Positions 1-57,950 of a stretch of DNA of 57,950 nucleotides are shown piece by piece. The notes beneath the pieces are model-generated. The model was not told where the DNA came from. It ran no database searches and worked only from the letters and a program-made list of their open reading frames with translations. Origin of the DNA: a virus (lineage: Duplodnaviria; Caudoviricetes); the IMG/VR virus record IMGVR_UViG_3300029787_000042, positions 1 through 57,950 of that record; one strand, written 5' to 3'. A program made the translations under genes and the position numbers. Each line of letters starts with the position of its first letter. Within the stretch, counting starts at the first letter, position 1.

Positions 1-1
1 T

Positions 2-232
2 GCAACAGACACCGATGGTGATCACACAGGCACAGTATCGGGCATGGAGTCCTATACACCTGACCCTAGCGATAGCGGTTATGTGGCTTGGGATTCGTTG
101 GATGAGGCTACAGTTTTATCTTGGGTACAAGCTACTCTAGGTTCTGATGGAGTATCAGAAGTTGAAACAAAAGCAACCGCCAAGTTGACGGAGGCGAAAA
201 CGCCATCCACTGCTTGGGGAGTGGCTTGGTAA
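2..232 (+). CDS. Small tail-fibre-associated phage protein, 5'-truncated
   Basis: Frame open from base 2 (ATDTDGDHTG...) into the listed ORF; LDEATVLSWV...GVAW ending resembles proteins found after phage tail fibres. Confidence 0.65.
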   Translation, partial: ATDTDGDHTGTVSGMESYTPDPSDSGYVAWDSLDEATVLSWVQATLGSDGVSEVETKATAKLTEAKTPSTAWGVAW

Positions 233-266
233 TAAGTTATTAATTTTTAACTAAAGGAGCAATAAA

Positions 267-494
267 ATGGGTAAAAAAGAAAAAACCCCAATTGTAATAA
301 ATGAAGTTGAGTATATGTTAGAAGATATGGCCCCAGAAGATAAAGTAATGGTAAATCATTGTGCTGATATTGAAAATAAAATGCAAAGGATGCAATTTAA
401 TATGGAACAATTAGCGGGCGGTAAAGAGTATTGGATTGCAAAATTAACGCAATCGTTAAGTGCAAAGTCTGAAAAAGAGGTTGAGGCAAGTTAA
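267..494 (+). CDS. Small coiled-coil phage protein, possible tail-fibre chaperone
   Basis: AAGGAG RBS, 75 aa, helical heptad character, position after tail-fibre genes. Confidence 0.6.
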   Translation: MGKKEKTPIVINEVEYMLEDMAPEDKVMVNHCADIENKMQRMQFNMEQLAGGKEYWIAKLTQSLSAKSEKEVEAS

Positions 495-677
495 ATGGCT
501 ACAGTCAAAGAGGCGTTAATTCGTATAGAAGCGCATGAAAAAGAATGTTCAGTGCGTTACACCAATATTGAAAAACGCCTTGATGACGGTAAGGCTAAAA
601 TGGACAGGCTTGAGCTTATGTTATGGGGTATATATCCTTTTATTTTAGGTGCTATTTTTATATCAAAAATGTTTTAG
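495..677 (+). CDS. Coiled-coil protein with C-terminal TM helix (lysis region)
   Basis: HEKECSVRY..IEKRL coiled coil then hydrophobic LMLWGIYPFILGAIFI; GAGG RBS. Confidence 0.65.
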   Translation: MATVKEALIRIEAHEKECSVRYTNIEKRLDDGKAKMDRLELMLWGIYPFILGAIFISKMF

Positions 678-686
678 GAGACAATT

Positions 687-992
687 ATGTCAGAAAATAC
701 AATTAAAGTTCCTTCGTGGGCAGTACCCGTGGTAGCAGCAATTATACCTGCGGCTATTGCTTGGGGAAGCATGCAAGCTCAAGCTCAAGCAACAGATGAA
801 GAAGTTGCAAAGGTGTCAAAAGTAGTAGAAAAATTAGAAATTACTACTACAGATACTACAGTTCGTAGCAAATTAAACGAGCAAGCTATACAAACTATCG
901 CCGATGGACTTGCTGCTCAAACTGAAATTAGTAAAGCAACAGACCAAAAACTTGGAACGCTTATTGAGCTTATGCTTAAAGAAAGGCGATGA
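687..992 (+). CDS. N-terminal TM plus coiled-coil protein
   Basis: AGGAG RBS; hydrophobic WAVPVVAAIIPAAIAWG then coiled coil. Confidence 0.65.
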   Translation: MSENTIKVPSWAVPVVAAIIPAAIAWGSMQAQAQATDEEVAKVSKVVEKLEITTTDTTVRSKLNEQAIQTIADGLAAQTEISKATDQKLGTLIELMLKERR

Positions 993-1237
993 ATTTAAAA
1001 CTAGTTATAGCATTAATCATTGTCATGGACGGGGCAGAGGTTAATGATGAAAGAAAAACTTTTTTTAAAAATCCACAACATTGCGAGTGGGTGGCTCAAG
1101 AATTAAGTAAAGACAGAAAACATTTTCAAGGGTTTGATCATGCTTTTTGCCGCCCAGAGTGGGTTGCAGCAGACACACCTATAACTAGTGTTAACGTCAT
1201 ACCTTTACCTGTACCTGAAGAAGGTGAGGTTCCATAA
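989..1237 (+). CDS. Hypothetical protein with hydrophobic N-terminus and Cys pair
   Basis: ATGA overlap with the upstream stop; LKLVIALIIVM then C...C. Confidence 0.6.
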   Translation: MNLKLVIALIIVMDGAEVNDERKTFFKNPQHCEWVAQELSKDRKHFQGFDHAFCRPEWVAADTPITSVNVIPLPVPEEGEVP

Positions 1238-1383
1238 TGGGATGGTTGCAAGATTATAATGGCGCAGAGACAAGCTGGTTGCATGTGGTTTTGTTGTTTT
1301 CAATTTTAGGGGGGTTATTTTTTTTAAGTTGGTTTTTTGGAGTAGATTCAACCCCCACCGTGGAGGTGCCTGATGAAGATTAG
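1237..1383 (+). CDS. Small single-TM protein (48 aa, not in ORF track)
   Basis: Hand translation MGWLQDYNGAETSWLHVVLLFSILGGLFFLSWFFGVDSTPTVEVPDED; TAATG coupling, GAGG RBS, fills the gap. Confidence 0.65.
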   Translation: MGWLQDYNGAETSWLHVVLLFSILGGLFFLSWFFGVDSTPTVEVPDED

Positions 1384-1567
1384 AGATACAATAATTTTTA
1401 TGATAACAGCCGGTGTCCTAGCGTTATTGTTAGTCGTAATCATTGGGGATTATATTGTTGCTATGGAAGAAAACAGGCCACCACATGAATCAGTAATCAC
1501 CCTGATGAAAATGTCGATAACGGGGCTAATAGGCGTTATAGGCGGATATGTAGGCGCATCAAAATGA
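1373..1567 (+). CDS. Two-TM small membrane protein
   Basis: GGAGG RBS; two hydrophobic segments. Confidence 0.65.
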   Translation: MKIRDTIIFMITAGVLALLLVVIIGDYIVAMEENRPPHESVITLMKMSITGLIGVIGGYVGASK

Positions 1568-1878
1568 CCCCAAAAAAATTAGAACCTAAATCTAAATATG
1601 CAGAGTATGATTTTGATGGAGATGGTACAGTTTCTGACGAGGAGATTGCAAGACATAATGAAATACTCAAACAAGAGTTAGCGGAAGAAAAAGCAGATAC
1701 ACAAAGAAGAATGGCGTGGGTTGCAATGGTCTCAATGATCTTATATCCGCTTGCATCATTAGTAATTGCTGAAGATAGACTAGATACATGGAGTGCAATG
1801 AGTGATATGATATTTTTGAGTCAAGCATCCGTGATTGGTTTATACTTTGGTGCTACGGCATATATGGCTAAGAAATAG
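1564..1878 (+). CDS. EF-hand-like plus two-TM membrane protein
   Basis: DFDGDGTVSDEE Ca-binding loop followed by RRMAW and two hydrophobic helices. Confidence 0.7.
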   Translation: MTPKKLEPKSKYAEYDFDGDGTVSDEEIARHNEILKQELAEEKADTQRRMAWVAMVSMILYPLASLVIAEDRLDTWSAMSDMIFLSQASVIGLYFGATAYMAKK

Positions 1879-1886
1879 GAGGCAAT

Positions 1887-2285
1887 ATGTTACAAAATTT
1901 AATTGGTCCGGCTACACAGTTATTAGATAAGTTTATTGAAGACAAAGATCAGAAGATGGCCTTGGCGCATGAGATAAGCACAATGGCTGAACGCCACGCT
2001 CAAGAGCTTGCAAAAGGTCAGATTGAAGTAAATAAAATGGAAGCTGCAAGCAGTAATATGTTTGTCGCGGGTTGGAGGCCGGCAGTCGGTTGGATTTGTG
2101 CGCTTGGATTTTTATCAAACTTCATATTAATACCAATGGCAAACTTTGGTTTAGCTCTAGGGTCAGTAGACATACAGGTTCCAATGATCGACACCACCCA
2201 AATGATGCCCGTTTTGATGGGCATGCTTGGATTAGGAACTTTGAGAACCGTCGAAAAGGTTAGGAAAGTTAGTAGAGAAAAGTAA
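1887..2285 (+). CDS. Holin (3TM, gene-transfer-agent holin-like)
   Basis: FVAGWRPAVGW and LMGMLGLG..RT.EK motifs; directly upstream of endolysin; AGGAGG RBS. Confidence 0.8.
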   Translation: MLQNLIGPATQLLDKFIEDKDQKMALAHEISTMAERHAQELAKGQIEVNKMEAASSNMFVAGWRPAVGWICALGFLSNFILIPMANFGLALGSVDIQVPMIDTTQMMPVLMGMLGLGTLRTVEKVRKVSREK

Positions 2286-2286
2286 G

Positions 2287-2634
2287 ATGAGTCAATTTAT
2301 ATATTTTAAAATAGAAGATTTTAATTGCCAAGAGACTGGCGAAAACTCTATGGATAAAGATTTTATTCACGCTTTAGACCGATTAAGGGCGGCATGTGGG
2401 TTTCCTTTTATTATAACAAGTGGCTTTAGATCTGAAGATCATAGTATAGAAAAAAAGAAAACAAAAGGAGGCACTCATACTAAAGGTATTGCTAGTGATA
2501 TAAAAGTGTCTGGTGGTTCTCAACGTGCAAAGATTGTAAAACATGCGTTAGCTATGGGCATGTCTGTTGGAGTCGCAAAAACATTCGTGCATGTAGATGT
2601 GCGTAAAACAGAACAAATGTGTTGGTGCTACTAA
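2287..2634 (+). CDS. Endolysin, peptidase M15 family
   Basis: ITSGFR, H..G.A.DI and FVHVD zinc-peptidase motifs. Confidence 0.88.
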   Translation: MSQFIYFKIEDFNCQETGENSMDKDFIHALDRLRAACGFPFIITSGFRSEDHSIEKKKTKGGTHTKGIASDIKVSGGSQRAKIVKHALAMGMSVGVAKTFVHVDVRKTEQMCWCY

Positions 2635-2652
2635 CTACAGGCTACCCAAGTA

Positions 2653-4509
2653 ATGGCACTTAAAAAATTAACATTAAAAGCAGGTATTAACCGAGAGAAC
2701 ACTAGATATACTAGTGAAGGTGGTTGGTATGACTGTGACAAAATACGGTTTCGCCAAGGTACGCCGGAAAAGATTGGTGGGTGGAGGCGTATATCTACAA
2801 ACACGTTTCAAGGTGTGTGTCGTTCTATATGGAATTGGGTAACTCTTGGTAGTCAAAATTTAGTTGGCGTAGGTACTAATTTAAAGTTTTATATAGAAAA
2901 TGGAGGAGTTTATTACGACATAACTCCTTTACGTAAACCAGCTAGTAATTTAACTAACCCTTTTGCAGTAACACAAGGTTCTACTACTGTGGTTGTTACT
3001 GATGCCAGTGGCGGATATCTTGCAGAAGATTTTGTTACTTTTAGTAACGCTTCTGCTGTAGGAGGGTTGACATTAGATGGCGAGTTTCAAATTGTAGAAA
3101 TTCTTACCACTACCACATATTCAATTACAGCTTCTTCTGCGGGACAATCTTCTGCTACAGGCGGTGGCACGGTATCCGCAGCATATCAAATTAATGTTGG
3201 CCCTGCATTCGCTATACCTTTAGTAGGTTGGGGTGCATCAGCTTGGGGTTTTGGTCAATGGGGTACAGGTTCAGAATCTGTAGAAGACCTTAGGCAGTGG
3301 AGTCAAGCTAATTTTGGTGAAGACCTTATATTTGGCCCTCGTGGAGGCACGTTATATTTTTGGGATGCTGATGCATCAGGGGGTTTAAACTCAAGAGGAG
3401 TAGCGTTATCTTCTGTTAGCGGCGCATCTAATGTACCTACTATACATAATTTAACTTTAGTATCAGACATAAGTAGATTTGTGTTTTGTTTTGGTAGTAA
3501 TGAGTTAGGCGGCACTACGTTAAATCCTATGCTTGTGCGGTGGTCAGACCAAGAAGACGCTACAAACTGGACTCCTTCTGCATCTAACCAAGCAGGTGAT
3601 TTAATACTATCTAACGGAACTGAAATTGTTGCTGCTAAACAAGCCCGTCAAGAAGTATTAGTTTGGACAAATTCTGCTTTGTATTCATTGCAATATGTTG
3701 GAGCACCTGCTGTATGGACTGCGCAGTTAGTTGGTGAAAATATATCTATTGCGTCTCAAAACGCTGTAGCCTATGCAAGCGGTAAAGCCTATTGGATGGG
3801 TAAAGACAAGTTTTATATGTATGATGGACGCACACAACCTCTACGTTGTGATTTACGTAAATTTATATTTAATGATTTTAACACCCTTCAGTATCCTCAA
3901 GTTTTTGCAGGTACAGTAGAGTCGTACCATGAAGTGTGGTGGTTTTATTGTTCTAGCGAGTCTACTGTAGCAGACAAATATGTAGTGTATAACTATTTAG
4001 ATGATATATGGTATTACGGAAACATGTCGCGTTCTGCATGGTTAGATTCTGGCCTTAGAAATAATCCTTTAGGAGCTACATATAATTACAATTTAGTTGA
4101 CCACGAAGAAGGTGTAGACGATGAAGAGACTGCAAACACAGCAGCTATAGCAGCGCACGTTGAGTCTGCACAATTTGATTTAGATGATGGGCATCAGTTT
4201 ATGTTTATATGGCGTGTTATGCCAGATATTAGTTTTGATGGGTCTACAATAAACTCTCCTAGTGCTTCTATGTCTCTATTACCTTTAGCCAATTCAGGTT
4301 CAGGATATAACGACCCCTTATCTGAAGGAGGATCAAACAACGCTACTGTTACAAGAACAGCTACAACACCTGTAGAGAAGTTTACAGGTGAAGTATTTAC
4401 CCGTGTACGTGGTAGACAAATGGCTATAAAGATAGAATCTAGCGCAACTGGTGTGACTTGGCAACTAGGTTCTCCACGAATTGACATGCGACCTGATGGT
4501 AGACGCTAA
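2653..4509 (+). CDS. Tail nozzle / head-stabilisation protein
   Basis: 618 aa beta-rich; KIRFRQGTPEKIGGW N-terminus, VRWSDQED, C-terminal PDGRR; position ahead of ejection genes. Confidence 0.7.
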   Translation: MALKKLTLKAGINRENTRYTSEGGWYDCDKIRFRQGTPEKIGGWRRISTNTFQGVCRSIWNWVTLGSQNLVGVGTNLKFYIENGGVYYDITPLRKPASNLTNPFAVTQGSTTVVVTDASGGYLAEDFVTFSNASAVGGLTLDGEFQIVEILTTTTYSITASSAGQSSATGGGTVSAAYQINVGPAFAIPLVGWGASAWGFGQWGTGSESVEDLRQWSQANFGEDLIFGPRGGTLYFWDADASGGLNSRGVALSSVSGASNVPTIHNLTLVSDISRFVFCFGSNELGGTTLNPMLVRWSDQEDATNWTPSASNQAGDLILSNGTEIVAAKQARQEVLVWTNSALYSLQYVGAPAVWTAQLVGENISIASQNAVAYASGKAYWMGKDKFYMYDGRTQPLRCDLRKFIFNDFNTLQYPQVFAGTVESYHEVWWFYCSSESTVADKYVVYNYLDDIWYYGNMSRSAWLDSGLRNNPLGATYNYNLVDHEEGVDDEETANTAAIAAHVESAQFDLDDGHQFMFIWRVMPDISFDGSTINSPSASMSLLPLANSGSGYNDPLSEGGSNNATVTRTATTPVEKFTGEVFTRVRGRQMAIKIESSATGVTWQLGSPRIDMRPDGRR

Positions 4510-4706
4510 TGCCTCCTGTAGATAATACTAGATATGAAGTGCCTTTCCGCGCCCCCGCTCTGCCGTATCCTCCGAAAGAGTATAATGCGTTAGATTTTGA
4601 AGAGTTTAATAAAATACTACGTATATACTTTAATCAGGTAGATAATGCATTACGAAATGCTTCGCTTAATCAACAAGCAGAAGCTAATACTTGGTTTATG
4701 GGATAA
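4509..4706 (+). CDS. Small virion-associated protein
   Basis: APALPYPPKEY...LRIYFNQVD; TAATG-coupled on both sides. Confidence 0.65.
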   Translation: MPPVDNTRYEVPFRAPALPYPPKEYNALDFEEFNKILRIYFNQVDNALRNASLNQQAEANTWFMG

Positions 4707-5026
4707 TGGCTAATACTTATACAAATGCAAAAGCAGATCTAACTACTACTGACGTTACAACTTTATATACTGTAGCTAGTCTAACCACCAGTATAGTTAA
4801 ATCTATATTAGTTTCAGAAGATTCTGGTAATGCTGATACTATTACACTTACTATAACTAATGGCACTGATGTATACAGTTTATTTAAAACAAAAGCTGTG
4901 AGTGCTAATGCTACAGTAGAATTACTTACTGCTCCTTTAGTGTTACAACCAACCGAAATATTAAAAGTTACTGCTGCCACCGCTAATAGGTTACATGTAG
5001 TAGCAAGCATCTTAGAGATAACTTAA
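4706..5026 (+). CDS. Small beta-rich virion protein
   Basis: Likely start MANTYTN at 4706 by TAATG coupling; TTLYTV...LVLQPTEILKVTA...LHVVASILEIT. Confidence 0.7.
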   Translation: MANTYTNAKADLTTTDVTTLYTVASLTTSIVKSILVSEDSGNADTITLTITNGTDVYSLFKTKAVSANATVELLTAPLVLQPTEILKVTAATANRLHVVASILEIT

Positions 5027-5028
5027 TT

Positions 5029-5499
5029 ATGAAAGTTGTAGACAGTAAAAAGAAAAAATTATCTTTAGCTGAAATAGTTATCATGCATATGGATAATGTA
5101 GGTACGGGTGATATCCCTATGGAAGCAGCTATGTTTTCTGTGTTTCAAGAGTTTCAAATGAAAAATGCTATGTCTGTACAGTATGGAAACACCGTATTTG
5201 GTGGTCACAGTGAGCCTAATGGTACTCAGATGTTAGGTAGAGTATTTAACGTAGACACCGCTGAAAACTACATAAATAACATGCTTAAATTTGCAGCAAA
5301 CATTCAAAAAAAGGGTATAACGCATTACCTTGTTACTTTTGACAAAGAGTATGGAAAACAAATTCTTCCTGTATTAGCTAAATTAAAAGAAGCTTTATCG
5401 CCTTTAGGAGGTAATGTAGGAGTAGGAATTAGTGAAGATGAAGAAGACTATATGGTATTTGTTTTAGTACCTAAAAAACCAATTAAGCGAGTCGCATAA
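5029..5499 (+). CDS. Hypothetical protein
   Basis: 156-aa ORF tightly packed in the operon, TAATG-coupled to the next gene. Confidence 0.7.
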   Translation: MKVVDSKKKKLSLAEIVIMHMDNVGTGDIPMEAAMFSVFQEFQMKNAMSVQYGNTVFGGHSEPNGTQMLGRVFNVDTAENYINNMLKFAANIQKKGITHYLVTFDKEYGKQILPVLAKLKEALSPLGGNVGVGISEDEEDYMVFVLVPKKPIKRVA

Positions 5500-8400
5500 T
5501 GTCTGGTGTAGTAAAAGCGATAAAAAAAGTTGGTCGTTGGATTGATGATAATATTTTTCAACCTATTAAAGACATAGGTAGTTGGATTAACGAAAAAATT
5601 TTTAAACCTGTAATTAAGTACGCAGAAGCACAAATACAAGCCATTCTTGACGATCCTATAAAAGCTATAGCTCAGGCAATTGCGGCTGCAAGTGGCAATC
5701 CTGCTGCATGGTTAGCGGTAGTAAATGGAGTAGATGCTGCTATTGCGGGTGAAGATATAGACGGTATTTTAAAAGCTGCCGCTAAAGGTTATGTTCAAGG
5801 TAAAGCAGCGGGGTATGCCGAAGAATTAGGAACAAAAGTAGGGACTAGAGCTGGAGATGTATTTGGAGATGTTGTAGGTGATGTGGTATCTAAGGTTGTA
5901 ACTTCAGGAACCGAACAAGCTATTAACGCTATAGCTGATGGTAGAGATCCACTAGAAGCCTTTAAAATGGGCGCTATATCTACTGGAGTTGGACTGACTT
6001 TAGGCAAAATAAATACCGAGTTAGGTGGTAAGTATGAAGAATTACCTGATGTAGTTAAAAATGTAATACAAGCTAGCATAACTGATTTAGTTATAAATGG
6101 TGAGGTTAGTGATCTAACCCTAGCTCGCGCTATAACTAATAGTGTAATAACTGCTGAAGCAGTAGATGAATTCTTAGATAAGATAGGTCTTGGGGACTGG
6201 ACACCCGAAGATGCAACTGATCGCATGAACGAAGGTACTCTAGGTACTATAACATCTGTAATACAAAACACCGTAGCTTACGCTGCCGCAGGAGAAAGCG
6301 GAAGTGATGCTTTTGGTAGAACTTTAGTAAATCGTATAGTTACCGAAGCGGTTAGATCTTATAAAGACGGAACCTTGTTTGAAGACATGCAAGACACCTT
6401 TGATCGTTTATCTGGTAAGTATACTGCGGCTAGAAAAGCAGCAGAGAATGTAGATGATTTTGCAACAAACCATGTTGCAAACGTTGAAGAATGGAATGAA
6501 ATAGGTAAAACAATAGGTGACGCTGCTACCGAAGTACAAGCTCTAGAAGATGCAAGAGATGCTGCAAGAGATGCATTTAGTAAAGCTATGGAAGATGCAA
6601 AAGATGCTATGAGAGAAGGTGGTGTTCCAGACGAGGATCTTTTAGAAACATTAAGAGAAGCCGGGGAAGCCGCGGAAGCAGCATTTAATGATGCTAGGGC
6701 AACTTTTGAAGATAACGTAACAAATGTTTGGGAACCACGTCTAACGGAGTTAGAGGAATCATTTGAGAATGCCGAGGCAGAGTATAACTCATTAGTAGAA
6801 ACCTATACTGAAGCATTAGATGAGTTAAATGAAGCTACTATAGAGAGTAACGAAGAGCTAGCGCCTCGCATAGCGTCTCTTAATGAGGCTGTAGCAACAC
6901 AAATAGCACCTGATGCAGATTGGGAGTTTTACCAAGAACAAAATGGTTTTGATACTAAAGAAGAAGCTATCCAACATTACCTATCTGAAGGTTTAGCATC
7001 TAACGCGCCTACTACACAAGCTGCTTTAGACTATAACAATAAAATAGAAACTCAAAATGCACAAAACCAAATAGTTCAAGACGTACTAGATAAAACTCTT
7101 GGCGATGGTGGAGAGCGTTTTGAGGATATGTCTCTTGCAGACAAACAAAACGCCTATAAAGCTTTAGCAGAGATGGCAGAAAAAGAAGGCGTACCTATAG
7201 AAGAATTAGATGTAAATAACGATAGTCAATTTGCTGGAATAATAGATGCGTTAGCATTAAATGGTTTTTTACAAGTAACTACAGATTCAGATGGAAATCA
7301 GACTATTACACAAATTATATCTACTGACCCTATTGAAATTAATTACACTGATGGACTTACTAATAGTGATTTAGCTAACGGCTCTGCAACTCTTGTATAC
7401 AATAATGAAACAGGTAAATACGACACGGTATTTGTACCTCAACAACCTAAAGTTTATAACGGCCAAATAATCGCGCAAGACAATAATGGCGAGTTTTATA
7501 TAGAGGAAGGTCTTACAGGAGAACAACGAAGGTATGTAGATGGTACTACTGGGGCGCTCTATACAAAAGATGAAAACGGTGTTCCTATACCTGTTACTAA
7601 CGAAGAAGGTGAAATCCTTAATATAAATAGCGGTATATTCCTAGACTCAGACCCTTCTGAAGACACAGATCCTGAAGCAGAGACAGAAACGTTTGGACAG
7701 TTTATTAATGACAATACTTTAGGAGATACACTACAAGATTTGGCAGAAAATAGCCCTCAAGACTTTGTTGATATTGTAAACGAAGGCAATCTTGCAGACA
7801 CAGACAACCCAGACTACACACCTCCCAGTTGGTTGCTAGAAGCTTTACAAGACGGCGCAAATTATTTAGCTGGAGAAGGAAAATGGGAAGTTAAAAATCC
7901 CGCTGCTGATTGGAAAAGAAATTTGTATGCTAATGGAGTTAGAGCGTTTGCGGGCATGATAGATTCTTTTGGTGGTTTAGTAGATAGATTTAACGAAGAT
8001 GACCCTACAAAAGGATCACTAAGAGACTTTGCTGCGGATATGGAAACTGTAGGAAAAGGCGCTCTCACTGAAGGTTTTAACGATTCTGTTACTAGGATGC
8101 GAGAGTTTCAAGAAAAACTAAAGTCAGATCGAGTAGATGATCCAAACACTCCTATAGAATATTATGAAGAAGATGTATATTACGAAAATCCTAAAACAGG
8201 AGAACGTGTATTACTATACGAAGCGGGTAGCTATAAGTCGGGAGATGAAAGTAAGGGTACGTTCTGGACAGGTATGCAGGACGTACTTAAAACTGCGGCT
8301 AATCACCCTTCTGCATTCTTTGGTGAATATATAGTAGTAGAGTTTATGCAAGAAGCTGCTCCTCTAGTAGTTGGAGGGTTAGGTACGTTAACCGCTAAAT

Positions 8401-11400
8401 TTGGATTAAGTGCGGCTAAAACTTTATCTCCAAACTTAGCTAAAAAATTATCTGAAGAAGTTACAGAAAGCATAACTAGAAAAGTAGGTTTGACATCTGC
8501 TGCGGCTACTGATGTAGGAGAAAGTGTAGGAGCCAACTATGCGCAAGCATATGAAGAAGCGTATGCAACTGCACTTAAAATGGCTAATCAAGAAGCTGAC
8601 ATTTTAGAACTTAGTGGACAAGCAAGAGAAAATTTCTTAGCAGAACAAGAACAAGGTATGCGAGAGTACGCTTTAGGTTTAGCTATAAATACTTCTAACA
8701 TAGCTGGGGTAGCTACTTTTGCTAGTTTATTTGTAGGAGGTATGGCAGCAGACAAGTTATTTGTTGGGGGAAAAGTACCAGAACAATTTCAAGGGGTATT
8801 TGACGAATTCGTAAAACGTATATCTGAAGGCGGTACTATTTTTCTTGGAGAAGGAGGTACTGAATACTTTGAAGAAGGCATTGTTACTGCTTATTTAAAA
8901 GGACAATTATACCTTATAGATCCTTCTATTAACGTTAGTGAGGAGGTCGGTGCCGCAGCTATGTTTGGAGCTTTAATAGGTAGTTCTGTAGCAGGTAGCG
9001 CCTACGGCTTTAGTAGCACAGGAGATTTTGTATCTAACATAGTTTTATACAACAATCCTGAAGCTAGAACAATATTAGATAGCGTTGGAGATTATGACGA
9101 ACAAGGCTTATATGACGCATTAAACGACGCAGGATTACAAGATACAGTATTAATTAATGTTATGAATACTGCGTACGATGCTGAGTATACAAGCTCTGCC
9201 GAAGCTACCGATGCATTTGCAGGTACAGGGTTAGTTCCTACACAAGAAGATATTAATGCGCTAGTAAATTCTGGTATAGGTAGTAGCGAGGGAAATACCG
9301 ATGCATTAATGGATGAATTAATAGAATACTGGACTCTTAATTTTGGTACTGAAGATGATACTGATGGAGATGGTATACCTAACAGCGAAGATGCTACTCC
9401 TAATGATCCTACAGCAACACAGCTTACTCCTGATGAATATGTTGACTATATAAACCAACAATCTCGTAACAATGCAGGTGTAGATGTAGATGGTAATCCC
9501 GCTCCTGTTGCTATTGTTTCTTATGACCCCGAAACAGGTATGTATATAATAGATTATGGCCCAATTGGCATAGATGGCGACCAACAGTTTCAAGTCCTTA
9601 CTCCTGAAGAATTTTTTGCCCAGTATGCAAATACTTTAGAAGGTATAGCTGATGAAGGTGATGTTGACGAAGGTGATGTTGACGAAGGTGATGTTGATGA
9701 AGAGAATGTTGATGAAGGTGATGTTGATGAAGAAAATGTTGATGAAGGTGATGTTGATGAAGAGAATGTTGATGAAGGTGATACTACCCCTCCTAGACCT
9801 TATTTAAACAATCAAGGGTACACAGTAACTACAAATCCTGATGGCACTCTTGTCATCACAGACAACGAAGGTAATACGATCCCACCTTATGAGGGTGGTT
9901 TTGATCGTGCTACTACATATAAACCACTTACTCTAATACCTCATCCAGATATAGAAGGTAAATACACATTAGTCGCGGCTGATGGAGAAACTTTGGGTGG
10001 TACTTATAACGAAGACGGCACTGCGTTTAAAAACCAGAGGGCACCTTGGGATGATAACCCTGATGGCGTTGCTCCTTATGATCCTTCTGATAATCCTGAC
10101 ATTGCTGAGGATACCGACCCTGATGTTGATGAAGGTGATGTTGATCCTGACCCTGTTGTTGATCCTGACCCTGACGCTGATCCCGTTGTTGATCCTGATG
10201 TTGATCCCGACCCTGTTGTTGATCCTGACCCTGATGTTGATCCTGATGTTGATCCTGATGTTGATCCTGATGTTGATCCTGACGTTGATACTGAAGGTTC
10301 TGAGTTTGTCACGCATCCAGAGTTAGATGCGGCATTGGTACCCATACTTGCGGCTATTGCAGATGTATTAGGTATTGGAGGCACACTAGAAGCAGCTATA
10401 GAAAGTGTAGCTACAGCTCTTGGCCTAGATATAGGAGATGTACAAGAAGCTGTTGATGATAATACAACTTTATTAGAAGACACTAAAGAAGCTGTTGACA
10501 ATTTAGTGGAGGCGGGTACAGCGCGAGATGAAGCTATTGCAGCTATTGCTACACAACAAGGCTTAGATTTAGCGGCGCTTATAAAACTTTTAGAAACAAA
10601 TGGCGAAGGGATTGTAGCTAATGCAACTGCTTTGTCAGAAATACAAACAGATGTAGATGATTTAATAGAAGCAGGTACAGCGCGAGATGAAGCTATAGCT
10701 GAGATTGCTAAACAACAAGACATAGATGTTGAAGCGTTAAAGAATTTATTAGGTGACAATGCAACTGCTATTAGCAGTATACAAGAAAGTGTAGATGATT
10801 TAATAGAAGCAGGTACAGCACGAGATGAAGCTATAGCTGCTATTGCTGAACAACAAGGTTTAGATGTAGAAGCATTAACTAAACTACTCAATGCAAATGC
10901 TAAATCTATTACGGGCATTCAAAACACACTAGACGCTATGATCGAAGATGACGTAGCTCGTGATGAAGCTATAGCTGCTATTGCTGAACAACAAGGTTTA
11001 GATGTAGAAGCATTAACTAAACTACTCAATGCAAATGCTAAATCTATTACGGGTATACAAACTACGTTAGACGGTATGCTCGAAGGTGACGTATCTCGTG
11101 ATGAAGCAATTGCAAGTTTAGCAGCTCAACTTGGCACAGATGTAGAGTCTTTAACTGAACTACTTAATGCAAATGCTACATCAATTTCAGGCATTCAAAC
11201 TACGTTAGATGGGATGATTGAAGATGGTGTTGAGCGAGATGAAGCTATTGCAGATTTAGCAGCTCAACTTGGTACAGATGTAGAGTCTTTAACTACTCTT
11301 TTAGAAAATAATGCAAATGCTATTGCTGACGTAGAGACCGCTGTTGGGCTAACTGCTGACGCTATTGCTGATGCGCAAGAAGACATTGATACATTAGTAG

Positions 11401-12764
11401 CGGCTGGATTAGATAGAGATGAAGCTATACAAGCGGTTGCTGACCAACTAGAAATAGATGTAGAAGATTTAACCACTGCTATTGGAAGTGTTGAGACTCA
11501 AGTAAGTGAACTAGAAACTACCATCCTAGACAGGATGAAAGAATACGAAGATGCAGGTATAGATAGAGACGATGCACTTGCACAAGCAATAGATGATGTA
11601 TCTGCCGAGTTAGGAACTACTAAAGATGATTTACTTACTCAGTTAGGAAAAACTGAAGAAAATATACGAGAGGACTTTGAAACTCGTTTTGAAGGTGTTG
11701 AAACCCAAGTTAGCGAGTTAGAAACCACCATCCTAGACAGGATGAAAGAATACGAAGATGCAGGTATAGATAGAGATGATGCACTTGCACAAGCAATAAA
11801 TGATGTATCAGATGATTTAGGCACCACTAAAGACGACTTGCTTACTCAGTTAGGAAAGACTGAAGAGGACATACGAGAAGATTTTAAAGCTCGTTTTGAG
11901 GGTGTTGAAACTCAAGTTAGTGAATTAGAAACTAACATATTAGAAAAATTACAAGAAAACGAAGCTGCGGGTATAGATCGTGATGAAGCTTTATCTAAAG
12001 CTATAGCTGATGTATCTGCTGAATTAGGCACTACAGAAGAAAATTTATTAAATGCATTAGGCACTACAGAAGAGAACCTACTAACTAGATTCGACGAAGG
12101 TTTGGCGGACTTAGGGCTTGATATAGAAACAGTAGCTAATTTTGTAGGTAAACCTGCTAGAGAAGTAACTGATTCAGATATAGATTTTGTAGCTTCTATA
12201 ATTGCAGAACAAGAAGTGCTTACTGACCCTACTTCTTTTGTTCCAACTGACCAACAATTACAGTATGATGTTAACAATGACGGCTTGATTGACATTAACG
12301 ATCAAATTATGCTAGAACAGTCTCTAGCAGGTCAAGATGTTGTGTTTGATCCTGACTCGCAGTTTGCAGCTACAGGATTATATGCATACAATGACGAGAT
12401 AGCTAGACAACAACGGGAACAAGAAACTAAAAGGCAAACTGATTTATTTACAAAAATAGATGAAGATAGAAATAAAGCCAATGCCCAAGCGTTATATAGA
12501 GATATTTTAGGGGCTTCTGATTTAGAAGGACGGACTGTGACTTCAACACCCGCAGCTCCCGCTAGAATAGACTATTTATATGATATAAGTGGTGATAGTA
12601 TATTTGCTACACCTCAACAAGAACAGTTGTTTGCTTCACCTTACGGAAGAAGGGCTGTCCAACAACCTACGCAGCAGCCTGTACAACCTACTAGGTTAGC
12701 AGCAGCAAAAGGTGGACTGCTTAGAAGAAACGATGAACTATTAAGATTACTTGGAGAAGACTAA
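5499..12764 (+). CDS. Giant acidic repeat-rich protein, putative internal virion/ejection protein (2421 aa)
   Basis: Uninterrupted ORF; Gly/Ala hydrophobic segments, D/E/P repeats, helical repeats, two Ca-binding-type loops; lies between nozzle and other ejection genes. Confidence 0.7.
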   Translation: MSGVVKAIKKVGRWIDDNIFQPIKDIGSWINEKIFKPVIKYAEAQIQAILDDPIKAIAQAIAAASGNPAAWLAVVNGVDAAIAGEDIDGILKAAAKGYVQGKAAGYAEELGTKVGTRAGDVFGDVVGDVVSKVVTSGTEQAINAIADGRDPLEAFKMGAISTGVGLTLGKINTELGGKYEELPDVVKNVIQASITDLVINGEVSDLTLARAITNSVITAEAVDEFLDKIGLGDWTPEDATDRMNEGTLGTITSVIQNTVAYAAAGESGSDAFGRTLVNRIVTEAVRSYKDGTLFEDMQDTFDRLSGKYTAARKAAENVDDFATNHVANVEEWNEIGKTIGDAATEVQALEDARDAARDAFSKAMEDAKDAMREGGVPDEDLLETLREAGEAAEAAFNDARATFEDNVTNVWEPRLTELEESFENAEAEYNSLVETYTEALDELNEATIESNEELAPRIASLNEAVATQIAPDADWEFYQEQNGFDTKEEAIQHYLSEGLASNAPTTQAALDYNNKIETQNAQNQIVQDVLDKTLGDGGERFEDMSLADKQNAYKALAEMAEKEGVPIEELDVNNDSQFAGIIDALALNGFLQVTTDSDGNQTITQIISTDPIEINYTDGLTNSDLANGSATLVYNNETGKYDTVFVPQQPKVYNGQIIAQDNNGEFYIEEGLTGEQRRYVDGTTGALYTKDENGVPIPVTNEEGEILNINSGIFLDSDPSEDTDPEAETETFGQFINDNTLGDTLQDLAENSPQDFVDIVNEGNLADTDNPDYTPPSWLLEALQDGANYLAGEGKWEVKNPAADWKRNLYANGVRAFAGMIDSFGGLVDRFNEDDPTKGSLRDFAADMETVGKGALTEGFNDSVTRMREFQEKLKSDRVDDPNTPIEYYEEDVYYENPKTGERVLLYEAGSYKSGDESKGTFWTGMQDVLKTAANHPSAFFGEYIVVEFMQEAAPLVVGGLGTLTAKFGLSAAKTLSPNLAKKLSEEVTESITRKVGLTSAAATDVGESVGANYAQAYEEAYATALKMANQEADILELSGQARENFLAEQEQGMREYALGLAINTSNIAGVATFASLFVGGMAADKLFVGGKVPEQFQGVFDEFVKRISEGGTIFLGEGGTEYFEEGIVTAYLKGQLYLIDPSINVSEEVGAAAMFGALIGSSVAGSAYGFSSTGDFVSNIVLYNNPEARTILDSVGDYDEQGLYDALNDAGLQDTVLINVMNTAYDAEYTSSAEATDAFAGTGLVPTQEDINALVNSGIGSSEGNTDALMDELIEYWTLNFGTEDDTDGDGIPNSEDATPNDPTATQLTPDEYVDYINQQSRNNAGVDVDGNPAPVAIVSYDPETGMYIIDYGPIGIDGDQQFQVLTPEEFFAQYANTLEGIADEGDVDEGDVDEGDVDEENVDEGDVDEENVDEGDVDEENVDEGDTTPPRPYLNNQGYTVTTNPDGTLVITDNEGNTIPPYEGGFDRATTYKPLTLIPHPDIEGKYTLVAADGETLGGTYNEDGTAFKNQRAPWDDNPDGVAPYDPSDNPDIAEDTDPDVDEGDVDPDPVVDPDPDADPVVDPDVDPDPVVDPDPDVDPDVDPDVDPDVDPDVDTEGSEFVTHPELDAALVPILAAIADVLGIGGTLEAAIESVATALGLDIGDVQEAVDDNTTLLEDTKEAVDNLVEAGTARDEAIAAIATQQGLDLAALIKLLETNGEGIVANATALSEIQTDVDDLIEAGTARDEAIAEIAKQQDIDVEALKNLLGDNATAISSIQESVDDLIEAGTARDEAIAAIAEQQGLDVEALTKLLNANAKSITGIQNTLDAMIEDDVARDEAIAAIAEQQGLDVEALTKLLNANAKSITGIQTTLDGMLEGDVSRDEAIASLAAQLGTDVESLTELLNANATSISGIQTTLDGMIEDGVERDEAIADLAAQLGTDVESLTTLLENNANAIADVETAVGLTADAIADAQEDIDTLVAAGLDRDEAIQAVADQLEIDVEDLTTAIGSVETQVSELETTILDRMKEYEDAGIDRDDALAQAIDDVSAELGTTKDDLLTQLGKTEENIREDFETRFEGVETQVSELETTILDRMKEYEDAGIDRDDALAQAINDVSDDLGTTKDDLLTQLGKTEEDIREDFKARFEGVETQVSELETNILEKLQENEAAGIDRDEALSKAIADVSAELGTTEENLLNALGTTEENLLTRFDEGLADLGLDIETVANFVGKPAREVTDSDIDFVASIIAEQEVLTDPTSFVPTDQQLQYDVNNDGLIDINDQIMLEQSLAGQDVVFDPDSQFAATGLYAYNDEIARQQREQETKRQTDLFTKIDEDRNKANAQALYRDILGASDLEGRTVTSTPAAPARIDYLYDISGDSIFATPQQEQLFASPYGRRAVQQPTQQPVQPTRLAAAKGGLLRRNDELLRLLGED
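9651..9782 (+). repeat. 15-bp tandem repeat encoding (DEGDV/DEENV) x ~9
   Basis: GATGAAGGTGATGTT-type units read directly. Confidence 0.95.
10116..10289 (+). repeat. Asp-Pro/Val low-complexity tandem repeat
   Basis: GATCCTGATGTT-type units encoding DPDV/DPDP/DPVV. Confidence 0.95.
10500..12100 (+). repeat. Long coding repeats with about 46-aa then 69-aa period
   Basis: Recurring RD(E/D)A(I/L)A; identical DNA blocks starting 10824 and 10962 (138 nt apart); near-identical blocks at 11521 and 11728 (207 nt apart). Confidence 0.9.
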
Positions 12765-14266
12765 TGAGTTGGTGGGAAACTTTTGTAGAAAATGCGAAAG
12801 CAGTTGGAGGAGATATAGCTGAGTTTGCTAGTTCTGAAAAAGGGATTGCTACACTTGGAGGTTTAGGTCTATCTTATGGCTTAGACAAACTAGGTTTAAC
12901 TACCCCTCAAACGCCTAAAATTGGATACCAAGGCAAAATACCTGAATATCAAGCTGTGCGTGAGCGTGTAGAAACAGATCCAAATCGTAGAGTGGGTGGG
13001 CAAAACCAAAGATATTTTAGTGATATGCAGTATGCAAAACGCCCTGACACTCCTCCACCTAGCGTAGCTGAAGCGCAAGCAAAAGCAAAGGCTCAAGCTG
13101 CTCAATTAGCACAACAAAATTTACCCCCTACAGGCATGGCTATGGGAGGTATTGCATCTGCTAACAAAGGTTATTTTTTAGGAGGTAAGACTGACGGAAT
13201 GGCTGATAAAGTTCCAGCACGTATTGATGGCACACAAGAAGCCCGTCTTAGTGATGGTGAGTTTGTTATACCTGCTGATGTTGTCAGTCATTTAGGTAAT
13301 GGTAACTCTGATGCAGGAGCACAACAATTGCACGGTATGATGAGTAACGTACGTGAAGCACGTACAGGAAACCCTAAACAAGGTAAACAAATAGACCCTA
13401 AGAAGTTTATGCCTAAAAAAGCGGGTGGCCCTATACAAAAATTTCAAGAAGGCGGTGAGACTGATCCTACAGTAGGTAAAGCAGCGGGCACAGAATCTTC
13501 ACTGTCTAACTGGGCAGGTGATTATGTAACTGACATGTTAGGTAAAGGTAAGGCTTTAGGTAGTGAAGCTTACCAAGCGTACCAAGGTCCATTGACAGCA
13601 GGCGCAACTGATTTACAAAACCAAGCATTTTCTGGTATTGGTTCTTTAACTACTCCTGAAAATATGGGTGCGTACACCCCTCAAACGTTTGGCGCAGAGC
13701 AAGCTCAACAATATATGAATCCTTATCTAATGGCTTCTCTTAATCCTCAATTAGATGAAGCTAGACGGCAAGCTGAAATAGACCGTGTGGCTAATGCAGG
13801 TAGAATGACACGGGCGGGCGCATTTGGTGGTTCTCGTCAAGCACTTATGGATATGGAAGGACAACGTAATTTACAAGCTAATTTAGCTAATATAACTGGA
13901 CAAGGCTATGCGCAAGCCTATGACAGGGCGCAACAACAATTTAACACTGAGCAAGGACGTAATATGGAAGCTCAAAATATGGCTAATCAATATGGATTTG
14001 ATGTACTAGGAGGCCAAGCTTCAGCAGGCGCTACTCAACGAGGTATTGCTAGTGAAGGTATAGCGGCGGATAGAGCTGCTTTTGAAGAAGAACGTGACTT
14101 CCCGTACAGACAAGTTCAATACATGCAGTCTCTATTACAAGGATTACCTTTAACAGCACAATCGTATTCTTATACCGAACCTAGTAAATTATCTAAACTT
14201 TTAGGAGGAGCCGCTGCTGGTGGTGGTTTAGCTGATTTATTTGCTGAATATGGAGTAGAAATATGA
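12764..14266 (+). CDS. Putative DNA-ejection/pilot protein with GEFV domain
   Basis: DGMADKVPA...LSDGEFVIPADVV domain; Q-rich YMNPY...GAFGGSRQ region resembling podovirus DNA-transfer proteins. Confidence 0.7.
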   Translation: MSWWETFVENAKAVGGDIAEFASSEKGIATLGGLGLSYGLDKLGLTTPQTPKIGYQGKIPEYQAVRERVETDPNRRVGGQNQRYFSDMQYAKRPDTPPPSVAEAQAKAKAQAAQLAQQNLPPTGMAMGGIASANKGYFLGGKTDGMADKVPARIDGTQEARLSDGEFVIPADVVSHLGNGNSDAGAQQLHGMMSNVREARTGNPKQGKQIDPKKFMPKKAGGPIQKFQEGGETDPTVGKAAGTESSLSNWAGDYVTDMLGKGKALGSEAYQAYQGPLTAGATDLQNQAFSGIGSLTTPENMGAYTPQTFGAEQAQQYMNPYLMASLNPQLDEARRQAEIDRVANAGRMTRAGAFGGSRQALMDMEGQRNLQANLANITGQGYAQAYDRAQQQFNTEQGRNMEAQNMANQYGFDVLGGQASAGATQRGIASEGIAADRAAFEEERDFPYRQVQYMQSLLQGLPLTAQSYSYTEPSKLSKLLGGAAAGGGLADLFAEYGVEI

Positions 14267-16143
14267 TGTTACCACAAGGTCTAGGTACTTTAGATAACCG
14301 AATAAATAGTAAAGCTGACGCTCTTAGAGCTAATCCTAGAGCTATGCAGGGTGTACAACAAAAAGCAAATGCCGCTGCTAGTAAAGGGACAGTACCTCCT
14401 GATTTATTAGAAGTTCTTGCTTTACAAAAAGTAGCTTCTGAAAAAGCTATGGCAAAAAACCAACTTGCGTTATCTATGGAACAAAACCCTGCAACTGTAG
14501 CTGCGCAACTAGAACAAAATGTTATGTCTCTTACTAAAGATGATTTAGTAAAACAAACCGCAGGTATTATGGGCGAAAGAGATAAAAGAAGAAAACAACA
14601 AATGTCTATGGCAAAACCTCCACAACAAGGCAGACCTGCGGGACTACCTTCTGCTCCACGTCCTCCCATGCAAATGGCGGCCAAAGGAGGAATTATTGGT
14701 TATAATATAGGAGGAAAAGTAGATAAGATAAAAGCCTTACTAGCACAACTAGGCCGTAAATTTACTCAGCAAGAAATGGATGATATTGTTCTAGCAAGTG
14801 GAAATAGCCCAGAAATACTGGCTTTTCTAGAACAAAGCCAAGGGTATATTAGCCAAGCAGAAAACGCTCAGATAGATGCGGCGATAGATGCGGCTGCACC
14901 TAAACAAAAAGATACTCTTCCTGCTTCTATGGTTACTGCCCCTACCCCCACACCTAGTGCAGGTATATCTTCTGTTGCTCCTACTAAAACTCCTGTAGAC
15001 ACTACGGAAATGCCTGATGGGACCATTTTATTTAATAACCAACAGATGAGGGCAGCTAGTGCAAAAGCAGGACTACCTAACGCATCGGGATCAACATTAG
15101 GATCAAAAGCAGGGCTACCTCCAATAGGTCAACAAAACCAACAGGGTCAACAAGGCCAAAGTGGATTTAAAGTGCTAGGTAAAAAAGGAGCTGGAGGTCT
15201 AAGTTTAGACAGTGTTATGGGTAAAGACGGAGCAGGCTTGGCCGCAGTAGCTCCAAAAGATGTAAGCTCTACAAGAGTTAGTGATACTTTAGATCCTGCG
15301 GTTAAAGAAAACATAAACAAAGGTATAGCCTTAGATCCTGATAAAGGTAGAAAAGATGCCCAACGTGAATTTGATACTCGTTATGACGTTGAAGGTAATA
15401 AGAAAAGACGTGAGGCTAACTTAAAAGAACTTAGAGATATAACTGAAAGTGATTTTGACCCTAAAAAACGTAGGGATAGAAGGTTAAGTGCATTTTTACG
15501 TGGTGTTGCTAGAGGTGGCGCAGGACTAGGGTATGGAGCTGACGCTTTAGCAAGAGAAGAAGATAAGCAAAGAAAAGAACTTTATGATCGCAAAACAAAA
15601 GAACTTAATATTGATGACGCTAACATGAAAGCTACAGTAGTTGATTTAAAAGACTCAGATAATCAATCAGCCAAAATATATGAGGCTTTAGTTAAAGATA
15701 AACGTGATGCATTAGGGCTAGCTATTACTTTAGGTACATCTGATTTACAAGCTTACGATAGAGAATACCAACAAATAATAACTGCAAACAACAATGCAAT
15801 TAAAAATAAGTTAGAAGCTATTAAGATAAAAGGTAGCCAAGACTATAATAAAATACAAGCTGGAATAAAAGGTGAAATGTCTAGGACTAATACGCTGTCT
15901 ATTTATAACAAAATAGGTGAGTCTTTAGAAAAACAAGAGCAAGAAATAAGAAGAATATTTTTAGAAGAAGGAGGCGTGAGGCTAACGACTGCTATTAGTG
16001 CTGTAGACGGTGGAGGTAACGTAACAGATGAACAAGCAGAACTTGTTGCCTCATACAAAGCTAAAGTTAGAAACGCTCTGTTAGATGCAGGTATTGAAGA
16101 GAAAAGAAAAAGATTAATGGCTGATTATGAGGCTCTAAAGTAA
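14263..16143 (+). CDS. Putative internal virion/ejection protein
   Basis: 626 aa; Q/P-rich linkers and helical C-terminus; located in the ejection cluster. Confidence 0.65.
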   Translation: MMLPQGLGTLDNRINSKADALRANPRAMQGVQQKANAAASKGTVPPDLLEVLALQKVASEKAMAKNQLALSMEQNPATVAAQLEQNVMSLTKDDLVKQTAGIMGERDKRRKQQMSMAKPPQQGRPAGLPSAPRPPMQMAAKGGIIGYNIGGKVDKIKALLAQLGRKFTQQEMDDIVLASGNSPEILAFLEQSQGYISQAENAQIDAAIDAAAPKQKDTLPASMVTAPTPTPSAGISSVAPTKTPVDTTEMPDGTILFNNQQMRAASAKAGLPNASGSTLGSKAGLPPIGQQNQQGQQGQSGFKVLGKKGAGGLSLDSVMGKDGAGLAAVAPKDVSSTRVSDTLDPAVKENINKGIALDPDKGRKDAQREFDTRYDVEGNKKRREANLKELRDITESDFDPKKRRDRRLSAFLRGVARGGAGLGYGADALAREEDKQRKELYDRKTKELNIDDANMKATVVDLKDSDNQSAKIYEALVKDKRDALGLAITLGTSDLQAYDREYQQIITANNNAIKNKLEAIKIKGSQDYNKIQAGIKGEMSRTNTLSIYNKIGESLEKQEQEIRRIFLEEGGVRLTTAISAVDGGGNVTDEQAELVASYKAKVRNALLDAGIEEKRKRLMADYEALK

Positions 16144-16145
16144 TA

Positions 16146-19100
16146 ATGGCCTTATATGAAGTACAGGGGCCAGATGGCGTTGTGTACGAAGTAGAGGGAC
16201 CAGAAGGCGCTTCAGATTCACAGCTTATAAATGCCCTACAAATGCATCTTGGTAGTACATCCGTGTCTCCTGTACCCACGCCTGTCTCCTCCCCTACTAG
16301 TAAACGAAAGACCTTTGAAGAACTTAAACAAGAAGAGTTAGACAAAATAAGGTCAAGAAGAATAATTGAACCTGAAGACACCGGATTTTTTGAAAACTTA
16401 GCTCTTGGTACAGGTGCAGGTTTTGTCGGTACAGGAGAAAGCATAGCATTAGGTGCAGCTACTGTCTTAGAGGAAGAGGCGGAGACAGAGGCCCGTAAAA
16501 AAATACAAGAGGCGTTTGAACAATATACTCCAGAAGGTGGAGATAAAGATTCTTTTGCCTATGGACTTGGAAGTGCGCTAGGATCTATAGGAGGTTTTGG
16601 TCTTGGCTCCGCAGCAATTGCAGGTACGGCAGGGTTAGCGGGATTGTCTGCCCCCGCAGCGGCGGTTGCAGGTGGTCTTGGTGTAGCAGCATTAGGCGTA
16701 GGTGCTTCTAGAGGCGAACAAAGTGAACGTGCGCGAGCCGCAGGAGCCTCTGTAGAAGAACGAGAAGATGCAGTAAACTCAGTGCTTATAAACATAGCAG
16801 GAGCCTCAGAAGCAATACCTTTAACACGATTGTTTAGAACTGTAGACATACCTATGTTAGGTAAAGTCATAGACAACATTGGTCCTAAAAAAACTGAAGG
16901 TATAGGGGCTACACTATATAACGCAGGGCTAACAGGTGGTATAGAAGGCATTCAAGAAGTAGGTCAACAAATAGCGCAAAATTTAACTGAACAAGAATAC
17001 AATGCCCTTGCTAAAACCTTTGAAGGCACAGGAGAGTCTTTTACTTATGCTTCTATTGCCGCAGGTTTACTTGACTTATTCTTTGGTAGAAGAAAACGAG
17101 CTGACATAACTAGAGATGACGCAAGTACAGATCCTTTAAGTTCTTTTACTAAAGATGAAGACATTGAAGGGCTATTACCTGCGCCATCTGATGATATATT
17201 AGTAAGTCCTACTGGAGAAGCCTTTACACGCGAACAAGAAGAAGAAGTTAGAAGATCGCAAGAAAGATCCAGAAGAGAACAAGAAGCAGAAGATGAAATA
17301 ACATTAGGAGACATGCCTAGTGCCGCAGTGCGCATACCTAGAGAACAACGCGATTTATTTCCCGAAGAACTAGAACAAGCAGAAAGAACAAGCCCTACTG
17401 AAATTAGTGATGTTGAAATAGCTGACGCTATGGCGGAACGTGCTGCTGAAGAAGAAAGAACAAGACGTATAGAAGACGATGATCAGATAAAAGAACAACC
17501 TGACGTAATAGACGAGGTTAGATACTCTGATTTTCAAGATCGTACAATAGCAGAAAGAACCGCTGCTGAAGATATTGAATTAGCAGAAATGCAACGTCAA
17601 GAGGATGCGGCTAAAGAAGCTGACGATTTAGAAATACAACGCATGGTTATTGCTGATGAAGATAAGGCAGGTTTGCAAGATATAGAAGCGCAAATAAAAG
17701 AACGTAGACCAAGTGACCCGCAACAACCTGCACTTAAAGATGTACAAAGAAAACAAAGAACTAGACGTAGACCTCAAACATTAGCTGACACCGTTGCTGA
17801 ACCTAGGACATTAGACAGTGCGCCTGAAATAGCAGACGTAGGAAAGATATTAAAAGATGCTAACATATCAGAAGCAACGCAAGCCCTAATACCTGACTCT
17901 TTAAAAACTAAACCTAAACAAAGACTCAACGCAACTGATACTGGAGACGTTTTTACACCGCCCCGGAAAACTCCAAAGAAAGCTACTACACCTAAACAAG
18001 TTAAGACTGAAGTAGAAGCTCCTGTTGATATTAGTTCTGACATAAGGGGAAGTATAGAGTTTCCCACTGCCGTACCTCGTGGCGCAGAGTTTACTAACCC
18101 TAATGATGTGACAGCTATAAATACATTACTTAATAAGAAAATACCTCGTGATGAAAAAGGCGTTGAACAAACTGCCCAAACATACCTTAAAAGATTTAAA
18201 CGCCCTGCTGACGCTTTTACAGCTATAGCTTTTGAAATTGCAGAAAACACACCTAAGTTTAGAGCACAAAAAGACACTCCTACTTCTGAAAAAGCTAAGT
18301 TTGCTGGTACAGGTGGCTTTAATACTAAGGCTACATTGCAGTGGATAGAAAATAATTTAAGTCCTGACGCTAAAACTGAAATAGATAGACGTATTGTAGA
18401 ACAACAAAAAGAATCAACTAAAGTAGAAAAAGATGTTACAACGCGAGCTAAACAAGAACAAGAAGGTACTAAGATAAAACAACGTGATACTAAAACTGCT
18501 ATAGCAGTAGACAGTGCTACAGATGGTAAAGCAAAAGTTGTTGGTACGTCCAAACCTAAAAAGAAAGCTGAAAGAGTAGTTAAAGAAACTCCTAGAGCAG
18601 AGAGAAAACTAAGTAAAGAAGAGCAAGAATTAGCGCGTGTAGCTGAGATAGTAGAAAGGGTACAGGGTAAAAGAGGTAAAAATGCAAAGCCTGCATTAGA
18701 TAGAACCATGCCCCCTGCAAAGCTAAAAGAAAAGCTTGCTACGGATACACAAAAGTTTTTGGATGCAGGGGGAGAGATAGACGTACTTAATTTAAAAGTT
18801 ACTCCCGAAACCATTGTGGAGTTAGACTCAGACATACCTAAATCAGTAATAACTTTATTACGTAGTGGAGATATTAAAGGCGCTTTAGAAGAATTAGCTA
18901 AAGTGTCCACAGACAAACGTGTTAAGCAAATAGCTAAAGCACTAGCGAATAACATGGGTACAACTAAGATTAAAATAGGTAAGTTGGGAGAGGACACATT
19001 AGGACAGTTTGACCCTAAGAATAATACTATAACCCTAGATTCTACTAATGGTATGACTATTCATACCTTACTGCATGAGGCTACTCACGCGGCTACTATG

Positions 19101-22100
19101 TCTGTGTTATCTAACAAAGGTCACCCTGTCACTAAACAACTACAGAAGCTATACGACTCGGTATTACCTTTACTTGATACTACTTATGGAGCTACAAATT
19201 TAGAAGAGTTTGTAGCGGAGGTGTTTAGTAACCCTACTTTTCAGCATAGGTTGTCTCAAATAACTACTAAAGGCGAGTCTATATCAGCGTTACAAAAGTT
19301 TTTACGTGTTATAACTAACTTTATTCGTAGCCTTATAGGCATGGATACTAAACCTGTAGATTCTGCATTGGATTCCGCTGATGCATCAATAGAAGCTATA
19401 TTATACCCATCTCCTGAAACTCGTAACATAGGCGCATTTTATAACCTTACTCCTAAAGGAATACAGAAAATATTAGATAAGGTGGTAGAAGGAGGAAGAT
19501 CTTTAAGTAAAAATATAAAAGAACGTAAAGAACTTAGTGCTTCAGGAAAAAGAAGTTTTTTTAATCAGTTTTTAGATTTTTTAAGTGGTACGTCTCCTGA
19601 CATAGCTAAAAACCTACTATTAGGTTTTAGTAATACCTTGGTATTAGGGGAAGTAGCAAGAGAAGCAGGGTTTAAAAATTTAGTTATAGATATGCATGAA
19701 GCATTTCTTAGGGGTAGAAGGCGCATTGCCAAAAGTAATGAGGAAGTATACAAACTTCTAGAGAAGGTAGATGGACTACTAGCCTCAGAAAACAAACTTA
19801 AAGGACTGCTAAATAAAATAGCTTTAAGCACTGAGTATGGAGCTACTATATATCAAGTAGACCCTAGACTAACGGAAACTGAAGCTACAAAACGTTATGG
19901 TAAAGACCCAGAAAAAATGCGTGTGTGGAAAGCACAACGTGGAGATTGGAACGCTTTAGGTGAAAAAGGGCAAGAAGCTTACATATTATTACAAGAACAC
20001 TACAAAAAGAAGTATGAAGAACTTAAAGCCACTATTAATGGCGAGCTAGAGAACTTAATGCTTGCATCTGAAAGTAAAGATAGCACTCCTACCGAACAAC
20101 AAAAAGCCAACGTTAAGGCTGCGACAGATTCATTAAAGACGCAAGTTTACAATAAGTTATTTGAGTCGGCAGAGTTAGAAGTATACTTTCCTTTAGTGCG
20201 TGAAGGCGACTACAAGCTATCCTATAGGGTCAAAGAACCTGCGATTAAAGGTGGTACTGATTACGTAGTGTTAATGTTCGGATCTGAGAAAGAACGTAAA
20301 GTAGCAGAAGCGGCACTTAAAAAAGAATCTAATGTAATAAATTCTAGTATAGAGAAACAAGACCCTGAAACCCAATTATATAAGGCTTTTGACAAAGCTC
20401 CTTCTAGTTCTTTTGTAGCCCAAACGCTGCAAATACTAAATGCTAACAACATAAGTAAAGACACGCAAAGCCAAGTATTAAAATTATTTGTTGAGTCTTT
20501 ACCTCAAACATCTTTTGCTAAGTCTTTACAAAAACGTCAGAATATTGAAGGGTTTATACCTGATGTGTTTGATGGTGTGCGTATAAAAGGAATTTCTTTA
20601 GGACACCAAATAGCTCGTTTACAAACGAACAATGAATTAAAGCGTATATACCAAAGTATAGAAGATACCGCTTGGCAAGAAAGTAATCCTGTACCGGAAA
20701 AGGAATTTAATAGATTGAAGCTTGAAGTTGGTAGGCGTGTAAACTTTGCTATCATGGGAGCTAAAAACAAAAACATAGAAAATTATGCTAGGTTGGCTAA
20801 TCAAATAGCTTTCTTATATACAATAGCTACTAACCCCTCATCCGCAATAATCCAAACTGCTCAAGTGCCCATGATAGTATACCCGTTGTTGGGCGCTAGG
20901 TATGGGTATGGTAAGGCAGAAGAGGCGGTACGTGAAGGCGCAAGACTAGCTATGGGATCTGCGGATTATATATCTCCTAAGATGGATGATAACTATAATG
21001 TTAGCGACACAGGTGAATTTACTGTAAAGAAAGAAGTTATAGAAAAAATTAGAAAAGCCTTTAAGGGCAGACCTAAAAAAGCAGATAGAATAATAGCAGA
21101 GATAGAAAACTTAATTCCTTTAGTAAAAGCTTCTTTAGAGTATTCTGCGTTACATAGAGGGTACGTGGCTGACCAGTTAAATTTAGATGAATATGTCAGT
21201 AAACCTTCTCCTAAGGGGCTAGCTTTAAAAGAAAGAGGTGAAAGTACTTTAAATTACATAACTTCTAAAGGAGCTATACCTTTTACTGCGGCGGACAAAT
21301 TTAATAGGCAAACCACATTAATAGCTACATACAATTTAGTATTAAAAGATATGAACGATAGCAAAGCCGCAGGGAAAAAATACTATAGTCATAGAGAAGG
21401 AAAGATGATGACTGTCCCTGCGACTAGAAGTGAAGCTATGCGGCAAGCGGCTAGGGATGCTAACCATTTTGCGGACAGGTCAAACGGAGGAACTGTTATA
21501 GAAACAGGGGCAAGGTATGCCCAACAAGATCTTAGACGTGTAGCTATGATGTATAAAAACTACGGTTTAGCCATGAACTACCTAATGATACGTTCTATAT
21601 TTAGGTCTTTAGATGGGCAGGTTGACGCTAAAGCTAGACGAGTAGCGGCAAAACAAATATTAGGAATAACTTTAGCTTCTATATTCTTTGCAGGCGTAAG
21701 AGGCGCTCCTTTTATTGGAATGGCTATACTTATAGCAGACCAATTCTTAGAACCTGATGAGGAAGATGCCGAAACGATAATGCGTAAGACTTTAGGAGAG
21801 ATGGCTTATAAAGGGCCAGTGTCTTATATAACAGGTGTGGATGTTAGTACAAGGTTAAAGTTAAATGATTTATTTATACAAGAGAACAGATTTTCTCAAG
21901 ATGATTCTTTAGAAGAGCAAGCATTTCGGTATGTGGGTGGCCCTGCGTGGAGTACAGCTAAAAGATTTTACCGAGCAGGTCAAGATGCTCGTGCTGGAAA
22001 CTATGTAAGAGCTATAGAAGGAACAGTTCCTCAAGGCATAACTAATCTAGTAACTGTATTTAGACAACGCTTCTTAGAAGATGGAATGAAGACTAGAAGA

Positions 22101-22481
22101 GGAGATGTCATTTTAGAAGATGTAACTTGGGGAGAGGATTTTGCAAAGATAATAGGGTTTCCTTCTACCAGATATACCTTCCAACAAGATTTTGCTAGAG
22201 TAGAGAAAGGCATGCAGAAAGCCATAAAAGAAAAAAAATCAAAATTACAAAAAAGGTATTTTGTTGCGGAGAGATTTGGAGATTGGGATGAACTATCAAA
22301 GGTTGTGGATGAGATGGATGAATTTAATATTAAACATCCTAGTGTAGCTATAACTCTAGAATCTCTTGAAAGGTCATTAAAATCTCACGAAAGAACTTCA
22401 GGAGTTATGCAAGGAGGAGTTTTGTATAACCCTAAACTGGAAGAAGAAAGACAACGCAGACTAGATGAATATAAGAAATAA
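16146..22481 (+). CDS. Large polyvalent/internal virion protein with zincin-like metallopeptidase (2111 aa)
   Basis: LLHEATH...EEFVAE zincin motif; YFPLVREG resembles the PLxRFG domain; Gly/Ala-rich hydrophobic N-terminal region; last gene of the late arm. Confidence 0.75.
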   Translation: MALYEVQGPDGVVYEVEGPEGASDSQLINALQMHLGSTSVSPVPTPVSSPTSKRKTFEELKQEELDKIRSRRIIEPEDTGFFENLALGTGAGFVGTGESIALGAATVLEEEAETEARKKIQEAFEQYTPEGGDKDSFAYGLGSALGSIGGFGLGSAAIAGTAGLAGLSAPAAAVAGGLGVAALGVGASRGEQSERARAAGASVEEREDAVNSVLINIAGASEAIPLTRLFRTVDIPMLGKVIDNIGPKKTEGIGATLYNAGLTGGIEGIQEVGQQIAQNLTEQEYNALAKTFEGTGESFTYASIAAGLLDLFFGRRKRADITRDDASTDPLSSFTKDEDIEGLLPAPSDDILVSPTGEAFTREQEEEVRRSQERSRREQEAEDEITLGDMPSAAVRIPREQRDLFPEELEQAERTSPTEISDVEIADAMAERAAEEERTRRIEDDDQIKEQPDVIDEVRYSDFQDRTIAERTAAEDIELAEMQRQEDAAKEADDLEIQRMVIADEDKAGLQDIEAQIKERRPSDPQQPALKDVQRKQRTRRRPQTLADTVAEPRTLDSAPEIADVGKILKDANISEATQALIPDSLKTKPKQRLNATDTGDVFTPPRKTPKKATTPKQVKTEVEAPVDISSDIRGSIEFPTAVPRGAEFTNPNDVTAINTLLNKKIPRDEKGVEQTAQTYLKRFKRPADAFTAIAFEIAENTPKFRAQKDTPTSEKAKFAGTGGFNTKATLQWIENNLSPDAKTEIDRRIVEQQKESTKVEKDVTTRAKQEQEGTKIKQRDTKTAIAVDSATDGKAKVVGTSKPKKKAERVVKETPRAERKLSKEEQELARVAEIVERVQGKRGKNAKPALDRTMPPAKLKEKLATDTQKFLDAGGEIDVLNLKVTPETIVELDSDIPKSVITLLRSGDIKGALEELAKVSTDKRVKQIAKALANNMGTTKIKIGKLGEDTLGQFDPKNNTITLDSTNGMTIHTLLHEATHAATMSVLSNKGHPVTKQLQKLYDSVLPLLDTTYGATNLEEFVAEVFSNPTFQHRLSQITTKGESISALQKFLRVITNFIRSLIGMDTKPVDSALDSADASIEAILYPSPETRNIGAFYNLTPKGIQKILDKVVEGGRSLSKNIKERKELSASGKRSFFNQFLDFLSGTSPDIAKNLLLGFSNTLVLGEVAREAGFKNLVIDMHEAFLRGRRRIAKSNEEVYKLLEKVDGLLASENKLKGLLNKIALSTEYGATIYQVDPRLTETEATKRYGKDPEKMRVWKAQRGDWNALGEKGQEAYILLQEHYKKKYEELKATINGELENLMLASESKDSTPTEQQKANVKAATDSLKTQVYNKLFESAELEVYFPLVREGDYKLSYRVKEPAIKGGTDYVVLMFGSEKERKVAEAALKKESNVINSSIEKQDPETQLYKAFDKAPSSSFVAQTLQILNANNISKDTQSQVLKLFVESLPQTSFAKSLQKRQNIEGFIPDVFDGVRIKGISLGHQIARLQTNNELKRIYQSIEDTAWQESNPVPEKEFNRLKLEVGRRVNFAIMGAKNKNIENYARLANQIAFLYTIATNPSSAIIQTAQVPMIVYPLLGARYGYGKAEEAVREGARLAMGSADYISPKMDDNYNVSDTGEFTVKKEVIEKIRKAFKGRPKKADRIIAEIENLIPLVKASLEYSALHRGYVADQLNLDEYVSKPSPKGLALKERGESTLNYITSKGAIPFTAADKFNRQTTLIATYNLVLKDMNDSKAAGKKYYSHREGKMMTVPATRSEAMRQAARDANHFADRSNGGTVIETGARYAQQDLRRVAMMYKNYGLAMNYLMIRSIFRSLDGQVDAKARRVAAKQILGITLASIFFAGVRGAPFIGMAILIADQFLEPDEEDAETIMRKTLGEMAYKGPVSYITGVDVSTRLKLNDLFIQENRFSQDDSLEEQAFRYVGGPAWSTAKRFYRAGQDARAGNYVRAIEGTVPQGITNLVTVFRQRFLEDGMKTRRGDVILEDVTWGEDFAKIIGFPSTRYTFQQDFARVEKGMQKAIKEKKSKLQKRYFVAERFGDWDELSKVVDEMDEFNIKHPSVAITLESLERSLKSHERTSGVMQGGVLYNPKLEEERQRRLDEYKK

Positions 22482-22515
22482 AAAACCCCCTACCGTCTCG
22501 GCAACGAATAGGGGG
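22480..22515 (-). terminator. Intrinsic terminator at the convergence of the two arms
   Basis: CCCCCTA(22486-92)/TAGGGGG(22509-15) stem with an A6 tract on its left, giving a U-tract on the minus strand. Confidence 0.65.
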
Positions 22516-22549
22516 CAACGGGGAGTAAATCTGAACTATAGAAACTATA

Positions 22550-22777
22550 TCATAGAGTACGCCACACACGCACACCTAATTTCTCGTTTTCAGTTCTTAC
22601 TCTAAACTCCCCGGTCCAAGACTTATTCTTGAATATCTCCTTAACTTGTTTTAGTGTCTTATCTGTATTTACACAAGGTACAAAGACAGAAGCACCTATT
22701 ACCATGTTATCCCAATTAACGACTATCTTTACACCATCAGGATTGAGGTCGTCAATCTTCAGCATGCTCTGGCCCAT
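22550..22777 (-). CDS. Small conserved phage protein, possible DNA binding
   Basis: WDNMVIGASVFVPC...GVRVWR; overlaps the primase 3' end. Confidence 0.65.
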   Translation of the reverse strand: MGQSMLKIDDLNPDGVKIVVNWDNMVIGASVFVPCVNTDKTLKQVKEIFKNKSWTGEFRVRTENEKLGVRVWRTL

Positions 22778-25571
22778 CTATACTTACACCAGAACAGTCT
22801 ATAGCTATGACCCTAGTAGCAGGTAGTTGAGTAGACGTGCCTTTAGTAAGTCTTATTACTACTGGTTTGGCATTCATCTTTTCTTTAAGGTCTTGAATAA
22901 AAGACCCGTAGTTTATCTGTTGTTTGCCGCACCATTTCTTTAATTGTTTTGGTACTAGGTATGCCATCTTAGTATCTGTTTCATACCTACCTACTAACCT
23001 AACTTTAGGATCTAACTCAGGTATGATTAATCCATCAAGACCGTTATCCTGACCTTTACGTAAATCGTCAGTGCTTTGGATTTTTAGTATGCTACCCCAA
23101 TGCTCGTGGATATAACTATTTAAAGTATCGTGCACAGGAGTGTTCATATCGCTAACGGCCCTCATATTTTCTGCTAATAACTTTAACACGTAGGCTTTTA
23201 GCTTTTTCATATTGTAGTTAACAAGCCCTAGACGTTTAGCTATTATCAATCCTGTAAGCGTAGCCGCTACCCCTGCTGACCAAAATCTATTCTCAGAAGT
23301 TAAGTTAGCTTCCTTATCAATCTTTATTTGTACTCTTTGTAGTAGAGCTTTTACTTCATCTAAATTATTAATTATAAACTGTATATATATCTTACCTGCT
23401 ACACCATGCACTTTCTTGATCCTTGCTTGGTGTGCATCTGTTTCTTGCTTAGTCTCTGACTTTTTAAACAACTTAACAGCTTTGGTCTCTAATATCCTCT
23501 GTGCCTCTGCCCTCGGTATGGTTTTAAACATACTTACCCTCTCTATAAAACTTGTATTACCAGTGCTCACAGATAACAGGTTCCACGGCTTACCACGAAA
23601 CCTTTCTACATTACTACCACCTGACATTCTGGCACGTTGTTTACCTCCTGATAATTGGTAAGCTAACTGAGATAACACTTCACCACTAGCGTTAGTTAAC
23701 TCGTCAAGGTATAAAGGTAAGTTGTGGTAGACCTCCCCCCTGTTCATTGTAGAGTTATTAGTGTCCTTCTCCTGCATAACAAACCCATCTGGCTCTGCCC
23801 ATACCGATGCCCCTACGAACATGGCGGTAGTCTTACCTTCTCCACCTGTACCATGTATGTGAAACCCTGCGCAAGCTATAGGGGAGAACTCCATCAAAGG
23901 AGCACCGAAAGAAGTCCCTACTATGTATTGGTGTAATTCAAATCCTTCTCTATCGTAGAAGTTAGCCAATAACTTCCATTCATCTAAAGTTCCCTTAGGT
24001 TTAAACAAATCAAACAAACCTGCTGTAGCAGTAGAAGGGGGATTAGATCCTACCCTATCTCCAAATACTTCTTTATCCCCAATAACAAATGATTTGTATG
24101 TATCGTCTGTCCAACCAAATTGTCTGCGGGCCTCATCAGCTACATTAGTAGCCTGTAACTCGTTTACCCATGCTGTTGTATAAGCCATAAGATCGTCCAT
24201 TTTAGTCACTGCCACCCCCTGCATAGACATTTGTTTTCTAAATTCATCACGGGAAGTGACTGCTGTTAAAGGTATTGTAAACTCTCGCACACCATCTACA
24301 GGCAAATGTAAACGCATGACTATAGACTCGCCTACTTCTTGATCGCGTATACGTTTTGTAACATATAAATCGTTATGATATATAAGTCTTTCGTCTATCT
24401 CGCCGTCAGAAGTTTTAGTTCGTAGGTATATACCTCCGTTAGCCCCTCTAAAATAAGGTTTAGGGTATGTAGGTATAGAGTACGTAGCCGTATCACCAAA
24501 CTCATCTTCAGAATCTACAAGAACTTCTACCATATTATCTTCTTTGCTAGCCTCTACCACAGTGCGACCTAGCAATATGGGGGACTTAATTTTGCCCCAA
24601 TGTTTACAATCAGTACATACCTCAGGGTTGAATTCATCAAAAGAAGTACAAAGATACGGCCCTTTTATGTTTTCTAACTTGTCTGCGGTAGCTTCTGGAG
24701 AATAATTAGGATGTTTTTGAGATATAAACTTAGCTCCACTGACGCCGTCAGAACAAAACTTTGCTATTGATAACCCTGCCCTCCACAAAGGCTCACTGCA
24801 ATTTTCTTGGTCAGTGGCTATTATTTTTATCTGCTCACACCCTACACCTGCTATAGTTTTTTCAATGATAGTCTTAAATTTATTATCGTTGTTTTTTATT
24901 AACGCCTCCCTAAACGCGCTAACCCCACCTTCTATCTTTGTAGGAACTGGTATCATATCCATACCAAGTAACTCAGCAAACGCGTCAAAGTCTACAGGCT
25001 TGGGTACATCCCCTACAAAGTAGTCAACAGGAGAAGGAGGGCTAGTCTTATAGTTATGTGTCTTAGGCACTCGTAGTATTCTAGCGGCATCAGCAGTCAC
25101 TGCGGGATCTGCCAAGAGTTTGTGAGTACCACATAACTTCTTTAGGTGTTCTGCTACAGGAACCCAATCAAGTGGAGATACATCTTCAGAGAGAAACCAA
25201 TAAGCATGTACGCCTCGTCCTGAGTTTATAAGCATAGGCTTTGGTAAAGAAAGAGTATTACAAAATTGAGATAATGCTTTTATTGCTTGGTCTTGGTCGG
25301 GGTAGTCTTTGGTAACACCGCAGTCAAGATCAAGGAAAAAAGATTTAAGTTTGTTTACGTTGTTAACTTTACGTGAGTTATCTTCGTTGAATGTTGCTAA
25401 GGCAAAGTAAGTATCATAGCCTTGAGAGTCTAATTTTTGTGCCGCGTCTACCACATGATCTATAGAAGAATAAAACTTTTGAACTCTCCTATCATCTTCT
25501 GTGCGAAATGCAAACACACAGTAGCGACCTTCACTACTAAGAGTATTCTGCAAAAAAGTTTTAGTATCCAT
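22752..25571 (-). CDS. Primase-helicase (RepB/AEP-like primase plus DUF927-type helicase)
   Basis: FFLDLD, SGRGVHAYW and RILRVP primase motifs; Cys cluster; Walker A GTGGEGKTT; Walker B LYLDE. Confidence 0.85.
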   Translation of the reverse strand: MDTKTFLQNTLSSEGRYCVFAFRTEDDRRVQKFYSSIDHVVDAAQKLDSQGYDTYFALATFNEDNSRKVNNVNKLKSFFLDLDCGVTKDYPDQDQAIKALSQFCNTLSLPKPMLINSGRGVHAYWFLSEDVSPLDWVPVAEHLKKLCGTHKLLADPAVTADAARILRVPKTHNYKTSPPSPVDYFVGDVPKPVDFDAFAELLGMDMIPVPTKIEGGVSAFREALIKNNDNKFKTIIEKTIAGVGCEQIKIIATDQENCSEPLWRAGLSIAKFCSDGVSGAKFISQKHPNYSPEATADKLENIKGPYLCTSFDEFNPEVCTDCKHWGKIKSPILLGRTVVEASKEDNMVEVLVDSEDEFGDTATYSIPTYPKPYFRGANGGIYLRTKTSDGEIDERLIYHNDLYVTKRIRDQEVGESIVMRLHLPVDGVREFTIPLTAVTSRDEFRKQMSMQGVAVTKMDDLMAYTTAWVNELQATNVADEARRQFGWTDDTYKSFVIGDKEVFGDRVGSNPPSTATAGLFDLFKPKGTLDEWKLLANFYDREGFELHQYIVGTSFGAPLMEFSPIACAGFHIHGTGGEGKTTAMFVGASVWAEPDGFVMQEKDTNNSTMNRGEVYHNLPLYLDELTNASGEVLSQLAYQLSGGKQRARMSGGSNVERFRGKPWNLLSVSTGNTSFIERVSMFKTIPRAEAQRILETKAVKLFKKSETKQETDAHQARIKKVHGVAGKIYIQFIINNLDEVKALLQRVQIKIDKEANLTSENRFWSAGVAATLTGLIIAKRLGLVNYNMKKLKAYVLKLLAENMRAVSDMNTPVHDTLNSYIHEHWGSILKIQSTDDLRKGQDNGLDGLIIPELDPKVRLVGRYETDTKMAYLVPKQLKKWCGKQQINYGSFIQDLKEKMNAKPVVIRLTKGTSTQLPATRVIAIDCSGVSIDGPEHAED

Positions 25572-25586
25572 TATTCACTACCTAAG

Positions 25587-25643
25587 TCCGAGAGATAGTG
25601 TAGCAGGGGTGCCGTCGCACCCTTTTCGGAAGTTCCTAGCTAC
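25587..25643 (-). ncRNA. Candidate pseudoknotted cis-regulatory RNA before the primase RBS
   Basis: GTAGC/GCTAC stem enclosing a GGGTGC-GACG-GCACCC hairpin; TCCGA/TCGGA crossing helix. Confidence 0.45.
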
Positions 25644-25662
25644 GTGAAGTGTTGATAAAAGG

Positions 25663-26361
25663 TTAGTCGTCCCACTCATCAACGATTGAGGCCAAGTCCT
25701 TGTCGGCTTCTTTTGGCGCTACTGTTTTTGTTTTAGCGACCTTTTTTGGCTCTTTTACTGGAGCAGGTTCATCTTCAAAAACATCGTCACTTACTTTAGG
25801 TGTAGGTTTAACAGTTTTAAATGGATTATCACTTGCCTCCATTTCAAATCCATCTACTGCACTAAACGGTGATGCAGACTCCAATGGTACATACTTAACA
25901 ACCTGTACTGCGCGTAATCGGATAGATACACCTGCTTCACGCATATAATACGGATAAAATGTTACCGCTACATTGCCTGTACTGCCAGTAGTCAGTTTAA
26001 AATCTTCAGGCAGTTCGGTGCTCTTAGCATCATACTGTTTAGGCCGTGCTGTAGCATCTTTACCATACGCCGCTTTAAGCACGGCTTTACCTACATAAGT
26101 TCCATCTTCTTGTTTATCAAATGGAAAGTCAATCTTATCAGGCCAATTTTTTTCTTTAGCCGCTAAATAAGATTCTGTCATCTTCGCATACAAAGCTTTG
26201 GCTTGATCTTTCTCCATGCGAAACTTTGTTTCATACTTTGCCCCATCATCAAATGGATCACACGGCACACTTTTACCGTTCTCTCCTGCCGCAGAATCAA
26301 ACTTATACGGCTGATTAATACGTGGATAAAGTATTTCTACATTTTCAATAATATAACTCAT
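25663..26361 (-). CDS. ssb: Single-stranded DNA-binding protein (T7 gp2.5-like)
   Basis: LTTGSTGNVAV...GVSIRLRAVQV OB-fold-like motif; acidic tail ending VDEWDD. Confidence 0.7.
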   Translation of the reverse strand: MSYIIENVEILYPRINQPYKFDSAAGENGKSVPCDPFDDGAKYETKFRMEKDQAKALYAKMTESYLAAKEKNWPDKIDFPFDKQEDGTYVGKAVLKAAYGKDATARPKQYDAKSTELPEDFKLTTGSTGNVAVTFYPYYMREAGVSIRLRAVQVVKYVPLESASPFSAVDGFEMEASDNPFKTVKPTPKVSDDVFEDEPAPVKEPKKVAKTKTVAPKEADKDLASIVDEWDD

Positions 26362-26379
26362 AACATAAATCCTTAGTTT

Positions 26380-27063
26380 TTAGTTTGCATCTACTTCAAA
26401 ACCATCTACTACTCCAAACGGAGACACAGAGTTGTTTACTGGTGATACATCTAAAGTAATAGCTTTTAATGTATCTGAATGATTAATCATTTTTCGCACA
26501 GTATCTAACTCCATAGCCCCAAGAGAACGCACAGGCTTGAAATAAAGTTTTGGTACAACACTTCTCTCGTCAAAATACATTCTCGTAAGAACGTTTGTAG
26601 CTACAGCGTTACGCCCTGACAAGAACTTGACGTAACCCTGCATGGTCATGTGCCCACCATGCCCTTTACCATATATAGAAGTAGCAGGTAATTGGAGTTG
26701 ATATACTTCATCTAACTTATCCTCAAACGCTACTGCTAGGCGTTGCGAAAACCTACACGCACGTCCTCCATTACTACCCGAACCGCGTATATTTTTTGCA
26801 CAATCTAGACAACGATTAGATTGTTTTTGTTCTTTGGGGACATCTACAGACGGCCTCTGTGTATCTGCTGACCAACATAAAGGAAACGCAACCTTGTTAG
26901 GGTCGTATGCATCCTTATAGTAAGTACGAGACACGGGAGCCGCATTCATAATAACAATATCCCTAAAGCTATCTATATTCGTGTTAACTTCTTTACCGCT
27001 AATAATCTCACTAAATCTGCTACCACGAATACTAATTCGACGTAGGCCAGAGCCTTCATCCAC
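26380..27063 (-). CDS. Cys-containing replication/recombination protein, putative ssDNA binding
   Basis: RRISIRG, CWS, CxxC..N..GSG...RACRFSQRLAV, QLQLPATS motifs; replication-cluster context. Confidence 0.6.
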   Translation of the reverse strand: MDEGSGLRRISIRGSRFSEIISGKEVNTNIDSFRDIVIMNAAPVSRTYYKDAYDPNKVAFPLCWSADTQRPSVDVPKEQKQSNRCLDCAKNIRGSGSNGGRACRFSQRLAVAFEDKLDEVYQLQLPATSIYGKGHGGHMTMQGYVKFLSGRNAVATNVLTRMYFDERSVVPKLYFKPVRSLGAMELDTVRKMINHSDTLKAITLDVSPVNNSVSPFGVVDGFEVDAN

Positions 27064-27320
27064 TAGATGTCCTCGTCAGTAAATGCTTCGGTAACTAAAT
27101 CCGCAGTATTTTCTGAGGCATCAAGACTTTCAAAATCCACACTTTCTTCTTCAGGTTTCAACGCATTGGTGACATCACTTATCCTAAATCTATAGGTGTT
27201 ACCAACTTTTAAGTAAGCACTTTTAGGTATATGCTGTTGCCGTATCCAAGCGCGAATGGTTGATATTGATACTGAGAAGTGCTTTGACACTTCTTCAATA
27301 GGTACAAATTGTTCACTCAT
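27063..27320 (-). CDS. Excisionase/MerR-like HTH DNA-binding protein
   Basis: IEEVSKHFSVSISTIRAWIRQQHIP...KVGNTYRF winged-HTH signature. Confidence 0.82.
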   Translation of the reverse strand: MSEQFVPIEEVSKHFSVSISTIRAWIRQQHIPKSAYLKVGNTYRFRISDVTNALKPEEESVDFESLDASENTADLVTEAFTDEDI

Positions 27321-27727
27321 TACTTTTTCCTTACCGCTATCGCGTATTCTGAATCTACATTAAGACCTTTAGGTACAAGGTCAGGGTTATCTTCTAAGAA
27401 CTGTCGCACATTAGCTTGATTTAGCCTCTTATCAAAAAACTCAGGTACTTCATTATCTAAAATAAATTCATACATAGATTGCCAATCACTAGTCCAGTAT
27501 CGAGTCTTAACAGACCTATAAAATAACCCTGCTGAAGTCCTAACACTTTCTAGTCCCTGATCTTCACAGTATGCAAGTAACGCCTTCTTTACTTTGTTCA
27601 ACTGCTTCACTAGTACATCATCTTCTTCTTTAAATGACGCGGATAACTCCGCACGTTTTGCCTTTATTTTAAGATAGACCTCGGTAAGCTTCTCTGCGTT
27701 AGGTTCATCTACAATCTCTTCGCTCAT
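27320..27727 (-). CDS. Conserved phage protein with coiled-coil N-terminus
   Basis: GGAGG RBS; YLKIK...ESVRTSAGLFYR...DW pattern. Confidence 0.7.
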   Translation of the reverse strand: MSEEIVDEPNAEKLTEVYLKIKAKRAELSASFKEEDDVLVKQLNKVKKALLAYCEDQGLESVRTSAGLFYRSVKTRYWTSDWQSMYEFILDNEVPEFFDKRLNQANVRQFLEDNPDLVPKGLNVDSEYAIAVRKK

Positions 27728-27757
27728 TTATTACCTCCACTAAGTGACGAGATCTTA

Positions 27758-27786
27758 ACTTTAATAGCGTTTATTGCTTTAGTCAA
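27758..27786 (-). promoter_or_regulatory. Putative sigma70 promoter
   Basis: Minus strand TTGACT-N17-TAAAGT, about 30 nt upstream of the 27727 start. Confidence 0.45.
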
Positions 27787-29314
27787 GTATTTCTTTGTAA
27801 AGGTCAATCATTTTTGTGTGTACGTCAATTCTGTTATCTAACAATGAGTAAACACGTTTCTCTGCATGAGAACCTTGTAGCTGCACAACGGTACATTTAT
27901 GATCTTGTCCTGACCTGTGTACACGAGCGTTAGCTTGAGCATATGTTTCAAGAGAACTAGTTGGCCCCCACCACACCACAGTGTTTGCGGCTGTTAAAGT
28001 GACCCCATGCGCGGCGGCTTGCGGCTGTATAACTAACACTTTAGGATTGTCTTGTTCTTGAAACCTTTTAAATATGTCAGTACGTTTTGGTGCTGATACG
28101 TCCCCACGTATGATTTCTGTTGTTATACCTTCGCTACGTAATTTATCTGTCAGTATGTCGATTACATGTTTAAAAGGTACAAATATTAATACTTTTTTAC
28201 TAGACTCATCCATTACTTCTTTTAATACTTTATAGCGGTGTTTTATATCAAACTCTAATGCATCTCCTTTGTCGGTGTACACTGCACCTGCTGATATTTG
28301 TAATAATTTATTCATGTTAACAGCCGCATTTGCCGCTGATATTTGTTCTCCTGCCGCTTGCATTACCATCTTACTTTTTAGTTCTTTGTAGTATTTATTT
28401 TGTTGCCGAGTCATTTCTACTTGACGTTTGACATATACCATAGGAGGTAGGTCTAAACATTCTTCTTTAGTAAACCTTATAGCAGGTTGCAATACTCTAT
28501 GTACGGTCTCGGTAGCTGTATCTTTGGGAACCCATTTGAAGTTAGTTACTTTACGCATTACTTGATCACGAAATGACCCTAAAAATCTAGGTACTTTGTT
28601 AGGGTTTACTAACTTAGCTAAACCGTACGCGTCTATAGGACTCTGCGCCGCAGGAGTACCTGTCATCATCCACAACCAAGTGTTAGAATTTATAACCCTA
28701 TTAAGAGTTTTCCACCTGTTAGTTTGTGGATTTTTGTAATGCGTAGCTTCGTCTACTATTATTAAGTCAAAGCCTCCATTTATTATAGTTTTCTCTACTA
28801 TGGCTAATCCATCATAATTTATTATTACATACTCAGAACCGTTGTTTATAATCTCCTCACGTTTTTTAGCAGATCCATAAGCTACATCTACCGTACGGTG
28901 CATAGCAAATGTAAATAAATCATTACGCCATGCTGAATCCATAATTGATAATGGACATATCACTAACACTCTGTTTATTAAACCTTTGTCTAATAAAAAA
29001 TCAGATGCCCATATAGCACTAGCTGTTTTGCCTGTACCCTGTTCGTTAAAACAAAAAGACTTTCGGTTAAGTGTTAAAAATGAGGACGTTGTTTTTTGGT
29101 GATCAAATGGCGCGTGTTGTCCTGTCCATTGGTATGTGCGTTCTATGGGAGAGGGCGCTTTTATATTTAAGTTCCTAAGTACGTGCGCTTCTTCTATACC
29201 CCAATTAACTAATACTTTATTATTTTCTAATTCCTTGCTTTTAGGTATTACTGTGGTAACTTGTTTTGGACTACGTAATCTTAACAATAACGCCTTGTTA
29301 TCTACTATTTTCAT
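27779..29314 (-). CDS. SNF2-family helicase
   Basis: EQGTGKT, IVDEATH, MTGTP and QANARVHRSGQ motifs. Confidence 0.92.
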   Translation of the reverse strand: MKIVDNKALLLRLRSPKQVTTVIPKSKELENNKVLVNWGIEEAHVLRNLNIKAPSPIERTYQWTGQHAPFDHQKTTSSFLTLNRKSFCFNEQGTGKTASAIWASDFLLDKGLINRVLVICPLSIMDSAWRNDLFTFAMHRTVDVAYGSAKKREEIINNGSEYVIINYDGLAIVEKTIINGGFDLIIVDEATHYKNPQTNRWKTLNRVINSNTWLWMMTGTPAAQSPIDAYGLAKLVNPNKVPRFLGSFRDQVMRKVTNFKWVPKDTATETVHRVLQPAIRFTKEECLDLPPMVYVKRQVEMTRQQNKYYKELKSKMVMQAAGEQISAANAAVNMNKLLQISAGAVYTDKGDALEFDIKHRYKVLKEVMDESSKKVLIFVPFKHVIDILTDKLRSEGITTEIIRGDVSAPKRTDIFKRFQEQDNPKVLVIQPQAAAHGVTLTAANTVVWWGPTSSLETYAQANARVHRSGQDHKCTVVQLQGSHAEKRVYSLLDNRIDVHTKMIDLYKEILD

Positions 29315-29320
29315 TTATTT

Positions 29321-29532
29321 CTCCGATGCAAAAAAGTGTGAAATGGGTGTCCACGTCACACGAAAAGTTAATAGCCCTGCTTCGCTTCCCGATAGGGCTA
29401 GGTCGGGATGATAGGATAAGCACCTCAAGCTACCTGATTTTGTTGGGTTAAAGGAGAGAATATATAAGCTCCAAAACAATCTAGGGGTAGAGATCGTCCC
29501 AAACTATTTATTGACGCATCTAGGTAAGCGTC
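29321..29532 (-). ncRNA. Candidate ~210-nt structured RNA leader before the helicase
   Basis: H-type pseudoknot (TAGCCCT/AGGGCTA crossing TCCCGA/TCGGGA), several hairpins and alternative long-range pairings in a 229-nt intergenic gap. Confidence 0.5.
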
Positions 29533-29543
29533 CACACAAAAAA

Positions 29544-29813
29544 TTATTTTTTCTTTTTGTAATTACGACTTCGATTAGCTGATCTACTTTCTACTCTAAC
29601 ACCATCTTTATTACTACCCCCACGACTCAAAGCTTTGTTATGGCTTACATCTTTACCTTCACGCTTATCAGCCTTACCGTTCTTGTTAACATCTTTACCT
29701 TTCTTATCCATCTTGCGCCTAGCTCGTTGTCTTTCCATACGAGCCTTATGCTCTTTAGTACCCTTAGGAGCATTGGTTTGTTTCTTGCGATCTGCTTTAT
29801 TTTTGTACGGCAT
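29544..29813 (-). CDS. Small basic HNH-like protein
   Basis: KDVSH.KALSRGGSN...V.SRSANR degenerate HNH motif; very K/R-rich. Confidence 0.7.
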   Translation of the reverse strand: MPYKNKADRKKQTNAPKGTKEHKARMERQRARRKMDKKGKDVNKNGKADKREGKDVSHNKALSRGGSNKDGVRVESRSANRSRNYKKKK

Positions 29814-30484
29814 TAGTTCCTCCCGTTATATACACACTCAGTCACCACACAGTGACGTTTACACAGGCCACTTTGGTTTGCATTCCATACATTCTTTTCT
29901 TGCGCTTTCTCCATACGACTATAATCGGTTAGCCACTTAGTCCACAGGCTCGATGCAACTGTATGTTCATACTCTTCTTTAACTAACTCATCACACACTA
30001 CAAATACTAAGCCACCACGCACTGTCTCTATATTAGGAAAATGTTTAAACAATGCCATAGCCATTAATTCTAACTGACCTTTATCTGCATACCTAGTGCT
30101 CTTACTTGTTTTATAATCTATAGCCCATGCTACCTTATCTTCTTCGTTTAATATAACTAAATCTGCTATGCCTCTCCACCATACATTATCATCAAAGAAT
30201 CCGCATGGTTCTAAATTTTCTGTAAGCCCCATCTTTAACTCACATAGCTTATCACCTTTTTTGGCGGCAAGAGAATCAAGCACTGCTTTACCATACATAA
30301 ACTTCTTAGGGAGTGGTATACCATCACGTATGTATTCTTCGGCGGCTAAATGAAAAGCTGTGCCGTAATACATAGCCTCAGTCTCAGGCTCCTTGTAATC
30401 TTTTAATATTTTAAGGTGATAAAACTTTTTAGGGCATTGCTCAAAAGATTTTATTTTAGAGAATGACCAAGGTTTTATACTCAC
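29813..30484 (-). CDS. PD-(D/E)XK exonuclease, Cas4/RecB-like
   Basis: SFSKIKSFEQCP, GTAFH, GIADL, IDYKT, QL..A and a C-terminal Cys cluster. Confidence 0.88.
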   Translation of the reverse strand: MSIKPWSFSKIKSFEQCPKKFYHLKILKDYKEPETEAMYYGTAFHLAAEEYIRDGIPLPKKFMYGKAVLDSLAAKKGDKLCELKMGLTENLEPCGFFDDNVWWRGIADLVILNEEDKVAWAIDYKTSKSTRYADKGQLELMAMALFKHFPNIETVRGGLVFVVCDELVKEEYEHTVASSLWTKWLTDYSRMEKAQEKNVWNANQSGLCKRHCVVTECVYNGRN

Positions 30485-30759
30485 TCCTTACTCTCCTCCG
30501 TAAGCCTTAATACTTCTTTAGTGGCGCTAAGTATGTTAGGCAATACTTGCCTTAAATTCTCATAAGGTATTACAATTTCTTGTGTATCAATCTCTTTGCC
30601 ATCTAAAAATCTAGACTGTTCAAAGACTAAAGCATAATCACAATCGCTACTTTGAGCTATAAATATTTTAGTAGACACACCATCTTTATCAAAATCATCA
30701 ATATCATCTTGTATATAAGGAGTTCTATCTATGTTAATAACTTTACCCATCAGGTTCAC
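30481..30759 (-). CDS. Hypothetical protein
   Basis: 92-aa ORF overlapping both neighbours; GGAG upstream. Confidence 0.6.
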   Translation of the reverse strand: MNLMGKVINIDRTPYIQDDIDDFDKDGVSTKIFIAQSSDCDYALVFEQSRFLDGKEIDTQEIVIPYENLRQVLPNILSATKEVLRLTEESKE

Positions 30760-32587
30760 AATCTCCGTAGGCTTTAGCTACACCAGACTCGCAATCTAAA
30801 GGTAGCCCTTCTGCCCAAGTAGGGGTTTTTCGCATACACGCTTCAATATATATTTGCGCTTCCTTTGCTTCTTCTATTGGCACACAACACGCTATCGAAT
30901 CGTGTACTGTTAAGACAGGACGGTACTTCTTAGCAATAGCTAACATCTGTTCAGCAATCACACATCGGGCTATGCCTTGACATACATTCTCTACTACCTT
31001 GCCACCGTATATCCTAGTTCGGCCTCGTCTTGTTTTATAAGTAAACTCTACGCCCTTTTCATTTTGTTGCCACCGTAAGTCACCATACTTCATAATGAGT
31101 CCAGAGGGTAATCTTATCCCACCATACTGATTCGTGACAACAGGCTTTATTATATCATTAGTTCCAAAATTCTGTGTCCGAGCACGAACCAACTCCAGTA
31201 GCATGTTCTGACAGTTACGCCATAACACGTTTATCTTCCAATTAGTCTTGCGGTATATTTTTATTACCCTACGAGCCTCGGCAATGTCCATGTGAACTCC
31301 CATACCTTTTAACTGCTCAGTAAATCTCACTGCGCCCATACCATATCCTGCGCCAAGTATGGTGGTCTTACCAACAAATCTTTGTTCTTTTGTTACCTCG
31401 TCCTCAGGTACGCCATAGATAATAGATGCCATTTTTATATATACATCTTCTTTGTTTGCAAACGCCGCTACTAAATCGTCTTGCCCTGCTAACCATGCAA
31501 GCACACGAGCCTCGATCTGAGATGAATCGCAATCTATTATTGTATAGCCTTCTGGAGCAACTATACTCTTCTTTAACTTCTTACCATGTGGTCCTCTACT
31601 AGGTAAGTTCTGTAAGTTAATCTTATCATCTCCACCCCATCTACCAGTGTGTGCGGCGTAATACCTTACAGGTACAGGTAGTAGTCCTCGCTTACATATA
31701 TCTATAAACCTTTGTGTACGAGTTTCTTCCAACGTACTTTTATTACCTAACCGTGCATTTGCTAACGCTTGAACCTTATAATTAGGATGATCAAGTAATT
31801 GTTTAAACCCATCATCTGACTTGGCAAAGGCGAATGTACTCTTACCTGTAGTAGGGCTTATCTTCATAGGAGGTGCTACATCCAAGCCTTCTAGCAACTC
31901 AGCAAACTTAGGATTGCTCATCAGTTCTGACTTATCTACACCACAAGAAGTTATCAGGTCATCCTTAACTGCCTTAATACTTTCAAGATGTTGTTCTAAC
32001 AACCCTAAGTCTAGGTCTAGCATAGGTTCAATAAACATACGCAACGTAGTATCAATAACTCTAAGTTCTTGTCTAGGGAAGTTCTTACCCATGATCTTAA
32101 ACAGTTTGTAGGTCAGCTCTACATCATTAACGCAATAATCGCCGTACTTGTCTAAGGCTTCTTCTGAAAAGGAGTCACGTCTTTTTCCGATAGCGTCGAG
32201 TACCTCTGTTCCCTTAAGTCCAATGTCATACCTTTGAGATAACGCATGGAGACTGCCCCCAACTTCGACCCCATGTAAAGCACGGGCAATGCAAAGAGTA
32301 TCGGTATAGCGGCGAGGATGAACATCGAAACGCCAATTAAGAATGGCACCATCAAACATAGTGTTGTGAGCGAGTAAGACACTATCCGCCCAATTAAAAG
32401 TGTGTAAGTACCGCTTAAGTTCTTCATGTGATCCACTGGCCCACTCCGTATTTTCGTTGTTTACTTTTACTCCTACACCCACCACCTCAAATCTAGGGTC
32501 GCGTATGTAAGATTCGGTTGTCATTTTTCGTAATGAATATTCTTTATCATAATAAGTTTCAAAATCTACTGTTATTAAATCCATCAA
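30743..32587 (-). CDS. polA: DNA polymerase family A with 3'-5' exonuclease
   Basis: ExoI DFET, AHNTMFD; motif A DSSQIEAR, motif B RFVGKTTILGAGYG, motif C TVHDSI. Confidence 0.93.
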   Translation of the reverse strand: MMDLITVDFETYYDKEYSLRKMTTESYIRDPRFEVVGVGVKVNNENTEWASGSHEELKRYLHTFNWADSVLLAHNTMFDGAILNWRFDVHPRRYTDTLCIARALHGVEVGGSLHALSQRYDIGLKGTEVLDAIGKRRDSFSEEALDKYGDYCVNDVELTYKLFKIMGKNFPRQELRVIDTTLRMFIEPMLDLDLGLLEQHLESIKAVKDDLITSCGVDKSELMSNPKFAELLEGLDVAPPMKISPTTGKSTFAFAKSDDGFKQLLDHPNYKVQALANARLGNKSTLEETRTQRFIDICKRGLLPVPVRYYAAHTGRWGGDDKINLQNLPSRGPHGKKLKKSIVAPEGYTIIDCDSSQIEARVLAWLAGQDDLVAAFANKEDVYIKMASIIYGVPEDEVTKEQRFVGKTTILGAGYGMGAVRFTEQLKGMGVHMDIAEARRVIKIYRKTNWKINVLWRNCQNMLLELVRARTQNFGTNDIIKPVVTNQYGGIRLPSGLIMKYGDLRWQQNEKGVEFTYKTRRGRTRIYGGKVVENVCQGIARCVIAEQMLAIAKKYRPVLTVHDSIACCVPIEEAKEAQIYIEACMRKTPTWAEGLPLDCESGVAKAYGDCEPDG

Positions 32588-32892
32588 CCCCCCACTTTAG
32601 TCATCAGCTTATTTAAGTACCACCTAGCCTTTTTCAAATCTTCTAACGACTTACCCTTGTGCTCATACCTCCACAAGTATTTCATACATGCCCCTTTGCA
32701 ATACCCTTTAAACGCTTCGGGTGTCATTGATGCTTCTATAGCGTCAATACACTCAATACTCCCTGCCGTATAGTGGCTAGGACTGTTTACCATATCCTTA
32801 GGACTGTGATCTATGATTGTAGTCTTTATATCTTTAGACATTCTCATATAGTCTTTATCCCAATCATCAGGGTTTGCTTCATCTATGCTCAT
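32584..32892 (-). CDS. DUF3310-like protein
   Basis: DMVNSPSHY...IECIDAI...KYLWR...EDLKKARWYL. Confidence 0.85.
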   Translation of the reverse strand: MSIDEANPDDWDKDYMRMSKDIKTTIIDHSPKDMVNSPSHYTAGSIECIDAIEASMTPEAFKGYCKGACMKYLWRYEHKGKSLEDLKKARWYLNKLMTKVGG

Positions 32893-33239
32893 TGCATATC
32901 CTCAAAGTCAAATTCTAATTGTTCCCAACCACCACTACTTGAGATTAGTTCCTTGTTTACAAGAATGTCAGGCACAGTGTGCACGTTGTCCTCGTTTATT
33001 ATGGAAGCAATGCCTCCTGCTTGTGTTATTTCTGATAAGTTCTTTAGTTGTAATGCAGTAGCTTTGTTATTTCCTGCTTTGCATTCAATACCAAAAAACA
33101 AACCATCGTAACACCCAACTATGTCAGGCACTCCGCTCTTACCATAACCACCAGTAGCAGGGAAAAAGTAGTATGCCCCCATGTTTTTTAAGTGCTTAAC
33201 TACTTTGCTTTTTACTTTCGCTTCGGGAGTCATTGCCAT
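32889..33239 (-). CDS. VRR-NUC / Holliday-junction resolvase-like nuclease
   Basis: TPEAKVK, GVPD, IECKA, Q motifs; start placed at MAMTPE after a GAGG RBS. Confidence 0.85.
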   Translation of the reverse strand: MAMTPEAKVKSKVVKHLKNMGAYYFFPATGGYGKSGVPDIVGCYDGLFFGIECKAGNNKATALQLKNLSEITQAGGIASIINEDNVHTVPDILVNKELISSSGGWEQLEFDFEDMQ

Positions 33240-33372
33240 AATAGTTACCTCTTTGTTTTTGTTCCCAAATTTTTTGCTTGTCATTTATTACGAGCACCGC
33301 GCCATGACAGATAAAACCCAAAAAACCTAAAAATACTATGCTAAATATTATATTTATTATTTCCTCTAACAT
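33196..33372 (-). CDS. Small single-TM protein
   Basis: Likely start MLEEII after GAGG; hydrophobic IIFSIVFLGFLGFI. Confidence 0.5.
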   Translation of the reverse strand: MLEEIINIIFSIVFLGFLGFICHGAVLVINDKQKIWEQKQRGNYYGNDSRSESKKQSS

Positions 33373-33389
33373 AATTAACCCTCTCTTAT

Positions 33390-33668
33390 TTATTTGTTTA
33401 TCCAAAAAACATTAGCGTCAATCCTCCTTCCTATACCACCTACCTCTTTAGTAGGAGGATTTGGGTCGCATAAAAACAACACCGCTAACCTATCTTGTAT
33501 CCAATCAGGTAATTTGTCTATAGAATCGTACACACCATTGTCTGGTGAGTCAACACAATCCATACCTAAACATGATATTTCAACGGTATTGTTGTCACTA
33601 TGTATACACACGCGATGTACAGTAACATTAGAACCATATTTATATGTAAAGCTGTCACTGTGTAACAT
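33390..33668 (-). CDS. Hypothetical protein
   Basis: Likely start MLHSDS after AAGG; C-terminus resembles that of the upstream gene product. Confidence 0.65.
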   Translation of the reverse strand: MLHSDSFTYKYGSNVTVHRVCIHSDNNTVEISCLGMDCVDSPDNGVYDSIDKLPDWIQDRLAVLFLCDPNPPTKEVGGIGRRIDANVFWINK

Positions 33669-34620
33669 AAAATATACCTTTGCTGTAACGATAACCAACA
33701 TTGTGTACATACTCACCTAGATCGGTTATAGAAAGCACAGATAATTTACCCTTAATATCTATTGGCAAAGTATCATCTGTATAAGTAGTAAGATCTCCAT
33801 CTAGGTTATTGGCATTTGAATCCCACGGACTAGCATTAAGATCTCTGGTAGGTGTTACATCAAATAATTGCTTCCCCCTGCGCTCATGGATACATACACA
33901 GTAAAAAGTTACAGGGTTTTTATGGTGCTCCATGTACGGTTCGTAGACGTTACGCATAGTGCTTAGTTGGTTAGAAAACTCTTCCGATAAAAACTGATAT
34001 TCAGAATCAGCTAAATGAAACAACTCAGTAAATAATTGAGGTAGGTTTTTATAGTGCCCAACACTTTCCGTAAACGGTTTCGTTGCTTCGTGTAAAGCAC
34101 GTCTGAGAGTATCCTCATGGCTTTTAACACCCTCCGTCACTCCCTCCTTACTGAAGTCTATTATCTCTTTGGCATTGAATGGTGACAAATATCGCTTGGC
34201 ATTACGCACCGCTATGTCTAGCTTACTTGTCATAGCTATATAATGTTGTTCTCTGAGATAATCATACTTGTTGTTTCGTATTTTGCGTGAATAAACGCAA
34301 TACATATTTTTGCCATCACCATCTACTTTGTAATCTCCATAGGCTATCCAACCCCAACACCATTCATCTGTGTCTGTATACACATATATCCTATCGGGAC
34401 GTAGGTTATTCTTTGCGTAGGTCACACCATCTCGTGGATTAAAAACCTTCCCTGCAAACTTGATATAAGGAAATGCTTTACGTACCTCTTTCATAAACAT
34501 AATAACGTATTGGTTGTTACCGTCTTGGCTTAGTTCATCCTCAGTAAACTCACGTATACCCCTACCATCAACCATATCACCTATCTCACTCACCCTTACT
34601 TGTTTTCTCTGATTCATCAC
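33655..34620 (-). CDS. Hypothetical early protein
   Basis: 321-aa ORF with GGAG RBS. Confidence 0.75.
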   Translation of the reverse strand: MMNQRKQVRVSEIGDMVDGRGIREFTEDELSQDGNNQYVIMFMKEVRKAFPYIKFAGKVFNPRDGVTYAKNNLRPDRIYVYTDTDEWCWGWIAYGDYKVDGDGKNMYCVYSRKIRNNKYDYLREQHYIAMTSKLDIAVRNAKRYLSPFNAKEIIDFSKEGVTEGVKSHEDTLRRALHEATKPFTESVGHYKNLPQLFTELFHLADSEYQFLSEEFSNQLSTMRNVYEPYMEHHKNPVTFYCVCIHERRGKQLFDVTPTRDLNASPWDSNANNLDGDLTTYTDDTLPIDIKGKLSVLSITDLGEYVHNVGYRYSKGIFYVTQ

Positions 34621-34627
34621 TACTCTC

Positions 34628-35551
34628 CTAGTAATCTGTTGTTATAGTAGTAAACCCACCATGCTTATTGACTAACGTATTTACCTTTCTCCTAAAAGCC
34701 TTCGCATCATCGCTTAACTTATGCTCCACCCAAGTATGTGTTTCGTAATCATAAGTTCGTTGACCGTTATCTTGAAGTTGCGCTATACACTCAATGGCTA
34801 AATCAACATACAGAGGGTCATCGGGGGTGTGCAATAACTTCAAAAAGTTTGTTTGAGCAGCTTTTTGAGTCTTTAAGTCTTGCCAATATGAATGGTGTGG
34901 CGCACTTATACCCAAAATCACACACTTATCCCTGCGCTCTTGCCAATTAGTCGGGGTGTTATCCTCTAACAAAGGCAACATATTCCACATCCACTCACAA
35001 AAGTTATTAATAGCTTCTTTGTGTGCTTTTTTGGCTTCTTTATCCACTCTTGGTCGCGGTATGGTATGTTCATCGCCCACCCAAATCCAATCATGTAAAG
35101 GGCTAGGTCTAGTTATCTGTATACCACGTTCATCCTTCAAGTCTGTGCGTTTAGGTAAATATCTTTCTACCCATTCAAAGGGTTTTACATCTCTGTTCGG
35201 TATTTCAATAAACTGCTTGCCTGATTTACCTACAAAGCCTACATTTTGCGGTAAAAACCTATCTAAGAATGAATATATGGATGTGTGCGCCCACTGACCT
35301 ACACCATTTTTAATAGTCACAACTTCATAACCTGAGACCAGTTCCCATGTGATACAGTCCTCACATCTGTCACCCCAATCGGTTATGTTTAAAGAATAGC
35401 AAGTATCTGATAACTTACTAATGCGCTCGAAAGTTCTAGCGCGGTCTGCCATAGGTCGCACATCTTCTTTCCTACCACGTATAGGTTTTATGCTTTCCCA
35501 ATGCGCTTCTACATGTTTAAAACTTTTTAACTTAACATCATACATAGCCAT
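34628..35551 (-). CDS. Hypothetical early protein
   Basis: 307-aa ORF; IKPIRGR..DVRP..DR N-terminus. Confidence 0.75.
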   Translation of the reverse strand: MAMYDVKLKSFKHVEAHWESIKPIRGRKEDVRPMADRARTFERISKLSDTCYSLNITDWGDRCEDCITWELVSGYEVVTIKNGVGQWAHTSIYSFLDRFLPQNVGFVGKSGKQFIEIPNRDVKPFEWVERYLPKRTDLKDERGIQITRPSPLHDWIWVGDEHTIPRPRVDKEAKKAHKEAINNFCEWMWNMLPLLEDNTPTNWQERRDKCVILGISAPHHSYWQDLKTQKAAQTNFLKLLHTPDDPLYVDLAIECIAQLQDNGQRTYDYETHTWVEHKLSDDAKAFRRKVNTLVNKHGGFTTITTDY

Positions 35552-35563
35552 ATCTTTATCTCC

Positions 35564-35770
35564 TTATCCTTGTAATATTCTTGCCCACGCTTGCGCTAGG
35601 CGTTCTCTGTCATCGTCTATCCAAGCAAATTGCTTTCGAGCTTCTGCACTAGCATGTGAGGCTCCAGAGTTCATACTGTCTAGTTTGTACTTCACAGCTT
35701 TCTCCACTTCCTCTACTGCTGTATCCCACTCCATTCGGCGTTTCAAAAAACTATCAAAGTCATCCATCAC
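35564..35770 (-). CDS. Hypothetical small protein
   Basis: GGAGG RBS; overlaps the upstream stop. Confidence 0.65.
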   Translation of the reverse strand: MMDDFDSFLKRRMEWDTAVEEVEKAVKYKLDSMNSGASHASAEARKQFAWIDDDRERLAQAWARILQG

Positions 35771-36987
35771 ATATCCTCCAGTCTTATGTGTACTGCTTTA
35801 CCTGTGCTTGGCACAGCTTCCTTGTGATCTAAGATTGCCCACAATACTGGACATTCCCAATCACCCCAACTACCAAACAAGTAACCGTCTGTCAATACAA
35901 TGGTCGCTTGTGGTTTGATGTTGTTCTCTTTCATGTATTCGGTAACACATACAACGTCCGTGCCACCACCTCCACGCGGCTTGGTAGACTGCATTAGCTG
36001 ATCTAGTTCGTGCATACCGTACACTTCATCGCGTACTACCGTACAACCCCAATACAGTATGCGCACCTTGTCGGGTCTTACCGTGTCACATATACATTTG
36101 ACCTCAGTAAGCATGGCTGTCAGAGCGCGTTGCTCCACCGAACCTGATGTATCAATAGCTAGTACCAACTCATTGACCTTTTCACTAACACCACTTGGCA
36201 TGTAGATACCCTGACTCATTAGCCTACGGTTAGGTCGAGAGTATGTAGAGTAGTCATTACCCACACACGTAGCATAAATAAACTCACGCAACACCTCACG
36301 CCAATCGACTTGAGGCTGTAACAGTTCATCGAGTGACCTTGCTTGATTTGCGCCCATCTTACCTGCTGACATAGCACCCTGACGTATAGCCTCGTCAATA
36401 TCTCTAGCTAGATCACGCTGTTCATCAGCGGATAGTTCTTGCGCACCTTCAAAATCGTGCTCATCAAAACCACCATTGGTATCTAAAACACCGCTGTCGG
36501 TGTCACCTCCTGACTCGTTATCCTGTTTCTTCTTGCGTAGTATCTTGAACACTTGAGCTGTATCCATACCTCGGTACTGCTCATCGACTAGCCCACCTTC
36601 GGGTAGTTCGGCAAACCGTACACCCCTTTCATCGGGTGGGTTCTCGTCTAAGATTTCAAGGTTGATAACATAGTCCATAGCCATGTTTGCAAGTTGAGCG
36701 TCAATCTCCCATAAGTGTTTCCACGTATGAAGATGTCGATACATCTTGTGTTTGTTCTCGTGAAGAGCCAAACCACGTAACTTAGCATCATTGATACCCT
36801 TGACAAACTCACGTCCATACTTCTCATCACGTCCATTGGTACATGCGGTAGGTATACTCTCATCAATAACCTTGTCACCGATCATCAGCACCCCTGCTAA
36901 CGCTGTGTACTTTTGTTCGCTGATAATAGCGACTATAGCTTTCTCTAGCCGTTGCTCCTCAGTCAACACTCCATTAAGTGTAAGCAT
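35767..36987 (-). CDS. Metallopeptidase-like plus VWA-domain protein (DUF2201-like)
   Basis: PTACTNG, HENKH (HExxH), N.AMD..IN; MIDAS DTSGS, GGGGTD, LTDG. Confidence 0.88.
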   Translation of the reverse strand: MLTLNGVLTEEQRLEKAIVAIISEQKYTALAGVLMIGDKVIDESIPTACTNGRDEKYGREFVKGINDAKLRGLALHENKHKMYRHLHTWKHLWEIDAQLANMAMDYVINLEILDENPPDERGVRFAELPEGGLVDEQYRGMDTAQVFKILRKKKQDNESGGDTDSGVLDTNGGFDEHDFEGAQELSADEQRDLARDIDEAIRQGAMSAGKMGANQARSLDELLQPQVDWREVLREFIYATCVGNDYSTYSRPNRRLMSQGIYMPSGVSEKVNELVLAIDTSGSVEQRALTAMLTEVKCICDTVRPDKVRILYWGCTVVRDEVYGMHELDQLMQSTKPRGGGGTDVVCVTEYMKENNIKPQATIVLTDGYLFGSWGDWECPVLWAILDHKEAVPSTGKAVHIRLEDM

Positions 36988-36998
36988 TGTTACTCTCC

Positions 36999-38081
36999 TT
37001 ACTTGTCAGCAGAAAACATGTAATTGTTTTGCATAGCCCATTCGGTGAATAGTTTGTTACTCATCACCAGTGACCGATGCGCGTAGGTATTAGCACGTAC
37101 ACCGTTGGCAAACATACCTTGCGCTTCCTTACTTAGTCGGGGTAGGTATTGCATGAATGGTGTGATCGTATCTTTAGCCATGTTACCTAGCGCACGATAC
37201 ACCACCATACATACTGCCGAGGCAGAGTCAGGTACTTTGGCGTTGGTTGGATCTTGCTTGATAGATTCCCATGATGGTAGTTGATCAGCCAACTTGACGA
37301 ATGCCACCAAGTCCATAGCACCACGATCACCGATAGTACCCATGAGTAAAGCTGTTAGGCTGTGATCATCAAACATGTGCCTCTCCTTGAGTATGTCACT
37401 AGCGGCTTCCAATGATCTTGGCGTAACAAAAGCTGTACGCTGTGCTAGGGGGTGGTTGATGTATGGATTGTCATCGGGGTTCTTCACATCCTCAAAGCCC
37501 TGTAGTATCTGAGGGAACTCACGTACGAATCCCAATACACTAGGCTCCCATTCGTGATTGATACCATACTCAATCAACTCGTCACTGGTAGACTTACGCG
37601 CACGTAGTATGACCATGCGATTACGTGCATGAGGTGGAATAGTATCGCCAACACCCTCTCCACCGAGGTTAGCCGTAGCAAACTGTATGCTACCTTCTGG
37701 CAATTTCTTCGTGCCCACTGTGCGCTCTAGCATAGTAACAAGTGTACCGTTCTTGACTGATTGGTTAGCCTTTGACCATTCATCCCACATAATAATCAAC
37801 GGCTTGCCGTGGTGAATACCGAACTCTTCATTGGGTAAGTATGTGACGTACCCCTCGGTGGTGTTGAGTGATGGTATGCTCAAGTCACCCAGATCTTTGG
37901 TAACACAGTTGAAGTAACAGGGTACATGGTTAGGGAACTTATCCGATAACATCTTTAGTAGTGATGTCTTACCATTACCCATATGCCCTTCGACTAGCAC
38001 ACATCGCTTGTGACCTACCGCACCAATAGCTTGAGCTATCTGGGTAAGCCCCATTTCATACATTTTACTTGCTTTCATCAT
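36999..38081 (-). CDS. MoxR-like AAA+ ATPase
   Basis: Walker A GHMGNGKT, Walker B IIMWDE, ATAN, RNR, TPRS. Confidence 0.88.
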   Translation of the reverse strand: MMKASKMYEMGLTQIAQAIGAVGHKRCVLVEGHMGNGKTSLLKMLSDKFPNHVPCYFNCVTKDLGDLSIPSLNTTEGYVTYLPNEEFGIHHGKPLIIMWDEWSKANQSVKNGTLVTMLERTVGTKKLPEGSIQFATANLGGEGVGDTIPPHARNRMVILRARKSTSDELIEYGINHEWEPSVLGFVREFPQILQGFEDVKNPDDNPYINHPLAQRTAFVTPRSLEAASDILKERHMFDDHSLTALLMGTIGDRGAMDLVAFVKLADQLPSWESIKQDPTNAKVPDSASAVCMVVYRALGNMAKDTITPFMQYLPRLSKEAQGMFANGVRANTYAHRSLVMSNKLFTEWAMQNNYMFSADK

Positions 38082-38098
38082 TTACTCCTTATCGTTTT

Positions 38099-38116
38099 GT
38101 TATAACATGTTATAAC
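38099..38116. promoter_or_regulatory. GTTATAAC-AT-GTTATAAC operator-like site 1
   Basis: Perfect 18-bp palindrome just upstream of the AAA+ gene RBS; motif occurs four times in 38-41.5 kb. Confidence 0.65.
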
Positions 38117-38258
38117 TTTCTAATATGCGACCCTTGCGAGTCACGACTTGGTAATACGCTACGCGAGGGGTTCGACCCTTCGGTATCCGCATTTCTTTGT
38201 AGTGTTTGGTGCGCTTGTAGTTGCGCACACGTAACACCGCTTGACCGTAACTATTCAC
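38100..38258 (-). CDS. Possible small basic protein
   Basis: GTG start after AAGGAG fills the gap before the AAA+ gene; stop falls inside the palindrome. Confidence 0.4.
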   Translation of the reverse strand: MNSYGQAVLRVRNYKRTKHYKEMRIPKGRTPRVAYYQVVTRKGRILESYNML

Positions 38259-38269
38259 CGACTCTCTCC

Positions 38270-38512
38270 TTAGTCTTGACAATCGACACATCCCTTACGT
38301 GTCCAGTCAAAAGTACACTGTTCAGTTAGTGGCGTTTCTTCTTCACACTCCACCCACTCTGTATCCATAATATCTGGGTGGTCGAAATCATAGACAGCCT
38401 CACCCATTATGCACTCTGTATCGGCACTATCTTTTACAGTCAGCTTTACTCTCGCGTACATTATCTTAGCCATGATTAATCTCCTCATATTTTCTGAGAG
38501 CTTCTTGAACAA
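38270..38512 (-). CDS. Hypothetical small protein
   Basis: Co-oriented ORF; true start probably the internal MAKIM after GAGGAG. Confidence 0.55.
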   Translation of the reverse strand: MFKKLSENMRRLIMAKIMYARVKLTVKDSADTECIMGEAVYDFDHPDIMDTEWVECEEETPLTEQCTFDWTRKGCVDCQD

Positions 38513-38780
38513 TAATAAACATTTTTATATCCATCCACGCATTTTGGATATCATCTGTTGGCTCATCTGCAAACTCAACCTCTCTTGTTATGACATCGTC
38601 TATTATTTTAACTTGATCAGAAATAGCCATCGAACATATACTTATTACTTCATCTTTGTTTTGGGCGTATCCTTTATAGTAAGCAAACTCAACTATCTTA
38701 AGTAATGCGTCAGATAGCCCGATACCTTCTTCGTTTTCACGCATAACGTTGCATTCTAAGAGTACTTCTTCAATGTCCAT
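38466..38780 (-). CDS. Hypothetical acidic protein
   Basis: GGAG RBS, 104 aa. Confidence 0.65.
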   Translation of the reverse strand: MDIEEVLLECNVMRENEEGIGLSDALLKIVEFAYYKGYAQNKDEVISICSMAISDQVKIIDDVITREVEFADEPTDDIQNAWMDIKMFIIVQEALRKYEEINHG

Positions 38781-38782
38781 GA

Positions 38783-39679
38783 TTACATCTCCAGTGATGG
38801 TAGTGTTGCGATAACTTTGTCCACCGCACGTTTGGTTTCGGCACGGAGAAACGCATCTTCACGCAATGCGTCAGGCGTTATTCCACGTAGCGTATCCTCT
38901 AGCTTCATAGCCATCGCAGTCATCTGCCGGTCATTTGTAACATTACACACGTTAAGTAGTTCTACTATGTCGGTCACGTTGTCAACCAAAGTATCACGAA
39001 AGATCTTCTTAGTATCACCCTTGGCGTAGTCTAAACGCTCAGACATATTACTCAGCACTTTGTAAGTGCGTTGCCATACGTCATTCATAGCAGAGTGCAG
39101 TTGCCTGTTGTAATACTCATTGTAATGATCTTCGAGTACTTGCTTCTGGTCGTTGCCTACATCCACACGAAAGTCACCCGCATCTGGCAATGGTATGTAA
39201 GATATGTTGAACGCGAACTTGCGAGAGATAGATTCTGTGGTCGGGTAATCGTCACGTACAAACAGATTACCTAGTCGTGCTTGCGCCCTGCTGATCTCCC
39301 AATCATAGTTGCTGATAAATGACTGTGCCATACCCTCGAACTCGTTTTGTAGCTCAGTCATCTGTTGGTGATATTTGAAATATGACTCTGTCGGTAGTAA
39401 CCGCATACCTGTATCGCTCCACGGCATTGTGGATTTGTAGTGTGTGTTGCGCGCGTTGGCGGTGAATTTGTGTATGGCAGTCAGCTCGTCACAGTTACCT
39501 AGTAACTTCTTATTGACTGATGCCGTACCTTTCTCTGCCCAGTTTTGATCAGTCACTTCGACTGATGCTGTCTTGTCCTTCTTGCGACCTGTCCATTGGC
39601 TAACCTGTAACTCTACTAGCATGGCGCTAGACCCGATAGATGGTGCTTCGACTTTAGGTGTTACGCTTGTATTGTTCAT
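38783..39679 (-). CDS. DUF3150-like helical phage protein
   Basis: AMLVELQVSQWTGRKKD, T.PW.D.G.RLLP, LF...DYP, KIFRDTLV motifs; AAGGAG RBS. Confidence 0.7.
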   Translation of the reverse strand: MNNTSVTPKVEAPSIGSSAMLVELQVSQWTGRKKDKTASVEVTDQNWAEKGTASVNKKLLGNCDELTAIHKFTANARNTHYKSTMPWSDTGMRLLPTESYFKYHQQMTELQNEFEGMAQSFISNYDWEISRAQARLGNLFVRDDYPTTESISRKFAFNISYIPLPDAGDFRVDVGNDQKQVLEDHYNEYYNRQLHSAMNDVWQRTYKVLSNMSERLDYAKGDTKKIFRDTLVDNVTDIVELLNVCNVTNDRQMTAMAMKLEDTLRGITPDALREDAFLRAETKRAVDKVIATLPSLEM

Positions 39680-39689
39680 CTTCTTCTCC

Positions 39690-39857
39690 TTATCGTGTTA
39701 GTAAAAGGTATATGATTGCCCATAGGCTAGTAACGCAACCTAGTATTACAATCAACTCAGTGCCCACTTGTTTAAAGGCTCGCCAAAACTCTACCTTACG
39801 CATCTCGCGCTTGGTTACTATCTTGGCTTGTCTGTCCCACAGTCTGATGTCTCTCAC
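39690..39857 (-). CDS. Small protein with C-terminal TM helix
   Basis: GTG start after AGGAG overlapping the upstream TGA; hydrophobic LIVILGCVTSLWAIIYLLL. Confidence 0.55.
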   Translation of the reverse strand: MRDIRLWDRQAKIVTKREMRKVEFWRAFKQVGTELIVILGCVTSLWAIIYLLLTR

Positions 39858-40036
39858 TTCTCTTCTCCTTGCGTTTGTCTCCAGTAGTGTTTGAGTTGAG
39901 CGTCTAGCCCTGAGGTGATGGTATTTATCTTCTTGGCGCAATCTCTCAAGTTGTGATATCCATATGGGACTTCTTCTTTTTCCATAGCGAGTTCTCGCGC
40001 TCGTTCTTCTACAAAGGTTTGCCATTCATTGCTCAT
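39854..40036 (-). CDS. First gene of the early operon, hypothetical
   Basis: AAGGA RBS; first ORF downstream of the consensus promoter. Confidence 0.6.
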   Translation of the reverse strand: MSNEWQTFVEERARELAMEKEEVPYGYHNLRDCAKKINTITSGLDAQLKHYWRQTQGEEK

Positions 40037-40057
40037 GTCTATATTCCTTGTCGTTTT

Positions 40058-40075
40058 GTTATAACACGTTATAAC
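40058..40075. promoter_or_regulatory. GTTATAAC-AC-GTTATAAC operator-like site 2
   Basis: Same CCTTRTCGTTTT flank as site 1; lies between promoter and RBS. Confidence 0.65.
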
Positions 40076-40141
40076 ATTTTGAGTTGTGGTAACAAGTTAC
40101 CGTGTAAAAGTGGACAGGATAAATCTCTCAGCCACATTACC

Positions 40142-40169
40142 ATTATACAGGAGTGACAGCTTATGTCAA
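40142..40169 (-). promoter_or_regulatory. Strong sigma70-type early promoter
   Basis: Minus strand exact TTGACA-N16-TATAAT pointing into the early operon. Confidence 0.8.
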
Positions 40170-40248
40170 GTTATGGGTATACGTGTCAGGGAGTGGGGAG
40201 AAGTGTATTGTAATGTATTGTAATGTAATGTTACATAGTTGTGGTCGG

Positions 40249-40261
40249 TAAGTCATTGATA
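40249..40261 (-). promoter_or_regulatory. IHF-consensus site
   Basis: Minus strand TATCAATGACTTA matches WATCAANNNNTTR. Confidence 0.5.
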
Positions 40262-40566
40262 TATCTACAATGTTACAAAGTTACATTTTACAGGGGAAAA
40301 TAGGTCGCTCGATCACCCCCAAATAAATTTGTAACAATGTAGAAAATTCTATGAGAGTTAAATACTATTTTGAAAATGTAACATTATAAGTATGTATTAA
40401 TAAAAACATATAAATAGATAAGATCTGATACTTTGACTATGGCAAACCTGCACAAACCTGCACATTATCTGATACGATAACGCACTAAAATATAATGTTA
40501 CATTTTGCCCTTAAATTTTGTAACATTATGTAACATTAGGGGGGGTATTTTGTAACATTGTATATT

Positions 40567-40579
40567 TATCAACGACTTA
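40567..40579 (+). promoter_or_regulatory. IHF-consensus site
   Basis: TATCAACGACTTA matches WATCAANNNNTTR; inverted partner of 40249-40261 (12/13 identical). Confidence 0.5.
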
Positions 40580-40584
40580 CGTTG

Positions 40585-40675
40585 TAACAAAAGGCTCAAC
40601 GCGAAGCTGGAACTGGTATCACAATGTTATAACGTGTTATAACAAAAGGCTCAACGCGGACTAGGAACTGGTATC
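40585..40675 (+). repeat. 36-bp imperfect direct repeat x2
   Basis: TAACAAAAGGCTCAACGCG-N5-GGAACTGGTATC at 40585-40620 and 40640-40675. Confidence 0.9.
40626..40643. promoter_or_regulatory. GTTATAAC-GT-GTTATAAC operator-like site 3
   Basis: 40623-40647 is the exact 25-bp reverse complement of 40054-40078. Confidence 0.65.
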
Positions 40676-40696
40676 GTAGGTACTTTTTGATGGGCG

Positions 40697-40722
40697 AAAA
40701 AAAAGCCCCACCGAAGTGGGGC
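40697..40722 (-). terminator. Rho-independent terminator
   Basis: Minus strand GCCCCAC-TTCG-GTGGGGC-T8, just after the 40731 stop. Confidence 0.9.
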
Positions 40723-40730
40723 ATATTTGG

Positions 40731-41333
40731 TTAGTGAATTGGATCTGGTTGAAGTAGTGCGACAATCTTAGCTCTTAACTTGCTAATCTCCAGAGCGGTA
40801 TCTTCTGGCAGATTGTTAAGACACCAATTCTGGAGGTCGGTCTCTTTCTTGATTGCCTTCATCGCTAGTGCATTCGCCTCATCAACTACCTTATCGCCAG
40901 TCTTTGGCATAGATGGTTGCTGTGGTGCTCTCTCTGTTTTGGGCTTTGGAATCTGCCTATTCTTTAGATCGCGTTTAAACGCTGACATATAAGCACCGAT
41001 GGATTGTTGAACCTCGCGTTTGTCTATCTTACCTTGATCACTTAGCGCCTTAGTAGATGCGCCCAATAGATTGCGTTTAGTAGCACTAAACCCTGACACC
41101 ACGGCATCTTTCAATGCGTCATATAGTTCGGTGGTAGCTGTAGATTCGCCAGATTTACCATTGGGACTAATAAAGTCTGTCCAAAACATACCATCAGCAA
41201 TCAACTGATCAACTGCCTTGGTCTGTATACCTTCAGACTTGATAGCTAATTTAACTGCGTTACTTATTGATTCCTTGCCTTTGTTAGTCAGGCGCGTAGG
41301 TACTGCTCTTACTTCATTTATATATGTACTCAT
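40731..41333 (-). CDS. Monocistronic putative immediate-early protein
   Basis: 200-aa ORF with its own promoter candidate and terminator. Confidence 0.75.
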   Translation of the reverse strand: MSTYINEVRAVPTRLTNKGKESISNAVKLAIKSEGIQTKAVDQLIADGMFWTDFISPNGKSGESTATTELYDALKDAVVSGFSATKRNLLGASTKALSDQGKIDKREVQQSIGAYMSAFKRDLKNRQIPKPKTERAPQQPSMPKTGDKVVDEANALAMKAIKKETDLQNWCLNNLPEDTALEISKLRAKIVALLQPDPIH

Positions 41334-41387
41334 GTTTATATACTCTTTAGTTATTTACACTTCAACGTTATTGCTGAAGATGGTCAC

Positions 41388-41415
41388 ATAATAACAAGTT
41401 TACACATAAATACAA
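41388..41415 (-). promoter_or_regulatory. Putative sigma70 promoter with extended -10
   Basis: Minus strand TTGTAT-N16-TATTAT with TGn preceding the -10. Confidence 0.45.
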
Positions 41416-41432
41416 TAGATAGCTTACAGAAA

Positions 41433-41450
41433 GTTATAACATGTTATAAC
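41433..41450. promoter_or_regulatory. GTTATAAC-AT-GTTATAAC operator-like site 4
   Basis: 41428-41452 is the exact 25-bp reverse complement of 38097-38121. Confidence 0.65.
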
Positions 41451-41476
41451 AATCGACAATCTGACACTATTCGATA

Positions 41477-41606
41477 CCTACCCCCTCCCCACCCCCCGCG
41501 CGACACATATGGGACTCTGTCAGTCTATATATTACTAATTCACACAAACAAATCGTATTTTTATGAGTTCAGACCCCCACCCCCTCTATATAAGAAACCC
41601 CCCACC
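41477..41606. other. C-tract cluster at the divergence point; candidate genome terminus or packaging site
   Basis: Six C-runs of 4-6 nt within 130 bp of AT-rich DNA, between the divergent arms, upstream of the terminase genes. Confidence 0.4.
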
Positions 41607-41668
41607 TTGTTTTTGAAACACAATTGTAAAAAATTTTTTGTACAGTTATTCTGGGTTTAGGAGCTGCT

Positions 41669-42088
41669 ATGAACGGTATTGATAGAACTAGTAACTCTAG
41701 CCATGTAGGACGTATAGGCGAGTTTTTTGCCATGTACATACTAGAAAAAAATGGTATAGAGTGTCACCATGTCGATAGATCCGGCATAGATTTGTGGTGT
41801 CAGTCTTATAACGATGCTATGTTTACAGTACAAGTGAAAGCAGCTAACGTATGTATTATGAGCACTAATAAAGGTAACAAACTTAGATACGTGTACAATT
41901 TACGATCTAAAAAAATAGCCGACTTTTATGTGTTTGTAGCTTTAGATATAGAAAGATTACTAGTTAGAAGTACAGAAGAACTAGGATGTAAAAAGTCTAT
42001 TCAACTACACCCAAACCTATTTAATGCAGAGTCCCAAGCAGGTGGTATGGAAACTCTTTGGAACTTTACAAAGGAAAATGCTCGCTAA
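41669..42088 (+). CDS. PD-(D/E)XK endonuclease-like protein
   Basis: GRIGE...GIDL...VQVKA; AGGAG RBS. Confidence 0.75.
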   Translation: MNGIDRTSNSSHVGRIGEFFAMYILEKNGIECHHVDRSGIDLWCQSYNDAMFTVQVKAANVCIMSTNKGNKLRYVYNLRSKKIADFYVFVALDIERLLVRSTEELGCKKSIQLHPNLFNAESQAGGMETLWNFTKENAR

Positions 42089-42142
42089 GTATAAAAGGAT
42101 ATGGTACAAATGCGCTTACGGTGAATAACCTGCAAATAAAAT

Positions 42143-42748
42143 ATGACTTTACAACTAGAACCAGAGTTAGGTGTACCTATTTCAGATAAAATTTTACGTG
42201 TCGATCTAAAAGAACGCGTAAAATCAGCGGCTAACACCTCTTTAGAACTAGCAGAACACGATTTAGATCTAGAACCTACTAAGGATGATAAAGATGTAGC
42301 TGCTAAATTAGCTATAGCTTATGCAGACGACCCCGAAACTACCTCTAAAAAGGTAAACAATACCCGTGCTTCTACCCTAACACCTGCCTCATTGGTGTTA
42401 ACTAACAATATTTTGCAAGAGTTTGGGCAATCAGTGGTAGATAGTGCCCTACAAGTACGCCATTTAGTGACTAATAAGTTGTTATTAGAGACAGAAAACC
42501 CTGATCCACGGGTAAGAATCCGCGCATTAGAGCTTTTAGGTAAAGTTTCTGATGTTGGTTTGTTTGCAGAGAAGTCAGAAATGGTAATAACACACCAATC
42601 AACGGATGATTTAAAGGCAAAGTTACGTGATAAGTTAGAAAAGTTAGTAAACCCTCCTGAAGAAATAGAGGAAGCTATAATTATTGATGGTGAACCTCTT
42701 GACGTAGACACGGAATTAGATTCTAACGGCGAAGAATACGATGACTAA
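42143..42748 (+). CDS. Putative terminase small subunit
   Basis: Directly upstream of and overlapping TerL; helical RIRALELLGK..VGLF motif. Confidence 0.6.
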   Translation: MTLQLEPELGVPISDKILRVDLKERVKSAANTSLELAEHDLDLEPTKDDKDVAAKLAIAYADDPETTSKKVNNTRASTLTPASLVLTNNILQEFGQSVVDSALQVRHLVTNKLLLETENPDPRVRIRALELLGKVSDVGLFAEKSEMVITHQSTDDLKAKLRDKLEKLVNPPEEIEEAIIIDGEPLDVDTELDSNGEEYDD

Positions 42749-44294
42749 ACATAGTAAAGAATTTTCTGAAGAAGAAATACAAAGAATGTTAGACAATCTG
42801 GATGCTTTTAGCCAAGAAGAGGTAATAGAGATTAACCGCTTGGTAGATGAACTAGCTATTCGCAGAGAAAACGCTTTGGCATACAATGATTTAATTGAAT
42901 TTTGTAAAAGAATGATGCCAGAATTCTTAGTAGGCAAGCACCACAGGATATTAGCTAACATGTTAATGTCTATAGAACAGGGAAACAAAGACAGGGTATG
43001 TGTAAACATACCACCACGTCATGGCAAGTCTCAATTAGTATCTATTTTCTTTCCTGCATGGTATTTAGGCAGAAATCCCGACAAAAAAGTGATGATGGTG
43101 TCTCACACAACAGATTTAGCTGTAGATTTTGGACGAAAAGTGCGTAATCTTATCTCTACCGCTGATTATAAGACCATATTTCCTACTGTAGCCCTTGCTG
43201 TAGACTCTAAATCAGCAGGAAGGTGGAATACAAACTCAGGTGGAGAGTATTATGCCTGTGGTGTTGGCTCTGCGCTAGCTGGTAGGGGAGCAGATTTATT
43301 ACTTGTAGATGATCCGCACTCTGAGCAAGACGTGATTAACGGAAACTTTTCGGTATTTGAGAAAGCATACGAGTGGTACACGTTCGGTGCTCGGACACGA
43401 CTAATGCCCGCAGGTAAAGTAGCAATAATACAAACTCGTTGGCATATGGACGACCTGACGGGACGTGTTGTTAAAGATATGGCGCAAAATGAGAGATCTG
43501 ATCAGTTTGAAGTAATTGAATTTCCTGCTATATTAGAAGTAGAAGACAAAAAAACTAAAAAACCTGTGGAGAAACCGTTATGGCCTGAGTTTTTTGATTT
43601 AGAGGCACTAAAACGCACAAAAGCGTCAATGCCTGTATTTCAATGGAACGCACAATACCAACAGCAACCCACCGCCGAAGAGGCTGCTTTAGTAAAAAGA
43701 GAGTGGTGGAATATATGGGAACAAGATAGGCCACCGTCTTGTGAATATATTATAATGTCTTTAGATGCGGCGGCAGAAAAACACAACCGAGCGGATTATA
43801 CAGCATTAACTACGTGGGGGGTATTCCTAAATGAGGAGACTTCTGCGTATAATATAATATTGCTAAACAGTATAAAAGAGCGTATAGAGTTCCATGAGCT
43901 AAAAGAACTGGCTATGCAAGAGTATACAGATTGGGAACCAGACTCGTTTATAGTAGAAAAAAAGAGTTCTGGTGTTGCATTGTATCAAGAAATGCGACGA
44001 ATGGGATTACCTGTGTCGGAGTACACTCCTCATAGAGGGTCGGGGGATAAGTTAGCACGTTTAAACTCCGTATCTGACATGGTGCAATCAGGGTTAGTTT
44101 GGGTTCCGCCCTCTAGATGGGCAGAAGAAGTGGTAGAAGAGATAGCGGGGTTTCCGTTTATGAGTCACGATGACTTGGTAGATTCTACTGTAATGGCATT
44201 AATGAGGTTTAGACAAGGTGGGTTTGTACGTTTACCTACGGATGAGCCAGAAGATATTCAATATTTTAAGCAGCGAAGAGGCGGCTACTATTAA
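42741..44294 (+). CDS. terL: Terminase large subunit
   Basis: PPRHGKS Walker A, LLVDDPH Walker B, TRWH, YQQQP, SLD and DDLVDS nuclease motifs. Confidence 0.95.
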   Translation: MTKHSKEFSEEEIQRMLDNLDAFSQEEVIEINRLVDELAIRRENALAYNDLIEFCKRMMPEFLVGKHHRILANMLMSIEQGNKDRVCVNIPPRHGKSQLVSIFFPAWYLGRNPDKKVMMVSHTTDLAVDFGRKVRNLISTADYKTIFPTVALAVDSKSAGRWNTNSGGEYYACGVGSALAGRGADLLLVDDPHSEQDVINGNFSVFEKAYEWYTFGARTRLMPAGKVAIIQTRWHMDDLTGRVVKDMAQNERSDQFEVIEFPAILEVEDKKTKKPVEKPLWPEFFDLEALKRTKASMPVFQWNAQYQQQPTAEEAALVKREWWNIWEQDRPPSCEYIIMSLDAAAEKHNRADYTALTTWGVFLNEETSAYNIILLNSIKERIEFHELKELAMQEYTDWEPDSFIVEKKSSGVALYQEMRRMGLPVSEYTPHRGSGDKLARLNSVSDMVQSGLVWVPPSRWAEEVVEEIAGFPFMSHDDLVDSTVMALMRFRQGGFVRLPTDEPEDIQYFKQRRGGYY

Positions 44295-44305
44295 GAGGCT
44301 AGGTC

Positions 44306-46768
44306 ATGGCGATTGAAAAAGGTATATATTCTGCTCCCAAAGGAATAGAAGAAGAAATAGATATAGCATCGGCAGATAAAACAGTCGATCAAGAACTAGA
44401 AATTGAAATTGTAAATCCCGACATGGTTACTTTAGATGATGGTTCTGTAGAAATTACTATTTTACCTACAAATAACATCATGGGAAGTTTTAGTAGTAAT
44501 ATTGCTGAAGAGTTAGATGAAGATGTACTAGCTGTGTTAGCTGATGATTTATCAGGAATGGTATCTTCTGATGTAGATAGTCGAAAAGATTGGGCTGACA
44601 CATACGTCAAAGGGTTGGATATTGTAGGATTTAAGTACGAAGAGCGTACTGAACCTTGGGATGGTGCTTGTGGAGTAAACTCTACTGTGCTATCTGAAGC
44701 AGTTATCCGTTTTCAAGCGGAGACTATGAGTGAGACATTTCCCTCATCTGGCCCTGTAAGAGTAAAAATACTAGGCGAAGAAACAAAAGAAAAAGAAGAA
44801 GCTGCTAACCGCGTTAAAGCTGACATGAATTACCAACTAACTGAAGAAATGGTTGAGTATCGTCCTGAACATGAGCGTATGTTGTATAGTCTAGGACTTG
44901 CAGGATCAGCGTTTAAGAAGGTTTATTTTGACCCTAACATTGGTAGGCAAGTAGCTGTATACGTTCCAGCAGAAGACGTTATTGTGCCTTATGGGGCTTC
45001 TAATATAGAGTCTGCCGAACGTGTAACTCATGTCATGCGTAAGACTAAAAACGACATACGTAAGCTACAATTAAGTGGTTTTTACCGCGATATAGATTTA
45101 GGTGAACCAGAATCATTTCATACTGACATTGAAGAAAAGAAAGCTGAAGACGGTGGTTTTTCTTTAACAGATGATGATCGTTATTCTTTATATGAGATAC
45201 ATGCAGATTTAACTATTGATGGGTTAGATGATGGCGATGATGTAGCTAAACCTTACATTGTTACTATGGAGCGTGGATCTAACGAAATATTGTCTATAAG
45301 ACGTAATTGGAACGAAGATGACGAGTTGATGTTAAAGCGTCAACACTTTGTACATTATGTATATATTCCCGGATTTGGTTTCTACGGTCTTGGTCTGATC
45401 CACATAATTGGTGGGTATGCTAGAGCAGGAACCTCGCTCATACGACAGCTAGTAGATGCTGGTACATTGTCAAATCTTCCGGGGGGTCTGAAGGCTCGCG
45501 GACTACGAATTAAAGGCGATGATACTCCTATAGAGCCGGGAGAGTGGAAAGATGTAGACGTACCATCTGGCAGCATTAGAGAGAATATAATGCCGCTTCC
45601 ATACAAAGAACCAAGCCAAACATTACTTGCGTTACTTAATCAAATAACTACTGAAGGCCGCCGTCTAGGTGCTATTAGTGATATGGACATATCTGATATG
45701 TCTGCTAATGCTCCTGTGGGAACTACACTAGCGTTGTTAGAAAGAACTCTAAAACCTATGGCTGCGGTACAAGCTCGTGTCCATTATGCCATGAAGCAAG
45801 AGTTTAAAATGCTTAAAAATATAATGGCGGAATACGCTCCTGAAGAATATGATTACCAGCCTTCACGAGGTGAAATATCTGCGCGTCAAGCAGACTATAT
45901 GATGGTTGATGTAATACCTGTTAGTGATCCTAACAGCTCTACTATGGCTCAACGTGTAGTACAGTATCAAGCTGTATTGCAGATGTCTCAACAAGCTCCG
46001 CAGATATATAATCTGCCGCAACTGCATCGTCAAATGATAGAAGTCATGGGTATAAAGAACGCAGACAAACTTGTACCTACAAAAGACGATACAGCACCTA
46101 CAGATCCTGTAAGCGAAAATATGAACGCGCTAACTGGTACCCCCATAAAAGCGTTCTTATATCAAGACCACGAAGCACACATTGCTACGCACCAAGCGTT
46201 TATGCAAGACCCTATGGTTGCACAAACTATTGGACAAAACCCACAAGCACAACAGATTATGGCATCTCTAAATGCGCATATCGCAGAGCATCTTGGGTTT
46301 AGATACCGTAAACAAATGGAAGAAAAGTTAGGCGCTACATTACCACCACCAAACGAAGAGTTGCCAGAAGAAATTGAGATTCAATTAGCACGGCTCGTTG
46401 CCGAAGGTGGCAAGCAGCTTACTCAACAACATCAACAAGAAGCAGCGCAAAAACAAGCGCAAGCACAACAGCAAGATCCTATGTTCCAGCTACAACAAGC
46501 AGAACTACAGGTTAAGCAACAAGAAGTACAACGTAAGGCTCAGAAAGATCAAGCCGATACGCAAGTTAAACAAGCAGAACTTCAGCGAAAGACCCAAAAG
46601 GATCAAGCTGATGCAACTATAGATCTAGAACAACTCAAGCTTGATAGGCAAGAGTTGGAAATAGATGCCCAGAAAGCGGGCGCAAAACTAGCTGCGGACA
46701 GAAGAGTGGCTAGCAATAAACTTGACCTTGATCTTATGAGAGAGGTTACTAACAAACGTAAGGAATAA
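44306..46768 (+). CDS. Portal protein with long Q-rich C-terminal coiled coil
   Basis: Follows TerL; GSAFKKVYFD and GFYGLGLIH motifs; barrel-like helical tail. Confidence 0.85.
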   Translation: MAIEKGIYSAPKGIEEEIDIASADKTVDQELEIEIVNPDMVTLDDGSVEITILPTNNIMGSFSSNIAEELDEDVLAVLADDLSGMVSSDVDSRKDWADTYVKGLDIVGFKYEERTEPWDGACGVNSTVLSEAVIRFQAETMSETFPSSGPVRVKILGEETKEKEEAANRVKADMNYQLTEEMVEYRPEHERMLYSLGLAGSAFKKVYFDPNIGRQVAVYVPAEDVIVPYGASNIESAERVTHVMRKTKNDIRKLQLSGFYRDIDLGEPESFHTDIEEKKAEDGGFSLTDDDRYSLYEIHADLTIDGLDDGDDVAKPYIVTMERGSNEILSIRRNWNEDDELMLKRQHFVHYVYIPGFGFYGLGLIHIIGGYARAGTSLIRQLVDAGTLSNLPGGLKARGLRIKGDDTPIEPGEWKDVDVPSGSIRENIMPLPYKEPSQTLLALLNQITTEGRRLGAISDMDISDMSANAPVGTTLALLERTLKPMAAVQARVHYAMKQEFKMLKNIMAEYAPEEYDYQPSRGEISARQADYMMVDVIPVSDPNSSTMAQRVVQYQAVLQMSQQAPQIYNLPQLHRQMIEVMGIKNADKLVPTKDDTAPTDPVSENMNALTGTPIKAFLYQDHEAHIATHQAFMQDPMVAQTIGQNPQAQQIMASLNAHIAEHLGFRYRKQMEEKLGATLPPPNEELPEEIEIQLARLVAEGGKQLTQQHQQEAAQKQAQAQQQDPMFQLQQAELQVKQQEVQRKAQKDQADTQVKQAELQRKTQKDQADATIDLEQLKLDRQELEIDAQKAGAKLAADRRVASNKLDLDLMREVTNKRKE

Positions 46769-46770
46769 GT

Positions 46771-46968
46771 ATGGCTACTACCGTCTTTGACGTGCTAACA
46801 AAACAAATCGAGGATGCTACATTCTCAGCAAAAGAGTTTCTTGAAAATGGTTCGGCTACAGATTACGCGAACTATCGAGAAGTGGTTGGTTTGATACGAG
46901 GTCTTCAAACTAGCTTATCTTTCGTAAAAGACCTTTCGCGAAATTATATGGATGATGACAATGACTGA
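46771..46968 (+). CDS. Small conserved head-module protein
   Basis: YREVVGLIRGL; AAGGA RBS; between portal and GroES. Confidence 0.7.
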   Translation: MATTVFDVLTKQIEDATFSAKEFLENGSATDYANYREVVGLIRGLQTSLSFVKDLSRNYMDDDND

Positions 46969-47341
46969 TTTAACACCAAACCCCGAAGTAATTGAAGAAG
47001 AGTTAGAACATCAAATACCTATTCCTGTAGGTTATAGGATTTTGATAGCAATGCCTGAAGTAGAAGATACTTACGGCGATAGCGGAATTATCAAATCAAG
47101 TAAGGAAATGCATCACGATTATATTATGTCTACTATTGGACTTGTATTAGATATAGGTGGACAAGCTTATTCGGATAAAGACCGTTTCCCTGATGGCCCT
47201 TGGTGCAAGGTAGGAGATTATGTCATGTTTCGTGCTAACACAGGAACAAGATTTAAAGTAGGTGGTGTCGAGTATCGGTTAATGAATGATGACTCGGTTG
47301 AAGCAATAGTTAACGATCCTCGTGGCGTTACACGAGTGTAA
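46952..47341 (+). CDS. groES: Co-chaperonin GroES-like
   Basis: P.GYRILI, SGII mobile loop, GLVLDIG, KVGDYVMF...GT.FK..G.EYRLMNDDSVEAIV. Confidence 0.88.
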   Translation: MMTMTDLTPNPEVIEEELEHQIPIPVGYRILIAMPEVEDTYGDSGIIKSSKEMHHDYIMSTIGLVLDIGGQAYSDKDRFPDGPWCKVGDYVMFRANTGTRFKVGGVEYRLMNDDSVEAIVNDPRGVTRV

Positions 47342-47351
47342 GGAGAATAAC

Positions 47352-48356
47352 ATGGGATTTCAAAAAGTTGAGTATAGTTTTCCTGATGAAATTGAGGATA
47401 AGAAACCAGAAATTGAAGTAGAAAAATCTACTGCGGTAGAGATTGATTTATCTGGTAAACAACCTAAAGAAAAACTTGTCGAAAAAACACCTAAGGAAGA
47501 AGAGTTGGAAATTGAAGTTGTAGATGATACTCCGAAAGCAGATAGAAATCGTACACCTTCTAAACCTCCTGAAGATGTTACGGACGAAGAGTTAGAAGAT
47601 TATTCTGAAAAAGTTCAAAATCGTATTAAACATTTTAGCAAAGGTTATCACGATGAACGTAGGGCTAAAGAACAGGCTTTACGTGAACGACAAGAGCTAG
47701 AAAGTTTTGCTAAAAAGTTAGTTGATGAAAACAAAAACCTAAAAAGCAATGTAGAAAAAAATCAGGAAGCGTTGCTTGAACAAGCTAAGAAAAACTCAGC
47801 TATAGAAATGCTTTCTGCCAAACGTTCATACAAACAAGCGTATGAAGCTGGAGACGCAGATAAATTAATAGAGGCGCAAGAAAAACTAACTAATGCCAAA
47901 ATAAAAGCAGATAAGTTATCTAATTTTAAAGCTGAGCCTTTACAAGAAGAAAAGAATGAGGTACAAATACCTACACAAGAGTCCGCCCCCAAGACTGTTG
48001 TTGACTCTAGAGCCTCAGAATGGGCAGAAAATAACCCGTGGTTTGGTTCTGATAAAGAAATGACAGGTTTTGCTATGGGGCTGCATGAACGACTTGTTGA
48101 AGAGGGTGTAGACCCTGCTAGTGATGAATACTACGAGACTATTAATACTCGTATGCAGAAAGTGTTTCCCGAAAATTTCGGGGATGAGCCAGTAACAAAG
48201 ACGAAACGGCAAGCAAATGTGGTTGCACCCGCTACGCGGAGCACCTCACCTAAAAAGGTGAAATTAACGCAGACACAAGTAGCTATTGCTAAAAAACTTG
48301 GAGTTCCACTGGATTTATACGCCAAAAAGGTTGCTGAAGAGATGAGGAAAATATAA
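47352..48356 (+). CDS. Putative capsid scaffolding protein
   Basis: Start MGFQKV after AAGGAG; acidic N-terminus, coiled coil, WAENNPWFG, C-terminal IAKKLGVPLDLYAK. Confidence 0.7.
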   Translation: MGFQKVEYSFPDEIEDKKPEIEVEKSTAVEIDLSGKQPKEKLVEKTPKEEELEIEVVDDTPKADRNRTPSKPPEDVTDEELEDYSEKVQNRIKHFSKGYHDERRAKEQALRERQELESFAKKLVDENKNLKSNVEKNQEALLEQAKKNSAIEMLSAKRSYKQAYEAGDADKLIEAQEKLTNAKIKADKLSNFKAEPLQEEKNEVQIPTQESAPKTVVDSRASEWAENNPWFGSDKEMTGFAMGLHERLVEEGVDPASDEYYETINTRMQKVFPENFGDEPVTKTKRQANVVAPATRSTSPKKVKLTQTQVAIAKKLGVPLDLYAKKVAEEMRKI

Positions 48357-48805
48357 TGGCTGAGAACAGATTAAACCGTGAATTAGAAACCCGTGAAAAA
48401 ACAACGCGTAAACAAGCTTGGAGTAGACCAGAAGTATTACCTTCCCCTACACCTGAAGCTGGATACGCTTACCGTTGGATTCGAGTAGCTACACAAGGCA
48501 GTGTCGATGCCACTAATGTTTCTTCAAAGTTACGTGAAGGTTGGGAGCCTGTAAAAGCGTCAAACCACCCAGAAATTACTTTAGTTACAATTGAAAATGA
48601 TCGATTTAAAGATAATGTAATTATTGGTGGATTAATGTTATGTAAAGCTCCTAGCGAAATGGTTGACGAACGTACAGAATATTATGAGGGACAAGCTAAG
48701 TCTCAAATAGAATCTGTAGATAACAACCTTATGCGAGAGAGTGATGCTCGTATGCCGCTGTTTAATGAGCGGAAAACGAAAGTTACCTTTGGTAAAGGAA
48801 CTTAA
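48356..48805 (+). CDS. Conserved head-module protein
   Basis: YRWIR...NV..KLREGWEPV...GGLMLCK. Confidence 0.7.
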   Translation: MAENRLNRELETREKTTRKQAWSRPEVLPSPTPEAGYAYRWIRVATQGSVDATNVSSKLREGWEPVKASNHPEITLVTIENDRFKDNVIIGGLMLCKAPSEMVDERTEYYEGQAKSQIESVDNNLMRESDARMPLFNERKTKVTFGKGT

Positions 48806-48831
48806 TTTAATTTTTATAAAGGATAGATATT

Positions 48832-49446
48832 ATGGCTGCTACAGCTTCCCCATACGGGCTTGTTCCCGTACGTAAAGCTGACGGTACACCTTATGCAGGT
48901 GCCCGTGATGCTTTTCTTATTACTCCTGCTGGTGTAGCTCAGAACATTGGCTACGGTTCTATTGTTGAAATAAATGCAGGATATGTGCAACTCGCTTCTG
49001 GTACTGGCGCAGATGCAACTACTAACAATTTGGGGGGCAGCAGTATTGGCGCTCTAGGTGTGTTTGTTGGTTGTGAATACGTCAATTCTGAAGGGCAGTT
49101 GATTTTTGCTCAGTATTACCCTTCAGGCACTGCTAATGCTACTGCTTACGTGGTAACTGACCCCGGTGTAACCTTCCAAGTACAGGCTGATGGAGCTATT
49201 GCTCAGACTGCTTTGGGACATAACGCCCCTTTGACTGGCGCACAGCATGCAACTACTTCTGTAAATACGACTACTGGTAAGTCTAATGTTGCATTGGATG
49301 CTACTACTGCTACCGCTACTAAGGCGTTTAAAGTAATTGGTTTTGTAACCAAGACTGGTTCTGCCATTGGAGACGCTAAGACTGATGTTTTAGTTAAATT
49401 TAACCTACCGTACCATCAAATGGGTACCGGCATTGTAGGAGAATAA
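48832..49446 (+). CDS. Putative capsid decoration/cement protein
   Basis: PYGLVP, GVFVGCEY, VTDP...FQVQAD, TGKS; directly before the major capsid gene. Confidence 0.65.
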   Translation: MAATASPYGLVPVRKADGTPYAGARDAFLITPAGVAQNIGYGSIVEINAGYVQLASGTGADATTNNLGGSSIGALGVFVGCEYVNSEGQLIFAQYYPSGTANATAYVVTDPGVTFQVQADGAIAQTALGHNAPLTGAQHATTSVNTTTGKSNVALDATTATATKAFKVIGFVTKTGSAIGDAKTDVLVKFNLPYHQMGTGIVGE

Positions 49447-49450
49447 TTAT

Positions 49451-50356
49451 ATGGCTATTTCGAGAAGTCAATTACTTAAAGAGCTACTCCCCGGATTAAA
49501 CGCATTGTTTGGTTTGGAGTACGCTAAATATGGCGAAGAGCACAAAGAGATTTTCGAGACTGAAAGCTCTGACCGTTCTTTTGAAGAAGAAACTAAACTG
49601 TCTGGTTTTGGCTCTGCCCCAACCAAGTCAGAAGGTTCTGCAATTGAGTACGATAACGCGCAAGAAGCTTTCACTGCACGATACACGCATGAAACTGTTG
49701 CTATGGGTTTCGCAATTACTGAGGAAGCAATCGAAGATAATTTGTATGACTCCTTATCTGCTCGTTACACTAAAGCATTAGCTCGCGCTATGGCTTACAC
49801 CAAGCAAGTTAAAGCGGCTACAGTTCTAAATAATGCTTTTGCTACTACTACCTATGGAGACGGAAAAGTACTTTGTGCTACCGATCACCCTCTAGTTAGC
49901 GGCGGAACTAACTCAAACCGTCCAACGGTTGCATCTGACCTTAACGAAACTTCTTTAGAAGCTTCTGTTATTCAGATTGGCGCTTGGACTGATGAGCGTG
50001 GTTTGAAGATCGCTGCACAGCCTAAAAAACTCATTATCCCATCAAACTTGCAATTTGTTGCAACTCGTTTGCTTGAGACTGAGGGGCGTGTTGCCACTGC
50101 GGACAACGACATCAATGCTCTACGCAACAACGGCGCTATTCCACAAGGATATGCGATTAATCATTATCTAACCGATACTGATGCGTGGTTCTTGATGACT
50201 GACGTACCTAACGGCTTAAAGCACTTTACTCGTTCCCCAATGGCTACATCTATGGATGCAGACTTTGACACTGGTAACAGTCGTTATAAAGCTCGTGAGC
50301 GTTATTCATTTGGCGTTTCTGATCCACTGGGTATCTTCGGATCTCCGGGGGCGTAA
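49451..50356 (+). CDS. Major capsid protein
   Basis: MAISRSQLLKELLPGLNALFGLEY N-terminus, PKKLIIP, RERYSFG..DP.GIFGSPGA; AGGAG RBS; strong terminator follows. Confidence 0.92.
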   Translation: MAISRSQLLKELLPGLNALFGLEYAKYGEEHKEIFETESSDRSFEEETKLSGFGSAPTKSEGSAIEYDNAQEAFTARYTHETVAMGFAITEEAIEDNLYDSLSARYTKALARAMAYTKQVKAATVLNNAFATTTYGDGKVLCATDHPLVSGGTNSNRPTVASDLNETSLEASVIQIGAWTDERGLKIAAQPKKLIIPSNLQFVATRLLETEGRVATADNDINALRNNGAIPQGYAINHYLTDTDAWFLMTDVPNGLKHFTRSPMATSMDADFDTGNSRYKARERYSFGVSDPLGIFGSPGA

Positions 50357-50372
50357 GGTAACGTGTTTTACT

Positions 50373-50396
50373 AAGGGAGCTTCGGCTCCCTTTTTT
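50373..50396 (+). terminator. Rho-independent terminator
   Basis: GGGAGC-TTCG-GCTCCC followed by T6. Confidence 0.92.
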
Positions 50397-50400
50397 ATGT

Positions 50401-50430
50401 TTGACGTAAAGACAGATACTGTGATATGTT
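50401..50430 (+). promoter_or_regulatory. Possible sigma70 promoter after the capsid terminator
   Basis: TTGACG-N18-TATGTT with TGn extension. Confidence 0.35.
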
Positions 50431-50439
50431 CTTTTTATA

Positions 50440-50514
50440 TCGGGAAACAATCCGGTGAATCTGACAGGCCCGACTGACGACATGTAGACAGATTTGCTTT
50501 AACTCACATGTGAG
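50440..50514 (+). ncRNA. Candidate double-pseudoknot leader RNA
   Basis: Three interlocked helices: TCGGG/CCCGA, GGTGAATCTG/CAGATTTGCT, ACATGT/ACATGT. Confidence 0.5.
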
Positions 50515-50523
50515 AACTATATT

Positions 50524-51153
50524 ATGGCTAATACTACATTTAATGGAGCAGTACGCTCCGAAAACGGTTTCCAAGTAATTTCTAAAGCCGCTGATACTGG
50601 CGTGGAGACTACAAAATCAACTATTGACTCTAGCGGTAACTTTACTACTGATGGCGCAGTCGCTGACCATAAACAAGTAATTCGTCAAACAACCTACACT
50701 GACTGGAACGATGCTGCTCTTACACTTACTACTTCTGCAAACGGAGCAGTAATTTTATTTGATAAAGATGAGGCTACTACAGTCACACTACCAGCAGTTA
50801 CTGCTTCTGACATCGGTGTGCAATTTATTTTTGTTGAAACTGTGGCTTCTGACAACCTAAGGTCTGTTGTTACTGCTTATGACAATGATTATCTTGTTGG
50901 TGGTGTGCAACTAGGTACTACAGCCGCAGAAAATGGAGCTAAAGGTTTTATTCCAACAGGTGGAACTGACACAACTATTAAGTTTGATGATAATCTAGCT
51001 AACGGTGCAGGTTCTTTAGGCTCTACTGTAACTCTAACAGCCGTGCTTACAGGTAATACTGGCGCAGGTGGTGGAGCTAAGTTGGCTTGGTTAGTAACAG
51101 GTTCTATGGGTACAGCAGACGACAATTCTACTGGCGCAGCAATCTTTGCATAA
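50524..51153 (+). CDS. Putative virion structural protein (head fibre/decoration-like)
   Basis: MANTTFNGAVRSENGF N-terminus; T/G/A-rich beta region with VTLPA. Confidence 0.65.
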   Translation: MANTTFNGAVRSENGFQVISKAADTGVETTKSTIDSSGNFTTDGAVADHKQVIRQTTYTDWNDAALTLTTSANGAVILFDKDEATTVTLPAVTASDIGVQFIFVETVASDNLRSVVTAYDNDYLVGGVQLGTTAAENGAKGFIPTGGTDTTIKFDDNLANGAGSLGSTVTLTAVLTGNTGAGGGAKLAWLVTGSMGTADDNSTGAAIFA

Positions 51154-51165
51154 TAGGAGACTATC

Positions 51166-51462
51166 ATGGGATCATTTAGCTCCGATGTACAGGCTATAAC
51201 AAAAGCTGGAAACCAAACTGTAGTGTTGGGTGTAGGCCCCGCTCGTATACGTCAGATACAGATAGTTGGCGCTGCTAGCGGTACAGGAAGTCTTGTTGTT
51301 AAAGATGGCGCAGGTGGTTCTACTGTTCTTACTATGACAATTCCTACATCCGCAGCCACAGTGCATTCTATTAACATACCCGCAGATGGTATACGTTGTA
51401 CAGACGATCCACAGTTAGTTTTGGGTGATGGAATAACTCAAGTAACTGTGTTTTATGCGTAA
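51166..51462 (+). CDS. Small beta-rich virion protein
   Basis: AGGAG RBS; GPARIR...IPADGIR...VTVFY. Confidence 0.65.
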   Translation: MGSFSSDVQAITKAGNQTVVLGVGPARIRQIQIVGAASGTGSLVVKDGAGGSTVLTMTIPTSAATVHSINIPADGIRCTDDPQLVLGDGITQVTVFYA

Positions 51463-51757
51463 GTATTATAGAAAAGGTGGCGGAGTGGGCATGAAAGGTA
51501 TGTCCATTAAAAGTGGTGATAAGCGCCCCACTAAATCTGGCGCGGGTATGACCAAAAAAGGCGTAGCTAAGTATAGAAGGAACAACCCCGGATCTAAGTT
51601 ACAAACCGCGGTTACTGAAGACAAACCAACTGGCAAGCGAGCAAGTAGACGAAAGTCTTATTGCGCTCGTTCTGCTGGACAAATGAAAAAGTTTCCTAAA
51701 GCAGCTAAAAACCCTAATTCAAGGTTGCGGCAAGCTAGGAGACGGTGGAAATGCTAG
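51455..51757 (+). CDS. Small basic protein (DUF6321-like)
   Basis: GAGMTKKG, RRKSYCARSAG, PNSRL..ARRRWKC. Confidence 0.7.
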   Translation: MRKYYRKGGGVGMKGMSIKSGDKRPTKSGAGMTKKGVAKYRRNNPGSKLQTAVTEDKPTGKRASRRKSYCARSAGQMKKFPKAAKNPNSRLRQARRRWKC

Positions 51758-51766
51758 GAGAATATC

Positions 51767-52309
51767 GTGGCTAATAGTAGAAGTGCAATGTCAAAACAAG
51801 TGAGTACTGGTAAAAAATCAAAAGATTATTCAAAAATGACCCCTGAAGAACAGGCTAAATTTGAATTTGATATTATGACTCAAAACTTAAACCTCAGCCC
51901 TAAAGAAAAAGCGGCTAAAAAGAAACAGGAGCAAGAAATGAAAATGAAAGACAAAAAAATGCCCAAGGCTATGCCTAAGTATCAACGAGGGATGATGGTC
52001 GGAGGAAGAAAAGAGATTAGGGAAGCTGACGCACCAGAGTCTGGCCCTATTAGAGGTTTGGGAGTACCTCGAAGGAAAAACCCTAAAGGGCCAGCTCCTT
52101 ATGATGACTCTGGAATTGGATTAGGTACAGGGCCAAAGCCTCCAACGGGTGGCCCAATGCCCCCAAAGAAAAAACGCGCTCCTATGGGTAAAGGTAGAGG
52201 CCGAGGTAGCAAGATGCCTATGATGAAGCACGGCGGTAAAGTTCGCGGATGTGGTATAGCAAAACAAGGTGTCCGTAAGGCTAAAATGGTAACAATGAAG
52301 GGTTCATAA
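51767..52309 (+). CDS. Basic K/M/P/G-rich low-complexity protein
   Basis: GTG start with AGGAG RBS; C-terminal MKHGGKVRGCGIAKQG. Confidence 0.7.
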   Translation: MANSRSAMSKQVSTGKKSKDYSKMTPEEQAKFEFDIMTQNLNLSPKEKAAKKKQEQEMKMKDKKMPKAMPKYQRGMMVGGRKEIREADAPESGPIRGLGVPRRKNPKGPAPYDDSGIGLGTGPKPPTGGPMPPKKKRAPMGKGRGRGSKMPMMKHGGKVRGCGIAKQGVRKAKMVTMKGS

Positions 52310-52467
52310 TGCGTAGGTATTATAAATCTGGCGGAAAAATATGTGCTAAAGGTAAGGCTTGGGCTAAACGAACTTTTGATACATATCCTTCTGCATATGC
52401 AAACATGGCGGCTTCAAAATACTGTAAAGATCCTAATTATGCAAAGGGATCAAAAGGTAAGAAGTAA
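52309..52467 (+). CDS. Small basic protein (52 aa, not in ORF track)
   Basis: Hand translation MRRYYKSGGKICAKGKAWAKRTFDTYPSAYANMAASKYCKDPNYAKGSKGKK; TAATG-coupled on both sides. Confidence 0.8.
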   Translation: MRRYYKSGGKICAKGKAWAKRTFDTYPSAYANMAASKYCKDPNYAKGSKGKK

Positions 52468-52796
52468 TGGGCGACCTTAAAAAATGGGTAGACCAAGACT
52501 GGGTTAGAATCGGTACAGACGGTAATATTAAAGGTAAGTGTGGTACGTCTAAAGATAAAAAAAACCCAGACAGATGTTTACCTAGAAGTAAAGCACAATC
52601 GCTTAGTAAAGGTGAAAGAGCGTCTACAGCCAAAAAAAAGAAACGCGCAGGAGCAAAAGGAAAAACGGTAGTAAAAAATACAAAACCCGCTACTGTCAAA
52701 TTGCGCGAAGGTGGGCTTGCTAGAGGCAAACGGTCTATTGCTAAAGGGTGTGGACAAGTAATGAGCAATAGACGTAAAAAAACACTTTATGTTTAA
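52467..52796 (+). CDS. Small basic protein (DUF5872-like)
   Basis: GDLKKWVDQDWV...CG...RCLPRSKA..LS..ER. Confidence 0.7.
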   Translation: MGDLKKWVDQDWVRIGTDGNIKGKCGTSKDKKNPDRCLPRSKAQSLSKGERASTAKKKKRAGAKGKTVVKNTKPATVKLREGGLARGKRSIAKGCGQVMSNRRKKTLYV

Positions 52797-52806
52797 GGTA
52801 TAAACA

Positions 52807-52980
52807 ATGCGTAAAAAATACGGTAAGACTAAAGAAATAACTAAACGGCAGAAAGAAACACTTAAAAAACATTCTGTACGTCATAGCAAAAAACATATGT
52901 CTAAAATGAAAAAAGCTATGCAATTAGGAAAGACTTTTAATCAAGCCCACAAAGACGCTATGAAAAAAGTAGGTAAATAA
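52807..52980 (+). CDS. Small K/H/M-rich basic protein (57 aa, not in ORF track)
   Basis: Hand translation MRKKYGKTKEITKRQKETLKKHSVRHSKKHMSKMKKAMQLGKTFNQAHKDAMKKVGK; AAGG RBS; TAATG coupling to the next gene. Confidence 0.75.
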   Translation: MRKKYGKTKEITKRQKETLKKHSVRHSKKHMSKMKKAMQLGKTFNQAHKDAMKKVGK

Positions 52981-53669
52981 TGACTACATCAGGTACTACT
53001 GCATTTAACATGGAGTTTACAGAAATTGCTGAAGAGGCATTTGAACGCGCAGGGCGTGAAATGCGTTCAGGGTATGATCTAAGAACTGCTAGAAGGTCTA
53101 TGAATTTGTTAACTATAGAGTGGCAAAATCGTGGAATTAATATGTGGACTATAGATAATGGAACTGTAGATCTTGTAAAAGGCCAAACTACTGCTTATGA
53201 CCTTCCTACAGATACAGTGGATTTGTTAGAACACCAAATACGAACTAATCAAGGCAATACAGCTACTCAGTCTGATCTTACTATAAGTCGTATAAGTGTA
53301 AGTACATACGCTTCAATTCCTAACAAGTTAACACAAGGTAGACCAATTCAAATTTATATAGAGAGGCTTCGTGATCGTCCTAAGTTTCATGTATGGCCTT
53401 TACCAGACAATAATGACTACAAACTATATTATTGGAGAATGAGGCGTATTGAAGATGCCGGTAGTGGTGTGCAAACCGCAGACATGAATTTTAGGTTTTT
53501 TCCTTGTTTAGTAGCAGGGTTAGCTTACTATATATCTCTTAAACTGCCTGAAGCTGTAGAGCGCGTACCTATGCTAAAAGCAATGTATGAAGAACAATTT
53601 GAATTAGCCGCAGCGGAAGACAGAGAAAAAACTTCTGCTAGGTTTGTACCTCGTATGAGTTATCAATAA
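52980..53669 (+). CDS. Putative head-tail adaptor
   Basis: EIAEEAFERAG, TARRSMNLL..EWQNRG, GRP, VWPLPD, CLVAGLAYY. Confidence 0.7.
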   Translation: MTTSGTTAFNMEFTEIAEEAFERAGREMRSGYDLRTARRSMNLLTIEWQNRGINMWTIDNGTVDLVKGQTTAYDLPTDTVDLLEHQIRTNQGNTATQSDLTISRISVSTYASIPNKLTQGRPIQIYIERLRDRPKFHVWPLPDNNDYKLYYWRMRRIEDAGSGVQTADMNFRFFPCLVAGLAYYISLKLPEAVERVPMLKAMYEEQFELAAAEDREKTSARFVPRMSYQ

Positions 53670-54034
53670 TGAGTAACAGATTTGCTTCTAATAAAATAGC
53701 CATAGCTGAATGTGATATTTGTGGATTTCAGTACAAATTACGAGAATTACGTAATTTAATTGTTAAAGATAGAGATACAAACTTAAAAGCGTGTATTGAA
53801 TGTTGGGAGCCTGACCACCCCCAATTAAAGTTAGGAGAATTTCCAGTAGATGATCCGCAAGCAATACGTGATCCTAGACCAGACCGAAGTTTAGGAGCAT
53901 CGGGAGATAATAGTAGTAGAGACATATATTGGGGTTGGAACCCTGTTGGTGGGGGCGCAAATCCTTATAATTTAACACCTAACCCTCTTCAAGCTGTTGG
54001 AGCTGTAGGGGACGTAACTGTAACAACTTCATAA
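53669..54034 (+). CDS. Zn-ribbon-like protein
   Basis: CDICG...CIEC; HPQL, DPQAIRDPRPD. Confidence 0.7.
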   Translation: MSNRFASNKIAIAECDICGFQYKLRELRNLIVKDRDTNLKACIECWEPDHPQLKLGEFPVDDPQAIRDPRPDRSLGASGDNSSRDIYWGWNPVGGGANPYNLTPNPLQAVGAVGDVTVTTS

Positions 54035-54045
54035 GGAAGAACAAT

Positions 54046-54234
54046 ATGGCACTTAAAGGTAAACAATATAAGCTAGATAAAAATAAAGACGGTAAAATTT
54101 CTGGTGAGGATTTTAAAAAAATGTCTAAATACAAAAACGGTGGCCCAGTTAAAGCGGCTACTAACCGTAAAGTTAAAATGCGTGGCGTTGGAGCAGCAAC
54201 TAAAGGTATTTTTTCTAGAGGGCCAATGGGCTAA
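54046..54234 (+). CDS. Small basic protein with EF-hand-like loop
   Basis: DKNKDGKISGED; YKNGGPV; MRGVGAATKG; AAGGA RBS. Confidence 0.7.
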   Translation: MALKGKQYKLDKNKDGKISGEDFKKMSKYKNGGPVKAATNRKVKMRGVGAATKGIFSRGPMG

Positions 54235-54237
54235 CGT

Positions 54238-54870
54238 ATGAATTACACTGAGTTAAAAACTAACATTCAAGATATTTGTGAGACTAGTTTTACAAACGAC
54301 CAGCTTGCTATGTTTACTCAACAGGCGGAACAAAAAATATATAGCGGTGTGCAACTACCCGCACTTCGTAAAGTAGATGAAGGGCCAGTGGTTCAAACAA
54401 ATAAGTTATATACTTTACCTAGCGATTATTTGTATACATACAGCCTAGCTATTATAAGTAGTAGTACTTATACCTATTTACTAAACAAAGATGTTAATTT
54501 TTTACGCGAAGCATACCCAATCAATACCAATGCTCATTACGGAACACCCAAATTTTATGCTTATTATAGTGATACTAAATTAGAATTTGCTCCAACACCC
54601 GATGCTAATTATGAAATAGAACATGTTTACGGATATTATCCTACATCTATAGTTACAGCTAGCACTACTTGGTTAGGCACAAACTTTGACTCTGCGCTAT
54701 TAAATGGGGCGTTAGTAGAAGCTATAAGATTTATGAAAGGTGAGCCAGATATAATAGCTAACTACGAAAAAATGTATGCTTTATCTATGGGACTACTTAA
54801 AAATATGGGTGATGGCAAACTACGAGAAGATGTGTATCGTTCTGGACAATACAGAGTTTCTCCAACATAA
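54238..54870 (+). CDS. Putative second adaptor/tail-assembly protein
   Basis: MNYTELKTNIQD, QAEQKI, GTPKFYA, APTPD, TTWL..N...ALLNGAL. Confidence 0.65.
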   Translation: MNYTELKTNIQDICETSFTNDQLAMFTQQAEQKIYSGVQLPALRKVDEGPVVQTNKLYTLPSDYLYTYSLAIISSSTYTYLLNKDVNFLREAYPINTNAHYGTPKFYAYYSDTKLEFAPTPDANYEIEHVYGYYPTSIVTASTTWLGTNFDSALLNGALVEAIRFMKGEPDIIANYEKMYALSMGLLKNMGDGKLREDVYRSGQYRVSPT

Positions 54871-54880
54871 GGCAGTATAG

Positions 54881-55315
54881 ATGGCATTAACGCAAACATT
54901 ATGTACTTCGTTTAAAGTATCCCTTTTTGATGGGGAAATGGACTTTAGTGCTGATACAAATAATGTATTTAAAATAGCTTTGTTTACTTCTACCGCGTCT
55001 CTAGACGCTACCACCACTGCATATTCCAGTGCTAATGAGGTTTCGGGTACAGGGTATACAGCAGGTGGAAAAACACTTAGTATAGATACTAACCCTACAT
55101 CTACAGACACAACAGCGTATATAGGGTTTTCAACAGTATCATGGCCTAGTTCAACTATAACTGCGCGAGGCGCGTTAATATATAGGTCATCAGGTACTGG
55201 TAATAATGCTGTGGCAGTATTAGATTTTGGGGTCGATAAACAAACTAATAATAGTACTTTTACAATAACTTTTCCTACGGCGGATAAAAATACCGCTATT
55301 ATACGGATAGCTTGA
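54881..55315 (+). CDS. Virion structural protein (tail-associated)
   Basis: CTSFK, FKIALFTS, NEVSGTGYTAGG, TARGALIY, VLDFG..K. Confidence 0.7.
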   Translation: MALTQTLCTSFKVSLFDGEMDFSADTNNVFKIALFTSTASLDATTTAYSSANEVSGTGYTAGGKTLSIDTNPTSTDTTAYIGFSTVSWPSSTITARGALIYRSSGTGNNAVAVLDFGVDKQTNNSTFTITFPTADKNTAIIRIA

Positions 55316-55325
55316 GGTTAATTAA

Positions 55326-57950
55326 ATGGCAACTGGATTCACTACAATATTAAAACTAGCCTTACCTGTACAGGGCGAACTTAGCGGAACATGGGGCACA
55401 GTAGTAAACGACAACATTACTCAGATGGTTGAAGAGTCTATCGCTGGCCTAGCTACTATTAATAGTTGGTCAACTAACGCTCACACATTAACTACCGCTA
55501 ACGGCACTACTTCTGAATCGCGTTGCGCAATGCTGTCTTTAACTGACACAGGAAGCTCATTAAGCGGAGCAGCTTCTGTAGTATGCCCCGCAGCTACTAA
55601 AACTTACATTGTAAAAAATTCTTGTGGTCAAGCAGCAACGTTAAAAACAGCAAGTGGAACTGGTATCGCCGTACCTAACGGTAAAACTATGTTGTTATTT
55701 TGTGATGGAACTAACGTAGTTGAGGCTGTAGATCATGTAGTTACTATGTCTGCGGGTACTCTTACCATAACTGGACTTACTACATTTGCTTCTTTAAAAG
55801 GAGCCGATTCGACTACAGTAACAGGTATACTCGACGAAGATAATATGGCAAGCAACAGTAATGTTAAACTTGCTACTCAACAATCAATTAAGGCTTATGT
55901 AGACTCACAGGTTGCTACTTCAGATACTTTACCTGAAGTCCTTGCTAATGGTAATACTACTGGTGGGACAGATGTAGCGGTTTCTACAGATGACAAAGTA
56001 CAGTTTCGTGACTCAGCTATCTATATAAACTCTAGCACTGATGGACAACTAGATATTGTTGCAGATACAGAAATTCAAATAGCCGCTACAACCATTGATA
56101 TTAATGGCGCAATTAACGCTAGTGGTGAAATTATTGCAGCTAGTTTAGATATTAGTGGGGATATAGATGTTGATGGTACTACTAATCTTGATGTTGTAGA
56201 CATTGATGGTGCTGTGGATATGGCTTCTACGCTAACTTTAGCGGGGAATGCAGACTTTAATGGTGATTTAGATGTTGACGGCACTACAAATCTTGATGTT
56301 GTAGATATAGATGGCGCTGTTGACATGGCTTCTACACTTACTGTTGCAAGTAATATTGTAGTAGGCGGCACAGTAGATGGTCGTGATGTAGCTACTGATG
56401 GTACTAAGCTTGATGGTATTGAAGCAAGTGCAGATGTAACGGACACAGCTAATGTCACCGCCGCAGGTGCACTAATGGATAGTGAGTTGACTTCTATCGG
56501 GTCTGTTAAGGCTTTAAACCAAGGTGTTGCTACAGGTGATAGTCCAACTTTCGTGGCTCTAACTTTATCAGGCAATGCAGACTTTAATGGTGATTTAGAT
56601 GTTGACGGAACAATAGAGTTTGATGCTCTATCTGGTACAGGATCTGTTGCGGTTACAGATATTGCTGATGAAGATAACATGTCTTCTAACAGCGCAACTA
56701 AACTTGCTACTCAGCAGTCTATTAAAGCTTATGTAGACTCACAGGTTGGAACGGTTGATACCCTAGCTGAGGTTTTGGCTAATGGTAATACTACAGGTGG
56801 TTCAAACATAGTGTTTGGAGATAGTTCAGGTGCTACTGATGATAGATTACAGTTTGGTGATTCGCAAGATTTATCTATCTTTCATAATGGAAGTACTAGC
56901 TTTATTTCTGAGCAAGGCACTGGGGATTTATACATTGGTGCAAGTAACAACATAGCATTAATGAATGCCGCCTTTAGTGAAAATAAATTGTTAGCAACAA
57001 CTGATGGCGCTTTAAAGCTTTATTTTAACGGGACAGAAAAACTCGCAACAACATCTAGCGGTATTTCGGTCACGGGCGAGGTAGCGGCAACATCCCTAGA
57101 CATTTCAGGCGATATAGACGTAGACGGCACTACAAATCTTGATGTCGTGGACATTGATGGTGCTGTGGATATGGCAAGCACTCTAGCGGTTGGTGGCGTG
57201 GTAACAGTAAGTGACGGTTCAACCTCCGCACCTTCTATTACAAATGCAGGTGATACTAATACAGGTATGTATTTTGATGGAGCAGATAGCGTTGCATTTA
57301 CTGCGGGTGGAACGACTAGAGGTGCTTTTAACAGTGGCGGCCTTCAGGTAGTGGGTGCTTTATCTGCCACTGGAGTCCTCACAGCCAACGCAGGTGTAGT
57401 GGTTGATAATATTACAATAGATGGCACTGAAATAGATTTAAGTTCTGGTGACTTAACACTAGACGTTGCAGGAGACATTATCCTCGATGCTGATGGCGCA
57501 GATATTAAATTATTAAATGGTGGGACACATTGGGGTTCTATATATACTAATGCAACACCTGCTAATTTATACATACAAAGTATGATATCTGATGGCGATA
57601 TTTATTTATCAGGTAGTGATGGGGGTTCAAATATAAATGCCCTTGTTCTAGACATGAGTGCCGCAGGAGCCGCTACGTTTAATGATTTAGTTAATATTGG
57701 TGGTAGCAGTTTAAATTTTACTAAGACTGACGGGGTTGGAATTACTGCGAAAGAAAGTTTTTCTATTACGATTGATTCTGACAACAACGATTCATCAAGA
57801 GCTTTTTCTGTTTTAGATGGAGATGGCACAACACTAATGCAAGTTATTGATACAGGTGCGGCTACATTCGCAGGAGCAGTCACAGCCAACGCAGGTGTAG
57901 TAGTAGACAACATTACAATAGATGGCACTGAAATAGATTTATCTTCTGGT
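55326..57950 (+). CDS. Tail fibre protein, 3'-truncated (875 codons in window; not in ORF track)
   Basis: GAGG RBS; MATGFTTILKLALPVQGELSGTWG N-terminus; in frame at the window end; G/T/D-rich modular repeats. Confidence 0.8.
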   Translation, partial: MATGFTTILKLALPVQGELSGTWGTVVNDNITQMVEESIAGLATINSWSTNAHTLTTANGTTSESRCAMLSLTDTGSSLSGAASVVCPAATKTYIVKNSCGQAATLKTASGTGIAVPNGKTMLLFCDGTNVVEAVDHVVTMSAGTLTITGLTTFASLKGADSTTVTGILDEDNMASNSNVKLATQQSIKAYVDSQVATSDTLPEVLANGNTTGGTDVAVSTDDKVQFRDSAIYINSSTDGQLDIVADTEIQIAATTIDINGAINASGEIIAASLDISGDIDVDGTTNLDVVDIDGAVDMASTLTLAGNADFNGDLDVDGTTNLDVVDIDGAVDMASTLTVASNIVVGGTVDGRDVATDGTKLDGIEASADVTDTANVTAAGALMDSELTSIGSVKALNQGVATGDSPTFVALTLSGNADFNGDLDVDGTIEFDALSGTGSVAVTDIADEDNMSSNSATKLATQQSIKAYVDSQVGTVDTLAEVLANGNTTGGSNIVFGDSSGATDDRLQFGDSQDLSIFHNGSTSFISEQGTGDLYIGASNNIALMNAAFSENKLLATTDGALKLYFNGTEKLATTSSGISVTGEVAATSLDISGDIDVDGTTNLDVVDIDGAVDMASTLAVGGVVTVSDGSTSAPSITNAGDTNTGMYFDGADSVAFTAGGTTRGAFNSGGLQVVGALSATGVLTANAGVVVDNITIDGTEIDLSSGDLTLDVAGDIILDADGADIKLLNGGTHWGSIYTNATPANLYIQSMISDGDIYLSGSDGGSNINALVLDMSAAGAATFNDLVNIGGSSLNFTKTDGVGITAKESFSITIDSDNNDSSRAFSVLDGDGTTLMQVIDTGAATFAGAVTANAGVVVDNITIDGTEIDLSSG
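55833..57950 (+). repeat. Modular repeats inside the tail fibre
   Basis: DEDNM.SNS..KLATQQSIKAYVDSQV x2; GD(I/L)DVDGTTNLDVVDIDGAVDMASTL x3; TANAGVVVDNITIDGTEIDLSSG x2 (57378 and 57879). Confidence 0.9.

Follow-up and report, generated by a model that had tools for sequence, protein, structure and literature searches.

The window, as we call the whole 57,950-nucleotide stretch of DNA analysed here, derives from a marine short-tailed phage. On its plus strand, positions 12764..14266 encode a 500-aa protein, whose start overlaps the stop of a 2421-aa ORF and whose end overlaps the start of a 626-aa ORF. When the full ORF was used as a query, 7951 of 8000 scored candidates were homologous at E≤1e-3, and the best 120 of these were 395-695 aa long. 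Positions 13136-13456 correspond to residues 125-231, which read NLPPTG-MAMGG-IASANKG-YFLGG-KTDGMADKVPARIDGTQEARLSDGEFVIPADVVSHLGNGNSDAGAQQLHGMMSNVREARTGNPKQGKQIDPKKFMP-KKAGG-PIQK-FQEGG. The motifs quoted in the original prediction (MAMGG, YFLGG, KKAGG and FQEGG) are identical in the ORF translation.

The protein begins with a conserved N-terminal block (12923..13036, plus strand; residues 54-91) of the form GYQGxIPEYxAVRERV...RRxGGxNQRYFxDxQY, marked by invariant columns in an alignment of 14 homologues. Blocks within residues 51-120 were modeled by AlphaFold at pLDDT 72-94 in the full-length prediction. There follows the AxGG-GEFV module (13136..13414, plus strand; residues 125-217), which is supported by conservation together with hhalign and alignment to tape-measure C-termini. 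It comprises, in order, MAMGG, YFLGG, TDGMAD-VPA, an insertion (IDGTQEAR), LSDGEFVIPADVVSHLG, another insertion (NGNSDAGA), the helix QQLHGMMSNVREARTG and then QGKQIDPKKFMP. The GEFV core itself lies at 13256..13267 (plus strand; residues 165-168). A linker (13415..13498, plus strand; residues 218-245) carrying KKAGG and FQEGG leads into a C-terminal helical domain (13499..14179, plus strand; residues 246-472) with YMNPY and GAFGGSRQ motifs, where helices 311-350 and 356-459 were predicted at pLDDT 73-92 in the same full-length model.

Comparison with other loci indicated how this arrangement arose. We read five in detail (L046, L082, MinM2, Caulobacter phage GB2A and DSL-LC04), L046 and L082 being two of 80 IMG/VR loci. 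In all five, what the window encodes as one ORF is divided between two proteins, and each locus shows the same order of module protein, YMNPY protein, a protein of ~430-670 aa and a large protein. The N-terminal block at residues 54-91 is shared with stand-alone module proteins (P0133, P0147, P0157, P0174, P0221, L046 and L082). Stand-alone forms end after ...F(M/L)P(V/T/A), e.g. FMPV, FLPV or FLPT, and lack the linker, precisely where fused forms carry additional AxGG motifs. The window ORF matched MinM2 by tblastn (1e-17) and a 294-aa ORF of DSL-LC04 by BLASTP (6e-18). Judged from gene comparison, the 500-aa ORF is a lineage-specific in-frame fusion of two neighbouring genes, one for the module-bearing protein of an ejection cluster and the other for a downstream phrog_4287-type protein.

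The original prediction had described the ORF as joining the module to a YMNPY/GAFGGSR domain, and the relatives bear this out. There the domain is a separate protein of ~300 aa that belongs to phrog_4287, annotated 'DNA ejection protein', with matches for MinM2_23 (2.1e-19) and GB2A gp064c (1.6e-9). The C-terminal part of the window protein matched this family only weakly when searched directly (0.054), but its C-terminal half belongs to PHROG 4287 through this clear chain of relatives.

By its gene content the phage is of podovirus type, as had been proposed. A SU10_portal gene and two SU10_adaptor genes are present, and a scan of 24 late-region ORFs against PHROGs revealed no tail tube, sheath or tape measure. 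As in the ejection-protein clusters of T7 (gp14/15/16) and P22 (gp7/20/16), the late genes of the window are tightly packed, follow the tail genes and end with a very large, multi-domain protein. A 2111-aa window protein, which includes a zincin region, matched the DarB-like PHROG 10089 (4.3e-37) and LPD39. The family of the C-terminal domain is annotated 'DNA ejection protein'. Among ejection proteins of solved structure, none resembled the window protein in sequence or fold. Both proteins flanking the 500-aa ORF in the ejection cluster carry conserved xxGG motifs. The tail of the upstream 2421-aa protein (12696..12761, plus strand) contains AAKGGLL and then NDELLRLLGED, with counterparts SRGGQV...NDMLLRILGELE in L046 and FAKGGMV...NDELLKILKG in L082. 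The downstream 626-aa protein contains MAAKGGIIGYNIGG (14671..14715, plus strand), with counterparts KMSGGGIVGFAPGG in L046, AMAAGGIVGYAGPEG in L082 and GYADGGFL in the 533-aa protein of MinM2.

The short stretch of the module is very strongly conserved. Among 14 full-length homologues (62-79% identity), A126, G128, G129, L139, G141, T143-D148 and the run 158-186 were invariant. When 110 sequences were aligned, G128, G129, L139, D144-M146, D148, G165-V168, P170-D172, G178-G180 and S182 still were. Of the four xxGG motifs around GEFV, the first two are near-invariant across homologues, as is the GEFV core; the third (G221, G222) is invariant only in fused forms and the fourth is not conserved, with FEEGG, FNVGG, NQTPK or FSGVT standing in place of FQEGG. 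The linker as a whole varies among homologues, most fused ones having MAQGGIAxAYNYGG at this place. GG dipeptides are not enriched in the 500-aa protein (11 observed, 8.2 expected from composition), so the case for the module rests on conservation and not on the count of four xxGG motifs.

More distant versions were compared in an alignment of 12 sequences in module numbering, which combined members of the window family with podovirus relatives and with six tape-measure proteins. G11, G47, E48 and V50 were invariant, while G23, D30, A34, G60 and L71 were near-invariant; a larger alignment of 63 sequences agreed, with G47, E48 and V50 invariant. G, E and V of the GEFV core are thus shared by all three groups. 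The family core can be described as AxGG, a spacer of 8-20 residues in which an Asp and Pro-Ala are near-invariant, GE[FY]V, and a helix with a conserved Leu. Residues S163, D164, S175 and H176 of the window protein are substituted in tape-measure versions. A search with the module at E≤1e-3 recovered 9183 representative proteins. Among the 150 best matches, 126 have the module at the end of the protein and 24 have it internally.

Profile comparison connected this module to siphophage tape measures. A profile of the window-family module was aligned by hhalign with one built from six tape-measure C-termini taken from annotated phage records, lambda gpH included, giving a probability of 94.7% and E 5.9e-8 over 40 columns. 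Against lambda gpH alone, the same columns aligned at E 8.4e-4. The GB2A gp065c module matched tape-measure PHROGs 25241 (8.1e-8), 6090, 3547 and 5448, and Pelagibacter phage HTVC104P gp81 matched nine tape-measure PHROGs at the module, while the window module alone gave weak direct matches (phrog_3547, 0.015). A tblastn search with the GB2A module found 177 phage records, with a tape-measure annotation in 48 of the 60 listed. These results uphold the suggested homology with the tape-measure C-terminal motif. From alignment, this segment of the 500-aa protein has diverged and acquired two insertions relative to a short module located in the C-terminal part of many siphophage tape measures, of which it is a copy. 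The position of the module there varies. Between 8 and about 600 residues separate the motif from the C-terminus in the six tape-measure records, about 600 aa from the end in that of Maselop, and the Douge tape measure contains the module twice (957-1026 and 1409-1470).

Lambda gpH provides the best-known example. The pattern given for it in the original prediction is correct, as the gene H translation reads ...FHFATGGFTGTGGKYEPAGIVHRGEFVFTKEATSRIGVGNLYRLMRGYATGGYVG... near its C-terminus. Residues from about 738 to 795, within TIGR01541 and PHROG 24, contain AxGG, GEFV, a helix and a second xxGG. Processing of gpH had also been stated rightly: PMC12617516 describes gpH as processed near this motif, with site and catalyst unknown. 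The window protein shares with gpH a significant profile-profile match and in gpH the motif adjoins the proteolytically processed region, but the window protein is 500 aa long, has two insertions within the module and comes from a phage whose portal and adaptor genes are of SU10 type. The 500-aa protein was also considered as a tape measure itself, and this was rejected. It showed no Pfam, NCBIfam or PHROG match over its body, tape-measure families included (TMP_2, Tape_meas_lam_C and TIGR01541), while lambda gpH, as positive control, matched all of the tape-measure family models (PF06791, PF09718, TIGR01541 and PHROGs). Nor, in the scan of 24 late ORFs, is its gene accompanied by tail tube or tail chaperone genes.

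The module is also present outside ejection clusters of this kind. Proteins of the HTVC104P gp81 family (~300-330 aa) have several xxGG motifs ahead of one C-terminal module, which in HTVC104P is canonical (GPGTGTSDSIPALLSDGEFVF...). In contrast to the window gene, gp81 lies between the portal and capsid genes, is not followed by a YMNPY partner and encodes a protein with a long acidic stretch.

Structure prediction gave low confidence for the module in both runs. The full-length AlphaFold model had pLDDT <50 at residues 126-147 and 164-181, and a module-only model averaged pLDDT 53; it contained a short hairpin and two helices (53-59 and 64-83). The low confidence may reflect a shallow alignment instead of disorder. 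Prediction of a homotrimer of residues 119-222 gave scores of 0.15 and 0.06, where the mark is 0.42, and speaks neither way on self-association. Using the low-confidence module-only model, Foldseek returned no PDB matches and VIA-align against 48,161 chains reached a best Z of 3.7, which is noise level; because the module models are too uncertain, these fold searches carry no weight. With the full-length model, Foldseek found nothing in the PDB at E≤0.001. Against viral predicted structures it gave 11 matches at that threshold, nine of them to unnamed proteins and the other two to longer ones ('Peptidoglycan binding-like' and 'Intramolecular chaperone auto-processing domain'), for which the covered part of the model was not given. 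A sequence search of the PDB with the window module alone, its family profile or a full-length profile gave no relevant match; only the tape-measure profile found chains, from lambda, Douge and JBD30. The module segment is not resolved in the solved structures of any phage, as lambda models cover gpH 818-849 only (PMC10721106), the Douge structure covers tape-measure residues 1658-1699 and the JBD30 structure covers the last 33 residues.

Tape measures and podovirus ejection proteins perform the same job, leaving the particle first and building a channel for DNA. We give about an even chance to the reading that the module serves such channel-forming ejected proteins as a structural docking piece, or 'hook'. 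In the window it is a diverged tape-measure copy within a fused ejection gene. This gene is the first of a four-gene ejection-protein cluster in an SU10-like short-tailed marine phage, and in the window lineage it has fused in frame with the next one, which encodes a long-helix protein of PHROG 4287. Rather than an enzyme, the module would be an assembly or docking element that becomes ordered only once the particle is assembled or while the protein is being ejected. It would anchor the end of an ejected channel-forming protein at the distal tail channel, like the hook predicted for JBD30, with the flanking xxGG turns probably part of the docking element.

The comparison with JBD30 is drawn from sequence and from published modeling. 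The tape-measure profile matches JBD30 gp46 at residues 1010-1074 (8rk3; E 8e-10), and the published hook (residues 1022-1066) was predicted as two helices plus a short hairpin, in agreement with the low-confidence secondary structure of our module. This hook is an AlphaFold-multimer prediction with its authors' speculation, rather than an experimentally seen structure. In JBD30 the segment is followed by a C-terminal baseplate-binding coiled coil, whereas most podovirus-type proteins stop right after the module. T5 pb2 was rejected as a homologue, since its segment that forms an experimentally seen hook is not significantly similar to the module (hhalign 0.09%). A docking role is supported by a model that is not compact and enzyme-like (low pLDDT) and by the frequent placement of the module at the protein end. 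A role as terminal anchor fits poorly with tape measures in which the module is far from the C-terminus (Maselop) or doubled (Douge). A chemical role would also suit the very strong conservation, which includes an invariant Glu and a near-invariant Asp.

Such a chemical role was the core of the original prediction, which proposed that xxGG motifs are read or (auto)proteolytically cut by the module. On this view the ORF would be a polyprotein cleaved in its linker, and tape measures such as lambda gpH would be processed by the same chemistry. Several observations are in keeping with it: the lambda processing region (about 700-748) ends in FATGG, the opening residues of the module; the halves of the window ORF are separate in all five other loci, the extra AxGG having been gained exactly at the linker of fused forms; and xxGG motifs recur in the two flanking ejection-cluster proteins and several times in the HTVC104P gp81 family. 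T5 pb2 is cut after R1127 (PMC10038345), which in its translation falls at FVPR/AEGG, directly before an AxGG, with a hydrophobic stretch on one side and the C-terminal fragment on the other. However, this cut precedes rather than follows GG, the T5 region has no detectable homology to the module, and the T5 fragment has a metallopeptidase-type motif that the window module lacks; host involvement in T5 cleavage is indicated by the title of Zweig and Cummings 1973. The enzymatic part of the prediction fared poorly: Pfam, NCBIfam and PHROGs yielded no peptidase family match for the window, MinM2, GB2A and HTVC104P proteins, conservation beyond the window's own family extends to no Ser, His or Cys, the module has no confident predicted fold, and its first AxGG is part of the module and not a distant target. 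Lambda also has a separate candidate, tail assembly protein K, which matched NlpC/P60 at 3.4e-13 and, partially, Prok-JAB at 6e-5 (23.3 bits, slightly under the 25-bit cut-off). We consider the reader or protease reading distinctly unlikely, although the invariant Glu and near-invariant Asp leave room for a carboxylate-based mechanism. What gene comparison establishes for the 500-aa ORF is a fusion; a polyprotein would be a further, putative step. In its most general form, which we judge just as improbable, AxGG-GEFV would be a self-contained processing cassette common to tape measures and podovirus ejection proteins, with AxGG scissile and GEFV either catalysing cleavage or presenting the site to a GG-directed peptidase. 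If so, the fused window ORF would be a natural polyprotein matured at the linker, lambda K (JAB/NlpC-P60) would exemplify a GG-directed peptidase served by GEFV, and the 50-year-old question of gpH to gpH* conversion would receive a sequence-defined answer, testable in lambda. In 2006, Iyer, Burroughs and Aravind reportedly proposed lambda K (JAB) and I (ubiquitin-like) as a processing pair.

The recurrence of the motif in otherwise unrelated virion-packed proteins (tape measures, podovirus ejection proteins and HTVC104P gp81) could instead mean that module and xxGG are incorporation signals that bind an assembly partner, such as a tail chaperone, scaffold, portal or the capsid interior, and have no role in ejection. 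Peptide motifs that take up a fold upon binding typically show such low predicted order, and the neighbouring ejection-cluster proteins carry conserved single xxGG motifs. Nonetheless, no partner was identified in this analysis, and one common receptor is hard to name because tape measures load into tails, whereas ejection proteins of podoviruses enter heads, with different partners. We consider such a signal unlikely. That the module acts on peptidoglycan after ejection, as a cell-wall-binding or muralytic element of a degenerate LysM-like or other type, we regard as highly improbable. By eye, LSxGE[FY]V..A..V..(I/L)G....L..(L/M)N looks like the opening of LysM repeats, and hhalign aligned tSDsI.A.LSNGEfV with MltD NSDSITYRVRKGDSLS, but not significantly (probability 0.12% and 0.24%). 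A LysM-bearing cluster was among the nearest named protein-atlas clusters, with a score (0.77) below the lead threshold, and the T5 pb2C motif has reported muralytic activity. Against this, none of 12 diverse module sequences matched Pfam LysM (PF01476), even at E≤10, and the predicted element order is hairpin, helix, helix rather than the beta-alpha-alpha-beta of LysM. The Ur-lambda paper describes lambda virions as without a peptidoglycan hydrolase and gpH as without known enzymatic activity. Identity with LysM was rejected on the Pfam and MltD searches.

As a shared and very widespread module, AxGG-GEFV ties tape measures to the ejection proteins of podoviruses by a concrete link in sequence. 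It has no Pfam entry of its own despite 9183 representative protein clusters, and we found no description of the motif in the open-access literature searched, including that on tape measures, podovirus ejection proteins and HMO-2011. In the available portions of two podophage ejection papers (the review PMC8954989 and the structure paper PMC12002296), 'tape measure' is used only to contrast or cite siphophage delivery, and the second describes podophages as being without counterparts of tape-measure components. The module offers a handle for mutagenesis, and lambda gpH would be an easy test bed for its function because there it adjoins the processing event described in PMC12617516.

The module lies in a 500-aa ORF (12764-14266, plus strand) that overlaps both of its neighbors, at its start the stop of a 2421-aa ORF and at its end the beginning of a 626-aa ORF; a 2111-aa ORF comes next. 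Translation of residues 125-231 (13136-13456) confirmed the motif letters of the original prediction, which described a GEFV mini-domain bracketed by four xxGG motifs. GG dipeptides were not enriched across the whole protein (11 observed vs 8.2 expected); conservation, not GG count, sets this stretch apart. Residues 126-217 were almost invariant among 14 full-length homologues (62-79% identity), and G128, G129, L139, D144-M146, D148, G165-V168, P170-D172, G178-G180, and S182 were still invariant in a 110-sequence alignment. On this basis, the conserved block takes in the first two xxGG motifs. The third motif, KKAGG, was conserved in fused forms only, and the fourth, FQEGG, was without conservation.

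The lambda gpH pattern given in the original prediction was present near the gpH C-terminus as FATGG...GEFV...YATGG. Comparison of the window-family profile with gpH alone aligned LSDGEFVIPADVVSHLGNGN with VHRGEFVFTKEATSRIGVGN (hhalign, E 8.4e-4, probability 24%). A second profile, A5, comprised the aligned motif regions of six unambiguous siphophage tape measures (lambda, Faja, Maselop, Nitrincola 1M3-16, Wamburgrxpress, and Sasha). Profile-profile comparison of the window family with A5 bore out the proposed homology to tape-measure C-termini (probability 94.7%, E 5.9e-8). The consensus of a 12-sequence mixed alignment was FAxGGxVxGPGTGTSDSIPAxLSDGEFVxxAxAVxxxGxGxxxxxLxAL, with G11, G47, E48, and V50 invariant and G23, D30, A34, G60, and L71 near-invariant. 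The window family differed from the tape-measure motif by two insertions, IDGTQEAR before LSDGEFV and NGNSDAGA after LG. No Pfam model spans the motif; in lambda it falls within NCBIfam TIGR01541. A tblastn search with the module of Caulobacter phage GB2A matched 177 phage records, the largest groups being Mycobacterium (71), Gordonia (20), Vibrio (20), and Arthrobacter (10). Among the 60 rows listed for these records, 48 were annotated as tape measures, and some of these labels (e.g. GB2A, DSL-LC04) may themselves derive from the motif.

A5 also located the motif in chain sequences of lambda (8iyk and others), mycobacteriophage Douge gp16 (PDB 8zdo/8zdq), and JBD30 gp46 (1010-1074). Douge gp16 contained two copies (957-1026 and 1409-1470), ~450 residues apart, both opening with YAxGGFLSGxGTG. 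The motif is resolved in none of the lambda, Douge, or JBD30 structures, and the modelled part of gpH is confined to residues 818-849 (PMC10721106). The C-terminal piece of gpH is described as retained in the particle and bound to gpI. For JBD30, a cut at 1066 was proposed from a PeptideCutter Arg-C prediction, and the authors speculate that a predicted hook fixes the tape measure in the baseplate once this cut is made (PMC11445458). Cleavage is likewise suspected for myophage tape measures in two reports (PMC11972413; PMC10966104). The T5 pb2 cut site, reported after R1127 (PMC10038345), falls between FVPR and AEGG in our translation, and relatedness between the T5 processing region and the module was not detectable.

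AlphaFold with 110 sequences gave a full-length model with a confident N-terminal block and C-terminal helices, and pLDDT <50 at residues 126-147 and 164-181. The module alone, from a more diverse 63-sequence alignment, had a mean pLDDT of 53, with a short hairpin and helices at 53-59 and 64-83. The predicted JBD30 hook has the same set of elements as this low-confidence model. Several BFVD fold matches to the full-length model were much longer uncultured-phage proteins (aligned part not given), named for an intramolecular chaperone auto-processing (S74) domain or a peptidoglycan-binding-like domain.

With the 117-aa stretch as query, phmmer matched 9183 of 1.84 billion representative proteins at E<=1e-3; at cut-offs of 1e-10 and 1e-30 the counts were 5828 and 396. 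In 126 of the 150 best matches the module ended <=7 residues from the C-terminus, in proteins of 120-820 aa; in the other 24 it was internal, and some short entries are possibly fragments. Stand-alone module proteins shared the N-terminal block GYQGxIPxY...RRPGxxGRRYFTDxQY with the window protein, followed by a variable linker, and ended after ...QGKQI(N/D)PxKF(M/L)P(V/A/T). A third architectural context is the family of Pelagibacter phage HTVC104P gp81 (5888-7189 of that phage locus) and proteins P0405-P0518. These ~300-430-aa proteins, encoded between portal and capsid genes, terminate in a canonical module of the tape-measure type; they also have a long acidic stretch and between four and six xxGG motifs.

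Sequence comparison shows that the 500-aa ORF is a fusion of two ejection-cluster genes, real and conserved within the window's clade. Homologues numbered 7951 at E<=1e-3, the 120 listed spanning 395-695 aa. The linker of fused forms held extra AxGG-type motifs: most read MAQGGIAxAYNYGG, which the window ORF shortens to KKAGG. Split forms were present in all five loci read, two of them out of a set of 80 IMG/VR loci. In these two, a module protein of 212 aa (L046) or 322 aa (L082) had, no more than 10 bases downstream, a separate protein of 304 aa or 302 aa that carried both YMNPY and GAFGGGR. The cultured phages were Synechococcus phage MinM2 (294 aa + 316 aa), Caulobacter phage GB2A (580 aa + 333 aa), and phage DSL-LC04 (759 aa + 294 aa; the latter protein matched the C-terminal part of the window ORF by BLASTP at 6e-18). 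Downstream proteins of split forms matched PHROG 4287 'DNA ejection protein' (2.1e-19, 1.6e-9), and the C-terminal part of the window ORF alone reached only 0.054. All five loci had the order module protein, YMNPY-type protein, 430-670-aa protein, large protein.

From the tape-measure homology we infer, with chances we judge about evenly balanced, that the module is a structural element shared by tail-expelled, DNA-channel-building proteins. The module would gain order only within the assembly, the xxGG turns would form part of it, and docking at the distal tail channel is the most concrete model to hand. The original prediction instead made the module a protease or reader for xxGG motifs, which found no support and which we regard as decidedly unlikely. 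No peptidase family matched the window module or its relatives, and no Ser or His was shared: S163, D164, S175, and H176 are invariant in the window's family and vary in tape measures. AlphaFold also assigned the module low confidence. On the other side, one invariant Glu and one near-invariant Asp persist, the module adjoins the edge of the lambda gpH processing region, and the extra AxGG motifs of fused forms sit exactly where a cut would part the two halves.

Multiple xxGG copies in the HTVC104P gp81 family also leave room for such a protease or reader, as do single motifs conserved in the adjacent proteins of the ejection cluster in the window, L046, and L082, and partly in MinM2. The 2421-aa ORF ends in AAKGGLL and a short helix-like NDELLRLLGED (12696-12761), a two-part tail that also closes its 2165-aa (L046) and 1811-aa (L082) counterparts, whose bodies differ greatly. 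The 626-aa ORF carries a conserved double motif, MAAKGGIIGYNIGG (14671-14715), as do its 667-aa (L046) and 655-aa (L082) counterparts, and a 533-aa MinM2 protein has YADGGF near its start. Should lambda have a GG-directed protease, protein K would be a separate candidate (NlpC/P60, 3.4e-13; partial Prok-JAB match just below cut-off); neither domain was found among the window proteins scanned. Of the other rival readings, a role as an incorporation signal appears rather improbable, and one as a cell-wall-binding element highly so.

The window comes from a virus record and encodes a large terminase, SU10-type portal, family A DNA polymerase, SNF2 helicase, DUF927 protein, major head protein, scaffold-like coiled-coil protein, tail-fibre-like proteins, holin, and M15 endolysin. 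Scanned against PHROGs, 24 late-region ORFs gave no match to tail tube, sheath, or tape-measure families. The 2111-aa protein (16146-22481) has a C-terminal DarB-like region (PHROG 10089, 4.3e-37), a sub-threshold LPD39 match (1.3e-4), and, at 915-982, a weak match around HExxH to the putative metallopeptidase family DUF6782; by sequence, this makes it a candidate virion-borne peptidase acting in trans. Because of this gene content and these matches, the podovirus-type ejection cluster originally proposed is reasonable, as known here from genes rather than morphology. A GroES-like co-chaperonin gene (46952-47341; phrog_3188, 6.5e-12) directly follows the portal gene. Two SU10-type adaptor paralogues (52980-53669 and 54238-54870; PF24175, 6.2e-10 and 3.1e-20) flank a 121-aa ORF.
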